NCBI GenBank assembly: GCA_013151035.1
Contig: JAADJB010000018.1
Location: 1-62,862 of the forward strand
DNA: 62,862 nucleotides
Origin: Gammaproteobacteria bacterium
GTDB lineage: Bacteria; Pseudomonadota; Gammaproteobacteria; JAADJB01
Direction of reading: 5' to 3'
Shown here: positions 1-62,862 of the stretch, one piece after another
How positions within the stretch are numbered: position 1 is the first letter of the stretch
Layout of the letters: the number at the start of each line of letters is the position of its first letter
Notes under the pieces: generated by a model
What the model saw: only the letters and a program-made list of their open reading frames with translations
Databases searched by the model: none
Told to the model about the DNA's origin: nothing
Translations under genes and position numbers: made by a program

Positions 1-760
1 AGCCAATCGCAGGGGACGTGCGGAGCAACCCAAAAATCACACCAAACCCAAAGGATACAATGCCACTGCACCCAACCAGGTCTGGAGCTGGGATATCACC
101 TATCTGGCTTCAGCGGTACGCGGAATTTTCTATTATCTTTACTTGATAGAAGATATCTTCAGTCGCAAAATTGTTGGCTGGGAAATCCATGAACGGGAAA
201 GTGCCGAGTATGCTAGCCAGCTGATCAGGAAAGCCTGTCTGACTGAGAATATCCATCAGGAAGGCCAGGTGTTGCATTCTGATAACGGCAGCCCGATGAA
301 GGGTGCAACCATGTTGGCGACATTACAGAAGCTGGGCGTGGTGCCCTCGTTTAGCCGCCCTTCGGTGAGTGATGACAATCCCTACTCAGAGAGCCTGTTT
401 CGCACATTGAAATATACGCCTGACTATCCGAATCAACCCTTTCAAAATCTGGAAGTGGCAAGGGAGTGGGTTCATGGCTTTGTACGATGGTATAACGAGC
501 AACATCGTCATAGTGCTATTCAATATGTGACACCAACTCAGCGACATGAAGGCGTAGATCAGGCCATACTGATACAGAGGAAGGCTGTTTACGAGGCTGC
601 GAAAAAGCGTAATCCTGCGCGCTGGTCAGGCGAAATCAGAAACTGGGACAGGATTGAAAATGTCTGGTTGAATCCTCCGAAAGAGATTCGGGCCGAAGAA
701 CAAAAGCTCGCCATAGCTGCATGACTATACAGGACATCTTTGTTGACAAATACCGAACAA
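1..760 (+). mobile_element. IS3-family insertion sequence, 3' portion (truncated at window start)
   Basis: Carries the C-terminal part of an IS3 orfB-type transposase. The right terminal inverted repeat was not mapped. Confidence 0.6.
2..724 (+). CDS. IS3-family transposase OrfB (integrase-core/rve domain), 5'-truncated at window edge
   Basis: The frame stays open back to nt 2 (ANRRGRAEQPKNHTKPKGYNATAPNQVWSWDITY...), upstream of the listed Met. The DDE integrase core is typical of IS3 orfB (..FSRKIVGWE..HSDNGS..YNEQRRHSAI-like). Confidence 0.85.
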   Translation, partial: ANRRGRAEQPKNHTKPKGYNATAPNQVWSWDITYLASAVRGIFYYLYLIEDIFSRKIVGWEIHERESAEYASQLIRKACLTENIHQEGQVLHSDNGSPMKGATMLATLQKLGVVPSFSRPSVSDDNPYSESLFRTLKYTPDYPNQPFQNLEVAREWVHGFVRWYNEQHRHSAIQYVTPTQRHEGVDQAILIQRKAVYEAAKKRNPARWSGEIRNWDRIENVWLNPPKEIRAEEQKLAIAA

Positions 761-1219
761 TATCTCGCAAGCTATTTCGCCCAGCCAATTGCCCCATCGA
801 CATGGTTACGAACTGTGACCAGCGGGATGCTGTTCGGAAAGAACGGCCTTAATGATGCTGTTTTGCAAGGGTCTCAAATTCATGTCTCGGTATCAATTTT
901 AGAAGTTGTGAGAAGGCAGTGTTATAATGACTCATGGCCTGGTTTCCTTTTTGTTTTACAATGACTTGTCGTGATTTCATTGTAACAAAAAAAGGGGAAA
1001 TCAGGCCTGTCTATTTACGTTCTTAACGGGACAGCAGTGGTATCGTACATAACATTGAGAAGTTAATGAATTACGGTACAATGGCTGCATAGAGGCATAC
1101 GGGTAGCATGATTGAGGTAATACAGAGCTCACACATACGTAGATAGAGTTTTTAATTTTAGTGAAAATAATAAAAGAAAATAGAGCTATGGAATCCTTGT
1201 TTTTTTATACAGCCTTGTT

Positions 1220-1660
1220 ATGCGTAAAACAATAGGAGCATTAATGTTCGATAGCTTTCCAAAAATTCGTTCTTCATTGCCGAGAGAGATCGAAGATATC
1301 TACTCATCTCACTATAAGTCAAACCGTGAAGGGGAAACGACTGCAGCGTCCTTATCACAAAAAATGGAATCATGGTTGCATAAGCAGGTCGCAAAGAATG
1401 TTACTAAGTGTCAGGGATCGGTCAAGAAAACCTTGGAACTAGGTACCGGGACCCTTAATCAATTACAGTATGAATCTACCAATAATTCGTATGACATAGT
1501 TGAGCCTTTCACTGATCTCTATAAAAGTTCACCTCTTCTCGGGAGAGTTAGAAACATCTACGCAGATATATCTGAAATACCAAGTGGTATTAATTATGAC
1601 AGGATTACTTCAGTAGCCACCCTTGAACATATTTGTAATCTACCCGAAGTGATAGCATGA
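1220..1660 (+). CDS. hypothetical protein; weak class-I SAM-methyltransferase-like motifs (ELGTGT, ATLEHI), possibly a gene fragment
   Basis: ORF in an AT-rich segment next to the IS3 fragment. The motif resemblance is the only support. Confidence 0.3.
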   Translation: MRKTIGALMFDSFPKIRSSLPREIEDIYSSHYKSNREGETTAASLSQKMESWLHKQVAKNVTKCQGSVKKTLELGTGTLNQLQYESTNNSYDIVEPFTDLYKSSPLLGRVRNIYADISEIPSGINYDRITSVATLEHICNLPEVIA

Positions 1661-1687
1661 AGTGGACTCTTATTAGCAAAAAACGGC

Positions 1688-1978
1688 ATGTTACGCGCAA
1701 GCATACCGAGTGAGGGTACATTGCTTTGGACACTAGCTTGGAAGTTGACTACTGGTTTGGAGTTCAAGCTTAGGTATGGGCTCGATTACGGACTACTGAT
1801 GAAACATGAACACGTTAATACGGCGAAGGAAGTTGAGGAGGTCCTGGTGTACTTTTTCAGTGATGTTAAGTGCAAGGTATTTGGGATGTCTAAGTCAATT
1901 TCCCTTTATCGCTACTATGAATGCAATAACCCAAGAATCGAGAGGTGCCGTGAATTCTCGGTAATATCTAACGAATAA
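1688..1978 (+). CDS. hypothetical protein
   Basis: ORF in the AT-rich segment, followed directly by a perfect 14-bp-stem hairpin. Confidence 0.25.
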   Translation: MLRASIPSEGTLLWTLAWKLTTGLEFKLRYGLDYGLLMKHEHVNTAKEVEEVLVYFFSDVKCKVFGMSKSISLYRYYECNNPRIERCREFSVISNE

Positions 1979-2016
1979 TAATAGGTCGTGAGAGCAAAGA
2001 AACCACGACCTATTAT
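1976..2016 (+). terminator. perfect 14-bp stem-loop (aataataggtcgtg...cacgacctattatt); possible terminator
   Basis: Inverted repeat read directly. There is no clean T-run, so the terminator call is weak. Confidence 0.35.
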
Positions 2017-2205
2017 TCTGGTCAAGTAATACCGGAGAAGCGGTGTTTGGTATTATTAAAGAAGTGATAGATTTTCGAGGGTTTTACCTTCGCGGGTTAA
2101 AAACGGCACAAGGCAAGTGAGGTCTGGTGTGTATGACGTGGAACCTGAAGCGGATGTATACACTGGGAGGCTGGAAAATGGCTATGGGTGTTACAGAGGG
2201 TTAAC

Positions 2206-3210
2206 ATGAAAATCATATTCTTTAGTAGTAAGCGTTATGATGAGGAATATTTTTCTTTATTGAACAAAAATTATAATCACGATATTCGATTTGTTGAGGC
2301 TAAATTAACATGCGATACGATTAATCTTATTAATGGTGAATCAGTCGTATGCGCCTTTGTTAATGATGTCCTTGATCGAAATGTCCTGTCTTTATTATCT
2401 GAATTAAATGTAAAGCTTATTGCTCTTCGCTGTGCTGGTTTTAATAATGTTGATGTCTCTGCTGCCAATGACTTGAGTATTAAAGTCGTTCGGGTGCCTG
2501 CTTACTCGCCTTCTGCTGTAGCGGAACATGCGGTTTGTCTTATGCTTTCTTTAAACAGGAAAATATACCGCTCTTATAACAGAGTGCGTGAGGGTAATTT
2601 TTCTCTGGATGGTTTGCTGGGTTTCGATTTTTCAGGCAAGACAATCGGGATAGTGGGTACGGGAAAGATAGGGTCAATAGTGGCGCGTATTATGAGTGCG
2701 ATGGGGATGAATGTTCTGGCGTATGATCCACTGCATAATCATGAATGCATTAATATGGGTGTAAACTATGTGGGTATTGAAGAACTATTTATGGCGTCGG
2801 ATGTTATTTCACTGCATTGTCCCTTAACGGCGGAAACAAAATACCTGGTGGATGAATCTGCGCTTGATAAAATGAAGACAGGGGTCATGCTGATTAATAC
2901 CAGTCGTGGTGCAATACTGGACGCTTGTGCTGTCATTGAAAAACTTAAGTCAAAAAAACTGGGTTATTTAGGGCTGGATGTTTATGAGCAGGAAAGTGAT
3001 CTGTTTTTTGAAGATCTTTCATGTGAGATTATTCAGGATGATATCTTTGAAAGATTACTTACTTTTCCTAATGTATTAATTACGGCTCATCAGGGTTTTT
3101 TTACCTCGAATGCATTGGAAAATATAGCAGATACGACATTGAATAGTATCAAGCAATTTGAGGATGGCGTTGTGTTATCGGATGATGTGTTGGTGTCTGA
3201 TTTTTGTTAG
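2206..3210 (+). CDS. ldhA: D-isomer-specific 2-hydroxyacid dehydrogenase (fermentative D-lactate dehydrogenase-like)
   Basis: MKIIFFSSKRYDEEYF start and GxGxxG NAD motif (GIVGTGKIGSIVA) match the D-LDH family. Codon usage is AT-rich relative to the neighbours. An alternative upstream start lies at 2188. Confidence 0.8.
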   Translation: MKIIFFSSKRYDEEYFSLLNKNYNHDIRFVEAKLTCDTINLINGESVVCAFVNDVLDRNVLSLLSELNVKLIALRCAGFNNVDVSAANDLSIKVVRVPAYSPSAVAEHAVCLMLSLNRKIYRSYNRVREGNFSLDGLLGFDFSGKTIGIVGTGKIGSIVARIMSAMGMNVLAYDPLHNHECINMGVNYVGIEELFMASDVISLHCPLTAETKYLVDESALDKMKTGVMLINTSRGAILDACAVIEKLKSKKLGYLGLDVYEQESDLFFEDLSCEIIQDDIFERLLTFPNVLITAHQGFFTSNALENIADTTLNSIKQFEDGVVLSDDVLVSDFC

Positions 3211-3252
3211 TATAACGATTACTCACTATTCATTATTACCCAAGGAAAAGAC

Positions 3253-5100
3253 ATGCCTGAATATCGCTCTCGAACGACCACTCATGGACGCAATATGGCG
3301 GGTGCTCGTGCCCTTTGGCGTGCGACCGGAATGAAGGATGGTGATTTTGATAAACCAATTATTGCGGTAGCCAATTCTTTTACCCAATTTGTGCCAGGGC
3401 ATGTCCATCTCAAGGATATGGGGCAGTTAGTGGCGCGTGAGATTGAGGCGGCTGGTGGTGTGGCGAAGGAATTTAATACCATTGCGGTGGATGATGGTAT
3501 CGCTATGGGGCATGGGGGGATGTTGTATTCCTTACCCTCCCGTGACCTGATTGCGGATTCGGTTGAATATATGGTGAATGCCCATTGCGCGGATGCATTG
3601 GTCTGTATCTCTAATTGTGACAAGATCACACCGGGCATGATGATGGCGGCTCTGCGCCTGAATATTCCAGTGGTCTTTGTCTCGGGTGGGCCGATGGAGG
3701 CGGGTAAGACGCGGATTAAGAATGAAGAGCGTCACCTGGATCTGGTGGATGCTATGGTGATGGCTGCGGACAAGAATGAATCGGATGAAGATGTAATGCA
3801 GGTCGAACGTTCGGCCTGTCCCACCTGTGGTTCCTGTTCGGGTATGTTTACTGCTAATTCAATGAATTGTCTGATGGAGGCACTGGGTCTGGCATTGCCG
3901 GGTAATGGCAGTGTGGTGGCAACGCATACTGAGCGTAAGCGTCTGTTCCTGGAAGCGGGTCGTATGATTGTAGCGCTGGCACGTCGTCATTATGAAGAGG
4001 ATGACTATTCCGTTCTGCCGCGTTCGATTGCCAATTTTGAGGCGTTTGAAAATGCGATGTGTCTGGATATTGCTATGGGTGGTTCGACTAATACGGTCTT
4101 ACATCTATTAGCAGGCGCACGTGAGGCGGGTGTTGACTTTACTATGGCGGATATTGATCGCCTCTCACGCAAGGTGCCGAACCTGTGTAAGGTGGCACCG
4201 GCGCATCCGATCTATCACATGGAGGATGTGCATCGTGTCGGCGGGGTGTTTGGTATTCTGGGTGAAATAGATCGTGCCGGTTTGTTGCATCGTGAGGTCG
4301 GTACCATCCATGCGAAAAATATGGGTGAAGCGCTGGCACTGTGGGATATACGCCTGACCAACGATGAAAAGCGTAAGAAATTTTATCGGGCAGCACCAGG
4401 GGGCGTACCCACCACTAAGGCGTTCTCGCAGTCGGAGTATTTTGACACCCTGGATCTGGATCGGGAGAAGGGTTGTCTACGCGACAAGGCGCATGCCTAT
4501 AGTCAGGATGGCGGGCTTGCGGTGTTGTATGGCAACCTGGCGCAGGACGGCTGTATCGTGAAGACCGCCGGTGTGGATGAAGACAATCTTTGTTTTACCG
4601 GTCCTGCACGTATCTTTGAGAGTCAGGATACGGCGGTAGAGGCTATTCTGGCGAATCAGGTCAAGGCGGGTGATGTGGTCATTATTCGCTATGAGGGGCC
4701 GCGTGGTGGGCCCGGTATGCAGGAGATGTTATATCCGACCAGCTACCTGAAGTCACAGGGTCTAGGTAAGGCTTGTGCCTTGATTACTGATGGTCGTTTC
4801 TCAGGTGGAACATCGGGTCTGTCGATTGGCCATGTCTCACCCGAGGCGGCTGAGGGTGGCAACATTGGCCTGGTGGAAGAGGGTGATTCTATCGTGATTG
4901 ATATCCCGCAGCGTAAGATCCATCTGGATATCTCTGATGCTGAGCTGGATCAGCGTCGTGTAGCTATGAATGCCAAGGGTGATGATGCCTGGCAGGCGAT
5001 AGGACGCGAACGTGTGGTCTCTGCGGCACTGCGTGCTTATGCGGCGATGACGACCTCAGCAGCTAATGGCGCGGTACGAGATGTCGATCAGCTGAAATAA
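3253..5100 (+). CDS. ilvD: dihydroxy-acid dehydratase
   Basis: 615 aa. N-terminus [27 protein letters not shown] and the CPTCGSC cluster motif are diagnostic of IlvD. Confidence 0.95.
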
Positions 5101-5181
5101 CCCCTTTTGGTCAGCTTTACTGGTAGTGAAATTATTCCCTTGAGTTCAGTGTGGCAATTTGCCGCACTTTTAGTAGTATTC

Positions 5182-5195
5182 TTGATCAGGATCAA
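5182..5195 (+). promoter_or_regulatory. FNR/DNR/NnrR-type box TTGATcaggATCAA
   Basis: Perfect TTGAT-N4-ATCAA palindrome about 165 bp upstream of the nosR start. Confidence 0.5.
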
Positions 5196-5359
5196 GGGTA
5201 GTTTACGGCTGTGAGTCTACGCTACTCCCTTAGTTTACTGGTAAATGCCTGAGGAACCTCTGATAGGATGTTAGTTGATATTAATGGACTATATGATTTT
5301 TCTGTGCAGGTGGTTTCACCAGTTATAAATACTTTTGATGTATTTGCATAGGGGTTGAT

Positions 5360-7450
5360 TTGATAAGATTTTTATCATTGATGTGTTGGTTATCAGTTCT
5401 CGCAATGAGTACTGTGCAGGCCTCGCTGGATGAATTTTTTGCGGATGCCCAGAATATATTTCCTGCGGCTAATCGATTCTCTGATTTTGAAGGTGAACCG
5501 CTGGTAGCGACTGTCTACCAGAATCAGAAGGTTCTGGGTTATCTTTTTCGTACTAAACAACTGGCACCGATCCCGGCCTATTCGGGGAAACCAATGGACA
5601 TGTTGGTCGGCATGGATACTGAAGGGGTTATTGTTGGTGTCAAGGTGCTTGAACATCATGAACCCATCTTGTTAGTCGGTATTCCCGAGAGTCGTCTCAC
5701 CGAATTTGTACAGCAATATACTGGTAAGTCTGTCAGTGATAAGGTCAAGGTTGGTGCAGGCGCACGTGAAGGCTACCAGAATATTGATGCTATCACCGGA
5801 GCCACTGTGACTGTGATGGTGATGAATGAGGCAATGATGCAATCGGCCTGGCAGGTGGCAGTGGCCAAAGGGATTGTTGAGGAAAGGCTTGAAGCACGAC
5901 AGCCTCCGGCTACAGTGCGCAAGGATGTCTTTGTGGAGCGTGACTGGACATTTTTGACAAATGATGGCTCGATTCGCTTTATGAAACTGAATCGTGGTGA
6001 TGTTGATCATGTGTTTGTCGGTACGGATGCAGAGTTTGTTGACCGTTCAGCGAATGCAGAAGAAGCAAAAGAGACCTTTATTAATCTTTATTATACTTAC
6101 CTTAATGCACCGACAGTCGGGCGCAATCTTTTGGGTGATTCGCAATATGATTGGTTGATGTCTAGCCTGAAGGAAAATGAACACCTGATTGCAATCATGG
6201 GTAATGGCCTGTATTCCTTTAAAGGGTCGGGTTATGTTCGTGGCGGAATATTTGATCGTATCCTGGTGCGCCAGAATAATCGGGAGATCAGTTTTCGTGA
6301 TCTGGATTATCATCGATTACTCGATGTATATGCCAAGGGGGTTCCCAAATTCTCTGAGATGGCAATCTTTGTCATTCGTGCAGAGCGCAGATTTGATCCT
6401 GGTACCATCTGGGAACTGGAGCTACTGGTAAAGCGTCAGACCACACCACTGGAAAGTGTGTTTTACAGTTTTTCCTCAACCTACAGTATTCCTGAGTCCT
6501 ATATTGATCGTCCACCGAGGGTGTTGATCGAGGAACCGGAAGCTATGTGGGTGCAGGTATGGCGCGAGCGTACACTACAGATTTCAGTATTAGTTGGTGG
6601 TTTGTTCCTGTTGACATTGATACTTGTCTTCCAGGATGTACTGGTAAAACATCCGTCATTGACGAATATATTACGCATCGGTTTCCAGATTTACACCCTG
6701 TTCTTTATTGGCTGGTATTTGTTGGGACAGTTATCAATCGTCAATGTGTTTACCTTTACTGGTGCGATGGCCAGTGATTTCCGCTGGGATACCTTCCTGA
6801 TTGATCCGACCATGTTTATCCTGTGGAGCTTTGTTGCTGCCTCATTATTATTCTGGGGACGTGGGGTTTATTGTGGCTGGTTGTGTCCCTTTGGTGCCTT
6901 GCAAAAACTGGTTAATGAGATTGCGGTTGCCCTACATGTTCGCCAGTTTAATCTTCCACAGTTTATCCATGACCGCTTATGGGGTATCAAATATCTGATT
7001 CTCATGGTTCTGTTTGGTATCTCATTACAGTCGCTACAGCTGGCCGAGCGTTATGCAGAGATTGAGCCCTTCAAGACAGCGGTTACCCTGCGCTTTATGC
7101 GTGAGTGGGGCTATGTGTTCTATGCTGCAGGACTGGTTTTGATTTCTGTATTTAATTGTAAATTTTATTGTAAGTATATTTGCCCACTGGGTGCAGCACT
7201 GGCTGTTCCTGCAAAGATGCGGCTGGTTGACTGGTTGCGGCGTCGTAAGGAATGTGGGTCTCCGTGTCAGACCTGTGCCAGGGAGTGTGAGATCCAGGCT
7301 ATTGATGAACGCGGTGTTATTAATCCAAACGAATGCCACTATTGCCTGGATTGTCAGGTGACTTATTGGGATAACAGGAAATGTCCACCTCTGGTGGATA
7401 AACGTAAGAAGAGAGAACGAGTAGTAGCAGTAAAAAACAAACTAAAGTAA
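5360..7450 (+). CDS. nosR: nitrous-oxide reductase expression regulator NosR (FMN-binding, polytopic membrane protein with two C-terminal 4Fe-4S ferredoxin motifs)
   Basis: Signal/TM N-terminus, periplasmic FMN-bind region (ITGATVT), multiple TM helices, CxxCxxCxxxCP motifs, and a position directly upstream of nosZ. The start is ambiguous between TTG 5360 and ATG 5381. Confidence 0.9.
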   Translation: MIRFLSLMCWLSVLAMSTVQASLDEFFADAQNIFPAANRFSDFEGEPLVATVYQNQKVLGYLFRTKQLAPIPAYSGKPMDMLVGMDTEGVIVGVKVLEHHEPILLVGIPESRLTEFVQQYTGKSVSDKVKVGAGAREGYQNIDAITGATVTVMVMNEAMMQSAWQVAVAKGIVEERLEARQPPATVRKDVFVERDWTFLTNDGSIRFMKLNRGDVDHVFVGTDAEFVDRSANAEEAKETFINLYYTYLNAPTVGRNLLGDSQYDWLMSSLKENEHLIAIMGNGLYSFKGSGYVRGGIFDRILVRQNNREISFRDLDYHRLLDVYAKGVPKFSEMAIFVIRAERRFDPGTIWELELLVKRQTTPLESVFYSFSSTYSIPESYIDRPPRVLIEEPEAMWVQVWRERTLQISVLVGGLFLLTLILVFQDVLVKHPSLTNILRIGFQIYTLFFIGWYLLGQLSIVNVFTFTGAMASDFRWDTFLIDPTMFILWSFVAASLLFWGRGVYCGWLCPFGALQKLVNEIAVALHVRQFNLPQFIHDRLWGIKYLILMVLFGISLQSLQLAERYAEIEPFKTAVTLRFMREWGYVFYAAGLVLISVFNCKFYCKYICPLGAALAVPAKMRLVDWLRRRKECGSPCQTCARECEIQAIDERGVINPNECHYCLDCQVTYWDNRKCPPLVDKRKKRERVVAVKNKLK

Positions 7451-7463
7451 ACAGGAGATAGCT

Positions 7464-9335
7464 ATGAGTGATGATAAAAGAAAAGAAGGTATAAGCCGAC
7501 GTGACTTTTTGAGTGCAACAGCGGTTGCCGGTGTTGCTGGTGCGGGGATTGGTAGTGGTTTGATTGGTATAGAAAATGCGATGGCATCTTCATCTAATCA
7601 TAGTAATGCGACTGTTGGTCTGGGTGAGCTGGATGAGTACTATGGCTTCTGGAGTGGTGGTCACTCCGGTGAGGTGCGTATTGTGGGTATTCCCTCCATG
7701 CGTGAGCTGATGCGTATCCCGGTATTTAATGTTGATAGTGCGACTGGCTGGGGTATTAGTAATGAGAGTAAAGAGATTCTTGCTGGTGGCGGCGGGCCTT
7801 ACCTGAATGGTGATGCGCATCATCCACACATGAGTATGCAAGATGGTCGTTATGATGGTAAATATGTATTTATTAATGATAAGGCCAATACCCGAGTTGC
7901 CCGTATTCGTTGCGATATTATGAAGACGGACAAGATGGTCAGTGTACCCAATGTATCGGCGATTCATGGCCTGCGCGTACAAAAGGTTCCTTATACCAAA
8001 TATGTATTTTGCAATGCTGAATTCTGTATTCCACAGCCTAATGATGGTAGGGATATCTTTGATCCAACCAAATACAGAACCATGTTTAATGCCATTGACG
8101 CAGAGACTATGGAGGTGGCATGGCAGGTGATCGTTGATGGTAACCTGGATAATACCGATGCCGATTACGATGGTAATTATGCCTGTTCAACCTGTTATAA
8201 CTCAGAGGGTGCAATTGATCTGGCGGGCACCATGCGTAACGAGCGTGACTGGGCTGTAGTATTCAATATTCCGCGTATTGAGGCAGCTATCAAGGCTGGT
8301 AAGTTTATTAACATTGGTGATTCCAAGGTGCCTGTTCTGAATGGACAGCATGGTTCTGATCTGACAGCCTATATCCCTGTGCCCAAGAGTCCACATGGTT
8401 TGAATACTTCACCTGATGGTAAGTATTTTATGGCCAATGGCAAGTTGTCACCAACAGTGTCTATAATTTCGATTGAAAAGCTGCATGACCTGTTCTCTGG
8501 CAAGATTACCGAGCCACGCGATGTGATTGTTGCTGAGCCAGAACTGGGTCTGGGACCATTACATACGGCATTTGATGGTCGTGGTAATGCCTATACAACG
8601 GTCTTTATTGATAGCCAGTTAGTGAAGTGGAATATAGAAGATGCGATTCAGGCCTATAATGGCAAAAAGGTTAATTATATTCGTCAAAAACTGGATGTGC
8701 ATTATCAGCCTGGTCATAACCATACGACTATGGGTGAGACGCGTGATGCCGATGGTAAATGGTTGATCTCTCTTTGTAAGTTTTCCAAGGATAGATTCCT
8801 TCCTGTAGGCCCATTACATCCAGAGAATGATCAATTAATCGATATCTCAGGTGACAAGATGATACTGGTTCACGATGGCCCAACCTTTGCCGAGCCACAT
8901 GACTGTATGATGGTTCATCGCAGCAAGATGCATCCTTCAACCTTGTGGGAACGTAATGATCCATTCTTTGCCAGTACAGTAGCGATGGCTAAAGCCGATG
9001 GTGTGACGCTGGAAACTGATAATAAGGTGATTCGTAATGGTAAAAATGTTCGTGTCTATATGACCTCGGTTGCCCCGAGTTTTGGTATGACTGATTTTAC
9101 TGTGAAGCAGGGTGATGAAGTGACTGTTGTGATTACCAATCTGGATCAGATCGAAGATGTGACGCATGGCTTTGTTATGGTGAATCATGGTGTCAGTATG
9201 GAGATTGGCCCACAAGCCACTGCTTCAGCCACCTTTACTGCTGATCGAGCCGGTGTGCACTGGTTCTATTGTCATTGGTTCTGTCATGCTCTTCATATGG
9301 AGATGCGTGGTCGTATGCTGGTTGAGGCATCATAA
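7464..9335 (+). CDS. nosZ: nitrous-oxide reductase, clade I (Tat-exported)
   Basis: Twin-arginine signal SRRDFLSATAVAGVAG. The C-terminal cupredoxin CuA motif reads H..CHWFCHALHMEM. Length 623 aa. Confidence 0.95.
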   Translation: MSDDKRKEGISRRDFLSATAVAGVAGAGIGSGLIGIENAMASSSNHSNATVGLGELDEYYGFWSGGHSGEVRIVGIPSMRELMRIPVFNVDSATGWGISNESKEILAGGGGPYLNGDAHHPHMSMQDGRYDGKYVFINDKANTRVARIRCDIMKTDKMVSVPNVSAIHGLRVQKVPYTKYVFCNAEFCIPQPNDGRDIFDPTKYRTMFNAIDAETMEVAWQVIVDGNLDNTDADYDGNYACSTCYNSEGAIDLAGTMRNERDWAVVFNIPRIEAAIKAGKFINIGDSKVPVLNGQHGSDLTAYIPVPKSPHGLNTSPDGKYFMANGKLSPTVSIISIEKLHDLFSGKITEPRDVIVAEPELGLGPLHTAFDGRGNAYTTVFIDSQLVKWNIEDAIQAYNGKKVNYIRQKLDVHYQPGHNHTTMGETRDADGKWLISLCKFSKDRFLPVGPLHPENDQLIDISGDKMILVHDGPTFAEPHDCMMVHRSKMHPSTLWERNDPFFASTVAMAKADGVTLETDNKVIRNGKNVRVYMTSVAPSFGMTDFTVKQGDEVTVVITNLDQIEDVTHGFVMVNHGVSMEIGPQATASATFTADRAGVHWFYCHWFCHALHMEMRGRMLVEAS

Positions 9336-9360
9336 TCCTCTGGATAGCAGTATTGTGATT

Positions 9361-9407
9361 ACACCCCCATTCTCATTTGTATGGGAGTGGGGGTGTTTGT
9401 TTTTTAA
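9361..9407 (+). terminator. rho-independent terminator after nosZ
   Basis: Hairpin cacccccattctcat/atgggagtgggggtg followed by gtttgtttttt. Confidence 0.5.
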
Positions 9408-9428
9408 TGGACCAGGGGCTGATAACAA

Positions 9429-10739
9429 ATGTTGAGCAGGTTTTTTTTAACGGGCATCTGTGGTTTGTATTCCCTGTTATTTATTGGTCTGTCCTTTGCT
9501 GCTACACATATTACTGATCCATCCGGGGAATCACTGGATGAGATTCTTCAATATGCTCAAGCTGGAGATACCATTCGTTTCAAGGCAGGTGTCTATTCTG
9601 GCGGTAGTATTATTACGCAGTCTGTACATTTGATAGGTGAGCCTGGCAGTGTGTTTGATGCACAGGGTAAAGGTAATGTATTACAAGTGCGTTCACCTGA
9701 TGTCAGTATCGAAGGATTTGAGATACGTAATTCGGGTAACAATCTGACAAAGATGGATGCAGGTATCTTTGTTGAAAAAGAGGCGGTAAATGTTGAGATA
9801 AGAAATAACCGTTTTGAAAATAATGCGTTTGGTATATGGCTGGATGGTTGCCATTATCCAAAGGTGATTAAAAATAGAATTTCAGGTAATGTGGCTATTC
9901 GTTCACAGGATCGTGGTAATGGTATTCACTTGTATGCAGTTTATTATGGTCTGATAAAAGACAATGAGGTCTGGAATACACGTGATGGAATCTATATTGA
10001 ATCCAGTCAGAATAACCGCTTAATTGGTAATTTCCTGCATGATCTTCGCTATGGGGTGCATTATATGTATTCTTATAGCAATACAGTGAGTAATAATCAT
10101 ACTTTGAATACGCGTACAGGTTACGCCTTGATGCAGTCAAAATTCCTTACAGTAACCGGGAACCGTTCCGAGAATGACGGGAACTACGGGATACTGCTTA
10201 ATTTTATTACTAAAAGCACTATTACTGATAATGTGATTATTGGTACTCGCAAGGGACGTGGCTATGCTTCGGGTGGTGCCGGTGTAACGGGTGCAGAAGG
10301 TAAGGCATTTTTTGTCTATAACTCCCATTTTAATATTATGACAAATAATCATTTGCAAGGTGCTGATATTGGTATTCATCTGACTGCAGGTTCTGAAGAT
10401 AATATAATTTATGGAAATGATTTTATTGGAAATCATGTGCAGGTAAAGTATGTGGCGACACGGACACAGGAATGGTCACAGCAGGGCAAGGGAAATTACT
10501 GGAGTGATTACCTTGGCTGGGATCTTGATGCCGATGGTATTGGTGATCGACCCTATGAACCGAATGATGCCGTTGACAAGTTATTATGGCGCTATCCACT
10601 TGCACGTATTTTATTGAATAGTCCAGCGATTGAAACATTGCGTTGGGTACAGGAACATTTTCCTGTATTACGGCCTCAGGGTGTGCGTGATAGTTATCCA
10701 CTAATGAAACCGGGTTTCCCTCAAGAGATTGATTCATGA
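9429..10739 (+). CDS. nosD: NosD, periplasmic copper-insertion accessory protein (right-handed beta-helix)
   Basis: Signal peptide and parallel beta-helix repeats (NN.F.NN..GIWL.. pattern). Position in the nos cluster supports the call. Confidence 0.9.
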   Translation: MLSRFFLTGICGLYSLLFIGLSFAATHITDPSGESLDEILQYAQAGDTIRFKAGVYSGGSIITQSVHLIGEPGSVFDAQGKGNVLQVRSPDVSIEGFEIRNSGNNLTKMDAGIFVEKEAVNVEIRNNRFENNAFGIWLDGCHYPKVIKNRISGNVAIRSQDRGNGIHLYAVYYGLIKDNEVWNTRDGIYIESSQNNRLIGNFLHDLRYGVHYMYSYSNTVSNNHTLNTRTGYALMQSKFLTVTGNRSENDGNYGILLNFITKSTITDNVIIGTRKGRGYASGGAGVTGAEGKAFFVYNSHFNIMTNNHLQGADIGIHLTAGSEDNIIYGNDFIGNHVQVKYVATRTQEWSQQGKGNYWSDYLGWDLDADGIGDRPYEPNDAVDKLLWRYPLARILLNSPAIETLRWVQEHFPVLRPQGVRDSYPLMKPGFPQEIDS

Positions 10740-11674
10740 ATACTGTTATTGAGTTAAAAAAAGCAGGCAAGCGTTATGGGGAATTTGATGCACTCCATGA
10801 TGTTTCTATTGCTATTCATCCGGGTGAGGTGGTTGGTTTGCTGGGTCACAACGGGGCTGGGAAAACGACCACAATGAAGTTGATACTGGGTTTGATCGAG
10901 CCGTCGGCAGGTAGTATCTCCGTGTTTGGTGAGGTTCCATCCTTGCGTCATGTCAATAGTCATCAGTATGAGATTGGTTTTTTACCTGAGAATGTCAGTT
11001 TTTATCAGCACCTGACGGGCAAGGAGGTGCTGCAATATTTCGCTCGTCTGAAGGGCGTGGCTGAAAAAGAGGTATTCAAACTACTGGATCGGGTGGGACT
11101 GGGTTTTGCAATCAAGCGTAAGGTCAAGAACTACTCCAAGGGTATGCGTCAGCGTCTTGGGCTAGCACAGGCATTATTGGGTAATCCACGCCTGTTGATC
11201 CTGGATGAGCCGACAGCGGGGCTTGATCCTGAGGCAACCCGTGAGTTTTATTGTCTGCTGGATGAATTGAGTGAACAAGGGGTGACTATTTTAATTTCAT
11301 CACATGTATTACCCGGTATTGAAGGCCATATTGATCAGGCCATCATACTGTCCAGTGGGCAGTTGGTGACCTGTGGTAATCTCGATGACCTGAGAAAGGA
11401 GGCGGCGCTACCGATTGTCATTAGGGCATACGGTGATTGGGATCAGTCCTGTTGGGATCATAAAATGGATGCATTTGAGACAAGGCTTGAACATATTAAT
11501 ACTCAACAGATTGAGTGTGTTGGTCCGGAAAGTGAAAAGCTGGCAATACTGAGATTGTTGATGGAGAATCCAGGGGTTAATGATATTCAGATGTTAAATC
11601 CTGGTCTTGAGAGCCTTTATGAATACTTTAATCAGGATGTAGCAGACAGGGGGCAGACATGTCTCCGATCTTGA
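10736..11674 (+). CDS. nosF: NosF, ABC transporter ATP-binding protein
   Basis: Walker A GHNGAGKTT, ABC signature YSKGMRQRLGLA, Walker B LLILDEPT. Start overlaps the nosD stop (ATGA). Confidence 0.9.
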   Translation: MNTVIELKKAGKRYGEFDALHDVSIAIHPGEVVGLLGHNGAGKTTTMKLILGLIEPSAGSISVFGEVPSLRHVNSHQYEIGFLPENVSFYQHLTGKEVLQYFARLKGVAEKEVFKLLDRVGLGFAIKRKVKNYSKGMRQRLGLAQALLGNPRLLILDEPTAGLDPEATREFYCLLDELSEQGVTILISSHVLPGIEGHIDQAIILSSGQLVTCGNLDDLRKEAALPIVIRAYGDWDQSCWDHKMDAFETRLEHINTQQIECVGPESEKLAILRLLMENPGVNDIQMLNPGLESLYEYFNQDVADRGQTCLRS

Positions 11675-12489
11675 TTGTTGCGGGTAAGGAATTTACCGAT
11701 GGCCTGCGTAATCGCTGGGTATTTGCTATTACTATTGTATTTGCTGTGCTGGCACTGGGTATCTCTTATTTTGGTTCGGCAGCCTCGGGTCTGGTAGGTT
11801 TTTCATCCCTGGCTACTTTGATCGTTAGTCTTGCCAGTCTGGCGATCTTTCTGATCCCCCTGATTGCGTTGTTGCTGGCATACGATTGTATTGTGGGTGA
11901 GAATGAACAGGGTACCTTGTTATTATTGATGACCTATCCAGTCACCGCAGCTGAATTATTACTGGGCAAGTTTATTGGTTTCGCCAGTATTCTGGCGGTT
12001 TCAACGGTATTGGGTTTTGGTGGATCAGGACTTGTTATTGCCATGTTATCTGATCAGGTTAGTGATGCGAGCCTATGGAATGCATTTGGCTTCTTTATCC
12101 TTTCGGCGACACTTCTGGGTTGGGTGTTTATTGCTCTGGCTCAATTACTCAGTGTGATGGTATCGGAGAAGTCACGGGCAGCGGGTCTTGCCTTGGTGCT
12201 CTGGTTCTGGTTTGTCCTGATATTTGATATGGTGTTACTGGGTTTATTGGTAATGGAATCCGGTAGTGGTGATGGTGAATGGTTATCCTATCTATTGTTA
12301 TTGAATCCGGCTGATATCTTTCGAATCGCTAATCTTGCCAGTTTTGAAGCCGTTCGTGAGTATACAGGTCTGGCTGTTATTGCGACCGGGCCTTTGTTTA
12401 ATCCTGCTGTATTGCTCGGCATACTGGTGGCATGGATCTGTCTGCCATTAGGACTGGCAATCACCATTTTTCAACGTAAGTCTATTTGA
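11659..12489 (+). CDS. nosY: NosY, ABC-2 family permease
   Basis: Six predicted TM helices. The gene is translationally coupled to nosF. Confidence 0.85.
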   Translation: MSPILIVAGKEFTDGLRNRWVFAITIVFAVLALGISYFGSAASGLVGFSSLATLIVSLASLAIFLIPLIALLLAYDCIVGENEQGTLLLLMTYPVTAAELLLGKFIGFASILAVSTVLGFGGSGLVIAMLSDQVSDASLWNAFGFFILSATLLGWVFIALAQLLSVMVSEKSRAAGLALVLWFWFVLIFDMVLLGLLVMESGSGDGEWLSYLLLLNPADIFRIANLASFEAVREYTGLAVIATGPLFNPAVLLGILVAWICLPLGLAITIFQRKSI

Positions 12490-12509
12490 GATTGTGCAGG
12501 GTTCATGAG

Positions 12510-13055
12510 ATGTTCAGGATAAATAGTTACATGTATTTTCGATTCTTGTGGTTTATGATTTTTTTGACAATTGCCGGCTGTGAAAATACTGAGGTAAAAG
12601 ATCAGTCACGGGGGGCAGGTATCTTCCATGACTCGGATGAGTGTCATGTCTGTGGTATGGTTATTGCCCGTTTTTCAGGGCCCAAGGCGATGGTCTATCT
12701 CAGGAAGCAGCCGGAGGCAATTCGCTTTTGTTCAACCCATGAATTATTTATCTGGTTATTGCAACCTGAATCTGCCGCTATTGTTGAAACGATTTATGTG
12801 CATGATATGGGTGGTGAAGGATGGGATGACCCTGATCACCCGGTGATGCTGGAGGCAAGAAATGCCTGGTATGTACTGGATGAAAAGAAGAGGGTTGCGA
12901 TGGGTGTGATGTTGGCCCCATTCTCCCGTGAAGAGGCAGCGCTACGTTATATCAAGGAGAATGGTGGGCGACTGCTCCGTTTTGACGAGATTGATTTGCT
13001 ATTGCTGCAATCAATAATGCCATCGCCCGTTGACTATAGTGAGCCCCAGTCCTGA
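12510..13055 (+). CDS. nosL: NosL, copper-chaperone lipoprotein
   Basis: Lipobox LTIAGC and position after nosY. The start is ambiguous among 12486 (TTG), 12510 and 12531. Confidence 0.75.
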   Translation: MFRINSYMYFRFLWFMIFLTIAGCENTEVKDQSRGAGIFHDSDECHVCGMVIARFSGPKAMVYLRKQPEAIRFCSTHELFIWLLQPESAAIVETIYVHDMGGEGWDDPDHPVMLEARNAWYVLDEKKRVAMGVMLAPFSREEAALRYIKENGGRLLRFDEIDLLLLQSIMPSPVDYSEPQS

Positions 13056-13723
13056 TGACGTCTGCGCCACTGGAAGCGGGGCAGGATTAGACCGGCAATA
13101 ATACCCAGTAATAATACCCCGGCACCGATCATAAACCAGTCTCTATCGGTGCGATCTTTGAGTGCGCTATATTCCTGTTGCAGAGTTTGTTGCTCGCGTT
13201 CAATCTTCATCAGGCGAGCCTTCAATGTTTTATTCTCATTATTGATAGCCAGTGCGCTGGATGCGGTTTTATGAATCTCTTCCAGTTGTTTGGACAGGCT
13301 ACGGTTGTTGATTAACAGTTTCTTGCTGGATTGTTCAAGGTTCTTCAGATGATCCTCGCCTTCCTGTTGTTGTTTTGCCAGTTTCTTTTTTTCATGTGAA
13401 AGCTGACCTTGTTGTTTTTTGATCTGTTCCAGCTGCGTGCGGGCAGCGGGTGTGCGCATCAGGTAACGGTTTAATACCCAGCCTTCGGTGCCACGTTTAG
13501 TTCGCATCAGACTGTAGCCAGAGCTCTTGTCCTGTTCGATAAGCTCAAGCGGGGTACCGCTTTTTAACATGCGGATGATCTTGAATTGAGATCCCTGACC
13601 ACTCCGCATAGTGATTTCCAGGCGGTCACTGACATAGCGTTCTTCAGCAAGCAGGGGGGCGCTGTTAAATATAAACAACAGGGTGAGCATCAGGGTGACT
13701 GTCTTGCTAATATTATATTTCAT
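13034..13723 (-). CDS. SH3 domain protein (YgiM/TIGR04211-like): signal peptide, SH3b, coiled-coil, C-terminal TM anchor
   Basis: The N-terminal signal peptide, Q/E/K-rich coiled-coil and C-terminal TM helix plus basic tail (RFQWRRRHQDW) match the YgiM-like layout. Confidence 0.65.
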   Translation of the reverse strand: MKYNISKTVTLMLTLLFIFNSAPLLAEERYVSDRLEITMRSGQGSQFKIIRMLKSGTPLELIEQDKSSGYSLMRTKRGTEGWVLNRYLMRTPAARTQLEQIKKQQGQLSHEKKKLAKQQQEGEDHLKNLEQSSKKLLINNRSLSKQLEEIHKTASSALAINNENKTLKARLMKIEREQQTLQQEYSALKDRTDRDWFMIGAGVLLLGIIAGLILPRFQWRRRHQDWGSL

Positions 13724-13797
13724 GGTGATAGGCTTTCAGTGATAAGGATTCTATGGTATTAATCATAAAGCAATCTATCTTCATGTGAAATTAAAAG

Positions 13798-14340
13798 ATG
13801 AAACTTAATACAGAAACAGGGCTACTTGAGTCAGTATTACAACATCGCTCGCCTAATCAGGATGAGCGTCCTCAAGGCGAAGTGATTAGTCTGCTGGTTA
13901 TTCATGGGATTAGTTTGCCACCCGGGCAATATGGAGGGGGCTGGATTGATGATCTATTTATGAATCAGCTAGATAGCTCTGCGCATCCCTATTTTTCTCA
14001 GCTAGAGGGACTTAAGGTTTCTACTCATGTATTGATCAGGCGTGATGGCGAGGTTATTCAATATGTGCCCTTTGTGGCGCGGGCATGGCATGCTGGAGTA
14101 TCGGCATTTCAAGGACGACAACATTGTAATGACTACTCCATCGGGATTGAGTTGGAGGGGCAGGATGATGAGCCCTATACGGATATACAGTATCAACAAC
14201 TCATCGAATTAAAGGATTTTTTGATGGGGCATTACCCGGCGATTCATTCTGAGCGGGTGGTGGGGCACAGTGATATTGCTCCGGGCAGGAAGAGTGATCC
14301 GGGTTCTGCCTTTGAATGGGCTCGATTAGAGCTTTTTTAG
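13798..14340 (+). CDS. ampD: 1,6-anhydro-N-acetylmuramyl-L-alanine amidase AmpD
   Basis: N-terminus ..SPNQDERP.. and amidase_2 motifs (HGISLP, AWHAG, GIELEG) are typical of AmpD. Confidence 0.9.
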   Translation: MKLNTETGLLESVLQHRSPNQDERPQGEVISLLVIHGISLPPGQYGGGWIDDLFMNQLDSSAHPYFSQLEGLKVSTHVLIRRDGEVIQYVPFVARAWHAGVSAFQGRQHCNDYSIGIELEGQDDEPYTDIQYQQLIELKDFLMGHYPAIHSERVVGHSDIAPGRKSDPGSAFEWARLELF

Positions 14341-14384
14341 GCTGAAATTGGTACAATCAGGCAGTTTTACCAACAAATCATTGG

Positions 14385-15266
14385 ATGTTTATGGCTTTAC
14401 TAACGATTATTATCGCGCTATTTATGGATCGAGTATGGGGTGGTGCGCGTCAATGGCGGGAATATCAATTACCGTTCAACCTGATAACCGAGATGTCGTG
14501 GGTGCAGTCTTTGGTTCAACGCGAGGCCGCCTTTGCCGTGGTCTTTGCTTTGTTACCGCTGTTATTGGTTGTGGCACTGTTGCAGGTTTGGTTGGATAGT
14601 TTTCTGTGGGATATTCCTGGTCTGGTATTTTCGATCTTTATTGTTCTTTATTGTATTGGCATTAATGATCTTACCGAGCTTGCTAATCAGTATCGTGATG
14701 CGATGCAGCAAGGGGATGATGACTCGGCCTACCGCGTTGCTGGTGATTTTCTGGGGGTTGATGCACCGGAAGACCTTGAAGAACGAGGTCATGTGCTGGT
14801 ATTTGCGGTGTTGGTAAAGGCGAATGTGGCAATCTTTTCGGTACTGTTCTGGTTTTTGTTGCTGGGTCCTTTGGGGGCGGTATTGGTGCGTTCTGTCCTC
14901 ATGTTAAGGCAGCAGAATCTCTGGAGTGATAATGATGCAGTGGCCACGGCCTTATATCGAATGCAGTCAATTCTGAACTGGATTCCTGCCCGTCTGTTGG
15001 CTTTTTCTTATGCCCTGTCGGGTAATTTTGATCTTGCCTTCAAGGCATGGAAGGCTGGAGGCGATCATTACACCCGCAATCTGGGTGATCTATCCGAGGA
15101 GTTATTGATTGATATCGGGGGTGGGGCATTGAGCCTTGATCCTGAAAAGACCCCCGATAGTGAATGGTCGGATCTATTGCAATCAGCGATTGATCTGGTC
15201 TGGCGTAGTCTGTTTCTATGGATTGTGGTCTTGTCGCTGGTCACGATTACGGGATGGGTGGATTAA
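14385..15266 (+). CDS. ampE: AmpE membrane protein
   Basis: Polytopic membrane protein directly downstream of ampD; MFMALLTIIIALFMDRVWG is an AmpE-like start. Confidence 0.8.
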   Translation: MFMALLTIIIALFMDRVWGGARQWREYQLPFNLITEMSWVQSLVQREAAFAVVFALLPLLLVVALLQVWLDSFLWDIPGLVFSIFIVLYCIGINDLTELANQYRDAMQQGDDDSAYRVAGDFLGVDAPEDLEERGHVLVFAVLVKANVAIFSVLFWFLLLGPLGAVLVRSVLMLRQQNLWSDNDAVATALYRMQSILNWIPARLLAFSYALSGNFDLAFKAWKAGGDHYTRNLGDLSEELLIDIGGGALSLDPEKTPDSEWSDLLQSAIDLVWRSLFLWIVVLSLVTITGWVD

Positions 15267-15288
15267 CCAATGGACAGGCAGGTGCGTT

Positions 15289-15729
15289 GTGAGTGATATT
15301 CAAATAGAAGGTTTCAGGTTGGCATTTAAAGGTAGTTTTCTGGCGATGCGTAGCTGGGATCATCTGGATGATCTATGGTCGGTAATACGTTTGCATGCCG
15401 AGGATGACTGGTATATCTATGCGGTTGGTGAACAACCGCCGGCTGAGGTCTCTAACCCTGAACAGTTGCATATCTTTATTGATGAGGTTGATATTATTCT
15501 GCGGCGTGATCATGGTGAGGAATATTGCGGTATTGTTTATGTTGATGACCCCTTGCAACCGACCTTTGTGAAAATATTTGATCCGAATAATCTTGGGGTG
15601 TCTTGCGGCTTTAGTGATAATCCACCGCTGCCCGGCTGGGTGATGTCAAAGCTTATGCCGGTTGATTTACATGCGGCAGTCGCTTTGCCAGGCAACCGCA
15701 GGCGTTGGTGGAATCGTTTATTTGGCTAG
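15289..15729 (+). CDS. hypothetical protein (start likely GTG 15289; the listed longer ORF overlaps ampE)
   Basis: ORF with coding-like composition and no recognised motif. Confidence 0.45.
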   Translation: MSDIQIEGFRLAFKGSFLAMRSWDHLDDLWSVIRLHAEDDWYIYAVGEQPPAEVSNPEQLHIFIDEVDIILRRDHGEEYCGIVYVDDPLQPTFVKIFDPNNLGVSCGFSDNPPLPGWVMSKLMPVDLHAAVALPGNRRRWWNRLFG

Positions 15730-16852
15730 CCTGGAACTCAGAATACATCATTCGCTGGATGAGATAGATGCTAGTGCCTGGAATGCTATGGTTCGGGATA
15801 ATAACCCCTTTATCCGTCATGAATTTCTTGCTGCGCTGGAGCATCATGGTTGTGTGGGTGAGGAATATGGCTGGATGCCTTGTCATGTCGCGGCTTATGA
15901 TTCAGGTCGACTGGTTGGCGCGATGCCACTGTATAAAAAGTCGAATTCCTATGGTGAGTTTGTTTTTGATGAGGCCTGGGCGGATGCCTGGCGGCAACAG
16001 GAGATGGATTATTTTCCGAAGCTGGTTAGCGCGATTCCGTATACACCGGCAACAGGACAGCGTTTGTTATCGCTTGCCGGAGAAGAAGATTGTGTTTATC
16101 TCGCCCTGCTGCAAACAGCCCAGCAGCATGCTAATGAGATACAGGCGAGTAGTCTGCATTGTCTGTTTCCACCGGTGGGTGAGCATGATTTTCTCTCAAA
16201 ATATATGCATACACGGGAGAGTTGTCAGTTTCACTGGGCGAATAAGGCCTATACTTGTTTTGATGATTTCCTTGCTGCGTTGGTGCCGAAGAAACGAAAG
16301 AATATTCGTCAGGAAAGACGCCGGGTTCGCGATCAGGGCATAAAGATACGTTTGTTGCAGGGTGATGAGGCGAGTGCCCAGGACTGGCAGGATTTTGCCT
16401 TGTTTTATAAAAAGCTATTTGATGAGAAGTGGGGAACGCCTACTTTAAATGAAGGTTTTTTTATTGAGGTGGCTCGTTTGATGCCGCAACAGACGATCCT
16501 GGTCATGGCTGATCTTGATGGTCAATGTGTGGCGGGTGCTTTGATGTATCGCAGTGACACAACTTTATATGGCAGGCATTGGGGTTGTATCGAACAGTTG
16601 GATGCCTTGCACTTTGAAGCCTGTTATTATCAGGGGATTGAGTATTGTATTAAGCAGGGGCTGCAGTCTTTTGAACCGGGTGCGGGTGGTGAGCACAAGA
16701 TGGCGCGGGGGTTTGTGCCGGTGATTACGCACTCGAACCATTGGTTGTTAAATAAGTATTTTGATGCGGCGATTAAACAGTTTGTGCAGCGGGAACGGGA
16801 GGGGGTGCGTGCTTATGTGTTGGAGCAAGAGGCACGGTCGCCTTATCGGTAG
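15671..16852 (+). CDS. GNAT-family N-acetyltransferase, FemAB-like (COG3146/DUF482 family)
   Basis: Family-typical N-terminus ..SLDEIDASAWNAM..NPFIRHEFLAALE.. and central ..MPLYKKSNSYGEFVFD... The start is ambiguous between 15671 and 15722. Confidence 0.75.
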   Translation: MRQSLCQATAGVGGIVYLASLELRIHHSLDEIDASAWNAMVRDNNPFIRHEFLAALEHHGCVGEEYGWMPCHVAAYDSGRLVGAMPLYKKSNSYGEFVFDEAWADAWRQQEMDYFPKLVSAIPYTPATGQRLLSLAGEEDCVYLALLQTAQQHANEIQASSLHCLFPPVGEHDFLSKYMHTRESCQFHWANKAYTCFDDFLAALVPKKRKNIRQERRRVRDQGIKIRLLQGDEASAQDWQDFALFYKKLFDEKWGTPTLNEGFFIEVARLMPQQTILVMADLDGQCVAGALMYRSDTTLYGRHWGCIEQLDALHFEACYYQGIEYCIKQGLQSFEPGAGGEHKMARGFVPVITHSNHWLLNKYFDAAIKQFVQREREGVRAYVLEQEARSPYR

Positions 16853-16869
16853 GGTGCGTACCACGCACC
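16852..16869. repeat. short REP-like palindrome GGGTGCGTACCACGCACC, copy 1 of 4
   Basis: Perfect palindrome. Recurs at 17097, 17875 and 19595. Confidence 0.8.
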
Positions 16870-16912
16870 AGCAAGAGGCTGTAATAATATGATATTCATC
16901 GAAAAAAATATG

Positions 16913-17056
16913 TCTGGTAAGTTCGAGACAGGGATTGCTCCTTTCTATCAGAGACACGCCGTGAAACCATCCATGGTGGCTCCATGCCCGCGTCCATGCG
17001 GGCAAGGGTCTCTGATAGAAAGGAGCAATTCCTGTCTCTTGAGTTAATGGGGCAGA
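16913..17056. repeat. nested-palindrome MITE-like element, copy A
   Basis: Outer arms ggtaagttcgagac / gtctcttgagttaa, 31-bp inner inverted repeats (gagacagggattgctcctttctatcagagac / gtctctgatagaaaggagcaattcctgtctc), and a conserved core ..gtgaaaccatcc.tggtggctccatgcccgcgtccatgcgggcaaggg. Confidence 0.8.
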
Positions 17057-17096
17057 GGTAACGCCGGATTCCCGCCTACGCGGAATGACAAGGGTA

Positions 17097-17114
17097 GGGT
17101 GCGTACCACGCACC
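17097..17114. repeat. short REP-like palindrome GGGTGCGTACCACGCACC, copy 2
   Basis: Identical to 16852-16869. Confidence 0.8.
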
Positions 17115-17134
17115 ATGAATAGTTGAGTATGAAT

Positions 17135-17740
17135 ATGAAGCCTTATGCTGAGTCTTGCGAGCAGAATAAAGATGTCATTATTGACGTTATTCGCCCTTTG
17201 TTGGCGGATGTTGGTGTAGTGCTTGAAATCGGCAGTGGTACGGGTCAGCATGCGGTGTTTTTTGCTGAGCAGATGCCGCATCTGGTGTGGCACACCAGTG
17301 ATCGGGATGATAATCATGCGGGTATTCGGCAGTGGGTTGATGCGTCTGGTTTAGCGAATGTTCGGCAAGCATTGAATCTGGATGTGGATCAGGTGGATTG
17401 GCCTGTGCTGGATTGTGATGTGGTGTTTTCGGCGAATGCGGTGCATATTATGGGCTGGTCATCGGTGGTTAATCTGTTTTCGGGTGTGGGTCGTCTTTTG
17501 TCTGCGGGTGGTTTATTGATCTTGTATGGACCCTTTAATTATCAGGGTGAGTACACCAGTGAGAGTAATCGTAGTTTTGATGTCTGGTTAAAGCAACGGG
17601 ATTCTGTGAGTGGGATTCGTGACTTTGAGGCGTTGGATCAATTAGCTAATGAACAGGGGATGTCTTTGTGTGGGGATTATGAGATGCCGGCTAATAATCG
17701 GGTACTTTGTTGGGAAATGGGAGATATACATCCGCGATAG
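17135..17740 (+). CDS. class-I SAM-dependent methyltransferase-like protein (DUF938 family)
   Basis: VLEIGSGTGQHAVFFA glycine-rich motif and a length of about 200 aa. The gene is bracketed by MITE/REP copies. Confidence 0.7.
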   Translation: MKPYAESCEQNKDVIIDVIRPLLADVGVVLEIGSGTGQHAVFFAEQMPHLVWHTSDRDDNHAGIRQWVDASGLANVRQALNLDVDQVDWPVLDCDVVFSANAVHIMGWSSVVNLFSGVGRLLSAGGLLILYGPFNYQGEYTSESNRSFDVWLKQRDSVSGIRDFEALDQLANEQGMSLCGDYEMPANNRVLCWEMGDIHPR

Positions 17741-17845
17741 GTGGGTCGCTCCTTTTTATCATAGACGCGCCGTGAAACCATCCCTGGTGGCTCCATGCCC
17801 GCGTCCATGCGGGCAAGGGTCTATGATAAAGAGGAACGACCCACC
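17739..17845. repeat. nested-palindrome MITE-like element, copy B (lacks the outer arms)
   Basis: Inverted repeat ggtgggtcgctcctttttatcatagac / gtctatgataaagaggaacgacccacc around the same conserved core as copy A. Confidence 0.8.
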
Positions 17846-17874
17846 TATCTCTAGCGGTTATAGTTTTTGAGGTG

Positions 17875-17892
17875 GGGTGCGTACCACGCACC
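17875..17892. repeat. short REP-like palindrome, copy 3
   Basis: GGGTGCGTACCACGCACC. Confidence 0.8.
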
Positions 17893-17908
17893 AATAGAGG
17901 TATGAATA

Positions 17909-18304
17909 ATGAATATAGTTATGATTGATAGTGCGCAGTTGGTGGGTGAGGCTGATTTTCCGGGGGTAAATCTGCCGAAGTTTAGCTGGTTACAATTTCT
18001 CTCGCTGGATGAAGAGGAGATTGAGGATCGTTGCTGGCGTTCGGATATTGTTATTAGTGTCAATGCGCCGATTACAGCGCAATTTATCAAGGAGACCTAT
18101 AAGCTACAATTGATTGTTGCGGCGGGGGATAGTACGAACCATATTGATAAGGTTGCGGCTAAAGAGCGTGGTGTGATTATTTGTAATGTGCCTGGCTTAA
18201 CGGGTGATGAGGCTACAAATACGCAGAAGATATGTGTGCAGGTGGTAGATAATATCAATGCCTGGTTGGAGCAAAAGGCTGTTAATGTAGTTAGCGCAGG
18301 CTGA
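17909..18304 (+). pseudogene. D-2-hydroxyacid dehydrogenase remnant: catalytic-domain N- and C-terminal segments joined in frame, NAD-binding domain missing
   Basis: 131 aa. ..IVAAGDSTNHIDKVAAKERGVIICNVPG.. matches the catalytic domain. It continues straight into a C-terminal-like segment (..NINAWLEQKAVNVV) with no GxGxxG Rossmann domain in between. Confidence 0.45.
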
Positions 18305-18944
18305 TAATCGGCCAGCCTTGTTGGTTGGCATATTCTCTTAGTATGTCATCGGGATCAACCGCTACGGGATGGCTGACTAGCTTTAATAGTGGCAGGTCGT
18401 TGTGGGAGTCGCTGTAGAAGAAACTGTCATCTAGTGTGACATCGTGTTCTGCCAGCCAGCGTTCCAGGCGTTCGACCTTACCTTGTTGAAAACAGGGGGT
18501 ATCGGTTGACTGGCCGGTATATTCTCCATCGCGTATTTCGACCTCGGTTGCCAGCAGGTGCTCTACCCCGAATATCTCGGCAATGGGGCCGGTTATAAAA
18601 CGATTGGTTGCGGTGATAATAAGGGGAGTATCCCCTTTGTTCGTGTGTGTTTTTAATAAATCGCGCGCGCCAGGCAGTATGATTGGATCAATCTTTTCAT
18701 GCAGAAATTGTTCGCGCCAGCGATGTAATTGTTCTTTGTTGTGTGTGCCTAGTGGTTTTAACTGGAATGCCAGAAACTCTTTGATATCCAGTTCACCGCG
18801 TTCATATTCGATATAAAATCGTTTGTTTTCTTTTGCAAATTCAATGGGATCAACAATATTCTGTTCAACCAGAAATTGTCCCCAGAGATAATCACTGTCA
18901 CCTGCTAACAGGGTGTTATCCAGATCGAACAGGGCAAGGGGCAT
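18291..18944 (-). CDS. HAD-IB family hydrolase (phosphoserine-phosphatase-like)
   Basis: MPLALFDLDNTLL motif I and the overall HAD-IB layout. Confidence 0.8.
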   Translation of the reverse strand: MPLALFDLDNTLLAGDSDYLWGQFLVEQNIVDPIEFAKENKRFYIEYERGELDIKEFLAFQLKPLGTHNKEQLHRWREQFLHEKIDPIILPGARDLLKTHTNKGDTPLIITATNRFITGPIAEIFGVEHLLATEVEIRDGEYTGQSTDTPCFQQGKVERLERWLAEHDVTLDDSFFYSDSHNDLPLLKLVSHPVAVDPDDILREYANQQGWPIISLR

Positions 18945-19106
18945 GGCGATTCTTCTTCAATATAACAGGGTTCAAAATGGGCATCCTACCTTGTTATGAC
19001 GCATTCGTGAACTGGAAAAGTGTAGATAAGGATAAATAGACTAGCGTTTTCGCCACCGCCTTGTATTATTAAGGTATTAGATGCACGAATTAGTGGGAAG
19101 GTTGTT

Positions 19107-19580
19107 GTGATTGATGAGGAAGGATACAGACCGAATGTAGGTATCATCCTGAGTAACGCAGAAGGTCGTGTGTTGTGGGCAAGAAGGATTGGTCAGGATG
19201 CCTGGCAGTTTCCTCAAGGTGGGATCAAGCAGGGCGAGAGTGCGGAGCAGGCGCTGTATCGAGAGCTTTTTGAAGAAGTGGGTCTGCGCCCGAAGCATGT
19301 TGAGATTATTGGATCAACCGATGGTTGGCTGCGTTATCGACTGCCGGAGCGTTATATTCGCTGGAATAGCCAGCCACTCTGTATTGGGCAGAAACAGGTC
19401 TGGTTTATGCTACGTCTAACGGGTGAGGAACAGGATATCTGTTTGACTCATGCCGATACCCCTGAGTTTGATCACTGGCGTTGGGTGGATTACTGGTACC
19501 CACTGGATGAGGTGGTCTCGTTCAAACGTGATGTCTATAAGGATGCGCTAAAGGCTCTGGAGCACCTGATTTTTGGTTGA
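19107..19580 (+). CDS. rppH: RNA pyrophosphohydrolase (Nudix)
   Basis: GTG start. (M)[14 protein letters not shown].. and the Nudix box [23 protein letters not shown]. Confidence 0.9.
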
Positions 19581-19594
19581 TTGTATATTGGGTA

Positions 19595-19612
19595 GGGTGC
19601 GTATTACGCACC
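19595..19612. repeat. short REP-like palindrome, copy 4 (variant GGGTGCGTATTACGCACC)
   Basis: Palindrome in the convergent rppH/PepSY intergenic region. Confidence 0.7.
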
Positions 19613-19639
19613 ATCACAAGGTCTGGATTTAATGGGAAG

Positions 19640-20413
19640 TTATTTTTTCTTCAAGTGTTTTTGTTTTTGTTTCCACCACAAGTAACTACCGCTCAGGCTG
19701 AGTAATATTAGCAGGATGGCGGCAATATCCATCAACCATATTCCAGCATTACCCAGTATTCTACCGCTATGCAGATCGAGTAATACACGTTCTACCGTCA
19801 GGATATGGTTCATATAATTATCTTCTATCCTTGTGCGCATCTCGTCTGAAATGGCAGCAGGACTGTTTCCTGATGGTGGTGCCAGATTATCCACTCTTTC
19901 CCAGGTAAAGTCACCGATATGTCCACGGTAGTTAACCCCTGCACTCTTGAGAATAATTCTCCCTGAATGATCGCTACCAATCGCCTCAATGTTTTCGGGT
20001 AAGCCGGAACTTTCGTCCAGTATCTCGATGAGCTCTCCCTGTAAAGTGGTGATAATAAGTTGTTGCCGAGTGGCAATAATGATTTCCTCGTCCTGCTGTA
20101 TACCACCGATTAAGGGTGCTGCATGTTGTGTGACGGGGGTTGTATCCAGATAAATATATTCACCTAATTGACTCAGGCTATGTTCCGGTAAGGCATAGGA
20201 TGGTCCCAGGGCAGGTGGATGGATATTATACCAATTGAGTAACCCGCTGGACTGGATGTAATTTTTGTTGAATTCCAGTGTTTGACTGTGATTGATCAGG
20301 ATACCCGTGATTGCCAGAATCAGGACAAGGATTGCAGCGATGCCACCGATGTGGCGATGCCACAGATAGATGGATCGGAGCTTAACCTTTAGCCCTGCTT
20401 GCTTGCGGGTCAT
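19640..20413 (-). CDS. PepSY-associated TM-helix membrane protein
   Basis: ..IYLWHRHIGGIAAILVLILAITGIL.. N-terminal helix and a second C-terminal TM helix, as in PepSY_TM proteins. Confidence 0.65.
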   Translation of the reverse strand: MTRKQAGLKVKLRSIYLWHRHIGGIAAILVLILAITGILINHSQTLEFNKNYIQSSGLLNWYNIHPPALGPSYALPEHSLSQLGEYIYLDTTPVTQHAAPLIGGIQQDEEIIIATRQQLIITTLQGELIEILDESSGLPENIEAIGSDHSGRIILKSAGVNYRGHIGDFTWERVDNLAPPSGNSPAAISDEMRTRIEDNYMNHILTVERVLLDLHSGRILGNAGIWLMDIAAILLILLSLSGSYLWWKQKQKHLKKK

Positions 20414-21039
20414 AGTTGTTTCTTTATCTCGTTACTATAATACAGAGCCAGACGTGCCATTGCAGTGACGGCACGAACAGACAGGGTGGCCCCTGAAATA
20501 CCATCAATATCTTTGGTGAGTACATGTTCTTTGGTTATCTTTGCATCAATGAATTGATCGGTAAAGAAGGCGTGGCGCACCTCCCAGCCACGACTCTCAC
20601 GGAAGATCAGTATCTTGACGCGTTCGATCTTGCCTTGATTAACCACAATGCCAGCAGTAATGGGATGATCCTTGCCTGTCGCATCAAGAATCCAGGCACT
20701 ACGTGCGCCATATTCCCAGAAGCGCACACGTAGACTTCTAGGTCGTTCTCCGAGAATTTCTTCAACGGTCTGACGACGATCTTTGGTAACCCATAGCGTA
20801 TGGGAGAGCGGGGATACCCCTGCGAACACCTCTTTGATGAAGTCTCTTGGTTTTTGATAAACCTCATCGGCCAGTGATTGACCGATGGGGGATAGTAGAC
20901 AAAGAAGCAATATGAGACCTTTGCATGATACCGGCGCGAAAGAAAAATGAGCTGAAATTTTACTGATCGAGGCAGGAAACGCAGTTAATAGCGAGCTATT
21001 GACAAATTTTCTAACGAAAAGCAGTGAGATTTCAGTCAT
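20410..21039 (-). CDS. FMN-binding domain protein (secreted)
   Basis: FMN_bind motif DGISGATLS. A signal-peptide-like segment (KGLILLLCLLSPIGQSLA) suggests the true start may be the GTG near 20928. Translationally coupled to the PepSY gene. Confidence 0.6.
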   Translation of the reverse strand: MTEISLLFVRKFVNSSLLTAFPASISKISAHFSFAPVSCKGLILLLCLLSPIGQSLADEVYQKPRDFIKEVFAGVSPLSHTLWVTKDRRQTVEEILGERPRSLRVRFWEYGARSAWILDATGKDHPITAGIVVNQGKIERVKILIFRESRGWEVRHAFFTDQFIDAKITKEHVLTKDIDGISGATLSVRAVTAMARLALYYSNEIKKQL

Positions 21040-21112
21040 TTTTACTCGTGATTGTATTGTGCAAAGGTCTCATTATACTTCGTTTCATAAGAGGGTTTAC
21101 CCTGATAATGGA

Positions 21113-22309
21113 TTAAAACTGGTAACCAAGTCCAACATTAACACCATCATACTCGTCCTTGCCGGTGGGTGTTTTTTGGTTTTGATAATCAATCTTGACG
21201 ACAACATCTTTGTGAGGCCAGTAATTGGCACCAATATCCAGCTGTTTGTAGACACTGTCGGTGCTGTCACCCGCCTGATTATCCCAGCGATTATAACGTG
21301 TAAACAGCCCCCATTGGCTATTAATCTTGTAGGAGGGCTCGATGTACCAACCGGTTTGACGGTCATAACCGCTGGTCTTGTCACTAAGATTCCAGTCAGC
21401 ATACAGTGCGCGCAGGCTATAAGGTCCACGCTGTACTACGGCATGGGTCTCCCATAGCCGTGCCTGCCCCTTGCTTGCCAGTTGACCCTGATTGTAATCA
21501 TCCTGATACATCAGGGTGCTTGCTAACTCGACACCCTTCCAGCCAGCCCATTTGATGCGACCACTGAACAGGCCTGATTTAGCCGGGGCATTGGATACAT
21601 TGGTGCGTCCACTGCGTACCGTGTTAGCAGCCGATAGATCCAGGCCGGAGGTGTAGGCCAGATCATAGCTCCAACCTGCGCCCCAGCGACCTTTGAGCAT
21701 GGCACCTGCTTCACGCCATGTGGTGGGGATGATGTTCTTTTCAATAGGGTTGCGTTCGGTACCATAGAAGGTATTGGGTTCATGGGTCTCGTTAATGATG
21801 CCAACAGGTATCAGCTGCATACCCGCACGTATTCGGGTTTCCGGACTAATATCAAACTCAAGAAAGGCCTGCTCCATCTCAACGGCACCACCTGTTGCGC
21901 CCTCAATCATGGCGTGTTCAACTTCCAGTTCGGAGAAGAAGCGAATCTTGTCGTTGAACTGATGGTTCAGGAACATAACGAAGCGATGAAGATCGACGGT
22001 GTTTTTGTTGTCGCCACCGCCCACTGCCTGGTTGGTTAGACTATTGTAATGAAGCTCACCATAACCGCCGACCTGGGTCTTGCTGACTGTGGTGGGGCTA
22101 ACGGTGCTGATCTCATCAATGATATCGGCGCTGGCCTCGACCTCGTTGCGGGTCTGGTTTAAGGAGGCCTTCAGAGTCTGAATTTCCTGTTGTTGTTGTT
22201 GAATAAGATTCCACATCTCCTCCAGGCTTGGTGTGTTGGTGGCAGCGATCGCTGTGGAGCTGATCAAGAGGCTGCCGATGAGGGCTGAAAGAGGTTTGGA
22301 TAGCTTCAT
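21113..22309 (-). CDS. outer-membrane beta-barrel porin with N-terminal coiled-coil (OprO/P-like)
   Basis: Signal peptide, Q-rich coiled-coil, alternating beta-strand pattern and a C-terminal ..GLGYQF aromatic terminus. Confidence 0.55.
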   Translation of the reverse strand: MKLSKPLSALIGSLLISSTAIAATNTPSLEEMWNLIQQQQQEIQTLKASLNQTRNEVEASADIIDEISTVSPTTVSKTQVGGYGELHYNSLTNQAVGGGDNKNTVDLHRFVMFLNHQFNDKIRFFSELEVEHAMIEGATGGAVEMEQAFLEFDISPETRIRAGMQLIPVGIINETHEPNTFYGTERNPIEKNIIPTTWREAGAMLKGRWGAGWSYDLAYTSGLDLSAANTVRSGRTNVSNAPAKSGLFSGRIKWAGWKGVELASTLMYQDDYNQGQLASKGQARLWETHAVVQRGPYSLRALYADWNLSDKTSGYDRQTGWYIEPSYKINSQWGLFTRYNRWDNQAGDSTDSVYKQLDIGANYWPHKDVVVKIDYQNQKTPTGKDEYDGVNVGLGYQF

Positions 22310-22498
22310 TTTTTATTCCATTGTTATTAATGTGGATTAAGGATGTGTGTATTCTAGTATAAAAACAATATAAACACAAATCATTCTCATTTAGATTAGG
22401 TGGCTGTTAAAATCCATATAACTTCAATGCCAGATTTTTACTCAAGAAGTGCTAAACTCCCTCTCAGTTATCATTTTATGGTTTTTAAAGAGGAAACG

Positions 22499-22885
22499 AT
22501 GGTGAGTGAATCAGTAAATACTTTTAGCAAGATAATATCGAAGGATGAACTTTCTTTAAGCGCAATGGCTGAGGGCAAGATGGCTGAACTGTTTCAGTCG
22601 GCGGATGATGACCTGGAAGCGATTCGCGTTTTTGTCTCGGGTGGAGGTTGTGGTGGCATGGGTTATGGCATGACCTTTACCGATGCTTGTTCGGAGCAGG
22701 ATCGTGTGCTTGAGATGGATGGTTTCAAGATTTATGTCGATGTGGTTGCGATGGGATTTCTGCAGGGTGTGGAGATTGATTATGTTGATCGCCCGACGGG
22801 TGCCAGTTTTGTGTTTAATAATGCCTTTGCTGTCACCGGTGGCTCGGGTTCCTGTGGTGGCTGTGGATCGTCTGGTGGTGGCTGA
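22499..22885 (+). CDS. HesB/IscA-family iron-sulfur cluster insertion protein (atypical Gly-rich C-terminus)
   Basis: ..IRVFVSGGGCGGMGYGMTF.. and C-terminal ..SCGGCGSSGGG. The start was taken at MVSES; the listed ORF start at 22400 is probably non-coding. Confidence 0.7.
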   Translation: MVSESVNTFSKIISKDELSLSAMAEGKMAELFQSADDDLEAIRVFVSGGGCGGMGYGMTFTDACSEQDRVLEMDGFKIYVDVVAMGFLQGVEIDYVDRPTGASFVFNNAFAVTGGSGSCGGCGSSGGG

Positions 22886-22960
22886 TTTTTTAAGTAAGAC
22901 CTTATTGATAATCATTCTCATTCGTGTTTTAATGAGACCTTATTCGTTAAAGGTCTCACT

Positions 22961-23200
22961 ATGTACATATGTATTTGTAACCAGGTCACAGATAAACAGA
23001 TTAATGCTGCAATTGAGGACGGGGCGAGTTCCTTGTACGATTTGCGTAAGGAACTGGGTGTCGCGAACCAATGTGGACAATGTGGACAATGTGCCAGGGG
23101 GATGTTGAAAGAACACAGAATGAAGACCAGTGTTCATGTCCCTTTTATTGAACAGGTGCCTGCCACGTTATTAGCTGGTGCAATGCTTGCCAGCGACTAA
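22961..23200 (+). CDS. bfd: bacterioferritin-associated ferredoxin (BFD-like [2Fe-2S] domain)
   Basis: MYICICNQVTD..QCGQCGQCAR four-Cys motif. Confidence 0.85.
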   Translation: MYICICNQVTDKQINAAIEDGASSLYDLRKELGVANQCGQCGQCARGMLKEHRMKTSVHVPFIEQVPATLLAGAMLASD

Positions 23201-23203
23201 TTA

Positions 23204-23683
23204 TTGAAGGAATCGATGATGCAAGGTGATCAATCTATAACAAGGCTCCTCAACCCGTTGTTGAAGAATGAGCTTACCGCTGTTAATCAGTTTTTCCTCC
23301 ATGCCCGTATGTATAAACACTGGGGTCTGGGTGGTTTGAATGAGCATACCTATAAGGCCTCTATTAAGGCGATGAAGCAGGCCGATGATTTGATTGAGCG
23401 GGTGCTCTTTCTGGAAGGTTTGCCGAACCTGCAAGATTTGGGTAAGTTACTGATCGGTGAAGATACGCAGGAAATGTTACAAAGCGATCTGGCCCTTGTT
23501 ATCCGTATGCGAAGTGAATTGGTACGGGCGATTCCTCAGTGTGAGTTAGTCGGTGATTATGTCAGCCGCGACCTATTGGAGGATATGCTGGAATACACAG
23601 AAGGATATCTGGACTGGTTGGAGACCCAATTAACCCTGATCGACAAATTGGGTATTAAAAACTATTTACAGGCAATGATGTAA
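23204..23683 (+). CDS. bfr: bacterioferritin subunit, heme-binding type (ferroxidase ligands substituted)
   Basis: Bfr fold; Met at the heme-ligand position (..IKAMKQAD..). Positions equivalent to E51, H54 and H130 read A, Q and Y. Confidence 0.85.
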   Translation: MKESMMQGDQSITRLLNPLLKNELTAVNQFFLHARMYKHWGLGGLNEHTYKASIKAMKQADDLIERVLFLEGLPNLQDLGKLLIGEDTQEMLQSDLALVIRMRSELVRAIPQCELVGDYVSRDLLEDMLEYTEGYLDWLETQLTLIDKLGIKNYLQAMM

Positions 23684-23695
23684 GGAGCAAGAACA

Positions 23696-24163
23696 ATGAA
23701 AGGTAATAACGCAATTATTGATACCCTCAACGAACTCCTTGCCGGTGAACTGACTGCGATGGATCAGTATTTTATTCATTCACGCATGTTTGATGATTGG
23801 GGCTTCTCCAAGCTGTATGAACGTATTGATCATGAGATGGATGATGAGAAGCAACATGCTGATCTGTTGATTAAACGGATCCTGTTTCTGGAAGGTAAGC
23901 CAGATCTGTCCAGTCGTAGTGCGCTTCATATTGGCGGTGATGTGCCCGAAATGCTACGCAATGACCTTGGATTGGAGCAAAGCGTAATTGCCGCCCTCAA
24001 AAAGGCGATTGCCCGTTGTGAGCAAGAGGGTGATTATCAGACGCGTGAGATCCTTGAGGTAATGCTGGCAGATACTGAGGAAGATCATACCTATTGGTTG
24101 GAGAAACAACTGGGTTTGATTGATAAAATTGGTTTGCAGAATTATTTGCAATCACAGCTGTGA
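23696..24163 (+). CDS. bfr: bacterioferritin subunit, ferroxidase type (no heme Met)
   Basis: ..DDEKQHAD.. has E and H at the ferroxidase positions and K at the Met52-equivalent. The EEDHTYW ferroxidase His is present. Confidence 0.85.
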
Positions 24164-24191
24164 GTTTTTTACTGCGCAGTGCGCATCCTAC

Positions 24192-25370
24192 CTAAACTGC
24201 TGCCTGGAAATTAATGCTACTGCATTTCTCCGCTGTTGAACGGGATAGATTGTTGGTAAAACTTATATAGGCCGGGTGTTGTTGGTGATTGTCCGCTATC
24301 TTTGAGTGACAAAAACGTACCAGCCAGGTGTATTGCTGCTGTGTACTGTCTTGTCCTGCCTTACTTATAAAAACTTCACGCACGCCGGGAATGGAAGAAA
24401 ACATCCGGCAACCCTCTGCCATTATTGTTTCAACCTGGGGCAGGTTTATACCTTCAGCCTTGTAAATCAGTATATGTTCAACCGGTGTCCACGATTGACA
24501 TCGGGTCAATACCTCGGCCGCTCGTCCTGCTGCCCCCCACAGGCGCATGCAACGTTCAACCTCGGCGGCAATAGCCTGTTTAATGTCTTTCTGCACGCGA
24601 GTGTATCCATTAGAAGACGTTTTTTTTGTGTTTTTCCTGAGTTGTTTTTCCTCCACATCCGATAAGGCAGTAAAACAGTTGATTTTGGCTACGCCGTGGC
24701 AAATCAAGCGGTGAAACTGGTCATCCGATAGACCGCTACCACCGTGTATAACCAGCGGAATACCCAGTGATTCATTAATCTGTTTCAGGCGTTGATAGTC
24801 CAGCCTGGGTTTGCCCTTCATGTGTCCATGTACGGTACCAATGGACACCGCAAGAAAATCCACCCCGGTTCGTTCTACATAGGCCTTGGCCTCTGCCACT
24901 GAGGTATAGGCAAGATCACCGGGATAGTGTTCAGCACCTTGCCCTTCAACACCGGGGATGTAACCGAGTTCACCCTCCACTGCGATGCCACAGGCATGTG
25001 CTGTATCAACCACCTGTTTAGTTGTACGGGTGTTTTCAGAAAAGTCCTGGTGAGAGAGATCGACAAGTACGCCATTACAGCCTTGATTAATGCCTCTGAC
25101 TGCGGACTCAAGGCTGGTAGCATGATCAAAATGAATGGCTACTGGCACCAGGGAGCGTTTTGCTGCGACTTCTACCGCAGGAATCAGCAGTTCAAAATCA
25201 TAATATTCAAAGTGTGATTCAGCCAGACTCAGGATCACAGGTGCGCGCGCTTGTTCTGCTGCCATCATGATGCCTTCTAAAGAATCCAGGTTGGTTACCT
25301 CAAAGGCACCTACTGCGTAACCATGTTGGTAGGCGTGTTGTAGCATATCTTTCATATCAACGACTGGCAT
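24192..25370 (-). CDS. fba: class II fructose/sedoheptulose-bisphosphate aldolase (Calvin-cycle CbbA type) fused to a C-terminal Dabb-like stress-responsive domain
   Basis: MPVVDMKDMLQHAYQHGYAVGAFEVTN.., metal ligands ..HFDHA.., ..HGGSG... About 90 extra C-terminal residues (VEHILIYKAEG..IPGV..QQYTWLVRF..HPAYISF) match the Dabb A/B-barrel pattern. Confidence 0.8.
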   Translation of the reverse strand: MPVVDMKDMLQHAYQHGYAVGAFEVTNLDSLEGIMMAAEQARAPVILSLAESHFEYYDFELLIPAVEVAAKRSLVPVAIHFDHATSLESAVRGINQGCNGVLVDLSHQDFSENTRTTKQVVDTAHACGIAVEGELGYIPGVEGQGAEHYPGDLAYTSVAEAKAYVERTGVDFLAVSIGTVHGHMKGKPRLDYQRLKQINESLGIPLVIHGGSGLSDDQFHRLICHGVAKINCFTALSDVEEKQLRKNTKKTSSNGYTRVQKDIKQAIAAEVERCMRLWGAAGRAAEVLTRCQSWTPVEHILIYKAEGINLPQVETIMAEGCRMFSSIPGVREVFISKAGQDSTQQQYTWLVRFCHSKIADNHQQHPAYISFTNNLSRSTAEKCSSINFQAAV

Positions 25371-25396
25371 CGTTTGTTCCCTCGTGATTTAATTCA

Positions 25397-27742
25397 TTAC
25401 CCGGTAAGACTGGCAAACAATAATGGCAGTTGCTCGGGTAGACGGTCGACATGTTCGATTATGGTATAGTTATTTTCACCAAAAATACGTTTCACATAAC
25501 TATCGGCATGTGGGTCCAGAGTCAGGCAGTAGGTGAGAACGCCGGTGGAATATAATTCTTCGACGGCCTTTTTGGTGTCATGGCGTAAATGCTGTGGATC
25601 CTGTTCATCAATATCGGCTGGCTCGCCATCGGTGACCAGCAGGATAAGTTTGCGTCGCTCCTGTTGCTTTAACAGGTGGTGTCCAGCATGGCGCAGCGCC
25701 GCACCCATGCGAGTGGATAAGCCTCCCGTCATGCCTGCGAGACGTGATTTAGCCTCGTCATCAAAGTGCTGATTAAAATCCTTGAAGCGATAATATTGCA
25801 CATCGTGGCGACCATCAGAGGCAAAGCCGTGTAGCGCGAAGGGATCACCAATGCCATCAATGGCAGTGGCAACCAGAGTGGCCGCTTCACGCGTTAGTTG
25901 CAGGATAGTTTTATCCGAGTCACCCACCTTTTCATTGGTGGATTCGGATAGATCGAGTAATACTACAACGGAAAGATCACGGGTTTTTAACACGTTGCGC
26001 ATGGTAATGCGTGGGTTGGGTTGTTCACCCATGCGTAGTGATATCATGGCATCTACTGCCGCATTAATATCGATCTCATCGCCGTCTTCCATACCACGTT
26101 GGCGTTGTACACCAGCCGGGGTTAGCAGGTCGATGATTTGTCGAATGCGATGTGCAATCGGTTTGTGTTCGGTGAGAATATTATCAATATCCTCCGGGTT
26201 GCCTTTAGGCAGACGACGTTCATACACTGTCGCCCAGTCCGGACGATGGAGCTGAATCTGGTAATCCCATTCCTGATAATGGAAGGGATCAGATACCGGC
26301 TCTTTGCCCCATTCAGCGTTAAAACTTTTGGCGTTATCAGTCAGGTCGTCTTCATAGAAACGCATTAAATCCGAGCAAGTCCATATCTCCTGCGCATCAT
26401 TACCAGCCAGTTCACAGTCGACTTCATGTGCCATCATCAGCGGGCTAACCTGACGGCGAACCTGGCGCTGGCTGGCCGCCATGTATTCAATTCCTGAATC
26501 CCAGTTGATATCTTCGAAGTGCCAGATAATACGATTATCATCACGATAAGGGATGCGGTAGCGTTCCAGAATACGCAAGCTGGGAACCGCTTTGCGACTA
26601 GCGAATATATTATATAACTCGACACCCATCAGCCAAGCGAAGTGGTTATCATCCTGGTTATGTTCGATACTGGCATGAAACTTTTCAACAAAGTTGTTGA
26701 GTGCTTCATCATCATTTTTTATGCTGCTATCCAGTAGTTGTAGTGCCAGATTTTCCAGCACAGGTACCGTTTCGTGTTCGACAGATTCTTTATACTCAGC
26801 CTGCATCAATGATCGCCATAGTTTTTTCAGACCGGGGAAACTATTGATAGCCTTGTATTCGATGCGTGCATCTTCCAGCAGGCCGATGAAAAACATCTGT
26901 GCCGGGCTGAGTTGTTCGGCTGACATGGAGGCACTGGTGTAGATCATGTGCGATGCCATGTGTGCGACGGTGGCACGATACAGTTCGAGACCAGCGATGT
27001 CTGCTACGTCATCGAGGGCATCGGGTACATAGAGAATGCGATCTTCGACATAGGGGCGAAAATCAGTGTAGTCAGCACCCGTTGGACGAATGAAAAAATC
27101 ACGCCCCCACAAGGCACGCAGGTAGAAGTTCAATTTGCGTTGTACTTTAACAAACAGTACGCCACGGCGTTCTTTTTCCAGCATAGCGCGGCTATCCGCT
27201 GACTCCAGGTTGAAATAGGAAGTCAGGTTATTAAAGTCGCGACGATAGGCCTGCGCACCAAAATTCGCCCAGCGCCGTAGACCGCTCAGGGTTAACTTTG
27301 ATAATAGTTCATCAATGTGGCTTAGCATGGGTCGTAAACCACGCGCAGCAGTTGACGCTAACTGATGAATCAGGGTGAGATAACCGCGTACCAGTTGGGC
27401 ATCACCGAGGCGTTTGGCTACAGTCGGCAAGCTGGAAAACATCAGGGTGATGACCTCGCCCGAGGTCATTGATGAAACCTTCATGGCAGCGGTAATGCAG
27501 TCGGGGATAATATCTTCGCCACACTCTTTGGCAACTAATGGCATTTCTTCCAGGTAGGTGATAACAAGGTCGGGGCCACGACGAAGATTACTTAGTGCAC
27601 GGGCACCGTCCATATAATCGCCTAGTCCGGCAGGTGACATGATGCGTGCAGCTTCGTGAAAAGTGCTATCAAGAATATCCCTTATCTCTGGTGCTGCCTG
27701 CTCCAGAAATTCTGCATAATCTTCAAGTTTGATAGACGACAT
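25397..27742 (-). CDS. cbbO: RuBisCO activation protein CbbO (C-terminal von Willebrand factor A domain)
   Basis: 781 aa. C-terminal VWA/MIDAS segment (VVVLLDLSESTNEK.., LVTDGEPADID). Position after cbbQ supports the call. Confidence 0.9.
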   Translation of the reverse strand: MSSIKLEDYAEFLEQAAPEIRDILDSTFHEAARIMSPAGLGDYMDGARALSNLRRGPDLVITYLEEMPLVAKECGEDIIPDCITAAMKVSSMTSGEVITLMFSSLPTVAKRLGDAQLVRGYLTLIHQLASTAARGLRPMLSHIDELLSKLTLSGLRRWANFGAQAYRRDFNNLTSYFNLESADSRAMLEKERRGVLFVKVQRKLNFYLRALWGRDFFIRPTGADYTDFRPYVEDRILYVPDALDDVADIAGLELYRATVAHMASHMIYTSASMSAEQLSPAQMFFIGLLEDARIEYKAINSFPGLKKLWRSLMQAEYKESVEHETVPVLENLALQLLDSSIKNDDEALNNFVEKFHASIEHNQDDNHFAWLMGVELYNIFASRKAVPSLRILERYRIPYRDDNRIIWHFEDINWDSGIEYMAASQRQVRRQVSPLMMAHEVDCELAGNDAQEIWTCSDLMRFYEDDLTDNAKSFNAEWGKEPVSDPFHYQEWDYQIQLHRPDWATVYERRLPKGNPEDIDNILTEHKPIAHRIRQIIDLLTPAGVQRQRGMEDGDEIDINAAVDAMISLRMGEQPNPRITMRNVLKTRDLSVVVLLDLSESTNEKVGDSDKTILQLTREAATLVATAIDGIGDPFALHGFASDGRHDVQYYRFKDFNQHFDDEAKSRLAGMTGGLSTRMGAALRHAGHHLLKQQERRKLILLVTDGEPADIDEQDPQHLRHDTKKAVEELYSTGVLTYCLTLDPHADSYVKRIFGENNYTIIEHVDRLPEQLPLLFASLTG

Positions 27743-27772
27743 AGCGGTATACCCTATTGGGTGGTTTGTTTT

Positions 27773-28588
27773 TTAGCCCAGGAAGGTCTGTACAGCAGCA
27801 TTCAGGGTGTCGCGCATATCAGGATCATCCGTTAATGGCGTTACCATGGTAATACTACAGGCGGCCTCGGCATCAACACCTTTGTTGATTAGCTGTCCAG
27901 CATAAACCAACAGACGGGTGGAGATACCTTCATCCAGACCGTGACCTTTCAGGTTACGGGCACGGTGTGCGATCTGTACCAGTTTTTCTGCAATGTCTTT
28001 GTCCACGCCAGATTCTTTGCATACAATCGCGACTTCCAGTTCGGTTTCCGGGTAATCAAAATCCAGCCCACCAAAACGTTGTTTGGTGGATTGTTTGAGA
28101 TCTTTCATTAAACTCTGATAACCGGGGTTATAAGAAATTACCAGCTGAAAATCCGGGTGCGCTTTGATCAGTTCACCTTTTTTGTCCAGCGGTAAAGAGC
28201 GGCGATGGTCGGTTAGTGGATGGATGACAACGGTGGTGTCCTGACGTGCTTCTACTACTTCGTCAAGGTAACAGATGGCACCGATACGTGCAGCCATGGT
28301 CAGTGGGCCATCCTGCCATTTGGTGCCGTCTTTATCGAGCAGAAAACGTCCCACTAAATCGGATGCGGTCATATCTTCATTACAGGCGACGGTTATCAAT
28401 GGACGTTGTAGTTTCCATGCCATGTATTCGACAAAGCGGGATTTACCACAGCCAGTGGGGCCTTTCAACATCATTGGCATACGTACATCGTAGGCGGCCT
28501 GGTAGAGTTCTATCTCTTTACCAATGGCTTCGTAGTAAGGTTCATCCTTGATGATGTACTGTTCTGGATCTACTCTTGTATCAGTCAT
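27773..28588 (-). CDS. cbbQ: RuBisCO activase CbbQ (MoxR-type AAA+ ATPase)
   Basis: Walker A GPTGCGKS. About 270 aa with high similarity to the CbbQ/NirQ/NorQ family. Confidence 0.95.
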
Positions 28589-28618
28589 AGTTGCACCTGC
28601 TTACACTTGTGTTTGAGT

Positions 28619-28931
28619 TTATTCGTCTTCGTCATTGGTTTCGCATTCGCCTGACCAGCCTGCGGCTTTTGCCTTTTGTCTGGCCAATGCATAAATTCTT
28701 TGGTGACGCTGTGCTAATGGATCGGGTAACTGGCTGACCAAACAGCCGTGCTTATCCCACTCGGTATTCACTTTTTGCAACAAAGCGTCAATCCCGGCCA
28801 GGTTCCAGCCTTCACAAGTTTCGTTTTCTTCGATGAGGCCAAACATCCAGCCATCACGGATGATCTTGCCAATACTGGTCATGCCACCATTGATTTCGTT
28901 ATCAATGCCGATATATTTATCTGGTTTGCTC
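28619..28931 (-). CDS. small hypothetical protein inside the cbbLS-QO operon
   Basis: Start taken at MSKPDKYIG. The longer listed ORF runs into MITE copy D. No recognised motif; acidic C-terminal tail. Confidence 0.45.
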
Positions 28932-28966
28932 ATGATTATTTCACCTGTGAAATTATCTGGTAAGTT

Positions 28967-29038
28967 CGAGGCATGAATCACGCTTCTCTGATAGAGAAAC
29001 GCAATCCCTGTCTCTTGAGTTAACGGGGCAGCGATTGT
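28967..29038. repeat. MITE-like element, copy D (internally deleted derivative)
   Basis: Retains the outer arms ggtaagttcgag...ctcttgagttaacggggcag. The inner region is collapsed. Confidence 0.7.
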
Positions 29039-29062
29039 GAAACTCAGGGGTGATATGTGCCG

Positions 29063-29410
29063 TTACACAGTTTTTCCACGATATATAACCATCGACGCGC
29101 CCGCTGATTGAGCGAAGTTGTCAAAACCCAGCAGACGAACGTGGTTGTCTGGATGAGCGGTATGACAAGCTTCAACCTCTTTCAGGATTGCATCAACATC
29201 GGTTTCACCAAACATGGGCAGTTTCCACATATACCAGTAATGGCCATTAGCATTCTCTGGTTCGGTGTGTTCGATGCCTGGGTTCCAGCCCTTGCTGACG
29301 ATGTATTCGATCTGCTGACGCGTCTGCTCAGCTGTCATCGGTGGCAGATATGAGAATGTTTCAAACTTGCGGCTTGAGGTATTACTCAAACTTGATTCAT
29401 AATCTTGCAT
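29063..29410 (-). CDS. cbbS: RuBisCO small subunit, form IA
   Basis: 115 aa. ..[31 protein letters not shown]... Confidence 0.95.
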
Positions 29411-29449
29411 TTTTATTGCTCCAGATAGAGTTAACTATTTTGTTGTTAG

Positions 29450-29484
29450 TCAGGTCGGGAACCTGATCCTGGTTCCCGACCTGA
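29450..29484 (-). other. perfect 14-bp-stem hairpin in the cbbL-cbbS intergenic region
   Basis: tcaggtcgggaacc tgatcctg ggttcccgacctga. Confidence 0.6.
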
Positions 29485-29495
29485 CAATTAAAAAA

Positions 29496-30914
29496 TTACT
29501 TGTGAGATACGTCCAGTTTGTCAACAGTATCAAATTCAAACTTGATCTCTTTCCATGTTTCCATTGCTGCGGCCAGTTCAGGGCTATGTTTTGCTGCTGC
29601 TGTCAGGATGTCTTTACCTTCTTTCTCAAGCTCACGTCCCGTGTTGCGTGCTTCTACACAGGCTTCAACCGCGACACGGTTAGCCGCAGCACCCGCTGCA
29701 TTACCCCAGGGGTGACCTAATGTGCCGCCACCAAACTGCAGTACGGAATCATCACCAAAGATGTTAACCAGTGCCGGCATGTGCCATACATGGATACCAC
29801 CAGAGGCAACCGGCAGTACGCCTGGCATCGCGCCCCAATCCTGGTCGAAGAAGATACCGCGTGAACGATCTTCTTTGATGAATGAATCGCGCATGAGGTC
29901 GATCCAGCCCAGTGTTGCTTCACGGTCGCCTTCTAACTTACCAACAACCGTACCTGAGTGCAGATGGTCACCACCGGACAGACGTAAGATCTTGGCTAAT
30001 ACGCGGAAGTGAATACCGTGGTGCGGGTTGCGATCGAGTACCGCATGCATAGCACGGTGAATGTGTAACAACATACCGTTGTTCTGACACCATTGTGCTA
30101 ACTGTGTATTCGCAGACCAGCCGCCGGTGATGTAATCATGCATGATGATCGGTGCGCCGATTTCTTTCGCGTATTCAGCACGTCTCATCATTTCATCAGA
30201 GGTTGCGGCAGTTACATTTAAGTAGTGACCTTTACGCTCACCGGTTTCGGCTTCGGCTTTGTGAATCGCTTCCATTACGAAATCGAAACGGGCACGCCAG
30301 CGCATGAAGGGTTGTGAGTTAACATTCTCATCATCCTTGGTGAAATCAAGACCGCCACGCAGACCTTCATAACAGGCACGACCATAGTTTTTAGCCGACA
30401 GACCCAGTTTAGGTTTAATCGTACAACCCAACATTGGACGACCATATTTATTCAGGATGTCACGTTCTAACTGGATACCCTGTGGTGGCCCATTACAAGT
30501 CATAACATAAGCGATGGGGAAACGGATATCTTCCAAACGCAGTGCGCGTAGTGCCTTAAAGCCGAATACGTTACCAACCAGAGAGGTCATTACATTAACA
30601 ACAGAGCCTTCTTCGAACAGGTCAATCGGGTAGGCGATAAAGGTGTAGAAACAGGTATCATCACCTGGCACGTCTTCAATTGCGTAAGCGCGACCTTTAT
30701 AATAATCCAGATCAGTCAGTAGATCGGTCCATACCGTAGTCCAGGTACCAGTTGATGATTCTGCTGCAACGGCAGCGGCAACTTCTTCACGAGGGACACC
30801 ATCTTGTGGTGTAACCTTAAAACAGGCCAGGATATCCGTGTCTTTCGGGGTGTAGTCCGGCATCCAGTAAGTTTCGCGGTATGCTTTTACTCCCGCGTCA
30901 TAGGTTTTAGCCAT
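29496..30914 (-). CDS. cbbL: RuBisCO large subunit, form I
   Basis: 472 aa. [23 protein letters not shown].. and active-site [11 protein letters not shown]. Confidence 0.97.
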
Positions 30915-30946
30915 TATGTTCTCCAGTGATCAATAAATGAGTTATG

Positions 30947-30962
30947 GCGCGGTAGTTACCGC
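30947..30962. promoter_or_regulatory. palindrome CGCGGTA-GT-TACCGCG in the cbbL/cbbR divergent promoter region; candidate CbbR operator
   Basis: Perfect 7-2-7 inverted repeat between the divergent starts. Confidence 0.3.
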
Positions 30963-31036
30963 GTGCTAGACATTATGCTAAAACAGGGGTATAAATAATA
31001 ATCAATAGTTTCTATTTTATATATAGGGTTTTATCT

Positions 31037-31999
31037 ATGGTGTATTCAACAGCTAAAAACCTTATTCGCCATGTATCCCTGCGCCAGATGCAGATCTTTG
31101 AGGCTGTAGTGCGTCTTAAAGGCTACACCCGTGCGGCTGAGGAGTTGCATCTATCTCAACCGACGGTATCCATGCAGGTTAAAAAACTGAGTGAGACCAT
31201 TGGCTATCCCTTGCTGGAGAAGGTGGCTAATCATCTTCATACCACGGCTGTCGGTGATGAGGTTTATGCCTCGGCCCAGAGTATCCTTGGCAGTATGGTG
31301 GCATTGGGTGAATCAACCGCTGAACTGGAAGGTGTGGTTAAAGGGCCATTGCGCATTGCGGTTATTACCACTGCCAAGTATTTTATGCCGCACTTGCTGG
31401 GGGCTTTTATTGCACAACATCCTGAGGTAAAGCCCATGTTGAAGGTAACAAATCGTTCTCGGGTGCTTGAACGTCTGAAGTCTAATGAGGATGATTTATT
31501 AATAATGGGACAGGTTCCCGTTGACCTGGCGGTAGAGGCTTACCCCTTTATTGATAATGAGTTAGTGGTTGTTGCCAGTCCTCATCACCCGCTCACACAA
31601 AAGACATCTATTTCACTTGAACAGTTGAGTGAAGAACGCTTTCTGGTGCGTGAAACGGGTTCTGGGACACGTTTAGCAATAGATCGCCTGTTTGCCGAAC
31701 AGGGTTTGAAGGTGCAGCCTTACATGGAACTGGGTAGCAGTGAAGCCATTAAACAAGCTGTTATGGCGGGTCTTGGAATATCAGTTTTATCCAGACATAA
31801 CCTGCGCCTGGAGTTGGCGGGTGAGCATATTGCGATACTGGATGTAGAAGGTTTTCCATTGTTCTATCGCTGGTATGCGGTGCACCTGAAAGGTAAAAAA
31901 TTATCGCTGGTCGCACGCACTTTTCTGGATTTCTTGTTGCAGCAGGGGAAAGATATGTTGCAACTCACTCCAGAGGGACAAATAAAAAAAATGGGTTGA
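31037..31999 (+). CDS. cbbR: LysR-family transcriptional regulator CbbR
   Basis: HTH ..LRQMQIFEAVVRLKGYTRAAEELHLSQPTVSMQVKKL... Divergent from cbbL. Confidence 0.85.
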   Translation: MVYSTAKNLIRHVSLRQMQIFEAVVRLKGYTRAAEELHLSQPTVSMQVKKLSETIGYPLLEKVANHLHTTAVGDEVYASAQSILGSMVALGESTAELEGVVKGPLRIAVITTAKYFMPHLLGAFIAQHPEVKPMLKVTNRSRVLERLKSNEDDLLIMGQVPVDLAVEAYPFIDNELVVVASPHHPLTQKTSISLEQLSEERFLVRETGSGTRLAIDRLFAEQGLKVQPYMELGSSEAIKQAVMAGLGISVLSRHNLRLELAGEHIAILDVEGFPLFYRWYAVHLKGKKLSLVARTFLDFLLQQGKDMLQLTPEGQIKKMG

Positions 32000-32116
32000 A
32001 TACTTACTATTGATCAGGGGTTCCTTAATCTTTGCTTGATGACTTTGGGTGAATATACCGGCCATTCGCCTCATGGTTTTATTGATTATGAGGTGAATAG
32101 CCGGTATATTCACCTC

Positions 32117-33226
32117 ATGAAGTACAATTGGCAACAAGATGACTGGCCTGATTTTCACTATGATATTTCCAGATTTCAGGATGTTTCATTCGTTTTTGCG
32201 GAGAAAACGGGGTATGTTAGCGGTCTTTTGAAAGGTCTGCCTGACCCCATGAAAACGGAAGCAATTATCAATCTTATGGTTTCTGAAGCGGTTAAGACTT
32301 CGGAAATTGAGGGGGAGTATCTAAATCGTTCTGAGGTGATGTCCTCTATCCGCCATAATCTGGGTCTGGATGAAGATAAAGAATCTGTTGCAGACCAACG
32401 TGCCAAAGGTGCCGCAGACCTTATGGTCGATATTCATAATGGTTTCAAGGAAACACTAACCAAAGAAAAACTCTTTGATTGGCATAAAATGTTGTTATCG
32501 GGTCAACATAGACGAATAGAAATTGGTGCGTGGCGAACCCACGAAGAACCCATGCAGGTTGTCTCTGGCCCTATTGGTAAATGGAAGGTTCATTTTGAAG
32601 CTCCGGCTTCTGAAAAAGTACCGGAAGAGATGGAGCGGTTTATAAACTGGTTCAATAGCACTGCACTGGGTGATAAAAATGAGATTAAAAATCCTGTTCT
32701 ACGCGCTGCTATTGCACATTTATATTTTGAGAGTATCCATCCCTTTGAAGATGGAAATGGACGTATAGGTAGAGCGTTATCTGAAAAAGCGCTATCACAA
32801 AATCTTGGTCGTCCTATTCTTTTAAGCCTGTCTGAAACTATAGAAAAAAATAAGAAGGCCTATTACAACGCATTGAAAACAGCGCAGCGATCAAACGAGA
32901 TAACAGAGTGGATAATTTATTTTTTAAGCACCATTATTGAAGCGCAAACCAGAGCCGAAGAAAATATAGTATTCATACTTAAGAAAACAAAATTCTTTGA
33001 TCAATTTGAAAACCAACTTAACGAACGTCAGTTAAAAGTAATTCGACGCATGTTAGAAAAGGGAATAGATGGCTTTGAAGGTGGCATGAGTACCAAAAAA
33101 TATGTGGCCATTACCGGTGCATCGAAAGCAACGGCTGCACGTGATTTGCAGTACCTGACGGAGATAGGCGTATTTAAGCAAACAGGCGGTGGTCGTAGTA
33201 CCCGGTATGAGGTTTATTTAGGGTAA
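32117..33226 (+). CDS. Fic-family protein (DUF4172 N-domain plus Fido domain)
   Basis: Fic motif HPFEDGNGRIGR. Start taken at MKYNWQQDDWPDF, the DUF4172-type N-terminus. The locus is AT-rich. Confidence 0.85.
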   Translation: MKYNWQQDDWPDFHYDISRFQDVSFVFAEKTGYVSGLLKGLPDPMKTEAIINLMVSEAVKTSEIEGEYLNRSEVMSSIRHNLGLDEDKESVADQRAKGAADLMVDIHNGFKETLTKEKLFDWHKMLLSGQHRRIEIGAWRTHEEPMQVVSGPIGKWKVHFEAPASEKVPEEMERFINWFNSTALGDKNEIKNPVLRAAIAHLYFESIHPFEDGNGRIGRALSEKALSQNLGRPILLSLSETIEKNKKAYYNALKTAQRSNEITEWIIYFLSTIIEAQTRAEENIVFILKKTKFFDQFENQLNERQLKVIRRMLEKGIDGFEGGMSTKKYVAITGASKATAARDLQYLTEIGVFKQTGGGRSTRYEVYLG

Positions 33227-33310
33227 GCTCTGATTTATGTCACACAGATGGCTTAGAAAAATTCCCGCCTGCGCGAGAATGGCGAGTTTTTTGGTGCGCG
33301 GTGCGGCACC

Positions 33311-34669
33311 CTACCGTGGTTTCTTTATCATCGCTTGAATCATAACGATCAGGAATAACAGGCCGCCGATGATTGCAATTAAACCACCCAGCCCCATCAT
33401 GGCCATACCGGCTATTTCGGGTAGTTGATCCAGGCCTTGTGCAGCACCGGCGGTCTTGCGTTGCACGCCGTAACCACCCGACCAGGCAAGCCCGAGGATA
33501 TGCATCAGTTGACCACCGCCATAGACGTAGGGTTGTATGCGCGCCAGTTTGGTATCGGGTGCGCTGAAGCCCAGTTTGGGTAATAACAGGTAGCCGAGTC
33601 CCATGAAGGCGAGGGTGATGCCTACGATAGAGCCATGATAGTGGGCGGGGATAACGACATTGATACCGTGGATCATAAAGGCGAGAACACCGCCGGTGGC
33701 AAATAACAGAACGGAGCAGATGAGGGCGTTTCTAATCGGACGCTGTGCACCGCTGGCCTTGTCTGCACGCAGTAAATAGTAAGCAATGATCAGACCAAGT
33801 GGCAGGCTGGTCAGTCCGCCCCAACGCATGAGTTCGGTGTAATTGATGCGGTGTTCCAGGCTATAGGTCTCACTGCCGAGTGAGATCGGGATGGCAATAA
33901 AGGCAGGTAGCAGACACAGTGCCAGTAATAAACGGGTTGTCTTTGGCGCGATGTTTAACGGGACTCCACTGCCTTGACTGATCCATAACCAGGCCACCAG
34001 CATCATCAGGCTGTGGGTGAATTGCAGCACATGGCCGCTTCCCCAGAACAGGTATTCAAAATAGGTTTTGCCGATCAGGTCGCTAGGCAGGGTGAGGTAT
34101 GAGTAAATGAAGATCAGTAATGCGATGAGGGTGGTCAGTGATGCACTGCGGATGCCAAATTGCAGGGCTTGAGAGGCGGTATAGGTTGTGCTACGCGGTG
34201 TCGTTGTGTGCAATAAAACGGGTATCAGTTGTAGTGCAATGCCGCTGATAAATAGACCTAGGCCAAGTAGAAACAGGGGTTGTTGCAGGATCGGGATATA
34301 GTTATTGAGTAGAGGTTGTGCTTCGCCAGTAAACGGCGCGATGATAATGGCGCTGGTACCGAGGATCGCCAGGCTTAGAGCTACCTTTTCTAATGTGGGT
34401 GCATATTGTGCCTGTTGTATACTCCATAGCAGGGCGGCAAAGGACAGGAACCAGATCAATACCGAGAGATCAACATGAACAATCAGTGCGGTATGAAAAA
34501 AATCAGTCCAGGGGATGATGTCCTGTATCCCTGGGGTACGGGAAAGCACCAGCAATAAGGAAAACAGACCCGCTGCAACCAGGGCGACCAGTCCCAGGTT
34601 AAGCCAGATAATGGGTCGTTTTTGCTGTGCCGGGGATAGCTCGGGCAGGGTATAGTCGTTTGGGTTCAT
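33311..34669 (-). CDS. polytopic membrane protein (~12 TM) with heme-copper-oxidase subunit-I-like motifs and an incomplete binuclear-site His set
   Basis: LFWGSGH (HCO helix-VI W-x3-H pattern), PAHYHGS (H-x-H as in HFHYV), and only one His where the HH pair is expected. Confidence 0.5.
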   Translation of the reverse strand: MNPNDYTLPELSPAQQKRPIIWLNLGLVALVAAGLFSLLLVLSRTPGIQDIIPWTDFFHTALIVHVDLSVLIWFLSFAALLWSIQQAQYAPTLEKVALSLAILGTSAIIIAPFTGEAQPLLNNYIPILQQPLFLLGLGLFISGIALQLIPVLLHTTTPRSTTYTASQALQFGIRSASLTTLIALLIFIYSYLTLPSDLIGKTYFEYLFWGSGHVLQFTHSLMMLVAWLWISQGSGVPLNIAPKTTRLLLALCLLPAFIAIPISLGSETYSLEHRINYTELMRWGGLTSLPLGLIIAYYLLRADKASGAQRPIRNALICSVLLFATGGVLAFMIHGINVVIPAHYHGSIVGITLAFMGLGYLLLPKLGFSAPDTKLARIQPYVYGGGQLMHILGLAWSGGYGVQRKTAGAAQGLDQLPEIAGMAMMGLGGLIAIIGGLLFLIVMIQAMIKKPR

Positions 34670-34682
34670 AGGGGTTTTTTCG

Positions 34683-34715
34683 TGTTATAAAAAAGGCCTC
34701 CGTCTGGAGGCCTCG
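34683..34715 (-). terminator. rho-independent terminator downstream of rpoH
   Basis: On the minus strand: aggcctcc agac ggaggcct followed by tttttt. Confidence 0.55.
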
Positions 34716-34717
34716 AA

Positions 34718-35587
34718 TTATATCGTAATCTGGAGCTTGAGCTTATTCATCGCGTTCTTTTCCAGTTGGCGAATACGTTCAGCGGATACCCCGAAGCGTG
34801 TTGCAAGGTCTTGCAGAGTGGTCTTTTTCTCGCCTAACCAGCGTTGCTGCAAGATGATCTGACTACGTTCATCCAGTTGTTTCATGGCGCGATAGAGCTG
34901 TTGTTTGTCTTGATCCTCGGTATCCTGAAGTTCAATCTCCAGTGCCGGATCGGTACGCTGATCCTGTAGATAACTGGCGGGGGCTGAGAATGATGCCTGT
35001 TCGTCATCCTCCTCGTTGCGTAGATCAAAGCCGATATCGGTGCCGCTAAGGCGTTTTTCCATCTCCAGTACGACTTCGGGTTTTACGCCTAGTTCCTCGG
35101 CAACGGTATTGACCTCTGCGTGACTGAACCAGCCCAGACGTTTCTTGGCAGAACGCAGGTTAAAGAATAATTTGCGTTGAGCCTTGGTGGTAGCAATCTT
35201 TACGATGCGCCAGTTCTTGAGGATAAATTCATGGATCTCGGAGCGAATCCAGTGCACGGCAAAGGATACCAGACGCACGCCAACATTGGGGTCAAAGCGT
35301 TTAACAGCCTTCATCAGACCTACGTTACCTTCTTGAATCAGGTCACCTAAGGGTAGGCCATAGCCGTTATAACCGCGCGCAATATGGATAACAAAACGTA
35401 GATGAGACAAAACCATTTTTCGCGCCGCATCAATATCGCCATGATTAAACAGGCGCCACGCCAAATCCTGTTCTTCCTCTGCACTCAGCATGTCGATACG
35501 ACTGGCTGTCTGCATATAACCACTCAGATTGCCATTGGGGATTAACATGGCAAAGTCTTGATTTTTAATGGCTAATTCATTACTCAT
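34718..35587 (-). CDS. rpoH: RNA polymerase sigma-32 (heat-shock sigma factor)
   Basis: 289 aa. ..[25 protein letters not shown].. and the RpoH box ..QRKLFFNLR... Confidence 0.95.
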
Positions 35588-35910
35588 GGCAATGGCTCAC
35601 TCCGTTTAATATCTATAATAAGTTGTATTTTAGCACTCTAACAGTATGAGTGCCAAGTGGGTATTAAGTTCCTGTTAATGTGGGAATACCTTTTCCTCTG
35701 GATTGTTGTGCCTGTTGCGCACCAAATTAGTACAATTTATATGCGGGTTTGAATTTGCTGCCTTCTTATAGTGCGGGCCTGCTAGCAGAGAGTTTCATAC
35801 CCTTTTGATTAATAAGCTTTTATGCTTATGGCATAGATTGTGCTAGAGGTTTTAAGGATAAGTAAAAAAATACATTTCTATCTTCTTGAAATCAGGGTTA
35901 AGGGTGCGTC

Positions 35911-37251
35911 ATGAGTAACAGCTTGCTACGGGGTTTTGCCTCGATTATTTTGCTAGCCATTTTTAATATTATTTTTCTTCGGGCAGTCGTTGCGGCTGAT
36001 GATGTCCCCAGACCTATTGTCCACTACCCTGAACGTGGTGTGGCGATGACAGAAAAATGGAAGGTGGTAAAGGATGGCTATAGCAATCCTAAGAAATACA
36101 TTCCGCCTATTATCGAGGGCGCAGGTAAGGATTGCGTCAAGTGTCACAAGGTGTTGACACCTGTTGCGGTGAAGGATTGGGAAGAAAGCAGGCATTATGA
36201 GAAGGGTGTCGGCTGCGAAAGCTGTCATAACGATCACAGCAACCTTATTATGCCGACCCCTGATACCTGTGGAACCTGTCATGCCTCCGAGACTATGCAG
36301 CATCGTGCAGGTAAACATTCTATCGCCTGGAGTATCAAGGTAGCATCGGGTGGTAAAGGTGGCGGTGCGGGTCGTTTCCTTGCCCAGTATGAAGAAATGA
36401 AAGAGGCCAGTTGTGGTGGTTGCCACAGTGTCGAAGATAAGTGTGATTCCTGTCATTCTCGTCACAAGTTTAATCCTAAAGAGGCACTTGAGCCGGCTGC
36501 CTGTGGCACTTGTCATATGGGGCCGGATCATGCGCAGCTGGATTATTATGAATCGTCAAAACACGGTGTCATTTTTGATATAGAAGGTAAGGGGTTTGAA
36601 GAGGGTGGTCGCGCGCCGACTTGTGTCACCTGCCACATGAAGGCCGGTAATCATGATGTCAGTCAGGGTCTGACCTTAGGTGGTGCCTCACAGGGCAAGT
36701 TTATCGGTAAGAAGGATACCGGTGCGGGATACAGCAAAAACCCTAATGGTATCTTGATGAATGAGATTACCGTAGGAACATTCAAACGTGAACGTGCCAA
36801 GATGGTCTCTATCTGTATGAACTGTCATTCACAGCGTTTTGCCGAACATAAGCTATCGGTTGCGGATGGTATCAAAATTGCCAGTGATGCTGTTGCGGGT
36901 GAGGCTATCAAAGTGATTAAATCACTTCATAGTGATGGCTTGTTGAATCCGATGCCGGAGGATAGACCAGAGAATCCATTCGTGGGTAAGAAATTGATGC
37001 TGACCGGGCATCAGCTTTATGAGCAGACATCCGGTATCGAGGCGCTGTTTTTTGAGTTGTATAAGTTTGATCTAGTCCATGCCTGGAAAGGAGCCTATCA
37101 CTTTAGCCCGGATTGGACGCACTGGTATGGTAATGCGCCAATGAAACTGAAGCTGTCCAGGATAAAGAACGAGGCAAACCAGTTGCGGCGCCTGGATAAG
37201 CTGGAAAAAGAGCTGGGTATTGAAGCAGAAAAGGTCGATTTCGGCGAGTAA
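35911..37251 (+). CDS. HAO-family octahaem cytochrome c (hydroxylamine-oxidoreductase-like, reductive type: no cross-link Tyr)
   Basis: Signal peptide and eight CxxCH motifs. Segments PTPDTCGTCH, KCDSCHSRHKF, PAACGTCHMGPDH..SKHG, APTCVTCHM and CMNCHSQRFA closely resemble Nitrosomonas HAO as recalled. Confidence 0.85.
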   Translation: MSNSLLRGFASIILLAIFNIIFLRAVVAADDVPRPIVHYPERGVAMTEKWKVVKDGYSNPKKYIPPIIEGAGKDCVKCHKVLTPVAVKDWEESRHYEKGVGCESCHNDHSNLIMPTPDTCGTCHASETMQHRAGKHSIAWSIKVASGGKGGGAGRFLAQYEEMKEASCGGCHSVEDKCDSCHSRHKFNPKEALEPAACGTCHMGPDHAQLDYYESSKHGVIFDIEGKGFEEGGRAPTCVTCHMKAGNHDVSQGLTLGGASQGKFIGKKDTGAGYSKNPNGILMNEITVGTFKRERAKMVSICMNCHSQRFAEHKLSVADGIKIASDAVAGEAIKVIKSLHSDGLLNPMPEDRPENPFVGKKLMLTGHQLYEQTSGIEALFFELYKFDLVHAWKGAYHFSPDWTHWYGNAPMKLKLSRIKNEANQLRRLDKLEKELGIEAEKVDFGE

Positions 37252-37257
37252 TTACGC

Positions 37258-37899
37258 ATGAGACTTATCGTAATGTTTTTATTCCTGTTGACCGCCAGCC
37301 TGACAGTGCAGGCTAAGGGGCTGCCGCGTGCGGAGAGTTGTGGTAGTTGCCATGTATCAAACTTTGATACCTGGGAGTCCTCTGCGCATGCTGACTCTAT
37401 TAGTCGCCAGGGCTTTCGCAGTTGTCTGGAAGACTATCTGGAAAAAGAAAGGACGAACAGTGGTGCCTATTGTTTTGACTGCCATGCGCCTGGTGAGGTG
37501 ATTAGTGGTGATGTCTTTGCGGCCACTAATGATGTCATGAAAGGTAAGTTGTATCGTGATGGTGTGACCTGTGTGGCTTGTCATAGTGTGGAGTCTATTC
37601 AAGACGGCAAGGCGATTTATGATCCGGGTGGCATTAACGGTTATCACAGTGTGAAGGATCTCAAGTCTGTTGATAGAGAGGCATTATGTTTGACTTGTCA
37701 TAGTCGCTATCAATCCACTCGCCCGGTGACGGAAGAAACGGCTCCTGGATTTTTTGAGAATCTTTATGCGGGTTTAAGTGGTGTGGTGAGCACAAAAAAC
37801 AAAACTATAACCGATCATCGCTTCGTTGAGTCGGTGGTAGAGAATGAAGGGCACTGGGAATGTAAATCGGGATCGCTGTTAGAAGAGGGACATCAATAA
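37258..37899 (+). CDS. tetrahaem cytochrome c, c554-like
   Basis: Signal peptide and four CxxCH motifs. N-terminal CGSCH..W.SSAHA resembles c554 (CSSCH..W..TAHA). About 210 aa. Confidence 0.7.
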   Translation: MRLIVMFLFLLTASLTVQAKGLPRAESCGSCHVSNFDTWESSAHADSISRQGFRSCLEDYLEKERTNSGAYCFDCHAPGEVISGDVFAATNDVMKGKLYRDGVTCVACHSVESIQDGKAIYDPGGINGYHSVKDLKSVDREALCLTCHSRYQSTRPVTEETAPGFFENLYAGLSGVVSTKNKTITDHRFVESVVENEGHWECKSGSLLEEGHQ

Positions 37900-39545
37900 T
37901 GTTACGTGGTATCTTTATACTACTGACCAGTCTGTGCTTATCAGTGGCATTCCTTACGACGGCACAAGCCGCAGGTTATGCTGCCAGTGCAAACATTGAT
38001 AGTGCCAAAAAAGAGGGCGCAGCCGACTGTAAGTCGTGTCACGAAGAAACTAAAAAACCTGAAAGATATGAGTCGGCCAGATCCTGGCTAAAGAGTCGTC
38101 ATGCGGCGGAGGGTGTAAGCTGTGTTGATTGTCATCTGAAACAGGATGTTAAGGGTCAGGACTTTTACACAGCGGTTACTACAGAGAGTCGGCAAGAGGC
38201 ACATGCCGCCATGGTGGCTGACCCTGATAATAAGGAAAACAAGGCCTACTTTATAGAGGTCTGTGGTAGTTGTCATCAAGATAGATTAACGGAATTTAAT
38301 GCCAGCGTTCATGGCGTAGCAAACAGCAAGAGTGAGACCACAGCGGTGAGTTGTGTGGATTGCCATGACCCTCATTTGGCACCCCTGGTGACCAGCAAGG
38401 CATCGAAGATCTACCGGGGTAATGATACCAATACCTGTGGTCGATGCCATAAGGATGCCCTCGGCTCCTACATGAAGACCTTCCACGGCAAGCAATTTCA
38501 TTTAGGGAATACCCTGGCTCCGACCTGTATCTATTGTCATCGAGGTCATGAAGTACCCACCGATTCCCCTGCCTCGTTTATTCATGCCGATAATATTGGT
38601 GGTCTATGTGCCGGTTGTCATGGTGATGCCATTAATGCCGGTGCCGGTGCTGATGCCCTGCTGATACAAAATTTAAGCGGTGATTCCACGCGTAAGGTGA
38701 CTCATTTCCGTGATCCGGTAACGGCCGGGCCTTTCTCGGTTGCCTCCATGATTGATTCGACCTATCTGGCGATGATTATTGGTATTGTCGGGTTTTTCAC
38801 CTTGCTTTCCACACGCGATTATATGAAAAAGACCCAGGCGGGTGCCTCCAGTAGTGAGGATGATAATAAACCGAGTGTGAAACGCTTCTCTATCTCCTGG
38901 CGTTTACAGCATTTCTTCTGGGCTTTGTCATTTATTCTTCTGGCAGCAACGGGTCTCTCGCTTAAATTCCCTGAGTCAGTGCTTTCTGAGGCAGTGGTGT
39001 GGATGTCAGGTGGTGAAGAACTGCGTTCTATTATTCACCGCATTGCCGCGATTGTCTTTATGCTGTTGGCGGCTATTCATCTATTGCCCTATCTGCTCAA
39101 GTTGAAACCACCGGGTAAGATATTCCTTAGCAAAAAAGATTTTATTGATGCCTTTTTGCACACTAGTTATCTGTTTGGCAGAGCCGATAAAATGCCGTTG
39201 ATGTACCGTTATGCCTGGTATCAGAAGGTGGAATACTGGGCGACAGTGATCGGTGGTTTCATTGTTATATCAACCGGGCTATTGATGTGGAATTTCTCTC
39301 CACTGGCAAGCTGGATTCCAGTTGAATTTGTTTTTTATGCGCAGTTGATACACGGTTGGGAGGCAATCCTGGCGGTGCTGGTCATCTTTGTGCAGCATTT
39401 CTATCATGTGTTCCTGAATCCTGATGTGTTCCCGATGGATACCTCATGGTTAACCGGCAAGACCAAGTACAAGGTGATGAAGCATGATCATCCGCTTGAA
39501 TTGATGGAGATAGAATCAAAAAAGGAGAAAGCCGATGAGGATTAA
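37899..39545 (+). CDS. heptahaem cytochrome c fused to a C-terminal FdnI/HyaC-type dihaem cytochrome b membrane domain (CbcL-like quinone-reactive subunit)
   Basis: Seven CxxCH motifs in the periplasmic part. Five TM helices follow, with RLQHFFW, AAIHLL, LIHGWEA and VQHFYH His patterns typical of Ni_hydr_CYTB/FdnI cytochrome b. Confidence 0.8.
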   Translation: MLRGIFILLTSLCLSVAFLTTAQAAGYAASANIDSAKKEGAADCKSCHEETKKPERYESARSWLKSRHAAEGVSCVDCHLKQDVKGQDFYTAVTTESRQEAHAAMVADPDNKENKAYFIEVCGSCHQDRLTEFNASVHGVANSKSETTAVSCVDCHDPHLAPLVTSKASKIYRGNDTNTCGRCHKDALGSYMKTFHGKQFHLGNTLAPTCIYCHRGHEVPTDSPASFIHADNIGGLCAGCHGDAINAGAGADALLIQNLSGDSTRKVTHFRDPVTAGPFSVASMIDSTYLAMIIGIVGFFTLLSTRDYMKKTQAGASSSEDDNKPSVKRFSISWRLQHFFWALSFILLAATGLSLKFPESVLSEAVVWMSGGEELRSIIHRIAAIVFMLLAAIHLLPYLLKLKPPGKIFLSKKDFIDAFLHTSYLFGRADKMPLMYRYAWYQKVEYWATVIGGFIVISTGLLMWNFSPLASWIPVEFVFYAQLIHGWEAILAVLVIFVQHFYHVFLNPDVFPMDTSWLTGKTKYKVMKHDHPLELMEIESKKEKADED

Positions 39546-40074
39546 TCGGTTGTCTCTATTGATGTTGGTGATGGGGCTTGCTTCGTTACTGTTGGCACCT
39601 GCTCAGGCGAGTGATGAAAGCTGTATTAGCTGCCATTTACACAGCGAATTGAGTCAGGACTTTGCTGCGCCATTACATGATATCAAAACGCTGGCCGGAT
39701 TCCATGGCTATGTATTCAAACAAAGAGGGTCTGATGCCGATTGTCAGGTCTGCCATGAATCAGGTCAGACCAAGGGCGAACTCCCATCGGCACAGGTCTG
39801 CCTGACGTGTCACACCCGAGGCAAGTCGACACAGGGTGATCCTGATACGGTCTTTCATGCCGAAGAGAATCACTGGCCGATGGAAAAGGTGTCGTGTACC
39901 ACCTGCCATAAAGGTCACGTTGCCGGTAACAGGATAATTAAATTTATGACGGGTGATGCGATCAATGCCTGTCAGCAATGTCACAAGAAAAGTTTTAAGA
40001 CAATATCCGGTTTGGATAAAAGCGGTGAGCCGGCAACAGTGAATGAACCGGACAACCGTTATGGGCAAAATTAA
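39535..40074 (+). CDS. pentahaem cytochrome c, NrfB-like
   Basis: Signal peptide and five CxxCH motifs in about 179 aa. Confidence 0.7.
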   Translation: MRINRLSLLMLVMGLASLLLAPAQASDESCISCHLHSELSQDFAAPLHDIKTLAGFHGYVFKQRGSDADCQVCHESGQTKGELPSAQVCLTCHTRGKSTQGDPDTVFHAEENHWPMEKVSCTTCHKGHVAGNRIIKFMTGDAINACQQCHKKSFKTISGLDKSGEPATVNEPDNRYGQN

Positions 40075-40092
40075 GACAAGAGGTTATTGATA

Positions 40093-41394
40093 ATGAGTGC
40101 TACTGAGAATATGGCTGTTTTTGCAGTATCGCTGGATACTGTGTGGGTGATTATTGCGGCTGTTCTGGTCTTTATGATGAATGCCGGGTTTGGCATGTTG
40201 GAGGCGGGGCTTTGTCGGGCAAAGAATACGGTGAACATCTTTGCCAAGAACATTGTTATCTTTGCCATTGCCGGTTTGAGTTTCTGGCTGGTGGGCTTTG
40301 GTTTGATGTTTGGTGATGGTAATTCACTGATGGGGATGACCGGCTGGATGTTATCCGGTGTCGATAATAGCCCGGCGGTGGGTGACTATTATTATGGTGA
40401 TTATACTTCTCTTAGTTGGGCGGCCTTACCCCTGTATGCCAAGGTTCTATTTCAACTGATGTTTGTTGCTGCCTCAGCGCATATTGTCTCCGGTGCGGTA
40501 ACCGAGCGCATCAAGTTTTTCTCATTTATTGCCTTCTCTATAGTATTGGTTGCCATTATTTATCCGGTTGTTGGTCACTGGGCATGGGGTGGTGGTTGGT
40601 TGTCTGATCTGGGTTTTATTGATTTTGCCGGTAGTTCGGTGGTGCATTCTGTTGGTGGCTGGGCGGCACTAACAGGAACGATTATTCTGGGTGCGCGGGC
40701 AGGTAAATTTACCCGTGATGGCAGGGTGTCACCTATTCCGGGGCATAACCTGGCGATGGCGGCATTGGGCATGTTCCTGTTGTGGTTCGGTTGGTTTGGT
40801 TTTAATGCGGGCAGTGCAATGACAGCATCAAGTGGCGAGCTGATTGCCACAGTGGCACTCAACACAACGCTGGCGGCGGCAGCGGGTGTAATCAGTGCCT
40901 TGATTGCTGCCGAGGTGCTTATTGGTAAACCGGATATGAGTATGATTCTTAATGGTGCATTGGGTGGCCTGGTGGCGATTACAGCGGGTTGTGCCGAGGT
41001 TAGCACCAGTGGTGCCGTCATTATCGGACTTGTCTCCGGTGTGTTGGTGGTCTACTTTATTATGTTACTCGATAGACGGCGTATTGATGATCCTGTTGGT
41101 GCGGTGCCGGTGCATCTTGTCAACGGTATCTGGGGCACATTGGCTGTTGGTTTATTTAGCCTGAGTGAAGGCTTCTTTTATACCGGGGAGTTGTCATTGT
41201 TGACGACTCAGTTGATCGGGGTTGCTGCGATTGCGGTCTTTGCCGGGGGTGGTAGTTATCTTGTCTGGCACCTGGTCAGTCTGCTTTTGGGTGGCTTGCG
41301 TGTGAGTCAGGAAGAAGAACACATTGGTCTTGATATCAGTGAGCATGGTATGGAGGCCTATCCTAGTAGTTCAGGCCCCAGGGCTCTTTATTAA
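40093..41394 (+). CDS. amt: ammonium transporter (Amt family)
   Basis: 11 TM helices. Amt motifs ..DFAGSSVVHSVGGWAAL.. and twin-His region ..GLFS.. Confidence 0.9.
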   Translation: MSATENMAVFAVSLDTVWVIIAAVLVFMMNAGFGMLEAGLCRAKNTVNIFAKNIVIFAIAGLSFWLVGFGLMFGDGNSLMGMTGWMLSGVDNSPAVGDYYYGDYTSLSWAALPLYAKVLFQLMFVAASAHIVSGAVTERIKFFSFIAFSIVLVAIIYPVVGHWAWGGGWLSDLGFIDFAGSSVVHSVGGWAALTGTIILGARAGKFTRDGRVSPIPGHNLAMAALGMFLLWFGWFGFNAGSAMTASSGELIATVALNTTLAAAAGVISALIAAEVLIGKPDMSMILNGALGGLVAITAGCAEVSTSGAVIIGLVSGVLVVYFIMLLDRRRIDDPVGAVPVHLVNGIWGTLAVGLFSLSEGFFYTGELSLLTTQLIGVAAIAVFAGGGSYLVWHLVSLLLGGLRVSQEEEHIGLDISEHGMEAYPSSSGPRALY

Positions 41395-41417
41395 GCGGAT
41401 TTGGATGGAGAATTAAA

Positions 41418-42077
41418 ATGGGCTGGTTAATATTCTTTTTTTGCTGGATCTTGTTTCTTTGGCTTTATCACCATAGTGAGAAGAATAAGCAACTTCGTGC
41501 ACAGTCAATGCAAACGGAGAAGCATGTCGATTATGGTTCGGTAAAACGTGACTTTGATGAAAGCATGAAGTCATTTAATGATAGCGAGGGCTTCAAGGCG
41601 CGTTTGGCACATATTGATCGCGCCATTGGTCATCTTGAACAAATGGAAGAGATGCTGCCGGGGAAGGATTCAGCCTCCCAGCTATCTGAATTACTGTCAT
41701 TGAAACGGGGGCTCACGCATTCCGGTATCAAGGGACGGTTTCAGGAGTCTATGCGTAAGGCGCGCGAGACCACGAGTACCATTGCCAAGGTTAATCATGC
41801 CACCTCTGCACAGGCGATCCTGAGCGAAGGACTGGATATGGGTATTGATAAAGAGTTGTTGAGCGAAGAGATCGAAGAGGCGAATGACTTTATCAACCAG
41901 TTGCAATATGACGAGTATCTCGCCAAGGCAAGCAAGGAAGAGGCAAAGGGTAATACGAAAGGTGCCATTGATCAGTATCAGGTGGCACTGTACTTCCTGA
42001 AGATGGCGCATATAGGCAGTGAAAAGCAGGATGCGCTGGTGAATGAAATCGAGAGTAAGCTACAGAGTCTTTCCTGA
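41418..42077 (+). CDS. hypothetical protein with one N-terminal TM anchor and a helical soluble domain
   Basis: MGWLIFFFCWILFLWLY hydrophobic anchor; the rest is charged and helical. Confidence 0.45.
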   Translation: MGWLIFFFCWILFLWLYHHSEKNKQLRAQSMQTEKHVDYGSVKRDFDESMKSFNDSEGFKARLAHIDRAIGHLEQMEEMLPGKDSASQLSELLSLKRGLTHSGIKGRFQESMRKARETTSTIAKVNHATSAQAILSEGLDMGIDKELLSEEIEEANDFINQLQYDEYLAKASKEEAKGNTKGAIDQYQVALYFLKMAHIGSEKQDALVNEIESKLQSLS

Positions 42078-42147
42078 TCGGGGGCCCTGGGTGATATTTT
42101 TAAATGAAAAATAAAACAACGTATTAGTAATAAAAGTGGAGACAATC

Positions 42148-43590
42148 ATGGAAACCAATGAAACACGGGGCAAAATGAATAATTTTGGTGAGACGATGAA
42201 ACAGACCGGTCTTGCAAAGCCGACAGTATTGGGTGGTTTGTTTGCTGCCCTGTTATTTGCCGGTGCAATAGGCGGGCTGCTGGAAACCAATGAAGCGGGT
42301 ACTATTACGGTCAAACAGTCTGCGATGACGGGGGCAGTGGATATTATTTCCAAGCCGGGTTTGTTTTGTCAGTGTCTTGGTTCGGTGACAAAATATCCTG
42401 AGGCGGGTACCGTCAAGTTTGCCCAGGCCGATCAAATAAAAGGGCCTAATGGCACCATGATCGAGCGACCGGGCCGGAGTAAGGAGAAAGATCCTTCCCT
42501 ATCCAGTGAGATCGAGGTACGATTTAATGATGGTGGTCTGGGCTGGATCTCGGTGATGACAATGTTTGATCTACCAGCTGATCGAAGCAAATTAAGACTT
42601 GTTCACAAGAAGTTTCGGGATTATAACAATCTGCTTGAGATGGGTGTCAAACCGACTATTGAAGAGTCTGTAGTATTAACGGCTGCCTTGATGAATTCGG
42701 GTGAGTCGTATACCACTAAACGAGCCATCTTCTCTGAATGGGCCAAGGATCAATTGACTCAGGGTACTTATATGACAGAAGAGGTTGCTCGTTCTGATCA
42801 GGGTACATTGGGTGGTGCGATGGAAAACAATGTTGTCAGGGTTAAGGTAAAGGATGGTGCAAAACTGAGAAACGAGGACCCTCTAGCACGTTACGGGATC
42901 AAGTTTAAACAGTTCCAGATTACCAATATTCGTTATGAGGCAGAGACCGAGAGTCTTATCAAGATCAAGCGTAATGCACTGCAACAGACCATCGTAGCCA
43001 GGATCGCAGCAGAGCGTGCCAAGCAGGAACGTCTGGCGGCTGAAGAGTTTGGTAAGAAGAAGGTCAAGATTGCTGAATATGAAGGCATGGTAAAGAAGAA
43101 AAAGGCCGAGGTTGCAGCGGAAGAAGAAAAGAGTGTTGCTATCATCAATGCCGAACGTAAGTTGGCAGTGGCCAAGGTAATGAAGCAGAAGGATCTGGGT
43201 GCGGCTAATAAAAAGGTTGCGCTGGCGAAACTGGAAAAGGAAAAGGCCATTATTACTGCTGATAAGGGTGTTAAGGTTGCCAAGTTAAATGTTGATGCCG
43301 CGAAGTATAATAAGCGGGCTCAAATCCTTGAGGGTGAAGGCGTGAGTGAGCAAAGACGGCTCATCTACAAGGCTGATGGCGCGCTGGAACAGAAGCTGGA
43401 TGCCTACGTGAAGGTGATGACGGTATTGTCCAAGGAACTGGGCAAGCAGAAATGGGTGCCTGATATTGTTATGAATGGTAGTGGTAATGGTGGTGCTGAT
43501 CAGGGTAATGCGGCTGCTGGGTTTATGAACCTGTGGATGATGAAGGCAGCGAAGGATCTTGATGTTGAGCTGACGGCTAAGAAGAAGTAA
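42148..43590 (+). CDS. SPFH/band-7 domain protein, flotillin-like (YqiK-like), with a long Ala/Lys/Glu-rich coiled-coil
   Basis: N-terminal membrane segment, SPFH-like core and an EA/KA-rich repeat region. Start taken at the ATG with an upstream GGAG. Confidence 0.65.
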   Translation: METNETRGKMNNFGETMKQTGLAKPTVLGGLFAALLFAGAIGGLLETNEAGTITVKQSAMTGAVDIISKPGLFCQCLGSVTKYPEAGTVKFAQADQIKGPNGTMIERPGRSKEKDPSLSSEIEVRFNDGGLGWISVMTMFDLPADRSKLRLVHKKFRDYNNLLEMGVKPTIEESVVLTAALMNSGESYTTKRAIFSEWAKDQLTQGTYMTEEVARSDQGTLGGAMENNVVRVKVKDGAKLRNEDPLARYGIKFKQFQITNIRYEAETESLIKIKRNALQQTIVARIAAERAKQERLAAEEFGKKKVKIAEYEGMVKKKKAEVAAEEEKSVAIINAERKLAVAKVMKQKDLGAANKKVALAKLEKEKAIITADKGVKVAKLNVDAAKYNKRAQILEGEGVSEQRRLIYKADGALEQKLDAYVKVMTVLSKELGKQKWVPDIVMNGSGNGGADQGNAAAGFMNLWMMKAAKDLDVELTAKKK

Positions 43591-43615
43591 TTTTCTTTAT
43601 TACTGTTGTTAGTGA

Positions 43616-43646
43616 AGATGCCCGCATAAGCGGGCATTTTTTATTT
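43616..43646 (+). terminator. rho-independent terminator
   Basis: atgcccgc ataa gcgggcat followed by tttttt. Confidence 0.65.
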
Positions 43647-43663
43647 GCTTGAGAAAATATAGG

Positions 43664-43853
43664 TCTGGTAAGTTCGAGACCGGGGCTGGCTCCTCTCTAT
43701 CAGAGACACGCCGTGAATACATCCTCGGCAATTGCTCCTGCATTGCTCTACCTACCTACATCCATGTAGGCGTGTAGGCTCCACGCCCGCGTCCATGCGG
43801 GCAAGGGTCTCTGATAGAGAGGAGTCACCCCCGGTCTCTTGAGTTAACGGAAC
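43664..43853. repeat. MITE-like element, copy C (carries an extra ~60-bp internal insert)
   Basis: Outer arms ggtaagttcgagac/gtctcttgagttaacgg, a 32-bp inner inverted repeat, and the conserved core ccacgcccgcgtccatgcgggcaagggtctctgatag. Confidence 0.8.
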
Positions 43854-43906
43854 CTGGGGACTGACCTTTCTCGTTCCCATGCTCCCGCGTGGGAATGCAT
43901 AGCAAG

Positions 43907-44869
43907 TCAACGCGGCTGTATGCGATGAAGATGCTGGGCTACAGCAATCCAGGCTCCGATCAAACCCAATAGCGTCCCCAGACCCAACAGCGCCAGTCCC
44001 CAGCTCAGACTCATGCCGGAGAGTTGAAAGGCGCTGTGATAGAGCTCAGTCAGTGCTTGTACGGGTGTACTGAGTAACCAGAAGCTGATGCCGATCATGA
44101 TCCAGGCGAGTAGTGCCCCGAGTAGACCATACCAGAGCCCGGTGTAGAGAAACGGGCGACGAATAAAGGCGTTGGTGGCACCGATCAGTTGAGTGATCTC
44201 GATCTCTTCATGGCGACTCTGAATCTCCAGGCGGATGATGTTGCCGGTGACCAGCAATACTGCAAGCCCCAACAAGCTACCAATAATAAGAATAATGCGC
44301 TCAAAAATAGCCAATATTGCCGACAGGCGTTTGACCCATTCCAGATCCAGTTGTGCCAGATCAACCTCGGGGCGTTGTTGTAGTCGTTGCAACAGGGACT
44401 GGCTTAGATAGCGATCAAGATCACCGGGTTGTAGTACCAGTACCGTGGGTAGAGGATTTTTATTCAGTTGCTGAATGAGATTGCCAAGGCCGGGGTATTG
44501 TTGAAATTCTTCCAGTGCCTGTTGTTTGGTGATAATCCTGACCTGTTCGATCTCCGGCCATGAATGAATCTCGCCAGCCAGTTTTCTAGCCTGTTGTTCG
44601 GTGACGGTTTGTTTCAGAAATAGTGAGATGCTGGTGGCACCATCCCAGTTAATCTGTGCCTGTTTCAGATTGTCGAGCAGGATCAGCATGGCACCGGGCA
44701 GGGCAAGGGTGATGGCAATAACGGCAATGGTCAATAGACTGGCGATAGGTTTTAGCCAGAGTCGACCGAGGCTGCTAATGAGTGTTTGGGCATGACGCAG
44801 TAGATAGTTGCGTAATATGTCTTTAAGGCTACGCACGGGTTTACGAGTAGAGGGCTTCTTTTTTTTCAT
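43907..44869 (-). CDS. ftsX: cell-division ABC transporter permease FtsX
   Basis: About 320 aa: N-terminal cytoplasmic segment, periplasmic loop, C-terminal 3-TM bundle. Overlaps the ftsE stop. Confidence 0.9.
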   Translation of the reverse strand: MKKKKPSTRKPVRSLKDILRNYLLRHAQTLISSLGRLWLKPIASLLTIAVIAITLALPGAMLILLDNLKQAQINWDGATSISLFLKQTVTEQQARKLAGEIHSWPEIEQVRIITKQQALEEFQQYPGLGNLIQQLNKNPLPTVLVLQPGDLDRYLSQSLLQRLQQRPEVDLAQLDLEWVKRLSAILAIFERIILIIGSLLGLAVLLVTGNIIRLEIQSRHEEIEITQLIGATNAFIRRPFLYTGLWYGLLGALLAWIMIGISFWLLSTPVQALTELYHSAFQLSGMSLSWGLALLGLGTLLGLIGAWIAVAQHLHRIQPR

Positions 44870-45540
44870 GGAATAAAGCGATCCTCAGGATGAATAAGCT
44901 GCCCCTGATCCAAGGTTAATATGTTGTGATGCATCTGTGCGATCAGGGCGAGATCGTGGGATGCGATCAGGGTCGTCACACCCACCTGGGAGAATTGTTC
45001 GAATAAACCCATGATCTCGCGCGATAGTTCAGGATCAAGATTACCGGTAGGCTCATCAGCAATCAGGATGCGGGGCTTGTGTACCACGGCACGGGCAATA
45101 CCCACTCGTTGTTGCTCACCACCCGACAGGCTGATGGGTTGTTTACGCTCCTTATCCAATAGACCCACCTTGTCCAGTGCGGCGCGTACTCGGCGTGCAA
45201 TATCCTGATGTCGGAAGCCTGCGATAATCAGGGGCAGAGCCACATTATCAAATACCGTGCGATCCATTAACAGGCGATGATTCTGAAATATGATGCCGAT
45301 CTTACGCCTTAGGTAAGGGATCTTGCGTGCAGGGATGCGACTAAGGTTATCACCATCAACAATCAATTGTCCGCGTGTGGGGCGATCGAGCAGGGCGATG
45401 AGGCGTAATAGTGTGCTTTTACCGGCACCTGAGTGGCCGGTTAGAAAACTGAGGCTACCCTTATCCAGAAACAGGTTGATCCCGCTCAGAGCCTCGGGGC
45501 CATTATTATAGCGTTTGCATATGTTGGAAAAGCGGATCAT
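44866..45540 (-). CDS. ftsE: cell-division ATP-binding protein FtsE
   Basis: Walker [19 protein letters not shown] signature, [12 protein letters not shown]. Confidence 0.95.
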
Positions 45541-46532
45541 TCCTGTTCAAAGAGTGCCTGAATGAATTCATCAGCATGAAACTCACGTAGATCCTCGATG
45601 GCTTCACCGACACCAATAAAACGAATAGGGATGCTCAGGCGTTCCGCAATAGCGAAGATGACACCACCCTTGGCAGTGCCATCCAGTTTGGTAATGGTGA
45701 TCCCGGTGAGTCCCATAGCCGCATGGAATTGAGTGGCCTGATTGATGGCATTTTGACCCGTACCCGCATCCAGCACCAACATCACCTCATGGGGTGCATT
45801 GGCATCCAGCTTCTGTAACACACGCTTGAGTTTTTTCAGTTCTTCCATCAGGTTCGATTGGGTATGTAGACGACCCGCAGTATCCGCGATCAGGATATCG
45901 ATGTTTTTAGACTGTGCCGATTGCAGGGCATCGTAGAGCACCGATGCCGAATCAGCTCCCTGATGTTGAGCCACCACCGGGATGTCATTGCGTTCGCCCC
46001 AGCTCTGTAGTTGTTCCACCGCAGCTGCCCGAAAGGTATCACCGGCAGCCAGCATCACGCTTTTACCCTGATCCTGGAAACGGCGCGCCAGCTTGCCAAT
46101 GGTGGTGGTCTTGCCAGCGCCATTAATCCCGATCATTAACAGGACAAAGGTACCATTGCTGGTGTCGATATTCAGAGGTATCGTGCAGGGTGTGAGGATC
46201 GCCTGCATATCCTCACGCAGGGCAGACATTAAGCTGTCGGCATCCTTGAGTTGTTTGCGTGCAACGCGTTGGGTCAGATCCTTGAGGATGCGCTGGGTTG
46301 CTTCAATACCAATATCCGCAACCAGTAATTGAGTCTCAAGATCCTCCAGTAGTTCATCGTCAATCTCCTTGTGACCCAGCACAAGGTTAGATATGCCCTC
46401 AACCAGCCCGCTACGGGTTTTGGATAGCCCGTCCCGCAAGCGACCAAAAAGGCCTTTTTTGGGCTTTTCTGGCTCTGTACTTGGTGTTACAGCCGTCTCT
46501 TCAGGGTCTTTTTTACGCTTGAAGCCAAACAT
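45537..46532 (-). CDS. ftsY: signal-recognition-particle receptor FtsY
   Basis: NG domain GINGAGKTTTIGKLA, DTAGR, TKLDGTAKGG. Confidence 0.9.
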   Translation of the reverse strand: MFGFKRKKDPEETAVTPSTEPEKPKKGLFGRLRDGLSKTRSGLVEGISNLVLGHKEIDDELLEDLETQLLVADIGIEATQRILKDLTQRVARKQLKDADSLMSALREDMQAILTPCTIPLNIDTSNGTFVLLMIGINGAGKTTTIGKLARRFQDQGKSVMLAAGDTFRAAAVEQLQSWGERNDIPVVAQHQGADSASVLYDALQSAQSKNIDILIADTAGRLHTQSNLMEELKKLKRVLQKLDANAPHEVMLVLDAGTGQNAINQATQFHAAMGLTGITITKLDGTAKGGVIFAIAERLSIPIRFIGVGEAIEDLREFHADEFIQALFEQE

Positions 46533-46749
46533 GGAAACTCTAACCTGTCGTTGAAGTAATGGTAGCTATGATAACAGCAAGTATCTTTATAATATATCCA
46601 CCTGCCATGCTTGTTTTTCTTTGGGCTTAACTAAGAATCAGTAAAAATAATTTGACCTGAATCTGGATTAACTTAATGTGTTAAAATAAAGCGTACAAAG
46701 GCACACTAGTATTAAGTTGAAATGTAACAAAAACAAGGGGAATCCTTAC

Positions 46750-47154
46750 ATGAATCAATACCGTTGGGTATCAATTTTTATTCTTATCTTATCTACAAAT
46801 GTATATTCATATCAATCTAAAGTTGAAATTGTAGAGCAATTTGATGATTTAAAGATGGTCGCATTTATAAGCAAAGAATATATTAATAACAGTCCTGAAT
46901 GGATTCCAGGTAAAACAGCTCTTCCTTTGACTGTTGCCGATGCTATTAAAGCGGTCAATGATTTTAACAAAGATGAAAATAAAGTAGATGTTATAAGTGA
47001 AATAGAAATAAGAAAAATACCAAAACATAAGAAACACTGGCACTATTTAATTAAAGTTGCTAACAAGGCCATGAAATTAAAATATAATATTTATGTGGTA
47101 TTAATGAGTGGTAAGGTTGTTCCAGCAATGATTCAACCACAATCTTATAAATGA
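46750..47154 (+). CDS. hypothetical secreted protein (AT-rich)
   Basis: Signal-peptide-like N-terminus. Followed by a strong terminator. Confidence 0.4.
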   Translation: MNQYRWVSIFILILSTNVYSYQSKVEIVEQFDDLKMVAFISKEYINNSPEWIPGKTALPLTVADAIKAVNDFNKDENKVDVISEIEIRKIPKHKKHWHYLIKVANKAMKLKYNIYVVLMSGKVVPAMIQPQSYK

Positions 47155-47165
47155 CCGGTTATAAA

Positions 47166-47207
47166 AAGGGGACGGAGGGATTAAATAATCCTCTGTCCCT
47201 TTTTTTT
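47166..47207 (+). terminator. rho-independent terminator
   Basis: gggacggaggg ... ccctctgtccc followed by tttttttt. Confidence 0.65.
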
Positions 47208-47226
47208 AAAACACAGGGTATTTTAA

Positions 47227-47658
47227 ATGGATTACGAGAAGCGCGAAGAAAATCGCGAAGAGATAAGAAAAGCCAACGAATGCTTGTTAATGGAGTTTGA
47301 AGCGTGGCTAAAATCATCAGGTCTGTCGGAAAAGACGATAAATAATCATGTTTCGAATATTGATTTCTACGTAAACGACTATCTGTTGTACGATGATATA
47401 ACTGAGGCAAAAGATGGTGCATCCTCTGTAAGCATGTTTCTTGGATATTGGTTCATAAAAAAGGCGATGTGGGCAAGTCGGTCAACTATTAAGGGCAACG
47501 CAACAAGTCTCAAAAAGTTTTATACCTTTATGCATGAGAAGAAGCAGATAGATAAAGAAGACCTTAGTGACTTAAAAGAAGTGATAAAAGAAGATATGTC
47601 TGAATGGTTAGCAAGCTTGGAACGCTATGATGATCCATCAGTTGAGGAAGTTTGGTGA
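47227..47658 (+). CDS. hypothetical protein resembling a tyrosine-recombinase N-terminal SAM-like (core-binding) domain; probable orphan fragment
   Basis: ..FEAWLKSSGLSEKTINNHVSNIDFYVNDYL.. resembles integrase CB domains. No catalytic domain follows. Confidence 0.35.
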   Translation: MDYEKREENREEIRKANECLLMEFEAWLKSSGLSEKTINNHVSNIDFYVNDYLLYDDITEAKDGASSVSMFLGYWFIKKAMWASRSTIKGNATSLKKFYTFMHEKKQIDKEDLSDLKEVIKEDMSEWLASLERYDDPSVEEVW

Positions 47659-47877
47659 TGTGGCGTATGACATGGGGCTGGTTACAATCATCGCAATAAT
47701 TATTGTATGAGTTTCTATGAAAGCTAAAACATTTAGGTGTTACACGTCAATCTATTATAAAAGTTTGGTTGGCGGAGCGCTTAGAAAAAATAGCGTCTAA
47801 ATAACTGGCGACTGTATGTGGTAGGGACGATGAGTTTTATAAAATTAATTAACACCAATCAGGATGTTGGAAATATG

Positions 47878-48090
47878 ATGATAAATATAGGTCGATTGAT
47901 AGTGTTTTCAGCCATTGTTTCGGGTATTGGCTGTTCCAGTGGGGAAGACAAGGTGGCTCCGGAAAAAACGGTCAGTGAACCTGTTTTTCAAGGTCAGATT
48001 CAGGCGCTTGAAAAAGCAAAAGAGCTTGAGTTGATGATTAAAAATGAAGCAGAGAAGCGTCGTCAGGCGATAAAAGAAGGTAGTAATTAA
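47878..48090 (+). CDS. small putative lipoprotein
   Basis: Signal peptide plus ..SGIGCSS lipobox-like motif. Confidence 0.35.
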   Translation: MINIGRLIVFSAIVSGIGCSSGEDKVAPEKTVSEPVFQGQIQALEKAKELELMIKNEAEKRRQAIKEGSN

Positions 48091-48198
48091 GCTTCTGGCG
48101 GTTGTGATATGCGTGTAGTGCATAGTGGTAGCAGGGAACTTCTGATTATTCGGGTGTCATTACTATTTCATGGGTATTTTTTACTAAGGTGATATTGA

Positions 48199-49542
48199 AT
48201 GCTTAAAGCGTTTGGGTGGGTGTTGTTGGTCTTGTTTGCATCGAATGTGATTGCAGAAAACAAGGTGAGTGAGTATGTGTTTGATAATGGGCTTCGTTTA
48301 ATTGTTAAGGAAGATCATCGTGCCCCGGTAATGGTATCCCAGATCTGGTACAAGGTGGGTTCCAGTTATGAACTGGATGGGCATACCGGGATATCTCATG
48401 TGCTGGAACACATGATGTTCAAGGGTACGGATAACTATGAGCCGGGTGAGTTTTCTCGCATTATTGCACGTAATGGTGGTCGTGAGAATGCCTTTACCGG
48501 GCGGGATTACACGGCTTATTTTCAGCGTATGGAAAAATCGCGTATCGAGGTCAGTTTCAAGCTGGAATCGGATCGTATGCACCGACTCAAGCTACAGGAA
48601 AAGGAGTTTGTTAAAGAGGTTCAGGTGGTGATGGAAGAACGCCGTATGCGTACTGAGGATAAGCCTAAGTCACTAACGCGTGAACACTTTAATGCTACCG
48701 CTTTTATGAATAGCTCTTATCGTAATCCGGTGATTGGCTGGCAACAGGATTTAGAGGAGATGGAGTTGGATGACCTCAGAGAATGGTATCGCTTGTGGTA
48801 TGCGCCGAATAATGCGTTGATTGTGGTGGTGGGTGATGTTGATCCTGATGCGGTATATGCGCTGGCAAAGAAATATTTTTCAGCGATTCCAGCGGTGGCT
48901 ATCAAGCCTGCCAAAAAACGTACTGAGGTTAAACAACGCGGTCTGCGTCGTATTGAGGTGCATGCCGAGGCGAAACTACCCTTTGTCATGATGGGGTACA
49001 AGGTGCCGGTATTGCGTACGGCTGAAAATACCGAAGATGCCTATGCGCTGGAGGTGCTGGCATGGATACTGGATGGTGGTGATGGCGCGCGTATGAGCCG
49101 TTCACTAGTGCGTGGGTCACAGGTGGCAGCAACGGCAGGTGCGGGTTATGACTTGTATGCGCGCCAACAGAGTTTATTAATCCTGCAAGGCGTTCCGGCC
49201 AATGGGCATACTATTAACGAACTGGAACAGGCGTTGCGTGAGCAGATTGCTCTGCTGCGTGAGCAGCCGGTAACATTAGAAGAGTTGCGGCGTGCCAAGG
49301 CACAGGTGGTGGCTGATGCGGTTTATGAAAAGGATTCGATGTTTTATCAGGCGATGCAGATTGGTATGCTGGAGGCATCCGGTTTGGACTGGCAGCAGGG
49401 TGATGATTATGTCAAACGAATACAGGCGGTCACGGTGGAACAGATTCAACAGGCAGCGCGTGATTATCTGATTGAAAATAATTTGACTATTGCGACTCTG
49501 GTGCCAGAGACGACGGCAGCTTCAACAGGAGATGTGAAATGA
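48199..49542 (+). CDS. M16-family zinc peptidase (pitrilysin family), active subunit
   Basis: Inverted zinc motif HVLEHMMFKG (HxxEH). Confidence 0.85.
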   Translation: MLKAFGWVLLVLFASNVIAENKVSEYVFDNGLRLIVKEDHRAPVMVSQIWYKVGSSYELDGHTGISHVLEHMMFKGTDNYEPGEFSRIIARNGGRENAFTGRDYTAYFQRMEKSRIEVSFKLESDRMHRLKLQEKEFVKEVQVVMEERRMRTEDKPKSLTREHFNATAFMNSSYRNPVIGWQQDLEEMELDDLREWYRLWYAPNNALIVVVGDVDPDAVYALAKKYFSAIPAVAIKPAKKRTEVKQRGLRRIEVHAEAKLPFVMMGYKVPVLRTAENTEDAYALEVLAWILDGGDGARMSRSLVRGSQVAATAGAGYDLYARQQSLLILQGVPANGHTINELEQALREQIALLREQPVTLEELRRAKAQVVADAVYEKDSMFYQAMQIGMLEASGLDWQQGDDYVKRIQAVTVEQIQQAARDYLIENNLTIATLVPETTAASTGDVK

Positions 49543-50864
49543 GACGGTTATTTTATATATCATCTTTGTTCTTTGTTTTCCTGACCAGTCAGAACCTGTA
49601 CGCACAGGATATAGATATTCAGCATTGGCAGACCAGCCAGGGTACCAGGGTCTACTTTATTGCCGCACCCGAGTTACCCATGCTGGATGTGCGGGTGGTA
49701 TTTGCTGCGGGTTCTACCCATGATGATGCCTTGCCCGGTCTGGCAGCATTGACCAATACGCTACTCGATAAGGGTGCTGACGGGATGGATGCTGACACCA
49801 TTGCACAACGTATGGACGGGCTTGGTGCCCACTTGGGTGCCGGGTCTGAACGTGATATGGCGTGGTTATCTCTGCGCACTCTAAGTCAGGCGGATTTAAT
49901 GGATGATGCCTTACAGGTTTTTGCCAGCGTATTGAGTCATGCCGATTTTAATGAATCTGATTTTAAGCGTGAACGTGAACGGACGCTGATTGGTTTGAAG
50001 ATGGAGCAGGAACGCCCTGGCGCGATTGCGAGCAGAGCCTTTTACCGCGCTATCTATAATAAGCATCCTTATGCAACATCACCTGCTGGAAACCGGGAAA
50101 GTGTCGAGGCCATTCGTCTGCAACAGGTAAAGGCCTTTTATCAACGTTATTATGTTGCGCAGAATGCGGTGGTGTCGATAGTCGGTGATGTTGACAGGGA
50201 ACAGGCAGAGGCGATTGCCAGGCGTATTACCCGTGACCTGCCCAAAGGTCACGCGGCAGCAGCATTGGCATCTGTCGCTGATCTGGAGACAGGCTCTCAG
50301 CAATATATCCATCACCCTTCGCAACAGAGCCATTTACTGATGGGGCAACCGGGCGTTTATCGGGGTGACCCGGATTATTATGCGCTCTATACCGGGAATT
50401 ATATCCTCGGTGGGGGTGGTCTGGTCTCACGCATGAGTGATGAGGTGCGTGAGAAGCGAGGTCTTGCTTATAGTGCCTACAGTTATTTCCTGCCGATGCA
50501 AAGAAAAGGGCCTTTTATGTTGGGTTTACAAACGCGTAATGATCAGGTGGGCGAAGCGTTGCAGGTGGCACGTAAGACACTAACGGACTTTGTTACAAGC
50601 GGGCCAACGGAAGATGAGGTGGAGGCAGCAATACAGCATATTACCGGTGGCTTTCCCTTGCGTATTGATAGCAATGGCAAGATGATCGGGTATCTGTCGA
50701 TGATTGGTTTTTATGGATTGCCATTGAGTTATCTGGAAGACTTTAATGGAAATATCAGTCGGCTTACTCGGGATGAGATCCATGACGCATTCCGTCGGCG
50801 TATTAATCCTGATCGTATGGTAACGATTGTGGTGGGTGGTGAAGATATATTTAAAGGTGATTAG
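49539..50864 (+). CDS. M16-family peptidase, second (non-catalytic-type) subunit
   Basis: Signal peptide and M16 fold-like sequence with no HxxEH. Translationally coupled to the upstream M16 gene. Confidence 0.8.
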   Translation: MRRLFYISSLFFVFLTSQNLYAQDIDIQHWQTSQGTRVYFIAAPELPMLDVRVVFAAGSTHDDALPGLAALTNTLLDKGADGMDADTIAQRMDGLGAHLGAGSERDMAWLSLRTLSQADLMDDALQVFASVLSHADFNESDFKRERERTLIGLKMEQERPGAIASRAFYRAIYNKHPYATSPAGNRESVEAIRLQQVKAFYQRYYVAQNAVVSIVGDVDREQAEAIARRITRDLPKGHAAAALASVADLETGSQQYIHHPSQQSHLLMGQPGVYRGDPDYYALYTGNYILGGGGLVSRMSDEVREKRGLAYSAYSYFLPMQRKGPFMLGLQTRNDQVGEALQVARKTLTDFVTSGPTEDEVEAAIQHITGGFPLRIDSNGKMIGYLSMIGFYGLPLSYLEDFNGNISRLTRDEIHDAFRRRINPDRMVTIVVGGEDIFKGD

Positions 50865-51355
50865 AGGTTCTTTGGATTAATATCGAGTTGTTGCTCACCG
50901 GTATGGGTATTAACCTGATCCCAGTCTTCGATATCAAAACCAATCTGCACCACTGAGCAAGTTGCCATGTTGTTCATTCTTCCAGAGATGAGTTTATTCG
51001 CCAGATCTTCAAGCCCTGGGTTATGCGCGACAATGGCTATATCGTTATATTGCTTATCCACTTGCTGAATAATGCTGATGAGTTTATCGGTGCTTGCGCA
51101 ATAGAGCTCATCCAGGTAATGGATAGCCTCTTTATCGGCAAGTGGATATTCACACAGTAAGTCCAGTGTTTGCATAGCTCGCCTTGCCGTGCTGCACAGG
51201 ATCATATCAAAATGAACACCCCGTTCAGACAATGCCTTGCCCATCTGCGGGCTATCCATGAGGCCGCGTTCGTTGAGGATACGGTCGTGGTCGTTTGCGC
51301 CGGGTGTGCTCCATGAGGACTTGGCATGACGGATGAGTGTGAGTGTTTTATTCAT
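50861..51355 (-). CDS. sixA: phosphohistidine phosphatase SixA (histidine-phosphatase family)
   Basis: ..LIRHAKS.. RHG-type motif and ..VAHNPG... About 164 aa. Confidence 0.75.
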   Translation of the reverse strand: MNKTLTLIRHAKSSWSTPGANDHDRILNERGLMDSPQMGKALSERGVHFDMILCSTARRAMQTLDLLCEYPLADKEAIHYLDELYCASTDKLISIIQQVDKQYNDIAIVAHNPGLEDLANKLISGRMNNMATCSVVQIGFDIEDWDQVNTHTGEQQLDINPKNL

Positions 51356-51362
51356 AGTAACC

Positions 51363-51423
51363 CCCTAATCATTATTATAACGGTTCAAATCAAATAATCC
51401 GGATAATACGGGCTTGTTTTGTC
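51363..51423. repeat. 61-bp direct repeat, left copy (island boundary / att-like site)
   Basis: Identical to 55945-56005: ccctaatcattattataacggttcaaatcaaataatccggataatacgggcttgttttgtc. Confidence 0.9.
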
Positions 51424-51660
51424 AATTATACAGGGTGACATCTGAAATGTAGGCCTCCTTAGCTAGATGGGTCATCGAAATGTTCTGTGGTGGCATCATC
51501 TTCTGTATTACCGATTCTTTATGTTCGGATGAATAACGATTCATTATTGACTCTCTAGCACCCACCACAGCTTCTATTCTAATAATCTAAGTGAGGCGAT
51601 AACTATCCTGACAGAGGGGGAATAGGCACCCTGAAGCGTTAGCATAGCCACTATTTGACA

Positions 51661-51707
51661 TTTATATCAGTTCTGATATAAACTTGATTATATCGGAATT
51701 GATATAA
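51661..51707 (+). promoter_or_regulatory. two related palindromic operator-like sites (TTATATC-N6-GATATAA) upstream of the island gene
   Basis: tttatatcagttctgatataaa (51661-51682) and ttatatcggaattgatataa (51688-51707), 20-45 bp upstream of the start codon. Confidence 0.4.
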
Positions 51708-51726
51708 ATTCTGCATCAATTCAAAA

Positions 51727-54700
51727 ATGGAAGGTAAATTAGACATTATGACTAAATCACCAAAAACTAAACGTGAGTCATTTGTAGATATTAAGGAACG
51801 TGCAGAACTAATGACAACATTACGTGAGCATGTTAAACAACGCTCTGGCACACAAGCCGAAAAAGCTGGTGATCTTGGTATTACCCAGCCTCGTTTGAAT
51901 GATTTACTCAAAGATCGAATTGATAAATTCAGCCTGGATGCGCTTGTCACACTAGCAACAAAAGCCGGGCTACGCGTTAATATGAACGTTCAGAATGTAC
52001 AAATCCAAGCAGGTCTAGGAACAATTAAGTCAAATCTTGGACCAATACTATCAATATTTGCTCCAGCGCCTAGTGAGTTGGGTAAGTTAGATGCGGCATT
52101 AGGCACCAGCGTTTTTCTTGGTTTATTGCGATGTGAAGCTATTGCGAATGGGTTAAGCTCGAAGGATGTGGTGGTATCATTAAATATCAACATAAAAGAT
52201 GGTGGGGTTGATGCAAAAGTAGATAATTCCCCTACATCCAGCTCCCTGTTATCTAAGGGTAGCACGCACTTTCAAATAAAAACGGGGCCTAGCTTCAAGC
52301 CATGGCAACCCAGTGCCTTAAAGAGAGAATTATTTGGAAAATCGACTGCTAAACCCTCTAAAAAATTATTAGGCGACGAATTAAAAAACTGCCTTGATAA
52401 AAATGGAACATATGCTCTTATTACTTTTGGCCATGATCTATTGCCAAATCAACATACAAAAATAATAAATGAACTTACTAAGTTATTTGAGGCCTGCGGT
52501 TATAAAAGTCCAAAGGTTGGGGTGTTTGGGCAAGGTCAGCTAGTCAGCGAGTTAGATAAATATCCATCTATTTGTCTTTCCTTATTTGGCTTAGACGAAG
52601 GTGGTTTTTTGTCTATTGCAGGCTGGCGTGGAAAGGCTCAAATGCAGCTACCGTTAGAGCTTGGAGATGAACAAAAAACCTTAATACAAGACATACGAAC
52701 AACCTTACAAGATGATACTGTACAGCACATCCGAATAATTGGTGAACCTGGTATTGGTAAGACTCGACTTGTTCTTGAGTCTGTTTCTACTAATGAAATA
52801 GCGCCATCAGTGATTTATGTCCCAACAGGTGAAGATTTTCAGAAAAGCAAATTATTCAATGAGCTTCTCAAATCAGAAAAGCACTATTCTGTTACCTTAG
52901 TCATAGATGATTGTGATGATCGTGACAGATCATCAATTTGGTCGGCATTGAAAGGTCATAGTGGAATCAAATTAATCACAATCGATCATGGATCAGATGA
53001 AACTCATGACAGCACCATGAAGAGTATTATTTGTCCGCAACTGCAAGAAGAGCAAATTAAAAATATTTTGCACTCTTATCTTCAAAAAAATATGGATCTA
53101 CACAATTGGGCTACTTGGTGTAGTGGATCACCTCGTGTCGCACACGCTGTTGGTGAAAATCTTAAAAGTAATCCTGAAGATATTCTCAAATCACCGGCAG
53201 ATGTACCTATTTGGGATCGTTTTATCATTGGTCATAAAGCAATGGATAGCCGTGATGCAGAGCAACACAGGCTTGTGATGCGTCATATTGCTTTGTTTCA
53301 CCGCTTCGGTTTTGAATCGCCAGTGAGTGAAGAAGGTCAATTTATTTGCAACCTCATCAAAGAGGTTGATCCAACAATGACTTGGGGCAGATTCCAAATA
53401 ATTGTACAGCACTATCGAAACAAGCGGGTATTACAGGGTCGACACACATTATTTATTGTACCTAAAGCTTTACATATTCATCTCTGGGTTGAGTTTTGGG
53501 ATAACTACGGGCGAGGATTTGAGTTTATAACCTTTTTAGAGAAAGTCCCCACCAGCATGAAACACTGGTTTTTACAGTTATTTATTTACGCTCATAAGGC
53601 CGCTCCAGCTCAAGATGTAGTAAAAAAGATTTTATCTCCAAAAGGTCCATTCTCAAATCAATCATTCATGAAATCAGAAGTTGGTCTTCGGTTTATAAAG
53701 TACTTAGCAGAAGCAGATCCTATTGCCACACTTGCATTGTTGGAAAGAACGATTAATACTTGGACATATGAGGATCTGTATAAATGGGATGCAGGTCGTC
53801 AAGACATAGTTTGGGCATTAGGAAAAATCTCTGTTTGGGATAGTCTCTTTATTCGTTCAGTAAATATATTGATTCTAATTGTATTAACGGAGAATAGTAC
53901 TTATTCAAATAATTCCAAAGGACTTCTATTAAAGCTGTTCAGCACTGGTCTAGGGTGGGCGCCTACTGAAGCAGCACCGTCGAAACGAATTCCTTTCTTA
54001 AAAGAACTGGTGAAAAGTAGCGATGTGAATAAGCGAGCATTAGGCTTAGAATTATGTCAAGAATGGCTAAAAACTCGTGGTGGTTATAGGATGATAGGTG
54101 CTGAATATCAAGGGCTGAGGCCACCAATTGAATTTTGGTATCCTACGACTTATGGAGAATTGTTTGATTATTGGCGTGAGGTATTGCGTTTTCTACACAA
54201 TGAAATGAAAGGATTTAACACTGCTGACCGAAATCAGGCTGCTAATGTTTTAGTCAACGCGGCCAGAGGGCTGATCAGAATCGATGAGATGTCGAATGAG
54301 GTGATGGATATCTTATTTGACCTTGCCAATGATGATGAGATTAACCGAAAGTTACTTACCCAATTTGTTATATGTGAGCTACAGCAAAGACATAAAAAGC
54401 CGGATAAAAAAATGCTCACTAAAATTCATAAGCTTGATAAGCTATTAACTGGTGAGTCATTGTGGGAGCGAACCAATCGATATGTTCTACATACCAATTG
54501 GGACGAGGATTATATGTTCCGCGGAGAAAAATACAAGAAATTAGACTTACCTAGCAAACGTGTACGCGAATTGGCTAAAGAGTACATGAATGATATCAAT
54601 ATCTTTTCAGAAAACTTAAACAAGTTGGTTCGGGAAAGTGGTCATAGACTGCCTGAATTAGGCGTGGAATGCGGCAAGCTTGCCACCCCTATATTTGATG

Positions 54701-55809
54701 AAGAAATCTTCTCGCATATTCAATTAAAAAGTAATGATATTAATGGCATCTTTATTGGTGGTTATTTGGCTGGCCTTCGCACACATGATGCTGTGCGCTG
54801 GGAAGAACGATTAAATTGCTTATTACACAATAAAGATCTTCGAGAAATTGCAGTAGATTGCATCATACGTTCCGGTTTCACCGAATCAATGTTGCGCTAC
54901 ATGCTTACTTTAATAAGGGAAGGAGAGCTAACATCCATTGCATTTGATAGATTTTCATTTGGGAAGCGCCTTAGTGATATTGAAGATGACTTTTTTCAAG
55001 AAATTATTATTACACTCCTGAAGTATAATGATAATACATCAGCAATTATCTGTACGCAGCTTGTTCAAAATTATTATTTTGATAAAGAATCTTCCGGTGA
55101 GTTTCCAGAGAAAATGGTATTTGATGTCCTCACAGCCACTCTTTTGACTAAAAATAAAGATCAGATGTATGAATACTATTGGAACATAATTGCTGAAGTA
55201 TTTCTTAAAAAACACCCTAATCGAAGCATTGAATTGCTCGCTAAAATTTTAACTAATATGGAAGCAATTTCACGTTATAGTCATTCGGATTACATCACAA
55301 AGGTTGCCGATAAAATTGTTGTTTTATACCCACATGAATCTTGGGAAATTGTTACTGATATATTGGCTTCAGAGATCATGAATCATTATGAAGTGATTTA
55401 CTGGCTGGGTGATACCGGATATGAAAGCAAACCAAAAAGAGGAGCCATTAGCTACATGCCTGCAGAAGAAATCATAAACTGGGTCAATGAAGATAGAGAA
55501 GAAAGATTCTGGCTAATACGAGACATTTTACCTAAAACTGTAGATCAGAATGATGGTGGTCAATTAACGCGATTGATTATCGAAGAGTTTTTCAATGATG
55601 ATAAAATGGTGGGTAGTTTGTTCATACATTTTCATATGGGAACCTGGATTGGGCATGAGAGTAACCACCTGTCTAAAATTCGTGATTCAGTTAGACAGTG
55701 GATATCGGAAGAGCCATCCATCAAAATCCAATCATGGCTAGGAAAATTCATTGATTACCTAAGCAACCACATAGAGGAGGATAAAATTAAAGAAGAAAGG
55801 GAATTTTAA
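51727..55809 (+). CDS. 1360-aa protein: N-terminal XRE-type HTH, unknown ~230-aa domain, STAND/AAA-type P-loop NTPase, ~900-aa alpha-helical repeat C-terminus
   Basis: HTH ..TQAEKAGDLGITQPRLNDLL... Walker A IIGEPGIGKTRLVLE. Walker B TLVIDDCDD. Long helical C-terminal region. An alternative start lies at 51748. Confidence 0.8.
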   Translation: MEGKLDIMTKSPKTKRESFVDIKERAELMTTLREHVKQRSGTQAEKAGDLGITQPRLNDLLKDRIDKFSLDALVTLATKAGLRVNMNVQNVQIQAGLGTIKSNLGPILSIFAPAPSELGKLDAALGTSVFLGLLRCEAIANGLSSKDVVVSLNINIKDGGVDAKVDNSPTSSSLLSKGSTHFQIKTGPSFKPWQPSALKRELFGKSTAKPSKKLLGDELKNCLDKNGTYALITFGHDLLPNQHTKIINELTKLFEACGYKSPKVGVFGQGQLVSELDKYPSICLSLFGLDEGGFLSIAGWRGKAQMQLPLELGDEQKTLIQDIRTTLQDDTVQHIRIIGEPGIGKTRLVLESVSTNEIAPSVIYVPTGEDFQKSKLFNELLKSEKHYSVTLVIDDCDDRDRSSIWSALKGHSGIKLITIDHGSDETHDSTMKSIICPQLQEEQIKNILHSYLQKNMDLHNWATWCSGSPRVAHAVGENLKSNPEDILKSPADVPIWDRFIIGHKAMDSRDAEQHRLVMRHIALFHRFGFESPVSEEGQFICNLIKEVDPTMTWGRFQIIVQHYRNKRVLQGRHTLFIVPKALHIHLWVEFWDNYGRGFEFITFLEKVPTSMKHWFLQLFIYAHKAAPAQDVVKKILSPKGPFSNQSFMKSEVGLRFIKYLAEADPIATLALLERTINTWTYEDLYKWDAGRQDIVWALGKISVWDSLFIRSVNILILIVLTENSTYSNNSKGLLLKLFSTGLGWAPTEAAPSKRIPFLKELVKSSDVNKRALGLELCQEWLKTRGGYRMIGAEYQGLRPPIEFWYPTTYGELFDYWREVLRFLHNEMKGFNTADRNQAANVLVNAARGLIRIDEMSNEVMDILFDLANDDEINRKLLTQFVICELQQRHKKPDKKMLTKIHKLDKLLTGESLWERTNRYVLHTNWDEDYMFRGEKYKKLDLPSKRVRELAKEYMNDINIFSENLNKLVRESGHRLPELGVECGKLATPIFDEEIFSHIQLKSNDINGIFIGGYLAGLRTHDAVRWEERLNCLLHNKDLREIAVDCIIRSGFTESMLRYMLTLIREGELTSIAFDRFSFGKRLSDIEDDFFQEIIITLLKYNDNTSAIICTQLVQNYYFDKESSGEFPEKMVFDVLTATLLTKNKDQMYEYYWNIIAEVFLKKHPNRSIELLAKILTNMEAISRYSHSDYITKVADKIVVLYPHESWEIVTDILASEIMNHYEVIYWLGDTGYESKPKRGAISYMPAEEIINWVNEDREERFWLIRDILPKTVDQNDGGQLTRLIIEEFFNDDKMVGSLFIHFHMGTWIGHESNHLSKIRDSVRQWISEEPSIKIQSWLGKFIDYLSNHIEEDKIKEEREF

Positions 55810-55944
55810 CTCCAATAGGAGCATAAAAAATGACATGGTCTGCTTTGAATTGATTTGAGTCATTATCGCATCTACATCCTTTAAATATCCATATCCACCT
55901 AAGATGCTATTAGAACAATAGTAATAATAGCAAACCTAGCAGTT

Positions 55945-56005
55945 CCCTAATCATTATTATAACGGTTCAAATCAAATAATCCGGATAATACGGGCTTGTT
56001 TTGTC
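55945..56005. repeat. 61-bp direct repeat, right copy (overlaps the last 13 codons and stop of cti)
   Basis: Identical to 51363-51423. Confidence 0.9.
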
Positions 56006-58298
56006 TGTATTCATCCTGAAACCAGTCGGCGAATTTCCAGAAGTCAGGATCACTGCGTCTTACCCCATAGCGACTCACAAATTTTTCATAATCGGCTGGC
56101 GTCTTGATAGAGGCACAGCGGATTGTGAATTCTTCAATCTCTGATAGCGCAACGGAAAAAAAGAAATTGGGGTATGAACCTTCCAGCCATTTGGTTACTG
56201 TGATGGTGTCTTTTTTAATATCGGCACGATCACGTTGATGTTCATCGGCAAGAAATGAGGTGACATTTTTGTAGGCCTTGTTACGAATCAGGGTATAGGC
56301 AAAATGATCCTCTGGATTATCGGTGGTTACGCGGATAAAGGCGACATCAGGGAATGCGTGCAGGCGTTCACCTTGTAGTCGTGCGATCTTTTTCATTGCG
56401 CGGTCGGCATCTTTTGTTGATGTTATGGATGATGGCTTTTTGCAGTTGATGCGCCCACAATCATTCATGCTTTTTGCCAGTGGGGCTATACGGGAGACCC
56501 TGTTTCTAATGTATTGGTATAATTCTTTTTGTGGATTTTCGGTTTGATAACCAACTACCGATTCTGTGTTTAACCATTCCTGCGGGGCAGAAAATAATGT
56601 TTCAATGCTATTGCGTTGTCCTGCATACCAGCTATCACGAATCTCTTTGCGGTGATGGACAGGGAGAAAGGCAAGGAAGTAATCTTCGCCTTCCATGCGT
56701 AGAAAATCCATATAAATTCGTGTGCTGATCAGGTGACTGAGGTTGCCAAAGACATTGAATCCGGCAACCAGTAAATAATGTATACGTTCAAACATCGGGT
56801 AATCAATGATCCATGCCGTCTCCGGGTCGTCTCCAACCAGTCCGTAGGCGACTGAACCGCTATCGAAGTGACGAAAGATGGTGAGTGTGGCATTGGGGTT
56901 TTTGCCATCGCCATCCCAGATGTAATTCATGGCATGCTCCAGTTTGTGGGTACCGATGGTCTTGAACCAGGCTTGTTTGTGTTCCATATAGCGTCTTTGC
57001 CCTTGCCAGTAATCGGTCCATATACGCAGTAGATCCAGGTTACTGTTTTCATCTTCGGGCAACTGTAGTTCATTGACCATTTTTCCGATGAATTGCTCAT
57101 TGTTGGTGATTATTGCCTGCCTGGGATCAAAAAACATAACCCAGAATTGATCCTCAATAACATCAAGCGCGATCTGCCCCCGACAAACGGGGCCTTTAAC
57201 AAAACCCTCGATGAAAAAATGTGCGTCATCCAGTAGAAAACGATAGCGTGAGTTTGCTGGCAGGTCGGAAAAGACCTTGAATGGATTGGAGGTAATACTT
57301 ATCGCGTAGGAGGGTAGTTTTGAGACGGTATAATCCTGGCTCAGGAAAAGTTCTCTGTAACGCTGCATACGTTTATCAGAAAATTCATAGACAATATGAT
57401 TCTTGGCGACAATGACAGGATGATAGCGGAGTAAGCGATAATAGAAGGGGGCATTACCTGGGTCGTCATAGGGACGTAAGGTCGGGATCTCATTAATGGG
57501 TTCTCCCGTGGGTGTGCTGGATCGTACCAGTTGATAAAACTCCCGTTGAGGGGATAGGGCAAAGTGAATATGGGCATGAAACAGGTGTTCATAGAGATAA
57601 CGGCTGACCAGTTGTTGTTTATTGGAGGTCTGATTCAGAAACGCTTCCCATTGTTTGATCTGTGGTACAACGGTAGCGGAGGGGGTTGGCGCTTCTGGTG
57701 TCGGGGCCCCTTGTGCAATCCAGGCGGTTAGCGTTTTATATTCTGTGTCAGACAGGTTTGGCATGGCATAGGGCATGCCCCACAGGGGGTGTTGTTGTGA
57801 ATAGTCCTCGATGGTTTCAAGTGTTGGGCAGGTTTGTTCTCGATCAAGTCCCAACGTGAAGCTATCCGGTAGTTTTTCCTCACGCGGTTGTGGGTGTTGT
57901 TGTTTTAGTCGTAACAGGTGATACATGACCGAGTTTTTTAGATTGTCTTCGGCATTTTGTGAGCCTTCGTTAAGTATTGAAGAAAATCCGAGTGAACGCC
58001 ATTCAGCGCTATTTTTTGCATCAATGAACAAGCGTGTCGCCGGTATCGAATTGATGCGCTCAGGGTTATAGATGCGTTCTTCACTGGCACCACGCCGTAG
58101 ACCTTCGCTGGAGGATAACTTAAGCTGACAGGGGGCATCATAGCAACCATGACAGACGATACAACGTCGTTCCAGTATCGGACTGACTTGCTTATCAAAT
58201 GAAACCGAGTGATCCAGTAGCGCTGAGGATGAGTTCAATTCAACGCTCATGGGTGCAACGGGTGGCCCCAGTGATTGATGAATAAGGAATCCAGACAA
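55947..58298 (-). CDS. cti: fatty-acid cis/trans isomerase (periplasmic haem-c protein)
   Basis: ..RCIVCHGCYDAPCQLKL.. CxxCH haem motif characteristic of Cti. About 780 aa. The true start and signal peptide probably lie upstream of the listed TTG. Confidence 0.85.
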   Translation of the reverse strand: MSGFLIHQSLGPPVAPMSVELNSSSALLDHSVSFDKQVSPILERRCIVCHGCYDAPCQLKLSSSEGLRRGASEERIYNPERINSIPATRLFIDAKNSAEWRSLGFSSILNEGSQNAEDNLKNSVMYHLLRLKQQHPQPREEKLPDSFTLGLDREQTCPTLETIEDYSQQHPLWGMPYAMPNLSDTEYKTLTAWIAQGAPTPEAPTPSATVVPQIKQWEAFLNQTSNKQQLVSRYLYEHLFHAHIHFALSPQREFYQLVRSSTPTGEPINEIPTLRPYDDPGNAPFYYRLLRYHPVIVAKNHIVYEFSDKRMQRYRELFLSQDYTVSKLPSYAISITSNPFKVFSDLPANSRYRFLLDDAHFFIEGFVKGPVCRGQIALDVIEDQFWVMFFDPRQAIITNNEQFIGKMVNELQLPEDENSNLDLLRIWTDYWQGQRRYMEHKQAWFKTIGTHKLEHAMNYIWDGDGKNPNATLTIFRHFDSGSVAYGLVGDDPETAWIIDYPMFERIHYLLVAGFNVFGNLSHLISTRIYMDFLRMEGEDYFLAFLPVHHRKEIRDSWYAGQRNSIETLFSAPQEWLNTESVVGYQTENPQKELYQYIRNRVSRIAPLAKSMNDCGRINCKKPSSITSTKDADRAMKKIARLQGERLHAFPDVAFIRVTTDNPEDHFAYTLIRNKAYKNVTSFLADEHQRDRADIKKDTITVTKWLEGSYPNFFFSVALSEIEEFTIRCASIKTPADYEKFVSRYGVRRSDPDFWKFADWFQDEYRQNKPVLSGLFDLNRYNND

Positions 58299-58617
58299 CA
58301 GGGTTATAAATATAATGATCAGTATTTGTTTAAGCTTTATGATGATCTCGCTTTAATCGTTTTATGTTGTCATGGTTCGTATAGGGAGTATAACCCACTC
58401 ATTCATCGCATGAAAATAGCCATGAAATTACCCTTGCACCAGAATGAGTGATATAAGGGTGTTCTAATGTAATAGCGCACCCGGCTTGTGCATACATCTT
58501 ATTTTTAAGGTATTAAAACCTTATTTATATTATTGTATTCAATATGTTGCGATATTGGCACAGGCATTGCATGAGGTTGGGTATATCGTGAAGACTTGAG
58601 TTTACAGGAACAAGAAG

Positions 58618-60093
58618 ATGTCGATTGATACAAGCAGGCTAAATCTATTCTCATTTAATGGCAAGATGCGCATCCTGCACCTGAGCTGGATGGCCTTTTT
58701 TATCAGTTTTTTTGTCTGGTTTAATCATGCCCCTTTATTAGCAATGATGCGTGACTCAATGGGGCTGACCACGCAGCAGATCAAGACCTTGCTGATATTA
58801 AATGTGGCATTGACTATCCCTGCCCGAATTATTATTGGCATGCTGGTTGATGCCTTTGGCCCCCGCAGTATCTTTTCCATGTTGTTGTTTGTTTCCAGTT
58901 TTCTCTGTTTTGGTTTTGCTATGGCGGAGGATTATGAGCAATTGGCCTTGATGCGATTCCTGCTAGGTTTTGTGGGTGCTGGTTTTGTTATCGGCACACG
59001 CATGATCGGCGAATGGTTTCCAGCAAAACAGATTGGTCTGGCGCAGGGCATTTATGGTGGTTGGGGTAATTTCGGTTCGGCGGGTGCTGCGGTGCTATTG
59101 CCGACAGTGGCATTGATGTTTGGTGGTGATGATGGCTGGCGTTGGGCGGTCGGTAGCACGGGTGTGGTCGCATTAATTTACTCTGCGGTTTATTTCTTTA
59201 GTGTCAGCGATACGCCAAAGGGATCAACCTACTTCAAGCCAAAGAAAAATGGTGCGTTGGAGATTACCTCAAGGTTTGATTTCTTTTTATACCTGGTGAT
59301 GAATATACCGTTATATGCTGCACTGGCGGTACTCACCTGGAAGTTAAGTCCTGGTAATCTGGCGATGTTAAGTGAAGGTGTGACAACGATAATCTACGTT
59401 ATTCTGGTGAGTTTATATGTCTTTCAGACTATCCGTATCTACCAGATTAACAAGCATGTCTTTACTGAGCAGGTGCCTGAAATTGAACGTTATAAATTCA
59501 AGCAAGTTGCGGTGTTGAATTTATCCTATATGGTGACCTTCGGTTCTGAGCTTGCGGTGGTTTCTATTCTGCCTTTGTTCTTTATGGATACCTTTAACCT
59601 GTCTGCTGTGCAGGCCGGGCTGGTTGCCTCGGTTTTTGCCGGACTGAATCTGATTATGCGTCCTGCTGGCGGATGGTTTAGTGATCGCTTTGGTCGTAAG
59701 ATAACGCTAACTATTCTCATGGCTGGAGTGGGTGTAGGCTATTATCTACTGAGCCTGATAACCAGTGAATGGAGTCTGTCACTGGCGATTAGCGCTGTTG
59801 TCTTCTGTTCATTATTTGTTAATGCGGGCAATGGGGCGGTTTATGCCATTATCCCTTTGGTCAAGCGTCGTTTAACCGGGCAGATCTCCGGTATGACAGG
59901 CGCCTACGGTAATGTGGGTGCCGTTACCTTCCTGACGGTGTTGTCATTTGTTGCAACCGATGTGTTTTTTATGGTGATCGCGGTCTTTGCTATAGTGGTT
60001 TTTCTATTGATTGCATTCTTGCTGGAAGATCCGAAAGAGCAGATGGCAGAGATTATGCCGGATGGTACTGTGCAGATGATTGAGGTTGATTAG
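58618..60093 (+). CDS. narK: nitrate/nitrite transporter (MFS, NNP family)
   Basis: 12 TM helices. NNP signatures GGWGNFGSAGA and FVNAGNGAVYA. Confidence 0.85.
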   Translation: MSIDTSRLNLFSFNGKMRILHLSWMAFFISFFVWFNHAPLLAMMRDSMGLTTQQIKTLLILNVALTIPARIIIGMLVDAFGPRSIFSMLLFVSSFLCFGFAMAEDYEQLALMRFLLGFVGAGFVIGTRMIGEWFPAKQIGLAQGIYGGWGNFGSAGAAVLLPTVALMFGGDDGWRWAVGSTGVVALIYSAVYFFSVSDTPKGSTYFKPKKNGALEITSRFDFFLYLVMNIPLYAALAVLTWKLSPGNLAMLSEGVTTIIYVILVSLYVFQTIRIYQINKHVFTEQVPEIERYKFKQVAVLNLSYMVTFGSELAVVSILPLFFMDTFNLSAVQAGLVASVFAGLNLIMRPAGGWFSDRFGRKITLTILMAGVGVGYYLLSLITSEWSLSLAISAVVFCSLFVNAGNGAVYAIIPLVKRRLTGQISGMTGAYGNVGAVTFLTVLSFVATDVFFMVIAVFAIVVFLLIAFLLEDPKEQMAEIMPDGTVQMIEVD

Positions 60094-60116
60094 GTTGCTT
60101 AGTATATAATCAAGCA

Positions 60117-61817
60117 ATGACTCCATCATTAGAAATCATAAATGGCCATTACAGTGTTGCCGGGATAAAACCGCAAAATGAGGATTCCTGTGGTGTATTG
60201 GTGCCTGATGAGCCCTTGTTAACGACCAAGGGTATTGCGGTGGTTGTTGCTGACGGGATGAGTGCCAGTGATAATGGCAAGCAGGCATCCGAGACCTGTG
60301 TTAAGAGCTTTTTGAGTGATTACTTCAGTACGCCGGAGACCTGGTCGGTTAAGAACTCTGGTCAGAAGATCCTTGCCGCGCTCAATCGCTGGCTGCATGG
60401 ACAAGGGCAACGTGAATATCAAAGTCATAAGGGGATGGTGACTACCCTGAGTGTTTTGATTTTCAAGTCCAACACGGCTTATATCTTTCATGTGGGTGAT
60501 ACCCGTATCTATCGTTTACGCAATAATGAGCTGGAGCAACTCACCCAGGATCATCGTTTTTTTGTAAGTGATGAAAAGACCTATCTATCGCGTGCATTGG
60601 GTATTGATCTGCGGGTTGATATTGACTACAAAACCTTGTCGCTTGAAACCGGTGATGTCTTTATTCAGTTGACAGATGGTGTGTATGAATTTATTGCCGA
60701 TAGCATGATTAAGTCGATTCTGCAGGATTATCAGCATAAACCCGAGATTGCCGCCAGGGAGATTGTTGAAGAGGCATTGCTCAATAAGAGTGATGATAAT
60801 CTGACCTGCCAGATTATCGAGGTAACGCATTTACCTAGCGAAAATGAAAATGAGTTTTATGAAAAGTTGACCGAGCTTCCATTTCCGCCCCCACTGGAAC
60901 CCGGTTTGATACTGGATGGTTACAAAGTGTTACGCCATCTGTTTTCAAACAAACGTACTGAGGTTTATCTGGTTGAGGATAGCGATACCGGTGACAAGGT
61001 GGTGTTGAAGGCACCCTCGGTGAATTATCTGGATGATCCGGAATATATCAATCAGTTCTTGCATGAGGAATGGGCTGGAAGAAGAATTAATAACCCTCAT
61101 GTGCTGCGGGTGTTGGAGATTAAACGCAGACGTACCGCGCTGTACTATATTACCGAATACATTGAAGGGTGTTCATTGCGTCAGTGGCTGGATGATAATG
61201 CGCGACCCTCTTTGAGTCAGGTGCGCGCCTTTATTGAACAGATTGCGCGTGGGCTGCGTAGCTTTCATCGCCTGGAAATGATTCACCAGGATTTGAAACC
61301 GGAAAATATACTCATTGATGAGCATGACACCTTAAAGATTATTGATTTTGGTTCCACCAAGATTGCTGGTATTGAAGAGATTATGCTGCCTATCGAAGTG
61401 AATAATATCCTGGGCACGATTAATTATACGGCGCCTGAATATCATGTGGGTAATCCAGGAAGCAATCGTTCCGATATTTATTCATTAGGAATCATTGCCT
61501 ATGAGATGTTGACCGGGCATTTGCCCTACGGCAAGGAGATGACGGCGCGTAATATCAAGCGTGTGAATTATATTTCTATTAAGCATTTTAATCCGGAGAT
61601 ACCTATCTGGGTCGATAAGGCGATTGAAAAAGCTGTGCTTATTAATCCGGATAATCGTTTTTCTCTCTTATCTGAATTTGTTTATGCGCTAAATCATGCC
61701 GATTCATCGCTGGTGAAGAAAGATTATGTCCCTCTTATAAAGCGTAATCCGGTGCGTACCTGGCAGATGATCAGTGCTATTCTTTTGGTGATTAACATCT
61801 TGTTAATGGTTTATTGA
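60117..61817 (+). CDS. PP2C-type phosphatase fused to a Hanks-type Ser/Thr protein kinase, C-terminal TM helix
   Basis: N-terminal PP2C motifs (..NEDSCGV.., VVADGMSAS). Kinase motifs HQDLKPENILI and DFGS. C-terminal hydrophobic helix. Confidence 0.85.
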   Translation: MTPSLEIINGHYSVAGIKPQNEDSCGVLVPDEPLLTTKGIAVVVADGMSASDNGKQASETCVKSFLSDYFSTPETWSVKNSGQKILAALNRWLHGQGQREYQSHKGMVTTLSVLIFKSNTAYIFHVGDTRIYRLRNNELEQLTQDHRFFVSDEKTYLSRALGIDLRVDIDYKTLSLETGDVFIQLTDGVYEFIADSMIKSILQDYQHKPEIAAREIVEEALLNKSDDNLTCQIIEVTHLPSENENEFYEKLTELPFPPPLEPGLILDGYKVLRHLFSNKRTEVYLVEDSDTGDKVVLKAPSVNYLDDPEYINQFLHEEWAGRRINNPHVLRVLEIKRRRTALYYITEYIEGCSLRQWLDDNARPSLSQVRAFIEQIARGLRSFHRLEMIHQDLKPENILIDEHDTLKIIDFGSTKIAGIEEIMLPIEVNNILGTINYTAPEYHVGNPGSNRSDIYSLGIIAYEMLTGHLPYGKEMTARNIKRVNYISIKHFNPEIPIWVDKAIEKAVLINPDNRFSLLSEFVYALNHADSSLVKKDYVPLIKRNPVRTWQMISAILLVINILLMVY

Positions 61818-62101
61818 TTGCCGTGTAAGAATATTCTTACAAAATAATCAGAATTATACTAATTACATTCTCCTTGTCTTTGTCTATTATTACTCACGCT
61901 TAGTTATGTTGTGGAAATGCCTTGAAGGGTTGAAAGGACTCCTTAGATATGGAAATACCCTTTAGCAATGGAGTCTGCCAAGGCATTTTTACAATTTTTT
62001 ATTTTTTTCTTTAACGGATTAAAGAGATAAGCCAGGGATAGTTTCTACAAGGATAGTAATCACATGGATTGTGATACATGGATGTTAAAAGGATAAATAC
62101 A

Positions 62102-62737
62102 ATGAAGCAGTGGATGCGAGTATGTGGATGTACGGCTACCTTACTAGTCGGTTTTTCAGTTTCACCCGTTCGGGCGAATATTCTAATATCAGAGTTATTT
62201 TATGATGCTGTTGGCTCGGATTCGGGGCGTGTCTTTGTTGAACTCTATGGTTCACCAGGGATGTCTTTGGATGATCTCTATCTTGAGGCGATTAATGGCA
62301 GTAATGGGTCGAGTTACCTTAATGTTGAATTGAGCGGGGTGATTCCAGCGGATGGTGTCTTTGTTATCGCTGATAATATGAGTGGTGGGGGTACACAGGT
62401 CGCCAATGCGGATCTGATAGCCTCTATTGATCTGCAAAATGGCCCGGATTCATTGCTGTTAAGGGATTCATCGCAGATATGGGATGCCATTGGTTACGGT
62501 GATTTCAGCTCGGCACAGTTTTTTGGTGAGAACCTGCCTGCACCCGATACGATGGCGGGTCAAAGTCTGGTGCGTGATATCTATCTGACCGATAGTCAGG
62601 ATAATAGTCTGGATTTCAGTCTTTCATCGATCCCGACTCCAGGTGAGGTGCCGTTGCTTGCTACACCGATTCCTCCGGCTTTGGGTCTGTTCCTGGCCGG
62701 ACTGGGTTTGTTGGCAGGAAACAGGCGATATAATTGA
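62102..62737 (+). CDS. lamin-tail-domain protein with a PEP-CTERM-like C-terminal sorting signal
   Basis: LTD-like ..ILISELFYDAVGSDSGRVFVELYG..GVFVIAD... C-terminus ..PIPPALGLFLAGLGLLAGNRRYN. Start taken at MKQWMRV..., which has a signal peptide. Confidence 0.6.
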   Translation: MKQWMRVCGCTATLLVGFSVSPVRANILISELFYDAVGSDSGRVFVELYGSPGMSLDDLYLEAINGSNGSSYLNVELSGVIPADGVFVIADNMSGGGTQVANADLIASIDLQNGPDSLLLRDSSQIWDAIGYGDFSSAQFFGENLPAPDTMAGQSLVRDIYLTDSQDNSLDFSLSSIPTPGEVPLLATPIPPALGLFLAGLGLLAGNRRYN

Positions 62738-62862
62738 GGAAGTTATTGAATTTCACTCAGCAGTAGGGGACCGACGTTTGTCAAGATAGTTGTCCAATTT
62801 TCTATGCTGCTTTATCTTTAATTTCGGTGTCCTCCAGGCTCTGGTTTTCCGGGTTCAGCCAG

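Follow-up and report, generated by a model that had tools for sequence, protein, structure and literature searches.

The window analysed here, a stretch of 62,862 nucleotides, contains a seven-gene operon built around an HAO-like octahaem enzyme. The third gene of this operon encodes a single polypeptide (hereafter the fusion) in which a multihaem cytochrome c domain is followed by a cytochrome b domain. The features of the locus are as follows:

35718-35734, forward strand: upstream activator site 1, NtrC-like, CGCACCAAATTAGTACA, 3 mismatches to TGCACC-N5-GGTGCA
35759-35775, forward strand: putative upstream activator site 2, degenerate in the window, TGCCTTCTTATAGTGCG, in register with sites in loci L004 and L001
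35829-35844, forward strand: sigma-54 (-24/-12) promoter, TGGCATAGATTGTGCT, 67 nt before the hao-like ATG
35911-37251, forward strand: HAO-like octahaem cytochrome c, 446 aa, 8 CxxCH (PF13447, 113 bits)
37258-37899, forward strand: periplasmic tetrahaem cytochrome c, 213 aa, 4 CxxCH, signal peptide VQA/K (PF13435, 40.7 bits)
37899-39545, forward strand: 7-haem c / FdnI-type dihaem b fusion gene, ATG-to-TAA ORF, 548 aa
37899-37973, forward strand: fusion signal peptide, aa 1-25, AQA/A (from hydropathy and sequence)
37974-38738, forward strand: periplasmic haem c domain of the fusion, aa 26-280, 7 CxxCH and 7 invariant distal His
38760-38816, forward strand: linker helix TM0, aa 288-306, periplasm to cytoplasm, with Leu303
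38883-39542, forward strand: FdnI-type cytochrome b domain, aa 329-548, 4 TM helices
39535-40074, forward strand: periplasmic pentahaem cytochrome c, 179 aa, 5 CxxCH, signal peptide AQA/S
40087-41394, forward strand: Amt-family ammonium transporter (PF00909, 395 bits; TIGR00836, 412 bits)
41418-42077, forward strand: membrane-anchored coiled-coil protein, 219 aa, no family match above threshold
42136-43590, forward strand: SPFH/Band-7 domain protein, 484 aa (PF01145, 31.8 bits)
43614-43641, forward strand: intrinsic terminator, 12-bp stem with 6 GC pairs and a T-run

All four cytochrome genes are labelled 'hypothetical' in the public record.

The operon is translationally coupled and its layout is invariant in the orthologous loci. 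The start codon of the fusion gene overlaps the stop codon of the tetrahaem gene (TAATG), the pentahaem start falls within the final codons of the fusion gene (11-nt overlap, RBS AAGGAG) and the gap between the pentahaem gene and amt is 13 nt. The terminator after the SPFH gene is the sole strong one between the sigma-54 promoter and the next gene, which is convergent. The full order is HAO-like octahaem, tetrahaem, fusion, pentahaem, Amt, 219-aa protein and SPFH. Its first five genes keep this order in all orthologous loci, as far as the contigs extend and down to 56% identity, with amt directly downstream of the pentahaem gene in every locus reaching that far. The 219-aa gene is kept after amt in most loci and is missing from L012, and the SPFH gene is conserved as the end of the operon. 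These orthologues are known from genes of uncultured MAGs; the contig scan used peptide patterns from the query itself and so reaches close relatives only. The HAO-like proteins are 69-89% identical among orthologues, compared with 56-78% for the fusion.

The initial annotation had placed seven c-haem motifs and a dihaem cytochrome b in one polypeptide at 37899-39545, and we confirmed the reading frame, the seven CxxCH motifs (Cys44, 75, 122, 152, 180, 210 and 237) and a match to PF01292 above threshold (aa 329-507; 56.2 bits against a cut-off of 30.1). Three or more CxxCH motifs were reached in 0 of 20,000 shuffles of the protein, and all 14 Cys of the mature protein belong to CxxCH motifs. 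The seven motifs are invariant among 16 fusion orthologues, as are seven additional His (68, 102, 138, 159, 196, 217 and 269), which is enough for the seven bis-His c haems that the protein probably binds. Hydropathy places helices at 288-306, 339-357, 376-400, 446-466 and 480-505, with no C-terminal TM helix. Of the loops, those rich in K/R (309-335 and 400-445) are cytoplasmic and those free of K/R (360-375 and 466-478) periplasmic, and this distribution puts the CxxCH domain in the periplasm, as had been proposed. Neither outcome named in the initial annotation as refuting it, a failed PF01292 match or a cytoplasmic CxxCH domain, was observed. TM0 is without the His that 82% of related fusions have.

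The cytochrome b domain has a four-helix bundle fold with both termini cytoplasmic, as in FdnI. Its predicted haem b ligands, His338 (helix I), His380 (helix II) and His485 and His500 (helix IV), align with FdnI His18, His57 and His155/His169; these four His are invariant in 51 sequences and kept in 163-165 of 165 distant fusions. A YxxxQK loop at 438-443 (Y438-x3-Q442-K443), where the fusion may bind quinone, aligns with FdnI Y109..Q113-K114, which we take to be part of the HQNO site (Jormakka et al. 2002). The cytoplasmic C-terminal tail (HDHPLEL..EIE) is also FdnI-like. The domain had been called FdnI/HyaC-type, and of this the first half stands: it is FdnI-like, not HyaC-like. The match to the FdnI equivalog TIGR01583 (formate dehydrogenase gamma) is nevertheless below cut-off (54.5 bits vs 115.85). 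Relative to E. coli FdnI (PDB 1KQF/1KQG chain C), the fusion has a haem c domain joined via an additional helix and an additional invariant His, His394 on TM II, and its operon has no molybdopterin or FeS subunit corresponding to the FdnG/FdnH partners. Membership of the NapC/NirT/NrfH/cM552 family was considered and rejected, as the PF03264 match (31 bits) covers profile positions 113-164 only; two further family profiles were likewise below cut-off (TIGR03153 28 vs 134, TIGR02161 21 vs 311).

With its multihaem c and FdnI-like b domains the fusion is, on sequence grounds, a member of the CbcL/MtrH/MtoC superfamily, which spans 15 phyla and 3-23 haems, has a few 5-TM members and includes the gammaproteobacterial sulfur oxidiser Sulfuricaulis (PMC6295460). 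We found 278 representative clusters at E ≤ 1e-30 to the fusion, with many alignments crossing the c-b junction, and split c + b gene pairs are common among the relatives (66 b-only vs 51 fused ORFs). The nearest relative beyond the fusion's own orthogroup is 33-35% identical, and HAO-like or Amt neighbours are absent from all of the ~70 distant fusion loci. The orthogroup itself is tight and consists of uncultured MAGs, mostly gammaproteobacterial, from vent, sediment and groundwater habitats. The earlier statement that such a protein is unusual in a gammaproteobacterium was therefore mistaken. The novelty lies in the genomic context, the superfamily itself being already known and widespread. 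In an incomplete coverage of literature linking CbcL with hydroxylamine or HAO, or HAO with cytochrome b or Amt clusters, we found no description of this operon.

The CbcL architecture proposed in the initial annotation holds for domain order and full-length similarity, but not for orthology. Like CbcL (Cbc1, GSU0274), the fusion is one polypeptide with an N-terminal periplasmic bis-His multihaem c domain, a linker helix and an FdnI/HydC-type dihaem b domain. It aligns with the CbcL-type protein P0052 over residues 35-521, with both domains covered (BLASTP E 4e-43, 26% identity). P0052 is a CbcL proxy for GSU0274 and was picked via short fragments of a machine-read published alignment (PMC9129911); a V205/F525 screen gave no match among the 9-haem proteins found so far. 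Orthology was rejected because the fusion has seven invariant CxxCH compared with the nine haems of CbcL, and five TM helices compared with six, with the FdnI-like tail in place of the C-terminal TM helix. In CbcL the His are laid out with one on each of the first three helices and two on the fifth, whereas in the fusion Leu303 replaces the linker-helix His and His394 is present instead. The identity to P0052 also falls short of the at least 57% found within the published CbcL clade. The context also speaks against the role of CbcL in constitutive extracellular electron transfer (EET), which goes to low-potential acceptors via PpcA-type cytochromes: the operon studied here is of the HAO-like/Amt type and is without porin-cytochrome genes. 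Geobacter CbcBA (Cbc5), which we compared by description only, is a split form of the fusion's parts list, with a seven-haem periplasmic CbcA carrying a C-terminal TM anchor and a dihaem b quinone oxidoreductase, CbcB, and it is sigma-54 dependent. It differs in comprising two polypeptides and in that CbcB reportedly takes one haem ligand from the CbcA helix, whereas the linker helix of the fusion has no His. CbcB is reported to be without sequence homology to CbcL.

Both small cytochromes of the operon have cleavable signal peptides and score far under the NrfH/NapC cut-offs; for the tetrahaem cytochrome, whose signal peptide is short, the scores were 18.6 vs 24.1 bits for PF03264 and 25 vs 134 for NrfH. 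From these two properties we infer that the operon holds no alternative quinol dehydrogenase. The tetrahaem cytochrome had been described as c554-like, which is correct as far as the generic PF13435 match goes and no further: its identification as a true cytochrome c554 (CycA) was rejected, with NF043010 (Cyt554_Nsmonas) giving 15.9 bits against a cut-off of 400. It has only 12 homologues among 5.8 billion proteins, and those checked sit in the same operon type. An AF2 model of the 213-aa protein from 12 sequences had a pLDDT of 37. The pentahaem cytochrome gave weak matches to NrfB and to the ACIII pentahaem subunit.

The best PDB matches of the HAO-like protein were 6t5e and 4n4j (anammox HOX; E ~1e-48). 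In the alignment its His404 is in register with the cross-link position Tyr467 of NeHAO, with the T, G and PM anchors conserved, so that the protein appears to be without the canonical cross-link Tyr. The motif SPDW(T/S)HWYGNAPMK has an invariant core, HWYGNAPMK. The invariant Tyr406 follows two residues after His404 and is matched by HMMER to the KsHOX TYGNG Tyr, which we take to be the cross-link Tyr. It should be noted that kustc0458 has Trp at the NeHAO Tyr467 register. One sister HAO-like gene, that of the next clade (L093, 56% identity), is part of a Rieske/cytochrome b operon; a second, at 59% identity, follows a 4Fe-4S (NrfC-like) gene. Rieske/cytochrome b and NrfC-like modules typically oxidise quinol. 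The host encodes nosZ (nosRZD) and RuBisCO, and no amo gene was found in the window. The 'orange octahaem cytochrome' system of Guaymas Beggiatoaceae was set aside as a counterpart: its protein BOGUAY_0691 (511 aa) is called transmembrane and has a different description, with no mention of a cytochrome b partner.

A sigma-54 promoter precedes the operon. The pattern TGGCA-N7-TGCW was found upstream of the hao-like gene in 6/6 loci with upstream DNA (the window, L001, L004, L014, L011 and L012), counting both L004 and L014, which are near-identical. Control by NtrC is suggested by upstream sites in three loci. Site 1 of the window, non-significant alone and supported by conservation across loci, aligns with better sites in L004 (TGCACCAGGCTGGCTCA, 2 mismatches) and L001, and the counterparts of site 2 in L004 (TGCATCTTTATGGTGCA) and L001 (TGCACCCTCATAGTGCA) each have 2 mismatches to the NtrC consensus. 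The window's own NtrC-like sites have 3-5 mismatches, and none was resolved in L011 and L012. Within the window, the NtrC consensus at ≤ 3 mismatches gave 14 matches compared with 25.8 expected, which is no enrichment, and the sigma-54 pattern gave 5 compared with 1.9 expected, a marginal enrichment. As these counts are weak, the regulatory argument rests on position and cross-locus conservation. The narK gene, also in the window, shares the promoter layout of the operon.

The fusion gene invariably shares its operon with genes for the HAO-like enzyme and an ammonium transporter, and its most likely role is therefore to connect this enzyme with the quinone pool. A quinone link to the HAO-like protein and the small cytochromes without a NapC/NrfH/cM552 partner had been put forward in the initial annotation, and the coupled, invariant operon and the sub-threshold NrfH scores fit such a coupling. 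Beyond this, we give an even chance to a model in which the fusion is the quinone-reactive subunit feeding a reductive HAO-like enzyme, as a reverse HURM operating under nitrogen limitation with the fusion replacing NapC/NrfH/cM552. The four-helix bundle would bind two b haems, bP via His380 and His485 and bC via His338 and His500, with the quinone site adjoining the cytoplasmic-side haem as in FdnI. The linker helix would return the chain to the periplasm, where the seven bis-His c haems would form a wire. Electrons from quinol would enter at the cytoplasmic face, cross the membrane from bC to bP and pass from the c haems to the HAO-like enzyme, directly or via the soluble tetrahaem and pentahaem cytochromes. 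The HAO-like enzyme would reduce nitrite, hydroxylamine or NO to ammonium, which the co-encoded Amt would import, and the operon would be expressed under nitrogen limitation. With electrons leaving an N-side quinol site in the outward direction, the membrane potential would help to push them from (ubi)quinol onto low-potential haems; N-side quinol oxidation with electrons moving outward has also been proposed for CbcL (bioRxiv 10.1101/2022.08.31.506072).

Several observations point to the reductive direction. These are His404 at the NeHAO Tyr467 register, where kustc0458 has its Trp; the sister HAO-like genes beside Rieske/cytochrome b or NrfC-like genes; the sigma-54 promoter, seen at every locus, and the NtrC-like sites of three loci, a layout shared by narK; and a host with nosZ and RuBisCO and no amo in the window. 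The Amt linkage also matches the reverse-HURM model, in which an enzyme without the cross-link Tyr is proposed to supply Amt-type transporters (PMC3701875). Against the reductive reading, the nearest solved relatives of the HAO-like protein are the oxidative anammox HOX, Tyr406 is invariant and pairs with the KsHOX Tyr, FdnI reduces quinone and so runs in the direction opposite to that proposed for the fusion, the CbcL/MtoC relatives are thought to be bidirectional (PMC6295460), and narK suggests conventional cytoplasmic assimilation in the host. Only tentatively, we propose a hydroxylamine/nitrite:quinone module of a new type in uncultured chemolithoautotrophic Gammaproteobacteria and relatives, in which a CbcL-like fusion with a cytoplasmic-side quinol site would feed the HAO-like octahaem enzyme, the membrane potential driving electrons from high-potential ubiquinol onto low-potential haems. 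The unit, in a sigma-54/NtrC nitrogen-starvation regulon with Amt and an SPFH scaffold, would carry out pmf-assisted assimilatory periplasmic ammonification of nitrite or hydroxylamine.

The same points bear on a forward HURM, in which hydroxylamine or another reduced nitrogen compound would be oxidised in the periplasm and electrons would pass through the small cytochromes, the seven c haems, bP and bC and reduce quinone on the cytoplasmic side, with uptake of protons. This would be an Fdn-N-type half redox loop, making the oxidation electrogenic, unlike with cM552. It would agree with a b domain closest to FdnI, which runs this way, with the HOX enzymes as best solved homologues, with a Tyr406 that could still cross-link beside the canonical position and with the proposal that MtoC-type relatives are quinone reductases (PMC6295460). 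We nevertheless consider it unlikely, since His rather than Tyr stands at the NeHAO register with the flanking T..G..PM anchors aligned, neither amo nor another hydroxylamine source is visible, the sister HAO-like genes are tied to typically quinol-oxidising modules, and a sigma-54/NtrC-like promoter with a co-transcribed Amt suits nitrogen acquisition over loss. If instead the wiring from quinol to the HAO-like enzyme is the same as in the preferred model, its purpose could be dissimilatory or protective, namely nitrite ammonification as a form of respiration, or removal of the NO and hydroxylamine that arise during denitrification, with Amt a mere neighbouring Ntr gene. In favour of this, nosRZD marks the host as a denitrifier, respiration and detoxification are the functions of Epsilon-type Hao and Nrf systems (PMC3701875, PMC6896113), and HAOs of the kustc0458 type, which are without the Tyr, turn nitrite into NO (cited in PMC8940962). 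However, the promoter is of the sigma-54 type and no FNR/DNR- or NsrR-type control was identified, amt is invariably present and in the window follows after a gap of 13 nt, and an N-side quinol site would make for poor energy-conserving respiration, and we therefore find this purpose quite improbable.

Every characterised or discussed member of the superfamily has been linked to EET, and Fe and S minerals abound in the vent and groundwater habitats. The fusion might thus link quinones to extracellular minerals or partners as for CbcL/MtrH/MtoC, with the HAO-like protein and small cytochromes serving as periplasmic wires. We regard this as very improbable indeed: no operon gene matches a family of outer-membrane cytochromes or porins, conservation is higher in the HAO-like protein than in the fusion, as for an enzyme rather than a wire, and EET gives no reason for the Amt linkage or the Ntr-type promoter.

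HAO-family enzymes play a central part in the nitrogen cycle, and their quinone link determines energy conservation and direction. This link has so far been ascribed to NapC/NrfH/cM552-type tetrahaems or to Rieske/cytochrome b, and has been left open in anammox bacteria; a CbcL-type b-c fusion, as in the preferred reductive reading, would be a third, genetically clean solution. The operon resembles HURM (HAO-c554-cM552) and the reverse HURM of Nautilia and Campylobacter (epsilon-Hao with NapC/NrfH-type CycB) in combining an octahaem HAO-family enzyme, a tetrahaem partner and a membrane quinone-reactive cytochrome. Its quinone module, however, takes the form of a b-c fusion with 5 TM helices and a presumed N-side site rather than a single-helix NapC/NrfH tetrahaem with a P-side site, and it has an additional pentahaem cytochrome, and Amt and SPFH in the same operon. 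If the preferred reading is right, standard annotation has overlooked a candidate route from nitrite or hydroxylamine to ammonium, and the functional range of CbcL/MtrH/MtoC, so far discussed solely for EET, widens. The seven-gene operon is also a compact system for asking if FdnI-type modules run as membrane-potential-assisted quinol oxidases. More speculatively, the FdnI-like domain may form trimers, as in Fdn-N, that dock onto a trimeric HAO-like enzyme.

The operon also has a parallel in Rieske/cytochrome b operons (the R/b complexes of anammox bacteria, and L093), where an HAO-like gene is likewise linked with a membrane module that oxidises quinol. The L093 operon differs in having no FdnI-type protein; its module is a Rieske/cytochrome b complex, and its HAO-like protein carries a fused monohaem cytochrome c.

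The open reading frame proposed in the initial annotation was borne out, together with its architecture: an ATG at 37899 leads to a TAA at 39545, encoding 548 aa. All seven predicted CxxCH motifs were counted, the mature protein has no Cys outside them, and at least three such motifs arose in 0 of 20,000 shuffles of the protein. The features discussed here are as follows (positions in the window).

35829-35844, -24/-12 element upstream of the hao-like gene; also in the orthologous loci L001, L004/L014, L011 and L012 (L004 and L014 are near-identical)
35911-37251, +, HAO-like octahaem protein (446 aa)
37258-37899, +, tetrahaem protein (213 aa)
37899-39545, +, fusion of a seven-haem c domain with an FdnI-type dihaem b domain
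38805-38807, +, Leu303 of the fusion, the residue at the linker-helix His position
39078-39080, +, His394 of the fusion, at the cytoplasmic end of TM II
39535-40074, +, pentahaem protein (179 aa)
40087-41394, +, Amt
41418-42077, +, 219-aa protein
42136-43590, +, SPFH protein

By hydropathy, a signal peptide covers aa 1-25 of the fusion (cleaved between AQA and A), and a lone helix at 288-306 precedes four more at 339-357, 376-400, 446-466 and 480-505. The loops at 309-335 and 400-445 are rich in K/R, marking the cytoplasmic side, and those at 360-375 and 466-478 contain no K/R, marking the periplasmic side; this pattern and the helices agree with the claimed periplasmic location of the haem c domain. 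Because the N and C termini of FdnI are both cytoplasmic, this topology fits what an FdnI-type domain needs, the extra helix being predicted to link the periplasmic haem c domain back to the cytoplasmic side.

The C-terminal domain scored 56.2 bits against PF01292, above the threshold of 30.1, and its only PDB match at the sequence level was E. coli Fdn-N FdnI (E = 4.9e-6). The alignment pairs His338, His380, His485 and His500 of the fusion with His18, His57, His155 and His169 of FdnI, which Jormakka et al. 2002 reported to ligate haems bC and bP. The cytoplasmic tail is kept (H529-D-H531-P..EIE versus HHP..EIE in FdnI). Y438..Q442-K443 also matches FdnI Y109..Q113-K114, which sits in the loop lining the HQNO/menaquinone site. 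The fusion was nevertheless ruled out as a formate dehydrogenase subunit, since it scored 54.5 against the FdnI equivalog model (cut-off 115.85) and no FdnGH genes lie beside it.

Searching 1.84 billion cluster representatives with the fusion yielded 3,344 matches at E ≤ 1e-3, of which 278 reached E ≤ 1e-30, and many of the alignments spanned the c-b junction. Haem counts among the recovered proteins were mostly odd (7, 9, 11, 13, 17 and 19, with a mode of 11), and the fetched loci comprised 51 fused and 66 split forms. Zhong and Shi, who surveyed this superfamily as the CbcL/MtrH/MtoC family, report members from 15 phyla, 416-1034 aa long and with 3-23 haems, mostly with six TM helices but in a few cases with five, and including one from the sulfur oxidiser Sulfuricaulis (PMC6295460). 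CbcL has nine bis-His haems and six TM helices; helices 1, 2 and 3 carry a single membrane His apiece and helix 5 carries two, making five in all. As a proxy for Geobacter CbcL (GSU0274) we used P0052, a CbcL-type protein of 616 aa with 9 CxxCH and an additional C-terminal TM, which agrees with the readable fragments of the published CbcL alignment. The CbcL architecture assigned in the initial annotation holds as homology over both domains (residues 35-521 align with the proxy, E = 4e-43), but identity is 26%, with 7 rather than 9 haems and 5 rather than 6 TM helices. In the 50%-identity library the protein's own clade has one representative (61% identity) and the next relatives are at 33-35%; it forms a new subfamily within an already known superfamily.

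Membrane His were also counted in 165 fusions outside the orthogroup, almost all of which have the four FdnI His. A linker-helix His near the cytoplasmic end occurs in 82%, an equivalent of His394 in 91% and both in 74%, so that most CbcL/MtoC-type fusions have six conserved membrane His. Of the two extras, the window clade retains His394 alone, a pattern shared by 17% of the 165, and the CbcL type the linker His alone, a pattern seen in 8%. A third b haem is possible in six-His forms, and the extra His could serve either a third b haem or switchable ligation.

The genes are tightly packed: the tetrahaem stop and fusion start are coupled (TAATG), and the fusion and pentahaem genes overlap by 11 nt, with the pentahaem RBS inside the fusion gene. 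The sole strong terminator follows the SPFH gene (43614-43641). Gene order is kept in every orthologous locus as far as the contig extends (window, L001-L004, L011-L015 and L071, from hydrothermal, marine-sediment and Hainich groundwater samples), with the 219-aa gene missing from L012 only. Around distant fusions, 0 of ~70 loci carry an HAO-like or Amt gene. In the public record the four cytochromes are each a 'hypothetical protein' (NOX08696-08699, MAG 'Gammaproteobacteria bacterium'). For L012, the public calls at 4173-5697 are two minus-strand ORFs that overlook an Amt gene (4285-5697, +, 649 bits versus the window Amt). The tetrahaem protein has just 12 detectable homologues in 5.8 billion proteins, and those checked belong to the same operon type; its invariant Cys202 and near-invariant Cys56, both outside CxxCH, may form a disulfide. 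The signal peptides of both small cytochromes are short and cleavable, their scores against NrfH and NapC fall below threshold, and the operon encodes no NapC/NrfH-type partner, as had been claimed. The conserved 3' end (41418-43590) encodes the 219-aa N-terminally anchored coiled-coil protein and the SPFH/Band-7 protein, candidates for a membrane scaffold of the complex.

The HAO-like protein is 69-89% identical across orthologues, more conserved than the fusion. Its invariant His404 (THWYGNAPM) occupies the position of the cross-link Tyr467 of NeHAO (TYTEGWGPM), with the flanking T, G and PM in register, whereas the non-cross-linked kustc0458 has Trp there (SWWWGQAPM). Reductive HAOs are conventionally recognised by the lack of this Tyr (PMC3701875, PMC8940962). 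Sister HAO-like genes lie within a Rieske/cytochrome b operon (L093, 56% identical) and behind a 4Fe-4S NrfC-like gene (L095, 59% identical). Such modules typically oxidise quinol, and since the relatives lie beside differing modules, related HAO-like genes appear to pair with interchangeable quinol-dehydrogenase modules. Host genes in the window include nosRZD, form I RuBisCO and narK but no amo gene, and the Amt linkage parallels the proposed reverse HURM, where AmtB is the entry route for the reduced N product (PMC3701875). Together, His404, the sister-gene modules, the host genes without amo and the Amt linkage are evidence for a putative reductive enzyme. It should be noted that there are caveats: an invariant Tyr406 lies two residues past His404 and is paired by HMMER with the Tyr of KsHOX TYGNG, the nearest relatives of known structure are oxidative HOX enzymes, and FdnI itself is a quinone reducer.

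In L093 (1-4027, GCA_020724035.1) the HAO-like protein belongs to the next-closest clade and carries a fused monohaem cytochrome c domain. Its gene immediately follows split cytochrome b genes (one with fused cytochrome c domains) and an unannotated ORF of 151 aa, possibly the Rieske subunit. This operon resembles anammox R/b complexes, and a divergent split multihaem and PF01292 pair lies nearby. In L095 (441-2579) the preceding 4Fe-4S gene encodes 250 aa.

The observation of the fusion was thus correct, and its interpretation as a link from the quinone pool to the HAO-like protein is supported with corrections. Quinol would be oxidised at a cytoplasmic-side site adjoining haem bC, with electrons crossing the membrane from bC to bP and continuing along the seven c haems to the HAO-like enzyme, perhaps relayed by the soluble tetrahaem and pentahaem proteins. 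The enzyme would reduce nitrite, hydroxylamine or NO to ammonium, which Amt would import. Outward flow from an N-side site would use up membrane potential, as argued for CbcL (bioRxiv 10.1101/2022.08.31.506072), whose c domain titrates at -194 mV; in a ubiquinone organism such flow would aid reduction of low-potential bis-His haems. The whole would amount to a reverse HURM (the HAO-c554-cM552 route run reductively) with a CbcL-type module substituting for NapC/NrfH/cM552. The searchable literature yielded no description of such a system, in which, as we infer here, an HAO-like enzyme is probably wired via a b-c fusion of the FdnI type and shares with Amt a transcript driven by a sigma-54 promoter.

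The -24/-12 element (TGGCA-N7-TGCW) was found upstream of the hao-like gene in 6 of the 6 loci having upstream DNA, against an estimated chance expectation of ~0.002 per 300-nt region per strand. Upstream DNA is conserved block-wise in three gammaproteobacterial loci, and two blocks resemble NtrC sites: TGCACCAGGCTGGCTCA and TGCATCTTTATGGTGCA in L004 and TGCACCCTCATAGTGCA in L001 each have 2 mismatches to TGCACCA-N3-TGGTGCA, the window copies being weaker. The narK promoter in the window has the same layout, with a near-consensus sigma-54 element (TGGCACAGGCATTGCA, 58556-58571) and NtrC-like sites starting near 58436 and at 58476. These promoter motifs suggest that the HAO-like operon belongs to a nitrogen-starvation regulon. 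The narK promoter precedes narK (58618-60093) and then a gene for a fused PP2C phosphatase/Ser-Thr kinase (60117-61817).

Judging from its gene content, the host looks like a denitrifying chemolithoautotroph. The nosR-nosZ-nosD.. cluster lies at 5360-13055, and the form I RuBisCO cluster (25397-31999) comprises cbbL, cbbQ, a VWA CbbO-like gene and a divergent LysR regulator. A 452-aa, ~12-TM protein (33311-34669, -), whose gene is flanked by a Fic gene and that of an RpoH-like sigma factor, is not kept beside the operon in other loci; it matches PF00115 (haem-copper oxidase subunit I) weakly (46 bits) and no NCBIfam model. The 1360-aa protein at 51727-55809, annotated as an 'XRE family transcriptional regulator', has an N-terminal HTH_37 and a weak AAA match, and its size is unusual for the class.

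What the first reader, a model, noticed from the sequence alone, without database searches (positions are those of the whole stretch)
51363..56005. Single-gene 4.58-kb island with perfect 61-bp flanking direct repeats, inserted precisely between cti and sixA
Identical 61-bp sequences occur at 51363-51423 and 55945-56005. The right copy contains the final 13 codons (..LSGLFDLNRYNND) and stop of cti. The left copy is therefore a relic cti 3' end sitting 10 bp upstream of the sixA start codon.

This reconstructs an ancestral, translationally coupled cti-sixA junction (TAG-N10-ATG with a GGGGG Shine-Dalgarno). An AT-rich element inserted into it by att-like duplication.

The island encodes only one gene: a 1360-aa protein with N-terminal XRE-type HTH, an unknown ~230-aa domain, a STAND-type P-loop NTPase (GEPGIGKT / LVIDDCDD) and a ~900-aa helical-repeat C-terminus. 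Effector-NTPase-sensor tripartite layouts are typical of antiviral STAND (Avs/NLR-like) proteins and of large STAND transcription regulators.

There is no integrase, transposase or cargo. This looks like a minimal, possibly trans-mobilised, defence-type islet. The insertion also places sixA under island-derived upstream sequence.
Basis: seen in the sequence. Interest (0 to 1): 0.8.

Follow-up and report, generated by a model that had tools for sequence, protein, structure and literature searches.

The report
Decayed defence islet inserted after cti
A 4.5-kb piece of foreign DNA, bounded by a perfect 61-bp repeat of the end of the cti gene, carries one intact gene: a distant relative of the Avs8 antiviral sensor-nuclease with an added DNA-binding domain. 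It is an ordinary kind of defence islet that has lost its own integration enzyme.

Summary
A perfect 61-bp direct repeat (51363-51423 / 55945-56005) brackets 4,521 bp of low-GC DNA (37.9% vs 46.4%) between cti and a SixA-family phosphatase gene. The nearest relative found (L086) has the empty site: cti-TAA-11 nt-ATG-sixA-M16b-M16a.

The only intact gene (51727-55809) is colinear with canonical Avs8A/PD-lambda-4_A at 21% identity. It has the conserved nuclease motif (DGGVD...FQxK) and Walker A/B motifs, and a STAND fold. It adds a 107-residue N-terminal XRE-type HTH.

Two palindromes, TTATATC-N6-GATATAA, overlap its promoter. They lie upstream of every homologue examined (diverged in L001) and nowhere else in the fetched DNA, which suggests autorepression.

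There is no recombinase. The closest homologue (L178) sits in a 5.9-kb island with a tyrosine integrase and 58-bp tRNA-Met repeats. Another (L001) sits in a tRNA-Pro island.

Best reading: a decayed integrative defence islet inserted by a single crossover. Integrase-mediated and RecA/illegitimate routes cannot be separated. Trans-mobilisation is not supported. Interest is moderate.

The parts
50861..51355 (-). SixA-family histidine phosphatase gene (164 aa); the chromosomal gene left of the insertion
   Evidence: PF00300 E=5.5e-10. TIGR00249 sixA 51.7 bits, below the 74.5 cut-off. 68% identical to the orthologue in the empty-site locus L086.
51363..51423 (.). Left copy of the 61-bp direct repeat: a non-coding relic of the cti 3' end (18 codons + TAG + 2 nt). 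Its TAG lies 9 nt upstream of the sixA ATG.
   Evidence: It aligns with the genuine cti 3' end of L086.
51424..51628 (-). IS3-family 5' remnant: left-end region plus orfA codons 1-40 (51544-51425). It is cut exactly at the repeat edge, and a TGA stop forms across the junction (51424-51422). It points the same way as sixA.
   Evidence: ORF list. tblastn 52-55% identity, E=1e-6, to annotated IS3/ISAs20 transposases. The left end shares the CCCCC..TG.CAG..TAGTT motif with L090/L091, and the tip is estimated at about 51628. Weak HTH_Tnp_1 hit.
51655..51707 (+). Promoter-like site (TTGACA 51655-51660, TAAACT 51679-51684) overlapped by two palindromic operators TTATATC-N6-GATATAA (51662-51681 and 51688-51707)
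   Evidence: The palindrome half-sites are conserved in all 6 aligned loci within otherwise 52%-identical DNA. 2 matches in the window against 0.02 expected. Exact matches in fetched loci lie only upstream of homologue genes.
51727..55809 (+). HTH-nuclease-STAND-sensor gene (1360 aa; an alternative start at 51748 fits homologues better). GenBank annotates it only as an XRE family transcriptional regulator (NOX08712.1).
51793..51990 (+). XRE-type HTH domain (residues 23-88)
52060..52626 (+). Predicted PD-(D/E)xK (Mrr/Cap4-like) nuclease effector domain (residues about 112-300), with E137, D162, Q183 and K185
   Evidence: D158, G160, D162, A163, K164, Q183 and K185 are invariant in 31 homologues. 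The AF2 model shows alpha-beta-beta-beta-alpha-beta topology with pLDDT about 78-88 here. DGGVD...FQxK aligns with canonical Avs8A. Cap4_nuclease hit in 1 of 31 members, E=0.004.
52654..53211 (+). STAND-type P-loop NTPase (Walker A GEPGIGKT 339-346; Walker B LVIDDCDD 391-398)
53212..55806 (+). Helical C-terminal sensor region, colinear with the Avs8A sensor
   Evidence: PADLOC PD-Lambda-4_A profile matched over residues 114-1358 = profile positions 7-1273 of 1283. BLASTP is colinear to residue 1081. The structure was not modelled.
55810..55944 (.). 135-bp 3' flank of the island, origin unknown
   Evidence: No similarity to the flanks of any homologue locus. No terminator or significant fold.
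55945..56005 (.). Right copy of the 61-bp repeat: the functional 3' end and stop of cti
55947..58298 (-). cti, fatty-acid cis/trans isomerase, intact
   Evidence: PF06934 E=8.3e-267, profile positions 3-692 of 692. 86% identical to the L086 orthologue.

Best explanation
What it is: a small foreign genomic islet, 4,521 bp plus one extra 61-bp copy of the target. It entered the chromosome by a single-crossover (Campbell-type) event at the last 61 bp of cti. cti therefore stayed intact, and a relic of its 3' end was left next to sixA.

Most likely origin: a tyrosine-integrase island like the one that carries the closest homologue (L178), which later lost its recombinase module. Its left arm is now a truncated IS3 element. 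As it stands it is not self-mobile. It could only be lost by RecA recombination between the 61-bp repeats, or moved by recombination in the flanking core genes.

Cargo: a single-gene antiviral STAND system distantly related to Avs8/PD-lambda-4.
- By analogy with Avs8 and other Avs proteins (not tested here), a C-terminal helical sensor binds a phage protein.
- Binding would drive NTP-dependent oligomerisation of the STAND module.
- That would activate the N-terminal Mrr/Cap4-like PD-(D/E)xK nuclease and abort infection.

The extra N-terminal XRE HTH most likely binds the two conserved palindromes over the gene's own promoter. This would keep expression of a potentially toxic protein low (autorepression).

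Shown: the repeat, the empty site, the foreign composition, the IS3 remnant, homology to Avs8A, the conserved motifs, the STAND fold and the conserved operator.

Inferred: the enzyme that made the crossover, loss of an integrase, autorepression, the trigger and the defence phenotype.
For: Insertion:
- Perfect 61-bp repeat.
- Empty site cti-TAA-11 nt-ATG-sixA-M16b-M16a in the closest relative L086, with cti 86%, M16a 90% and M16b 84% amino-acid identity.
- GC 37.9% against 46.4%.

Cargo:
- PADLOC PD-Lambda-4_A E=2.4e-35 over the full length.
- 21% identity, E=2e-26, colinear BLASTP to a bona fide Avs8A, with nuclease and Walker motifs aligned.
- Catalytic and Walker residues invariant in 31 homologues.
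- STAND/NLR fold hits, with Avs3 top.
- Avs8A alone gives defence and senses HK97-fold capsid proteins (bioRxiv 10.1101/2025.07.02.662641; 10.64898/2026.01.04.697583).

Mobile, defence-type contexts of homologues:
- L178: 5.9-kb island with integrase PF12835 and 58-bp tRNA-Met repeats.
- L001: 14.5-kb island with 29-bp tRNA-Pro repeats.
- L083: Tn7-like cargo next to a type I restriction-modification system.
- L085: next to HipAB, with an integrase nearby.
- About 55-74% identity across Gammaproteobacteria, Nitrospira and Desulfobulbaceae.

Operator: palindrome half-sites conserved in all 6 aligned loci, 2 found against 0.02 expected, and no exact match elsewhere in the fetched loci. They overlap a TTGACA/TAAACT promoter-like site.
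Against: - No recombinase or remnant of one is in the island or window.
- In L178 the integrase lies between the gene's 3' end and the intact target. Here only 135 unrelated bp lie in that position, so an L178-like ancestor needs more than one deletion.
- The IS3 fragment abuts the repeat with no residual element arm. That is what an illegitimate junction would give.
- None of 80 other cti loci shows the cti 3' end used as an attachment site.
- The window repeat has no similarity to the L178 att repeat.
- Similarity to Avs8A is distant: 119.5 bits against 1777 bits for a true member.
- The nuclease fold was not confirmed by a domain-level structure search. The isolated-domain model was poor.
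- No experiment supports defence or autorepression.
Confidence: 0.6

Rival explanations
1. The final structure is the same, but no site-specific recombinase was involved. A DNA fragment came from a donor in which the island already lay next to cti. Either it circularised by an illegitimate join (IS3 orfA codon 40 to cti position -61) and integrated by a RecA single crossover over the 61-bp homology, or it integrated by homology-facilitated illegitimate recombination with cti as the anchor. On this view the 61-bp repeat is a by-product, not an att site.
For: - The IS3 orfA is cut exactly at the repeat edge. Only 1 nt (G) could be shared: TGG in the intact IS against TGA here.
- No recombinase is present.
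- cti is not a recurrent attachment site.
- In E. coli, partly degraded and recircularised plasmids integrated by single crossover and left duplications of 109-950 bp. HFIR junctions often had little or no homology (PMC3240628).
Against: - It needs a donor with the island already beside cti, so the first insertion is left unexplained.
- 61 bp is near the lower limit for RecA recombination (my own knowledge), and such events are very rare.
- The closest homologues travel in integrase islands with repeats of similar length.
Confidence: 0.3
2. The islet is an active, trans-mobilised cassette of the CIME type. The 61-bp repeats are functional attL/attR sites, recombined by an integrase encoded elsewhere in the genome or on a helper element.
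For: The repeats duplicate the 3' end of the target and keep it intact, and the islet has no recombinase of its own. Integrase-bearing relatives of the island exist.
Against: - No helper integrase is in the 62.9-kb contig. The only integrase-like ORF (47227-47658) has the N-terminal SAM-like domain alone.
- The left arm next to the repeat is a broken IS3, not an att arm.
- The repeat has no internal symmetry or structure.
- No second instance of this att was found in 80 cti loci or in a metagenome scan.
Confidence: 0.07
3. The protein is a large STAND transcription regulator of the MalT/AfsR type, as its GenBank name 'XRE family transcriptional regulator' suggests, rather than an immune effector.
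For: It has an N-terminal HTH with a conserved operator and is annotated as a regulator.
Against: - A PD-(D/E)xK motif is invariant between the HTH and the NTPase.
- It is colinear with an experimentally validated defence protein.
- The operator lies only at its own promoter.
- Homologues sit in mobile elements and next to restriction-modification or toxin-antitoxin genes, and the family is patchily distributed across phyla.
Confidence: 0.05
4. The repeat-flanked insertion is an assembly artefact of a metagenome-assembled contig.
For: The window is a whole MAG contig, and read data could not be inspected.
Against: - The junction between the repeat and the IS3 fragment shares at most 1 nt, so a graph assembler has no k-mer on which to make a false join.
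- Both copies sit in biologically coherent contexts: an intact cti, and a relic at the spacing seen in L086.
Confidence: 0.03

Closest known systems
Avs8 / PD-lambda-4 (Avs8A), an antiviral STAND that senses HK97-fold major capsid proteins
   Same: The order of domains is the same: Mrr-type nuclease, P-loop STAND NTPase, long helical sensor. The alignment is colinear from residue 108 onward, with DGGVD...FQxK and the Walker motifs aligned. It works as a single gene, since Avs8B is dispensable.
   Different: - Only 21% identity: 119.5 bits to the PADLOC profile against 1777 bits for a true member.
- It has an extra 107-residue N-terminal XRE HTH and a conserved double operator.
- It has no Avs8B-like neighbour.
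- It forms its own well-conserved subfamily, 55-74% identical across phyla.
- Its trigger is unknown.
tRNA-targeting tyrosine-integrase genomic islands, here the 5.9-kb tRNA-Met island of L178 that carries the closest homologue
   Same: A direct repeat of similar length (58 vs 61 bp) duplicates the 3' end of the target gene, and the intact target lies on the 3' side of the defence gene. It has the same operator and cargo gene, and is minimal in size.
   Different: The window island has no integrase. Its target is a protein-coding gene (cti), not a tRNA. The flanks are unrelated and the att sequences are dissimilar.
CIMEs, cis-mobilisable elements derived from ICEs such as ICESt1/ICESt3 at the 3' end of fda in Streptococcus thermophilus (from my own knowledge, not checked here)
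   Same: They are flanked by att-type repeats at the 3' end of a protein-coding gene and lack a recombinase of their own.
   Different: No helper element and no excision are known here, and one arm is a broken IS3.
Duplications made by single crossover of recircularised DNA, and homology-facilitated illegitimate recombination (PMC3240628)
   Same: The insert is flanked by a duplicated stretch of the homologous anchor, and the junction has little or no microhomology.
   Different: The duplications reported there were 109-950 bp and arose in a laboratory conjugation assay. Here the repeat is 61 bp and the event is natural and unobserved.
Autoregulated toxin-antitoxin and defence loci with XRE/HigA-type repressors (from my own knowledge)
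   Same: An HTH_37/XRE domain sits with palindromic operators over the promoter of a potentially toxic gene.
   Different: The HTH is fused to the effector protein itself rather than encoded as a separate repressor.

Membership tests
Avs8 / PD-lambda-4_A | Full-length colinear homology to the family profile | tested here: met
   PDLC03991 E=2.4e-35, residues 114-1358 against profile positions 7-1273 of 1283. BLASTP E=2e-26 over 1044 columns.
Avs8 / PD-lambda-4_A | A score and identity in the range of accepted members | tested here: not met
   119.5 bits against 1777 bits for the Enterobacter plasmid Avs8A. 21% identity. It is a distant sister family, not a member in the narrow sense.
Avs8 / PD-lambda-4_A | N-terminal Mrr-type PD-(D/E)xK nuclease effector | tested here: inconclusive
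   The D162...Q183-x-K185 motif is invariant and aligns with Avs8A, and the topology fits. No domain-level fold match was obtained. The only Pfam support is a Cap4_nuclease hit in 1 of 31 members.
Avs8 / PD-lambda-4_A | Operon partner Avs8B | tested here: not met
   There is no ORF between the stop (55809) and the repeat, and no conserved neighbour in 7 homologue loci. Avs8B is dispensable for defence.
Avs8 / PD-lambda-4_A | Activation by HK97-fold major capsid protein | not testable with these tools
   This needs co-expression or binding assays.
Antiviral STAND (Avs) in general | Tripartite effector, STAND NTPase and repeat sensor, with intact Walker A and B motifs | tested here: met
Antiviral STAND (Avs) in general | Association with mobile elements and defence genes | tested here: met
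   L083: Tn7-like element plus type I restriction-modification. L085: HipAB. L178 and L001: tRNA islands.
Antiviral STAND (Avs) in general | Protection against phage | not testable with these tools
   An experiment is required.
Tyrosine-integrase integrative island | Direct repeats that duplicate the 3' end of the target gene, with an empty site in relatives | tested here: met
Tyrosine-integrase integrative island | An integrase gene inside the element | tested here: not met
   No integrase ORF or remnant was found.
Tyrosine-integrase integrative island | The same attachment site is used repeatedly | tested here: not met
   None of 80 cti loci has a second copy of its cti 3' end downstream, apart from a tandem cti in L028. 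The sample holds no close relatives.
CIME (trans-mobilisable, att-flanked element) | A cognate helper integrase in the same genome, and excision products | not testable with these tools
   Only this one contig of the genome is available. None is in the window.
IS3 family (the remnant) | OrfA N-terminal HTH and a left-end sequence like those of family members | tested here: met
   52-55% identity, E=1e-6, to annotated IS3/ISAs20 transposases. The left-end motif is shared.
IS3 family (the remnant) | Complete orfAB, a right inverted repeat and a target duplication | tested here: not met
   Only 40 codons remain, and there is no other copy in the window.
STAND transcription regulators (MalT/LAL, AfsR) | A DNA-binding output domain and no enzymatic effector | tested here: not met
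   An HTH is present, but an invariant nuclease motif lies between the HTH and the NTPase.
SixA (TIGR00249 equivalog), for the left flanking gene | A score above the curated cut-off | tested here: not met
   51.7 bits against a 74.5-bit cut-off. The His_Phos_1 domain is present.

The most novel reading that the evidence does not exclude
The recombinase-less, single-gene cassette bounded by 61-bp copies of the cti 3' end is still mobile. On this reading it is excised and re-inserted in trans by a recombinase encoded elsewhere, which would make it a minimal 'parasitic' defence cassette that targets the end of a housekeeping gene.
Probability: 0.07. Interest if true: 0.7.

Novelty: new variant of a known kind. 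Interest (0 to 1): 0.38.

Why it matters
This is a clean, fully bounded example of how a single antiviral STAND gene is gained: an exact empty site, an exact repeat and a decayed arm.

It also points to a widespread and well-conserved subfamily, present in Gammaproteobacteria, Nitrospira and Desulfobulbaceae. In it an Avs8-like sensor-nuclease is fused to an XRE HTH and always comes with a double palindromic operator. If the HTH autorepresses the gene, it would be a simple built-in way to control the dose of a toxic immune receptor.

Public annotation calls these proteins 'XRE family transcriptional regulators', so they are probably missed in some defence-system surveys. None of this changes current concepts. 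It extends them.

Tried and rejected
**Searches that found nothing useful**
- Exact-sequence look-ups of the big protein, cti, sixA and P0001 found no contig on record.
- A degenerate metagenome scan for the cti C-terminus (...FDLNRYNND) found nothing.
- 80 cti loci from GTDB genomes (cti 43-74% identical) share no synteny with the window and never have sixA downstream. They could not serve as empty sites.
- Those cti loci also show no repeat of the cti 3' end.
- 80 metagenome loci with the M16a peptidase (at most 67% identical) keep M16a-M16b but lack sixA and cti.
- Viral contigs matched only the HTH domain.
- PDB sequence searches matched only the HTH.
- The literature search for HTH-fused Avs proteins found nothing, and the supplements of the 2026 Avs preprint found nothing.

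- The AlphaFold model of the isolated nuclease domain was too poor to use (pLDDT 49).
- The afdb50 library was unavailable.

**Ideas considered and rejected**
- A Xer/dif-type site or a structured att core in the repeat: there is no symmetry or fold beyond chance.
- A tRNA target: the window has no tRNA gene.
- Shared att with the L178 island: similarity is at chance level.
- Integrase remnants in the window: none.
- Similarity of the 135-bp right flank, or of the 21 bp between the IS3 tip and the operator, to any homologue locus: none.
- IS3 transposition as the cause of the repeat. From my own knowledge, IS3 makes 3-bp target duplications, and here the IS itself is truncated.
Full report
**Observation.** The window holds two identical 61-bp sequences, at 51363-51423 and 55945-56005, 4,582 bp apart. 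Identity ends abruptly on both sides. By my arithmetic, a chance perfect 61-mer pair in 62.9 kb is expected about 4e-28 times.
- The right copy is the true 3' end of cti (55947-58298, minus strand; PF06934 E=8e-267). It holds 2 nt past the stop, the TAG, 18 codons (QNKPVLSGLFDLNRYNND) and 2 nt more.
- The left copy is a relic. Its TAG lies 9 nt upstream of the ATG of a 164-aa His_Phos_1 gene (50861-51355, minus strand).
- The flanking gene is SixA-family but scores below the TIGR00249 cut-off.
- The 4,521 bp between the copies have 37.9% GC, against 46.4% for the rest of the window.

**Empty site.** The window is a whole contig of an uncultured gammaproteobacterium, and no same-species sequence was found. 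The closest SixA homologue (68% identity) lies on a 5.1-kb contig, L086.
- L086 reads cti (86% aa identity), TAA, 11 nt, ATG-sixA, M16b (84%), M16a (90%). It is about 82% identical to the window at the nucleotide level.
- The alignment runs straight through the left 61-bp relic.
- More distant genomes do not keep this neighbourhood.

**Anatomy of the island, from left to right.**
1. The relic repeat.
2. A 205-bp remnant of an IS3-family element on the minus strand.
   - Its left-end region shares a motif with ISAs20-like elements.
   - The first 40 codons of orfA (MNRYSSEHKESVIQKMMPPQNISMTHLAKEAYISDVTLYN) are 52-55% identical to annotated IS3 transposases (E=1e-6).
- The conserved next codon would be TGG (W). 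Here the frame ends in a TGA that straddles the repeat edge. The IS is therefore cut exactly at the repeat, with at most 1 nt shared.
3. A promoter-like TTGACA-18-TAAACT, overlapped by two palindromes TTATATC-N6-GATATAA (51662-51681 and 51688-51707).
4. The 1360-aa gene (51727-55809).
5. 135 bp of unknown origin, with no terminator or notable fold.
6. The functional cti end.

**The protein.**
- From residue 108 onward the protein is colinear with Avs8A/PD-lambda-4_A. The PADLOC profile is matched over residues 114-1358 (E=2.4e-35).
- BLASTP against a bona fide Avs8A from an Enterobacter plasmid (1777 bits to the same profile) gives 21% identity over 1044 columns (E=2e-26). DGGVD...FQxK, GxxGxGKT and hhhDD/N are aligned.
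- In an alignment of 31 homologues, D158, G160, D162, A163, K164, Q183, K185, the Walker A residues G339-T346 and the Walker B residues D394 and D395 are invariant.
- An AlphaFold model of residues 1-620 (pLDDT 70) gives an alpha-beta-beta-beta-alpha-beta nuclease-type core, with D162 in strand 2 and Q183/K185 in strand 3.
- The best structural matches of that model are Avs3, plant NLR resistosomes, CED-4/Apaf-1/Dark, SAMD9 and Avs5.
- Pfam gives only weak support: NB-ARC hits in 18 of 31 members, and a Cap4_nuclease hit in one member.
- Avs8A is an Mrr-nuclease STAND protein that binds HK97-fold capsid proteins and defends without Avs8B.
- This protein is therefore a distant Avs8-like antiviral STAND with an added HTH. 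It is not a housekeeping regulator, although GenBank names it 'XRE family transcriptional regulator'.

**Operator.** Six loci were aligned upstream of the gene. Their DNA is otherwise about 52% identical, yet the palindrome half-sites are conserved in all six. The pattern occurs twice in the window against 0.02 expected. Among 177 fetched loci, exact matches lie only in front of homologue genes. Autorepression by the fused HTH is the simplest reading. It is inferred, not shown.

**The family and its contexts.** About 120 listed homologues are 54-74% identical, about 1356 aa long and all carry the HTH. They come from Gammaproteobacteria, Nitrospira and Desulfobulbaceae. Relatives without the HTH, at 20-30% identity, occur on cyanobacterial, haloarchaeal and enterobacterial plasmids. 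Across loci only the operator and the gene are conserved, about 51650-55809 in window coordinates. The contexts are mobile or defence-type:
- L083: cargo of a Tn7-like transposon, next to a type I restriction-modification system.
- L085: next to HipAB, with an integrase 5.5 kb away.
- L001: a 14.5-kb island bounded by 29-bp repeats of the tRNA-Pro 3' end.
- L178, the closest homologue (74%): a 5.9-kb island bounded by 58-bp (97%) repeats of the tRNA-Met 3' end. It holds only the gene, a 260-aa tyrosine recombinase (PF12835/PF12834) and a 66-aa ORF.

**How the insertion arose.** The structure is what a single crossover between the chromosome and a circular DNA carrying 61 bp of the cti 3' end would give.
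- *Route A, about 0.4:* an L178-like integrase island that later lost its recombinase, with a deletion from inside the IS3 into the left repeat setting its present 61-bp length.
- *Route B, about 0.3:* a fragment from a donor with the island beside cti. It was either recircularised by an illegitimate join and integrated by RecA, or integrated by homology-facilitated illegitimate recombination. Both outcomes are documented experimentally (PMC3240628).
- *For A:* the repeat restores the target's 3' end, and the closest homologues sit in integrase islands with repeats of similar length.
- *For B:* the exact IS3-repeat abutment, the absence of any recombinase remnant, and no sign that cti is a recurrent attachment site.
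- *A difficulty for A:* in L178 the integrase lies between the gene and the intact target. Here that space is 135 unrelated bp.
- One genome cannot settle this.
- An active trans-mobilised cassette is not excluded but has no positive support. An assembly artefact is unlikely, because the junctions share no k-mer.

**Consequences (inferred).**
- cti is unchanged.
- sixA has lost its close coupling to cti. It now lies downstream of the IS3 left end, which points the same way and may supply its transcription.
- The perfect 61-bp repeats allow precise RecA-mediated loss of the islet.

**Verdict.** The thing itself is a known kind: a small, decayed integrative defence islet with an Avs-type gene. 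The modest novelty is the HTH-fused, operator-bearing Avs8-like subfamily, and the unusually clean record of a recombinase-less single-gene gain.

Noticed in passing
window 46533-48198: A low-GC (32-38%) stretch lies between ftsY and the M16 peptidase pair. It holds a small secreted-looking ORF (46717-47154) and a 143-aa ORF (47227-47658) that has only the N-terminal SAM-like domain of tyrosine integrases and no catalytic domain. It may be a second decayed mobile-element scar. No flanking repeats were found.
   Followed up: partly
L178 1650-7631: A complete minimal island of 5.9 kb. 58-bp repeats of the tRNA-Met 3' end enclose only the HTH-Avs8-like gene, a 260-aa PF12835 tyrosine recombinase and a 66-aa ORF. 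It is a candidate for the intact counterpart of the window islet.
   Followed up: yes
L083 3233-20101: A Tn7-like transposon (TnsA/B-like rve protein, TniB, TniQ) carries the HTH-Avs8-like gene directly followed by a type I restriction-modification system with a DUF3800 gene. It ends near a tRNA-Met and rpoD.
   Followed up: no
L001 1274-15831: A 14.5-kb island bounded by 29-bp repeats of the tRNA-Pro 3' end. It carries phage-like genes (a GP3_package hit, an HTH) plus the Avs8-like gene, and may be a phage satellite or prophage remnant.
   Followed up: partly
L028 about 4657-6948 and about 13800: One related MAG contig carries two cti copies about 7 kb apart.
   Followed up: no
window 60117-61817: A 566-aa protein fuses a PP2C phosphatase to a Ser/Thr protein kinase, downstream of an MFS transporter gene. 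It is unrelated to the finding.
   Followed up: no
window 51727 vs 51748: The start codon of the big gene is uncertain. Homologues align best with the ATG at 51748 (MTKSPKTKRE...). GenBank calls a 1339-aa product and IMG a 1360-aa product.
   Followed up: partly
window 55947-58298: The cti ORF as listed starts at a TTG and has about 85 residues before the Pfam CTI domain begins. The true start may lie further downstream, which may be why the exact look-up failed.
   Followed up: no
L002 8761-9439 and 14204-14279: Upstream of the homologue gene is a 32-nt inverted-repeat pair 615 bp apart, which looks like a MITE. A tRNA-Asn lies 184 bp downstream of the gene, but no tRNA-derived repeat was found.
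   Followed up: partly
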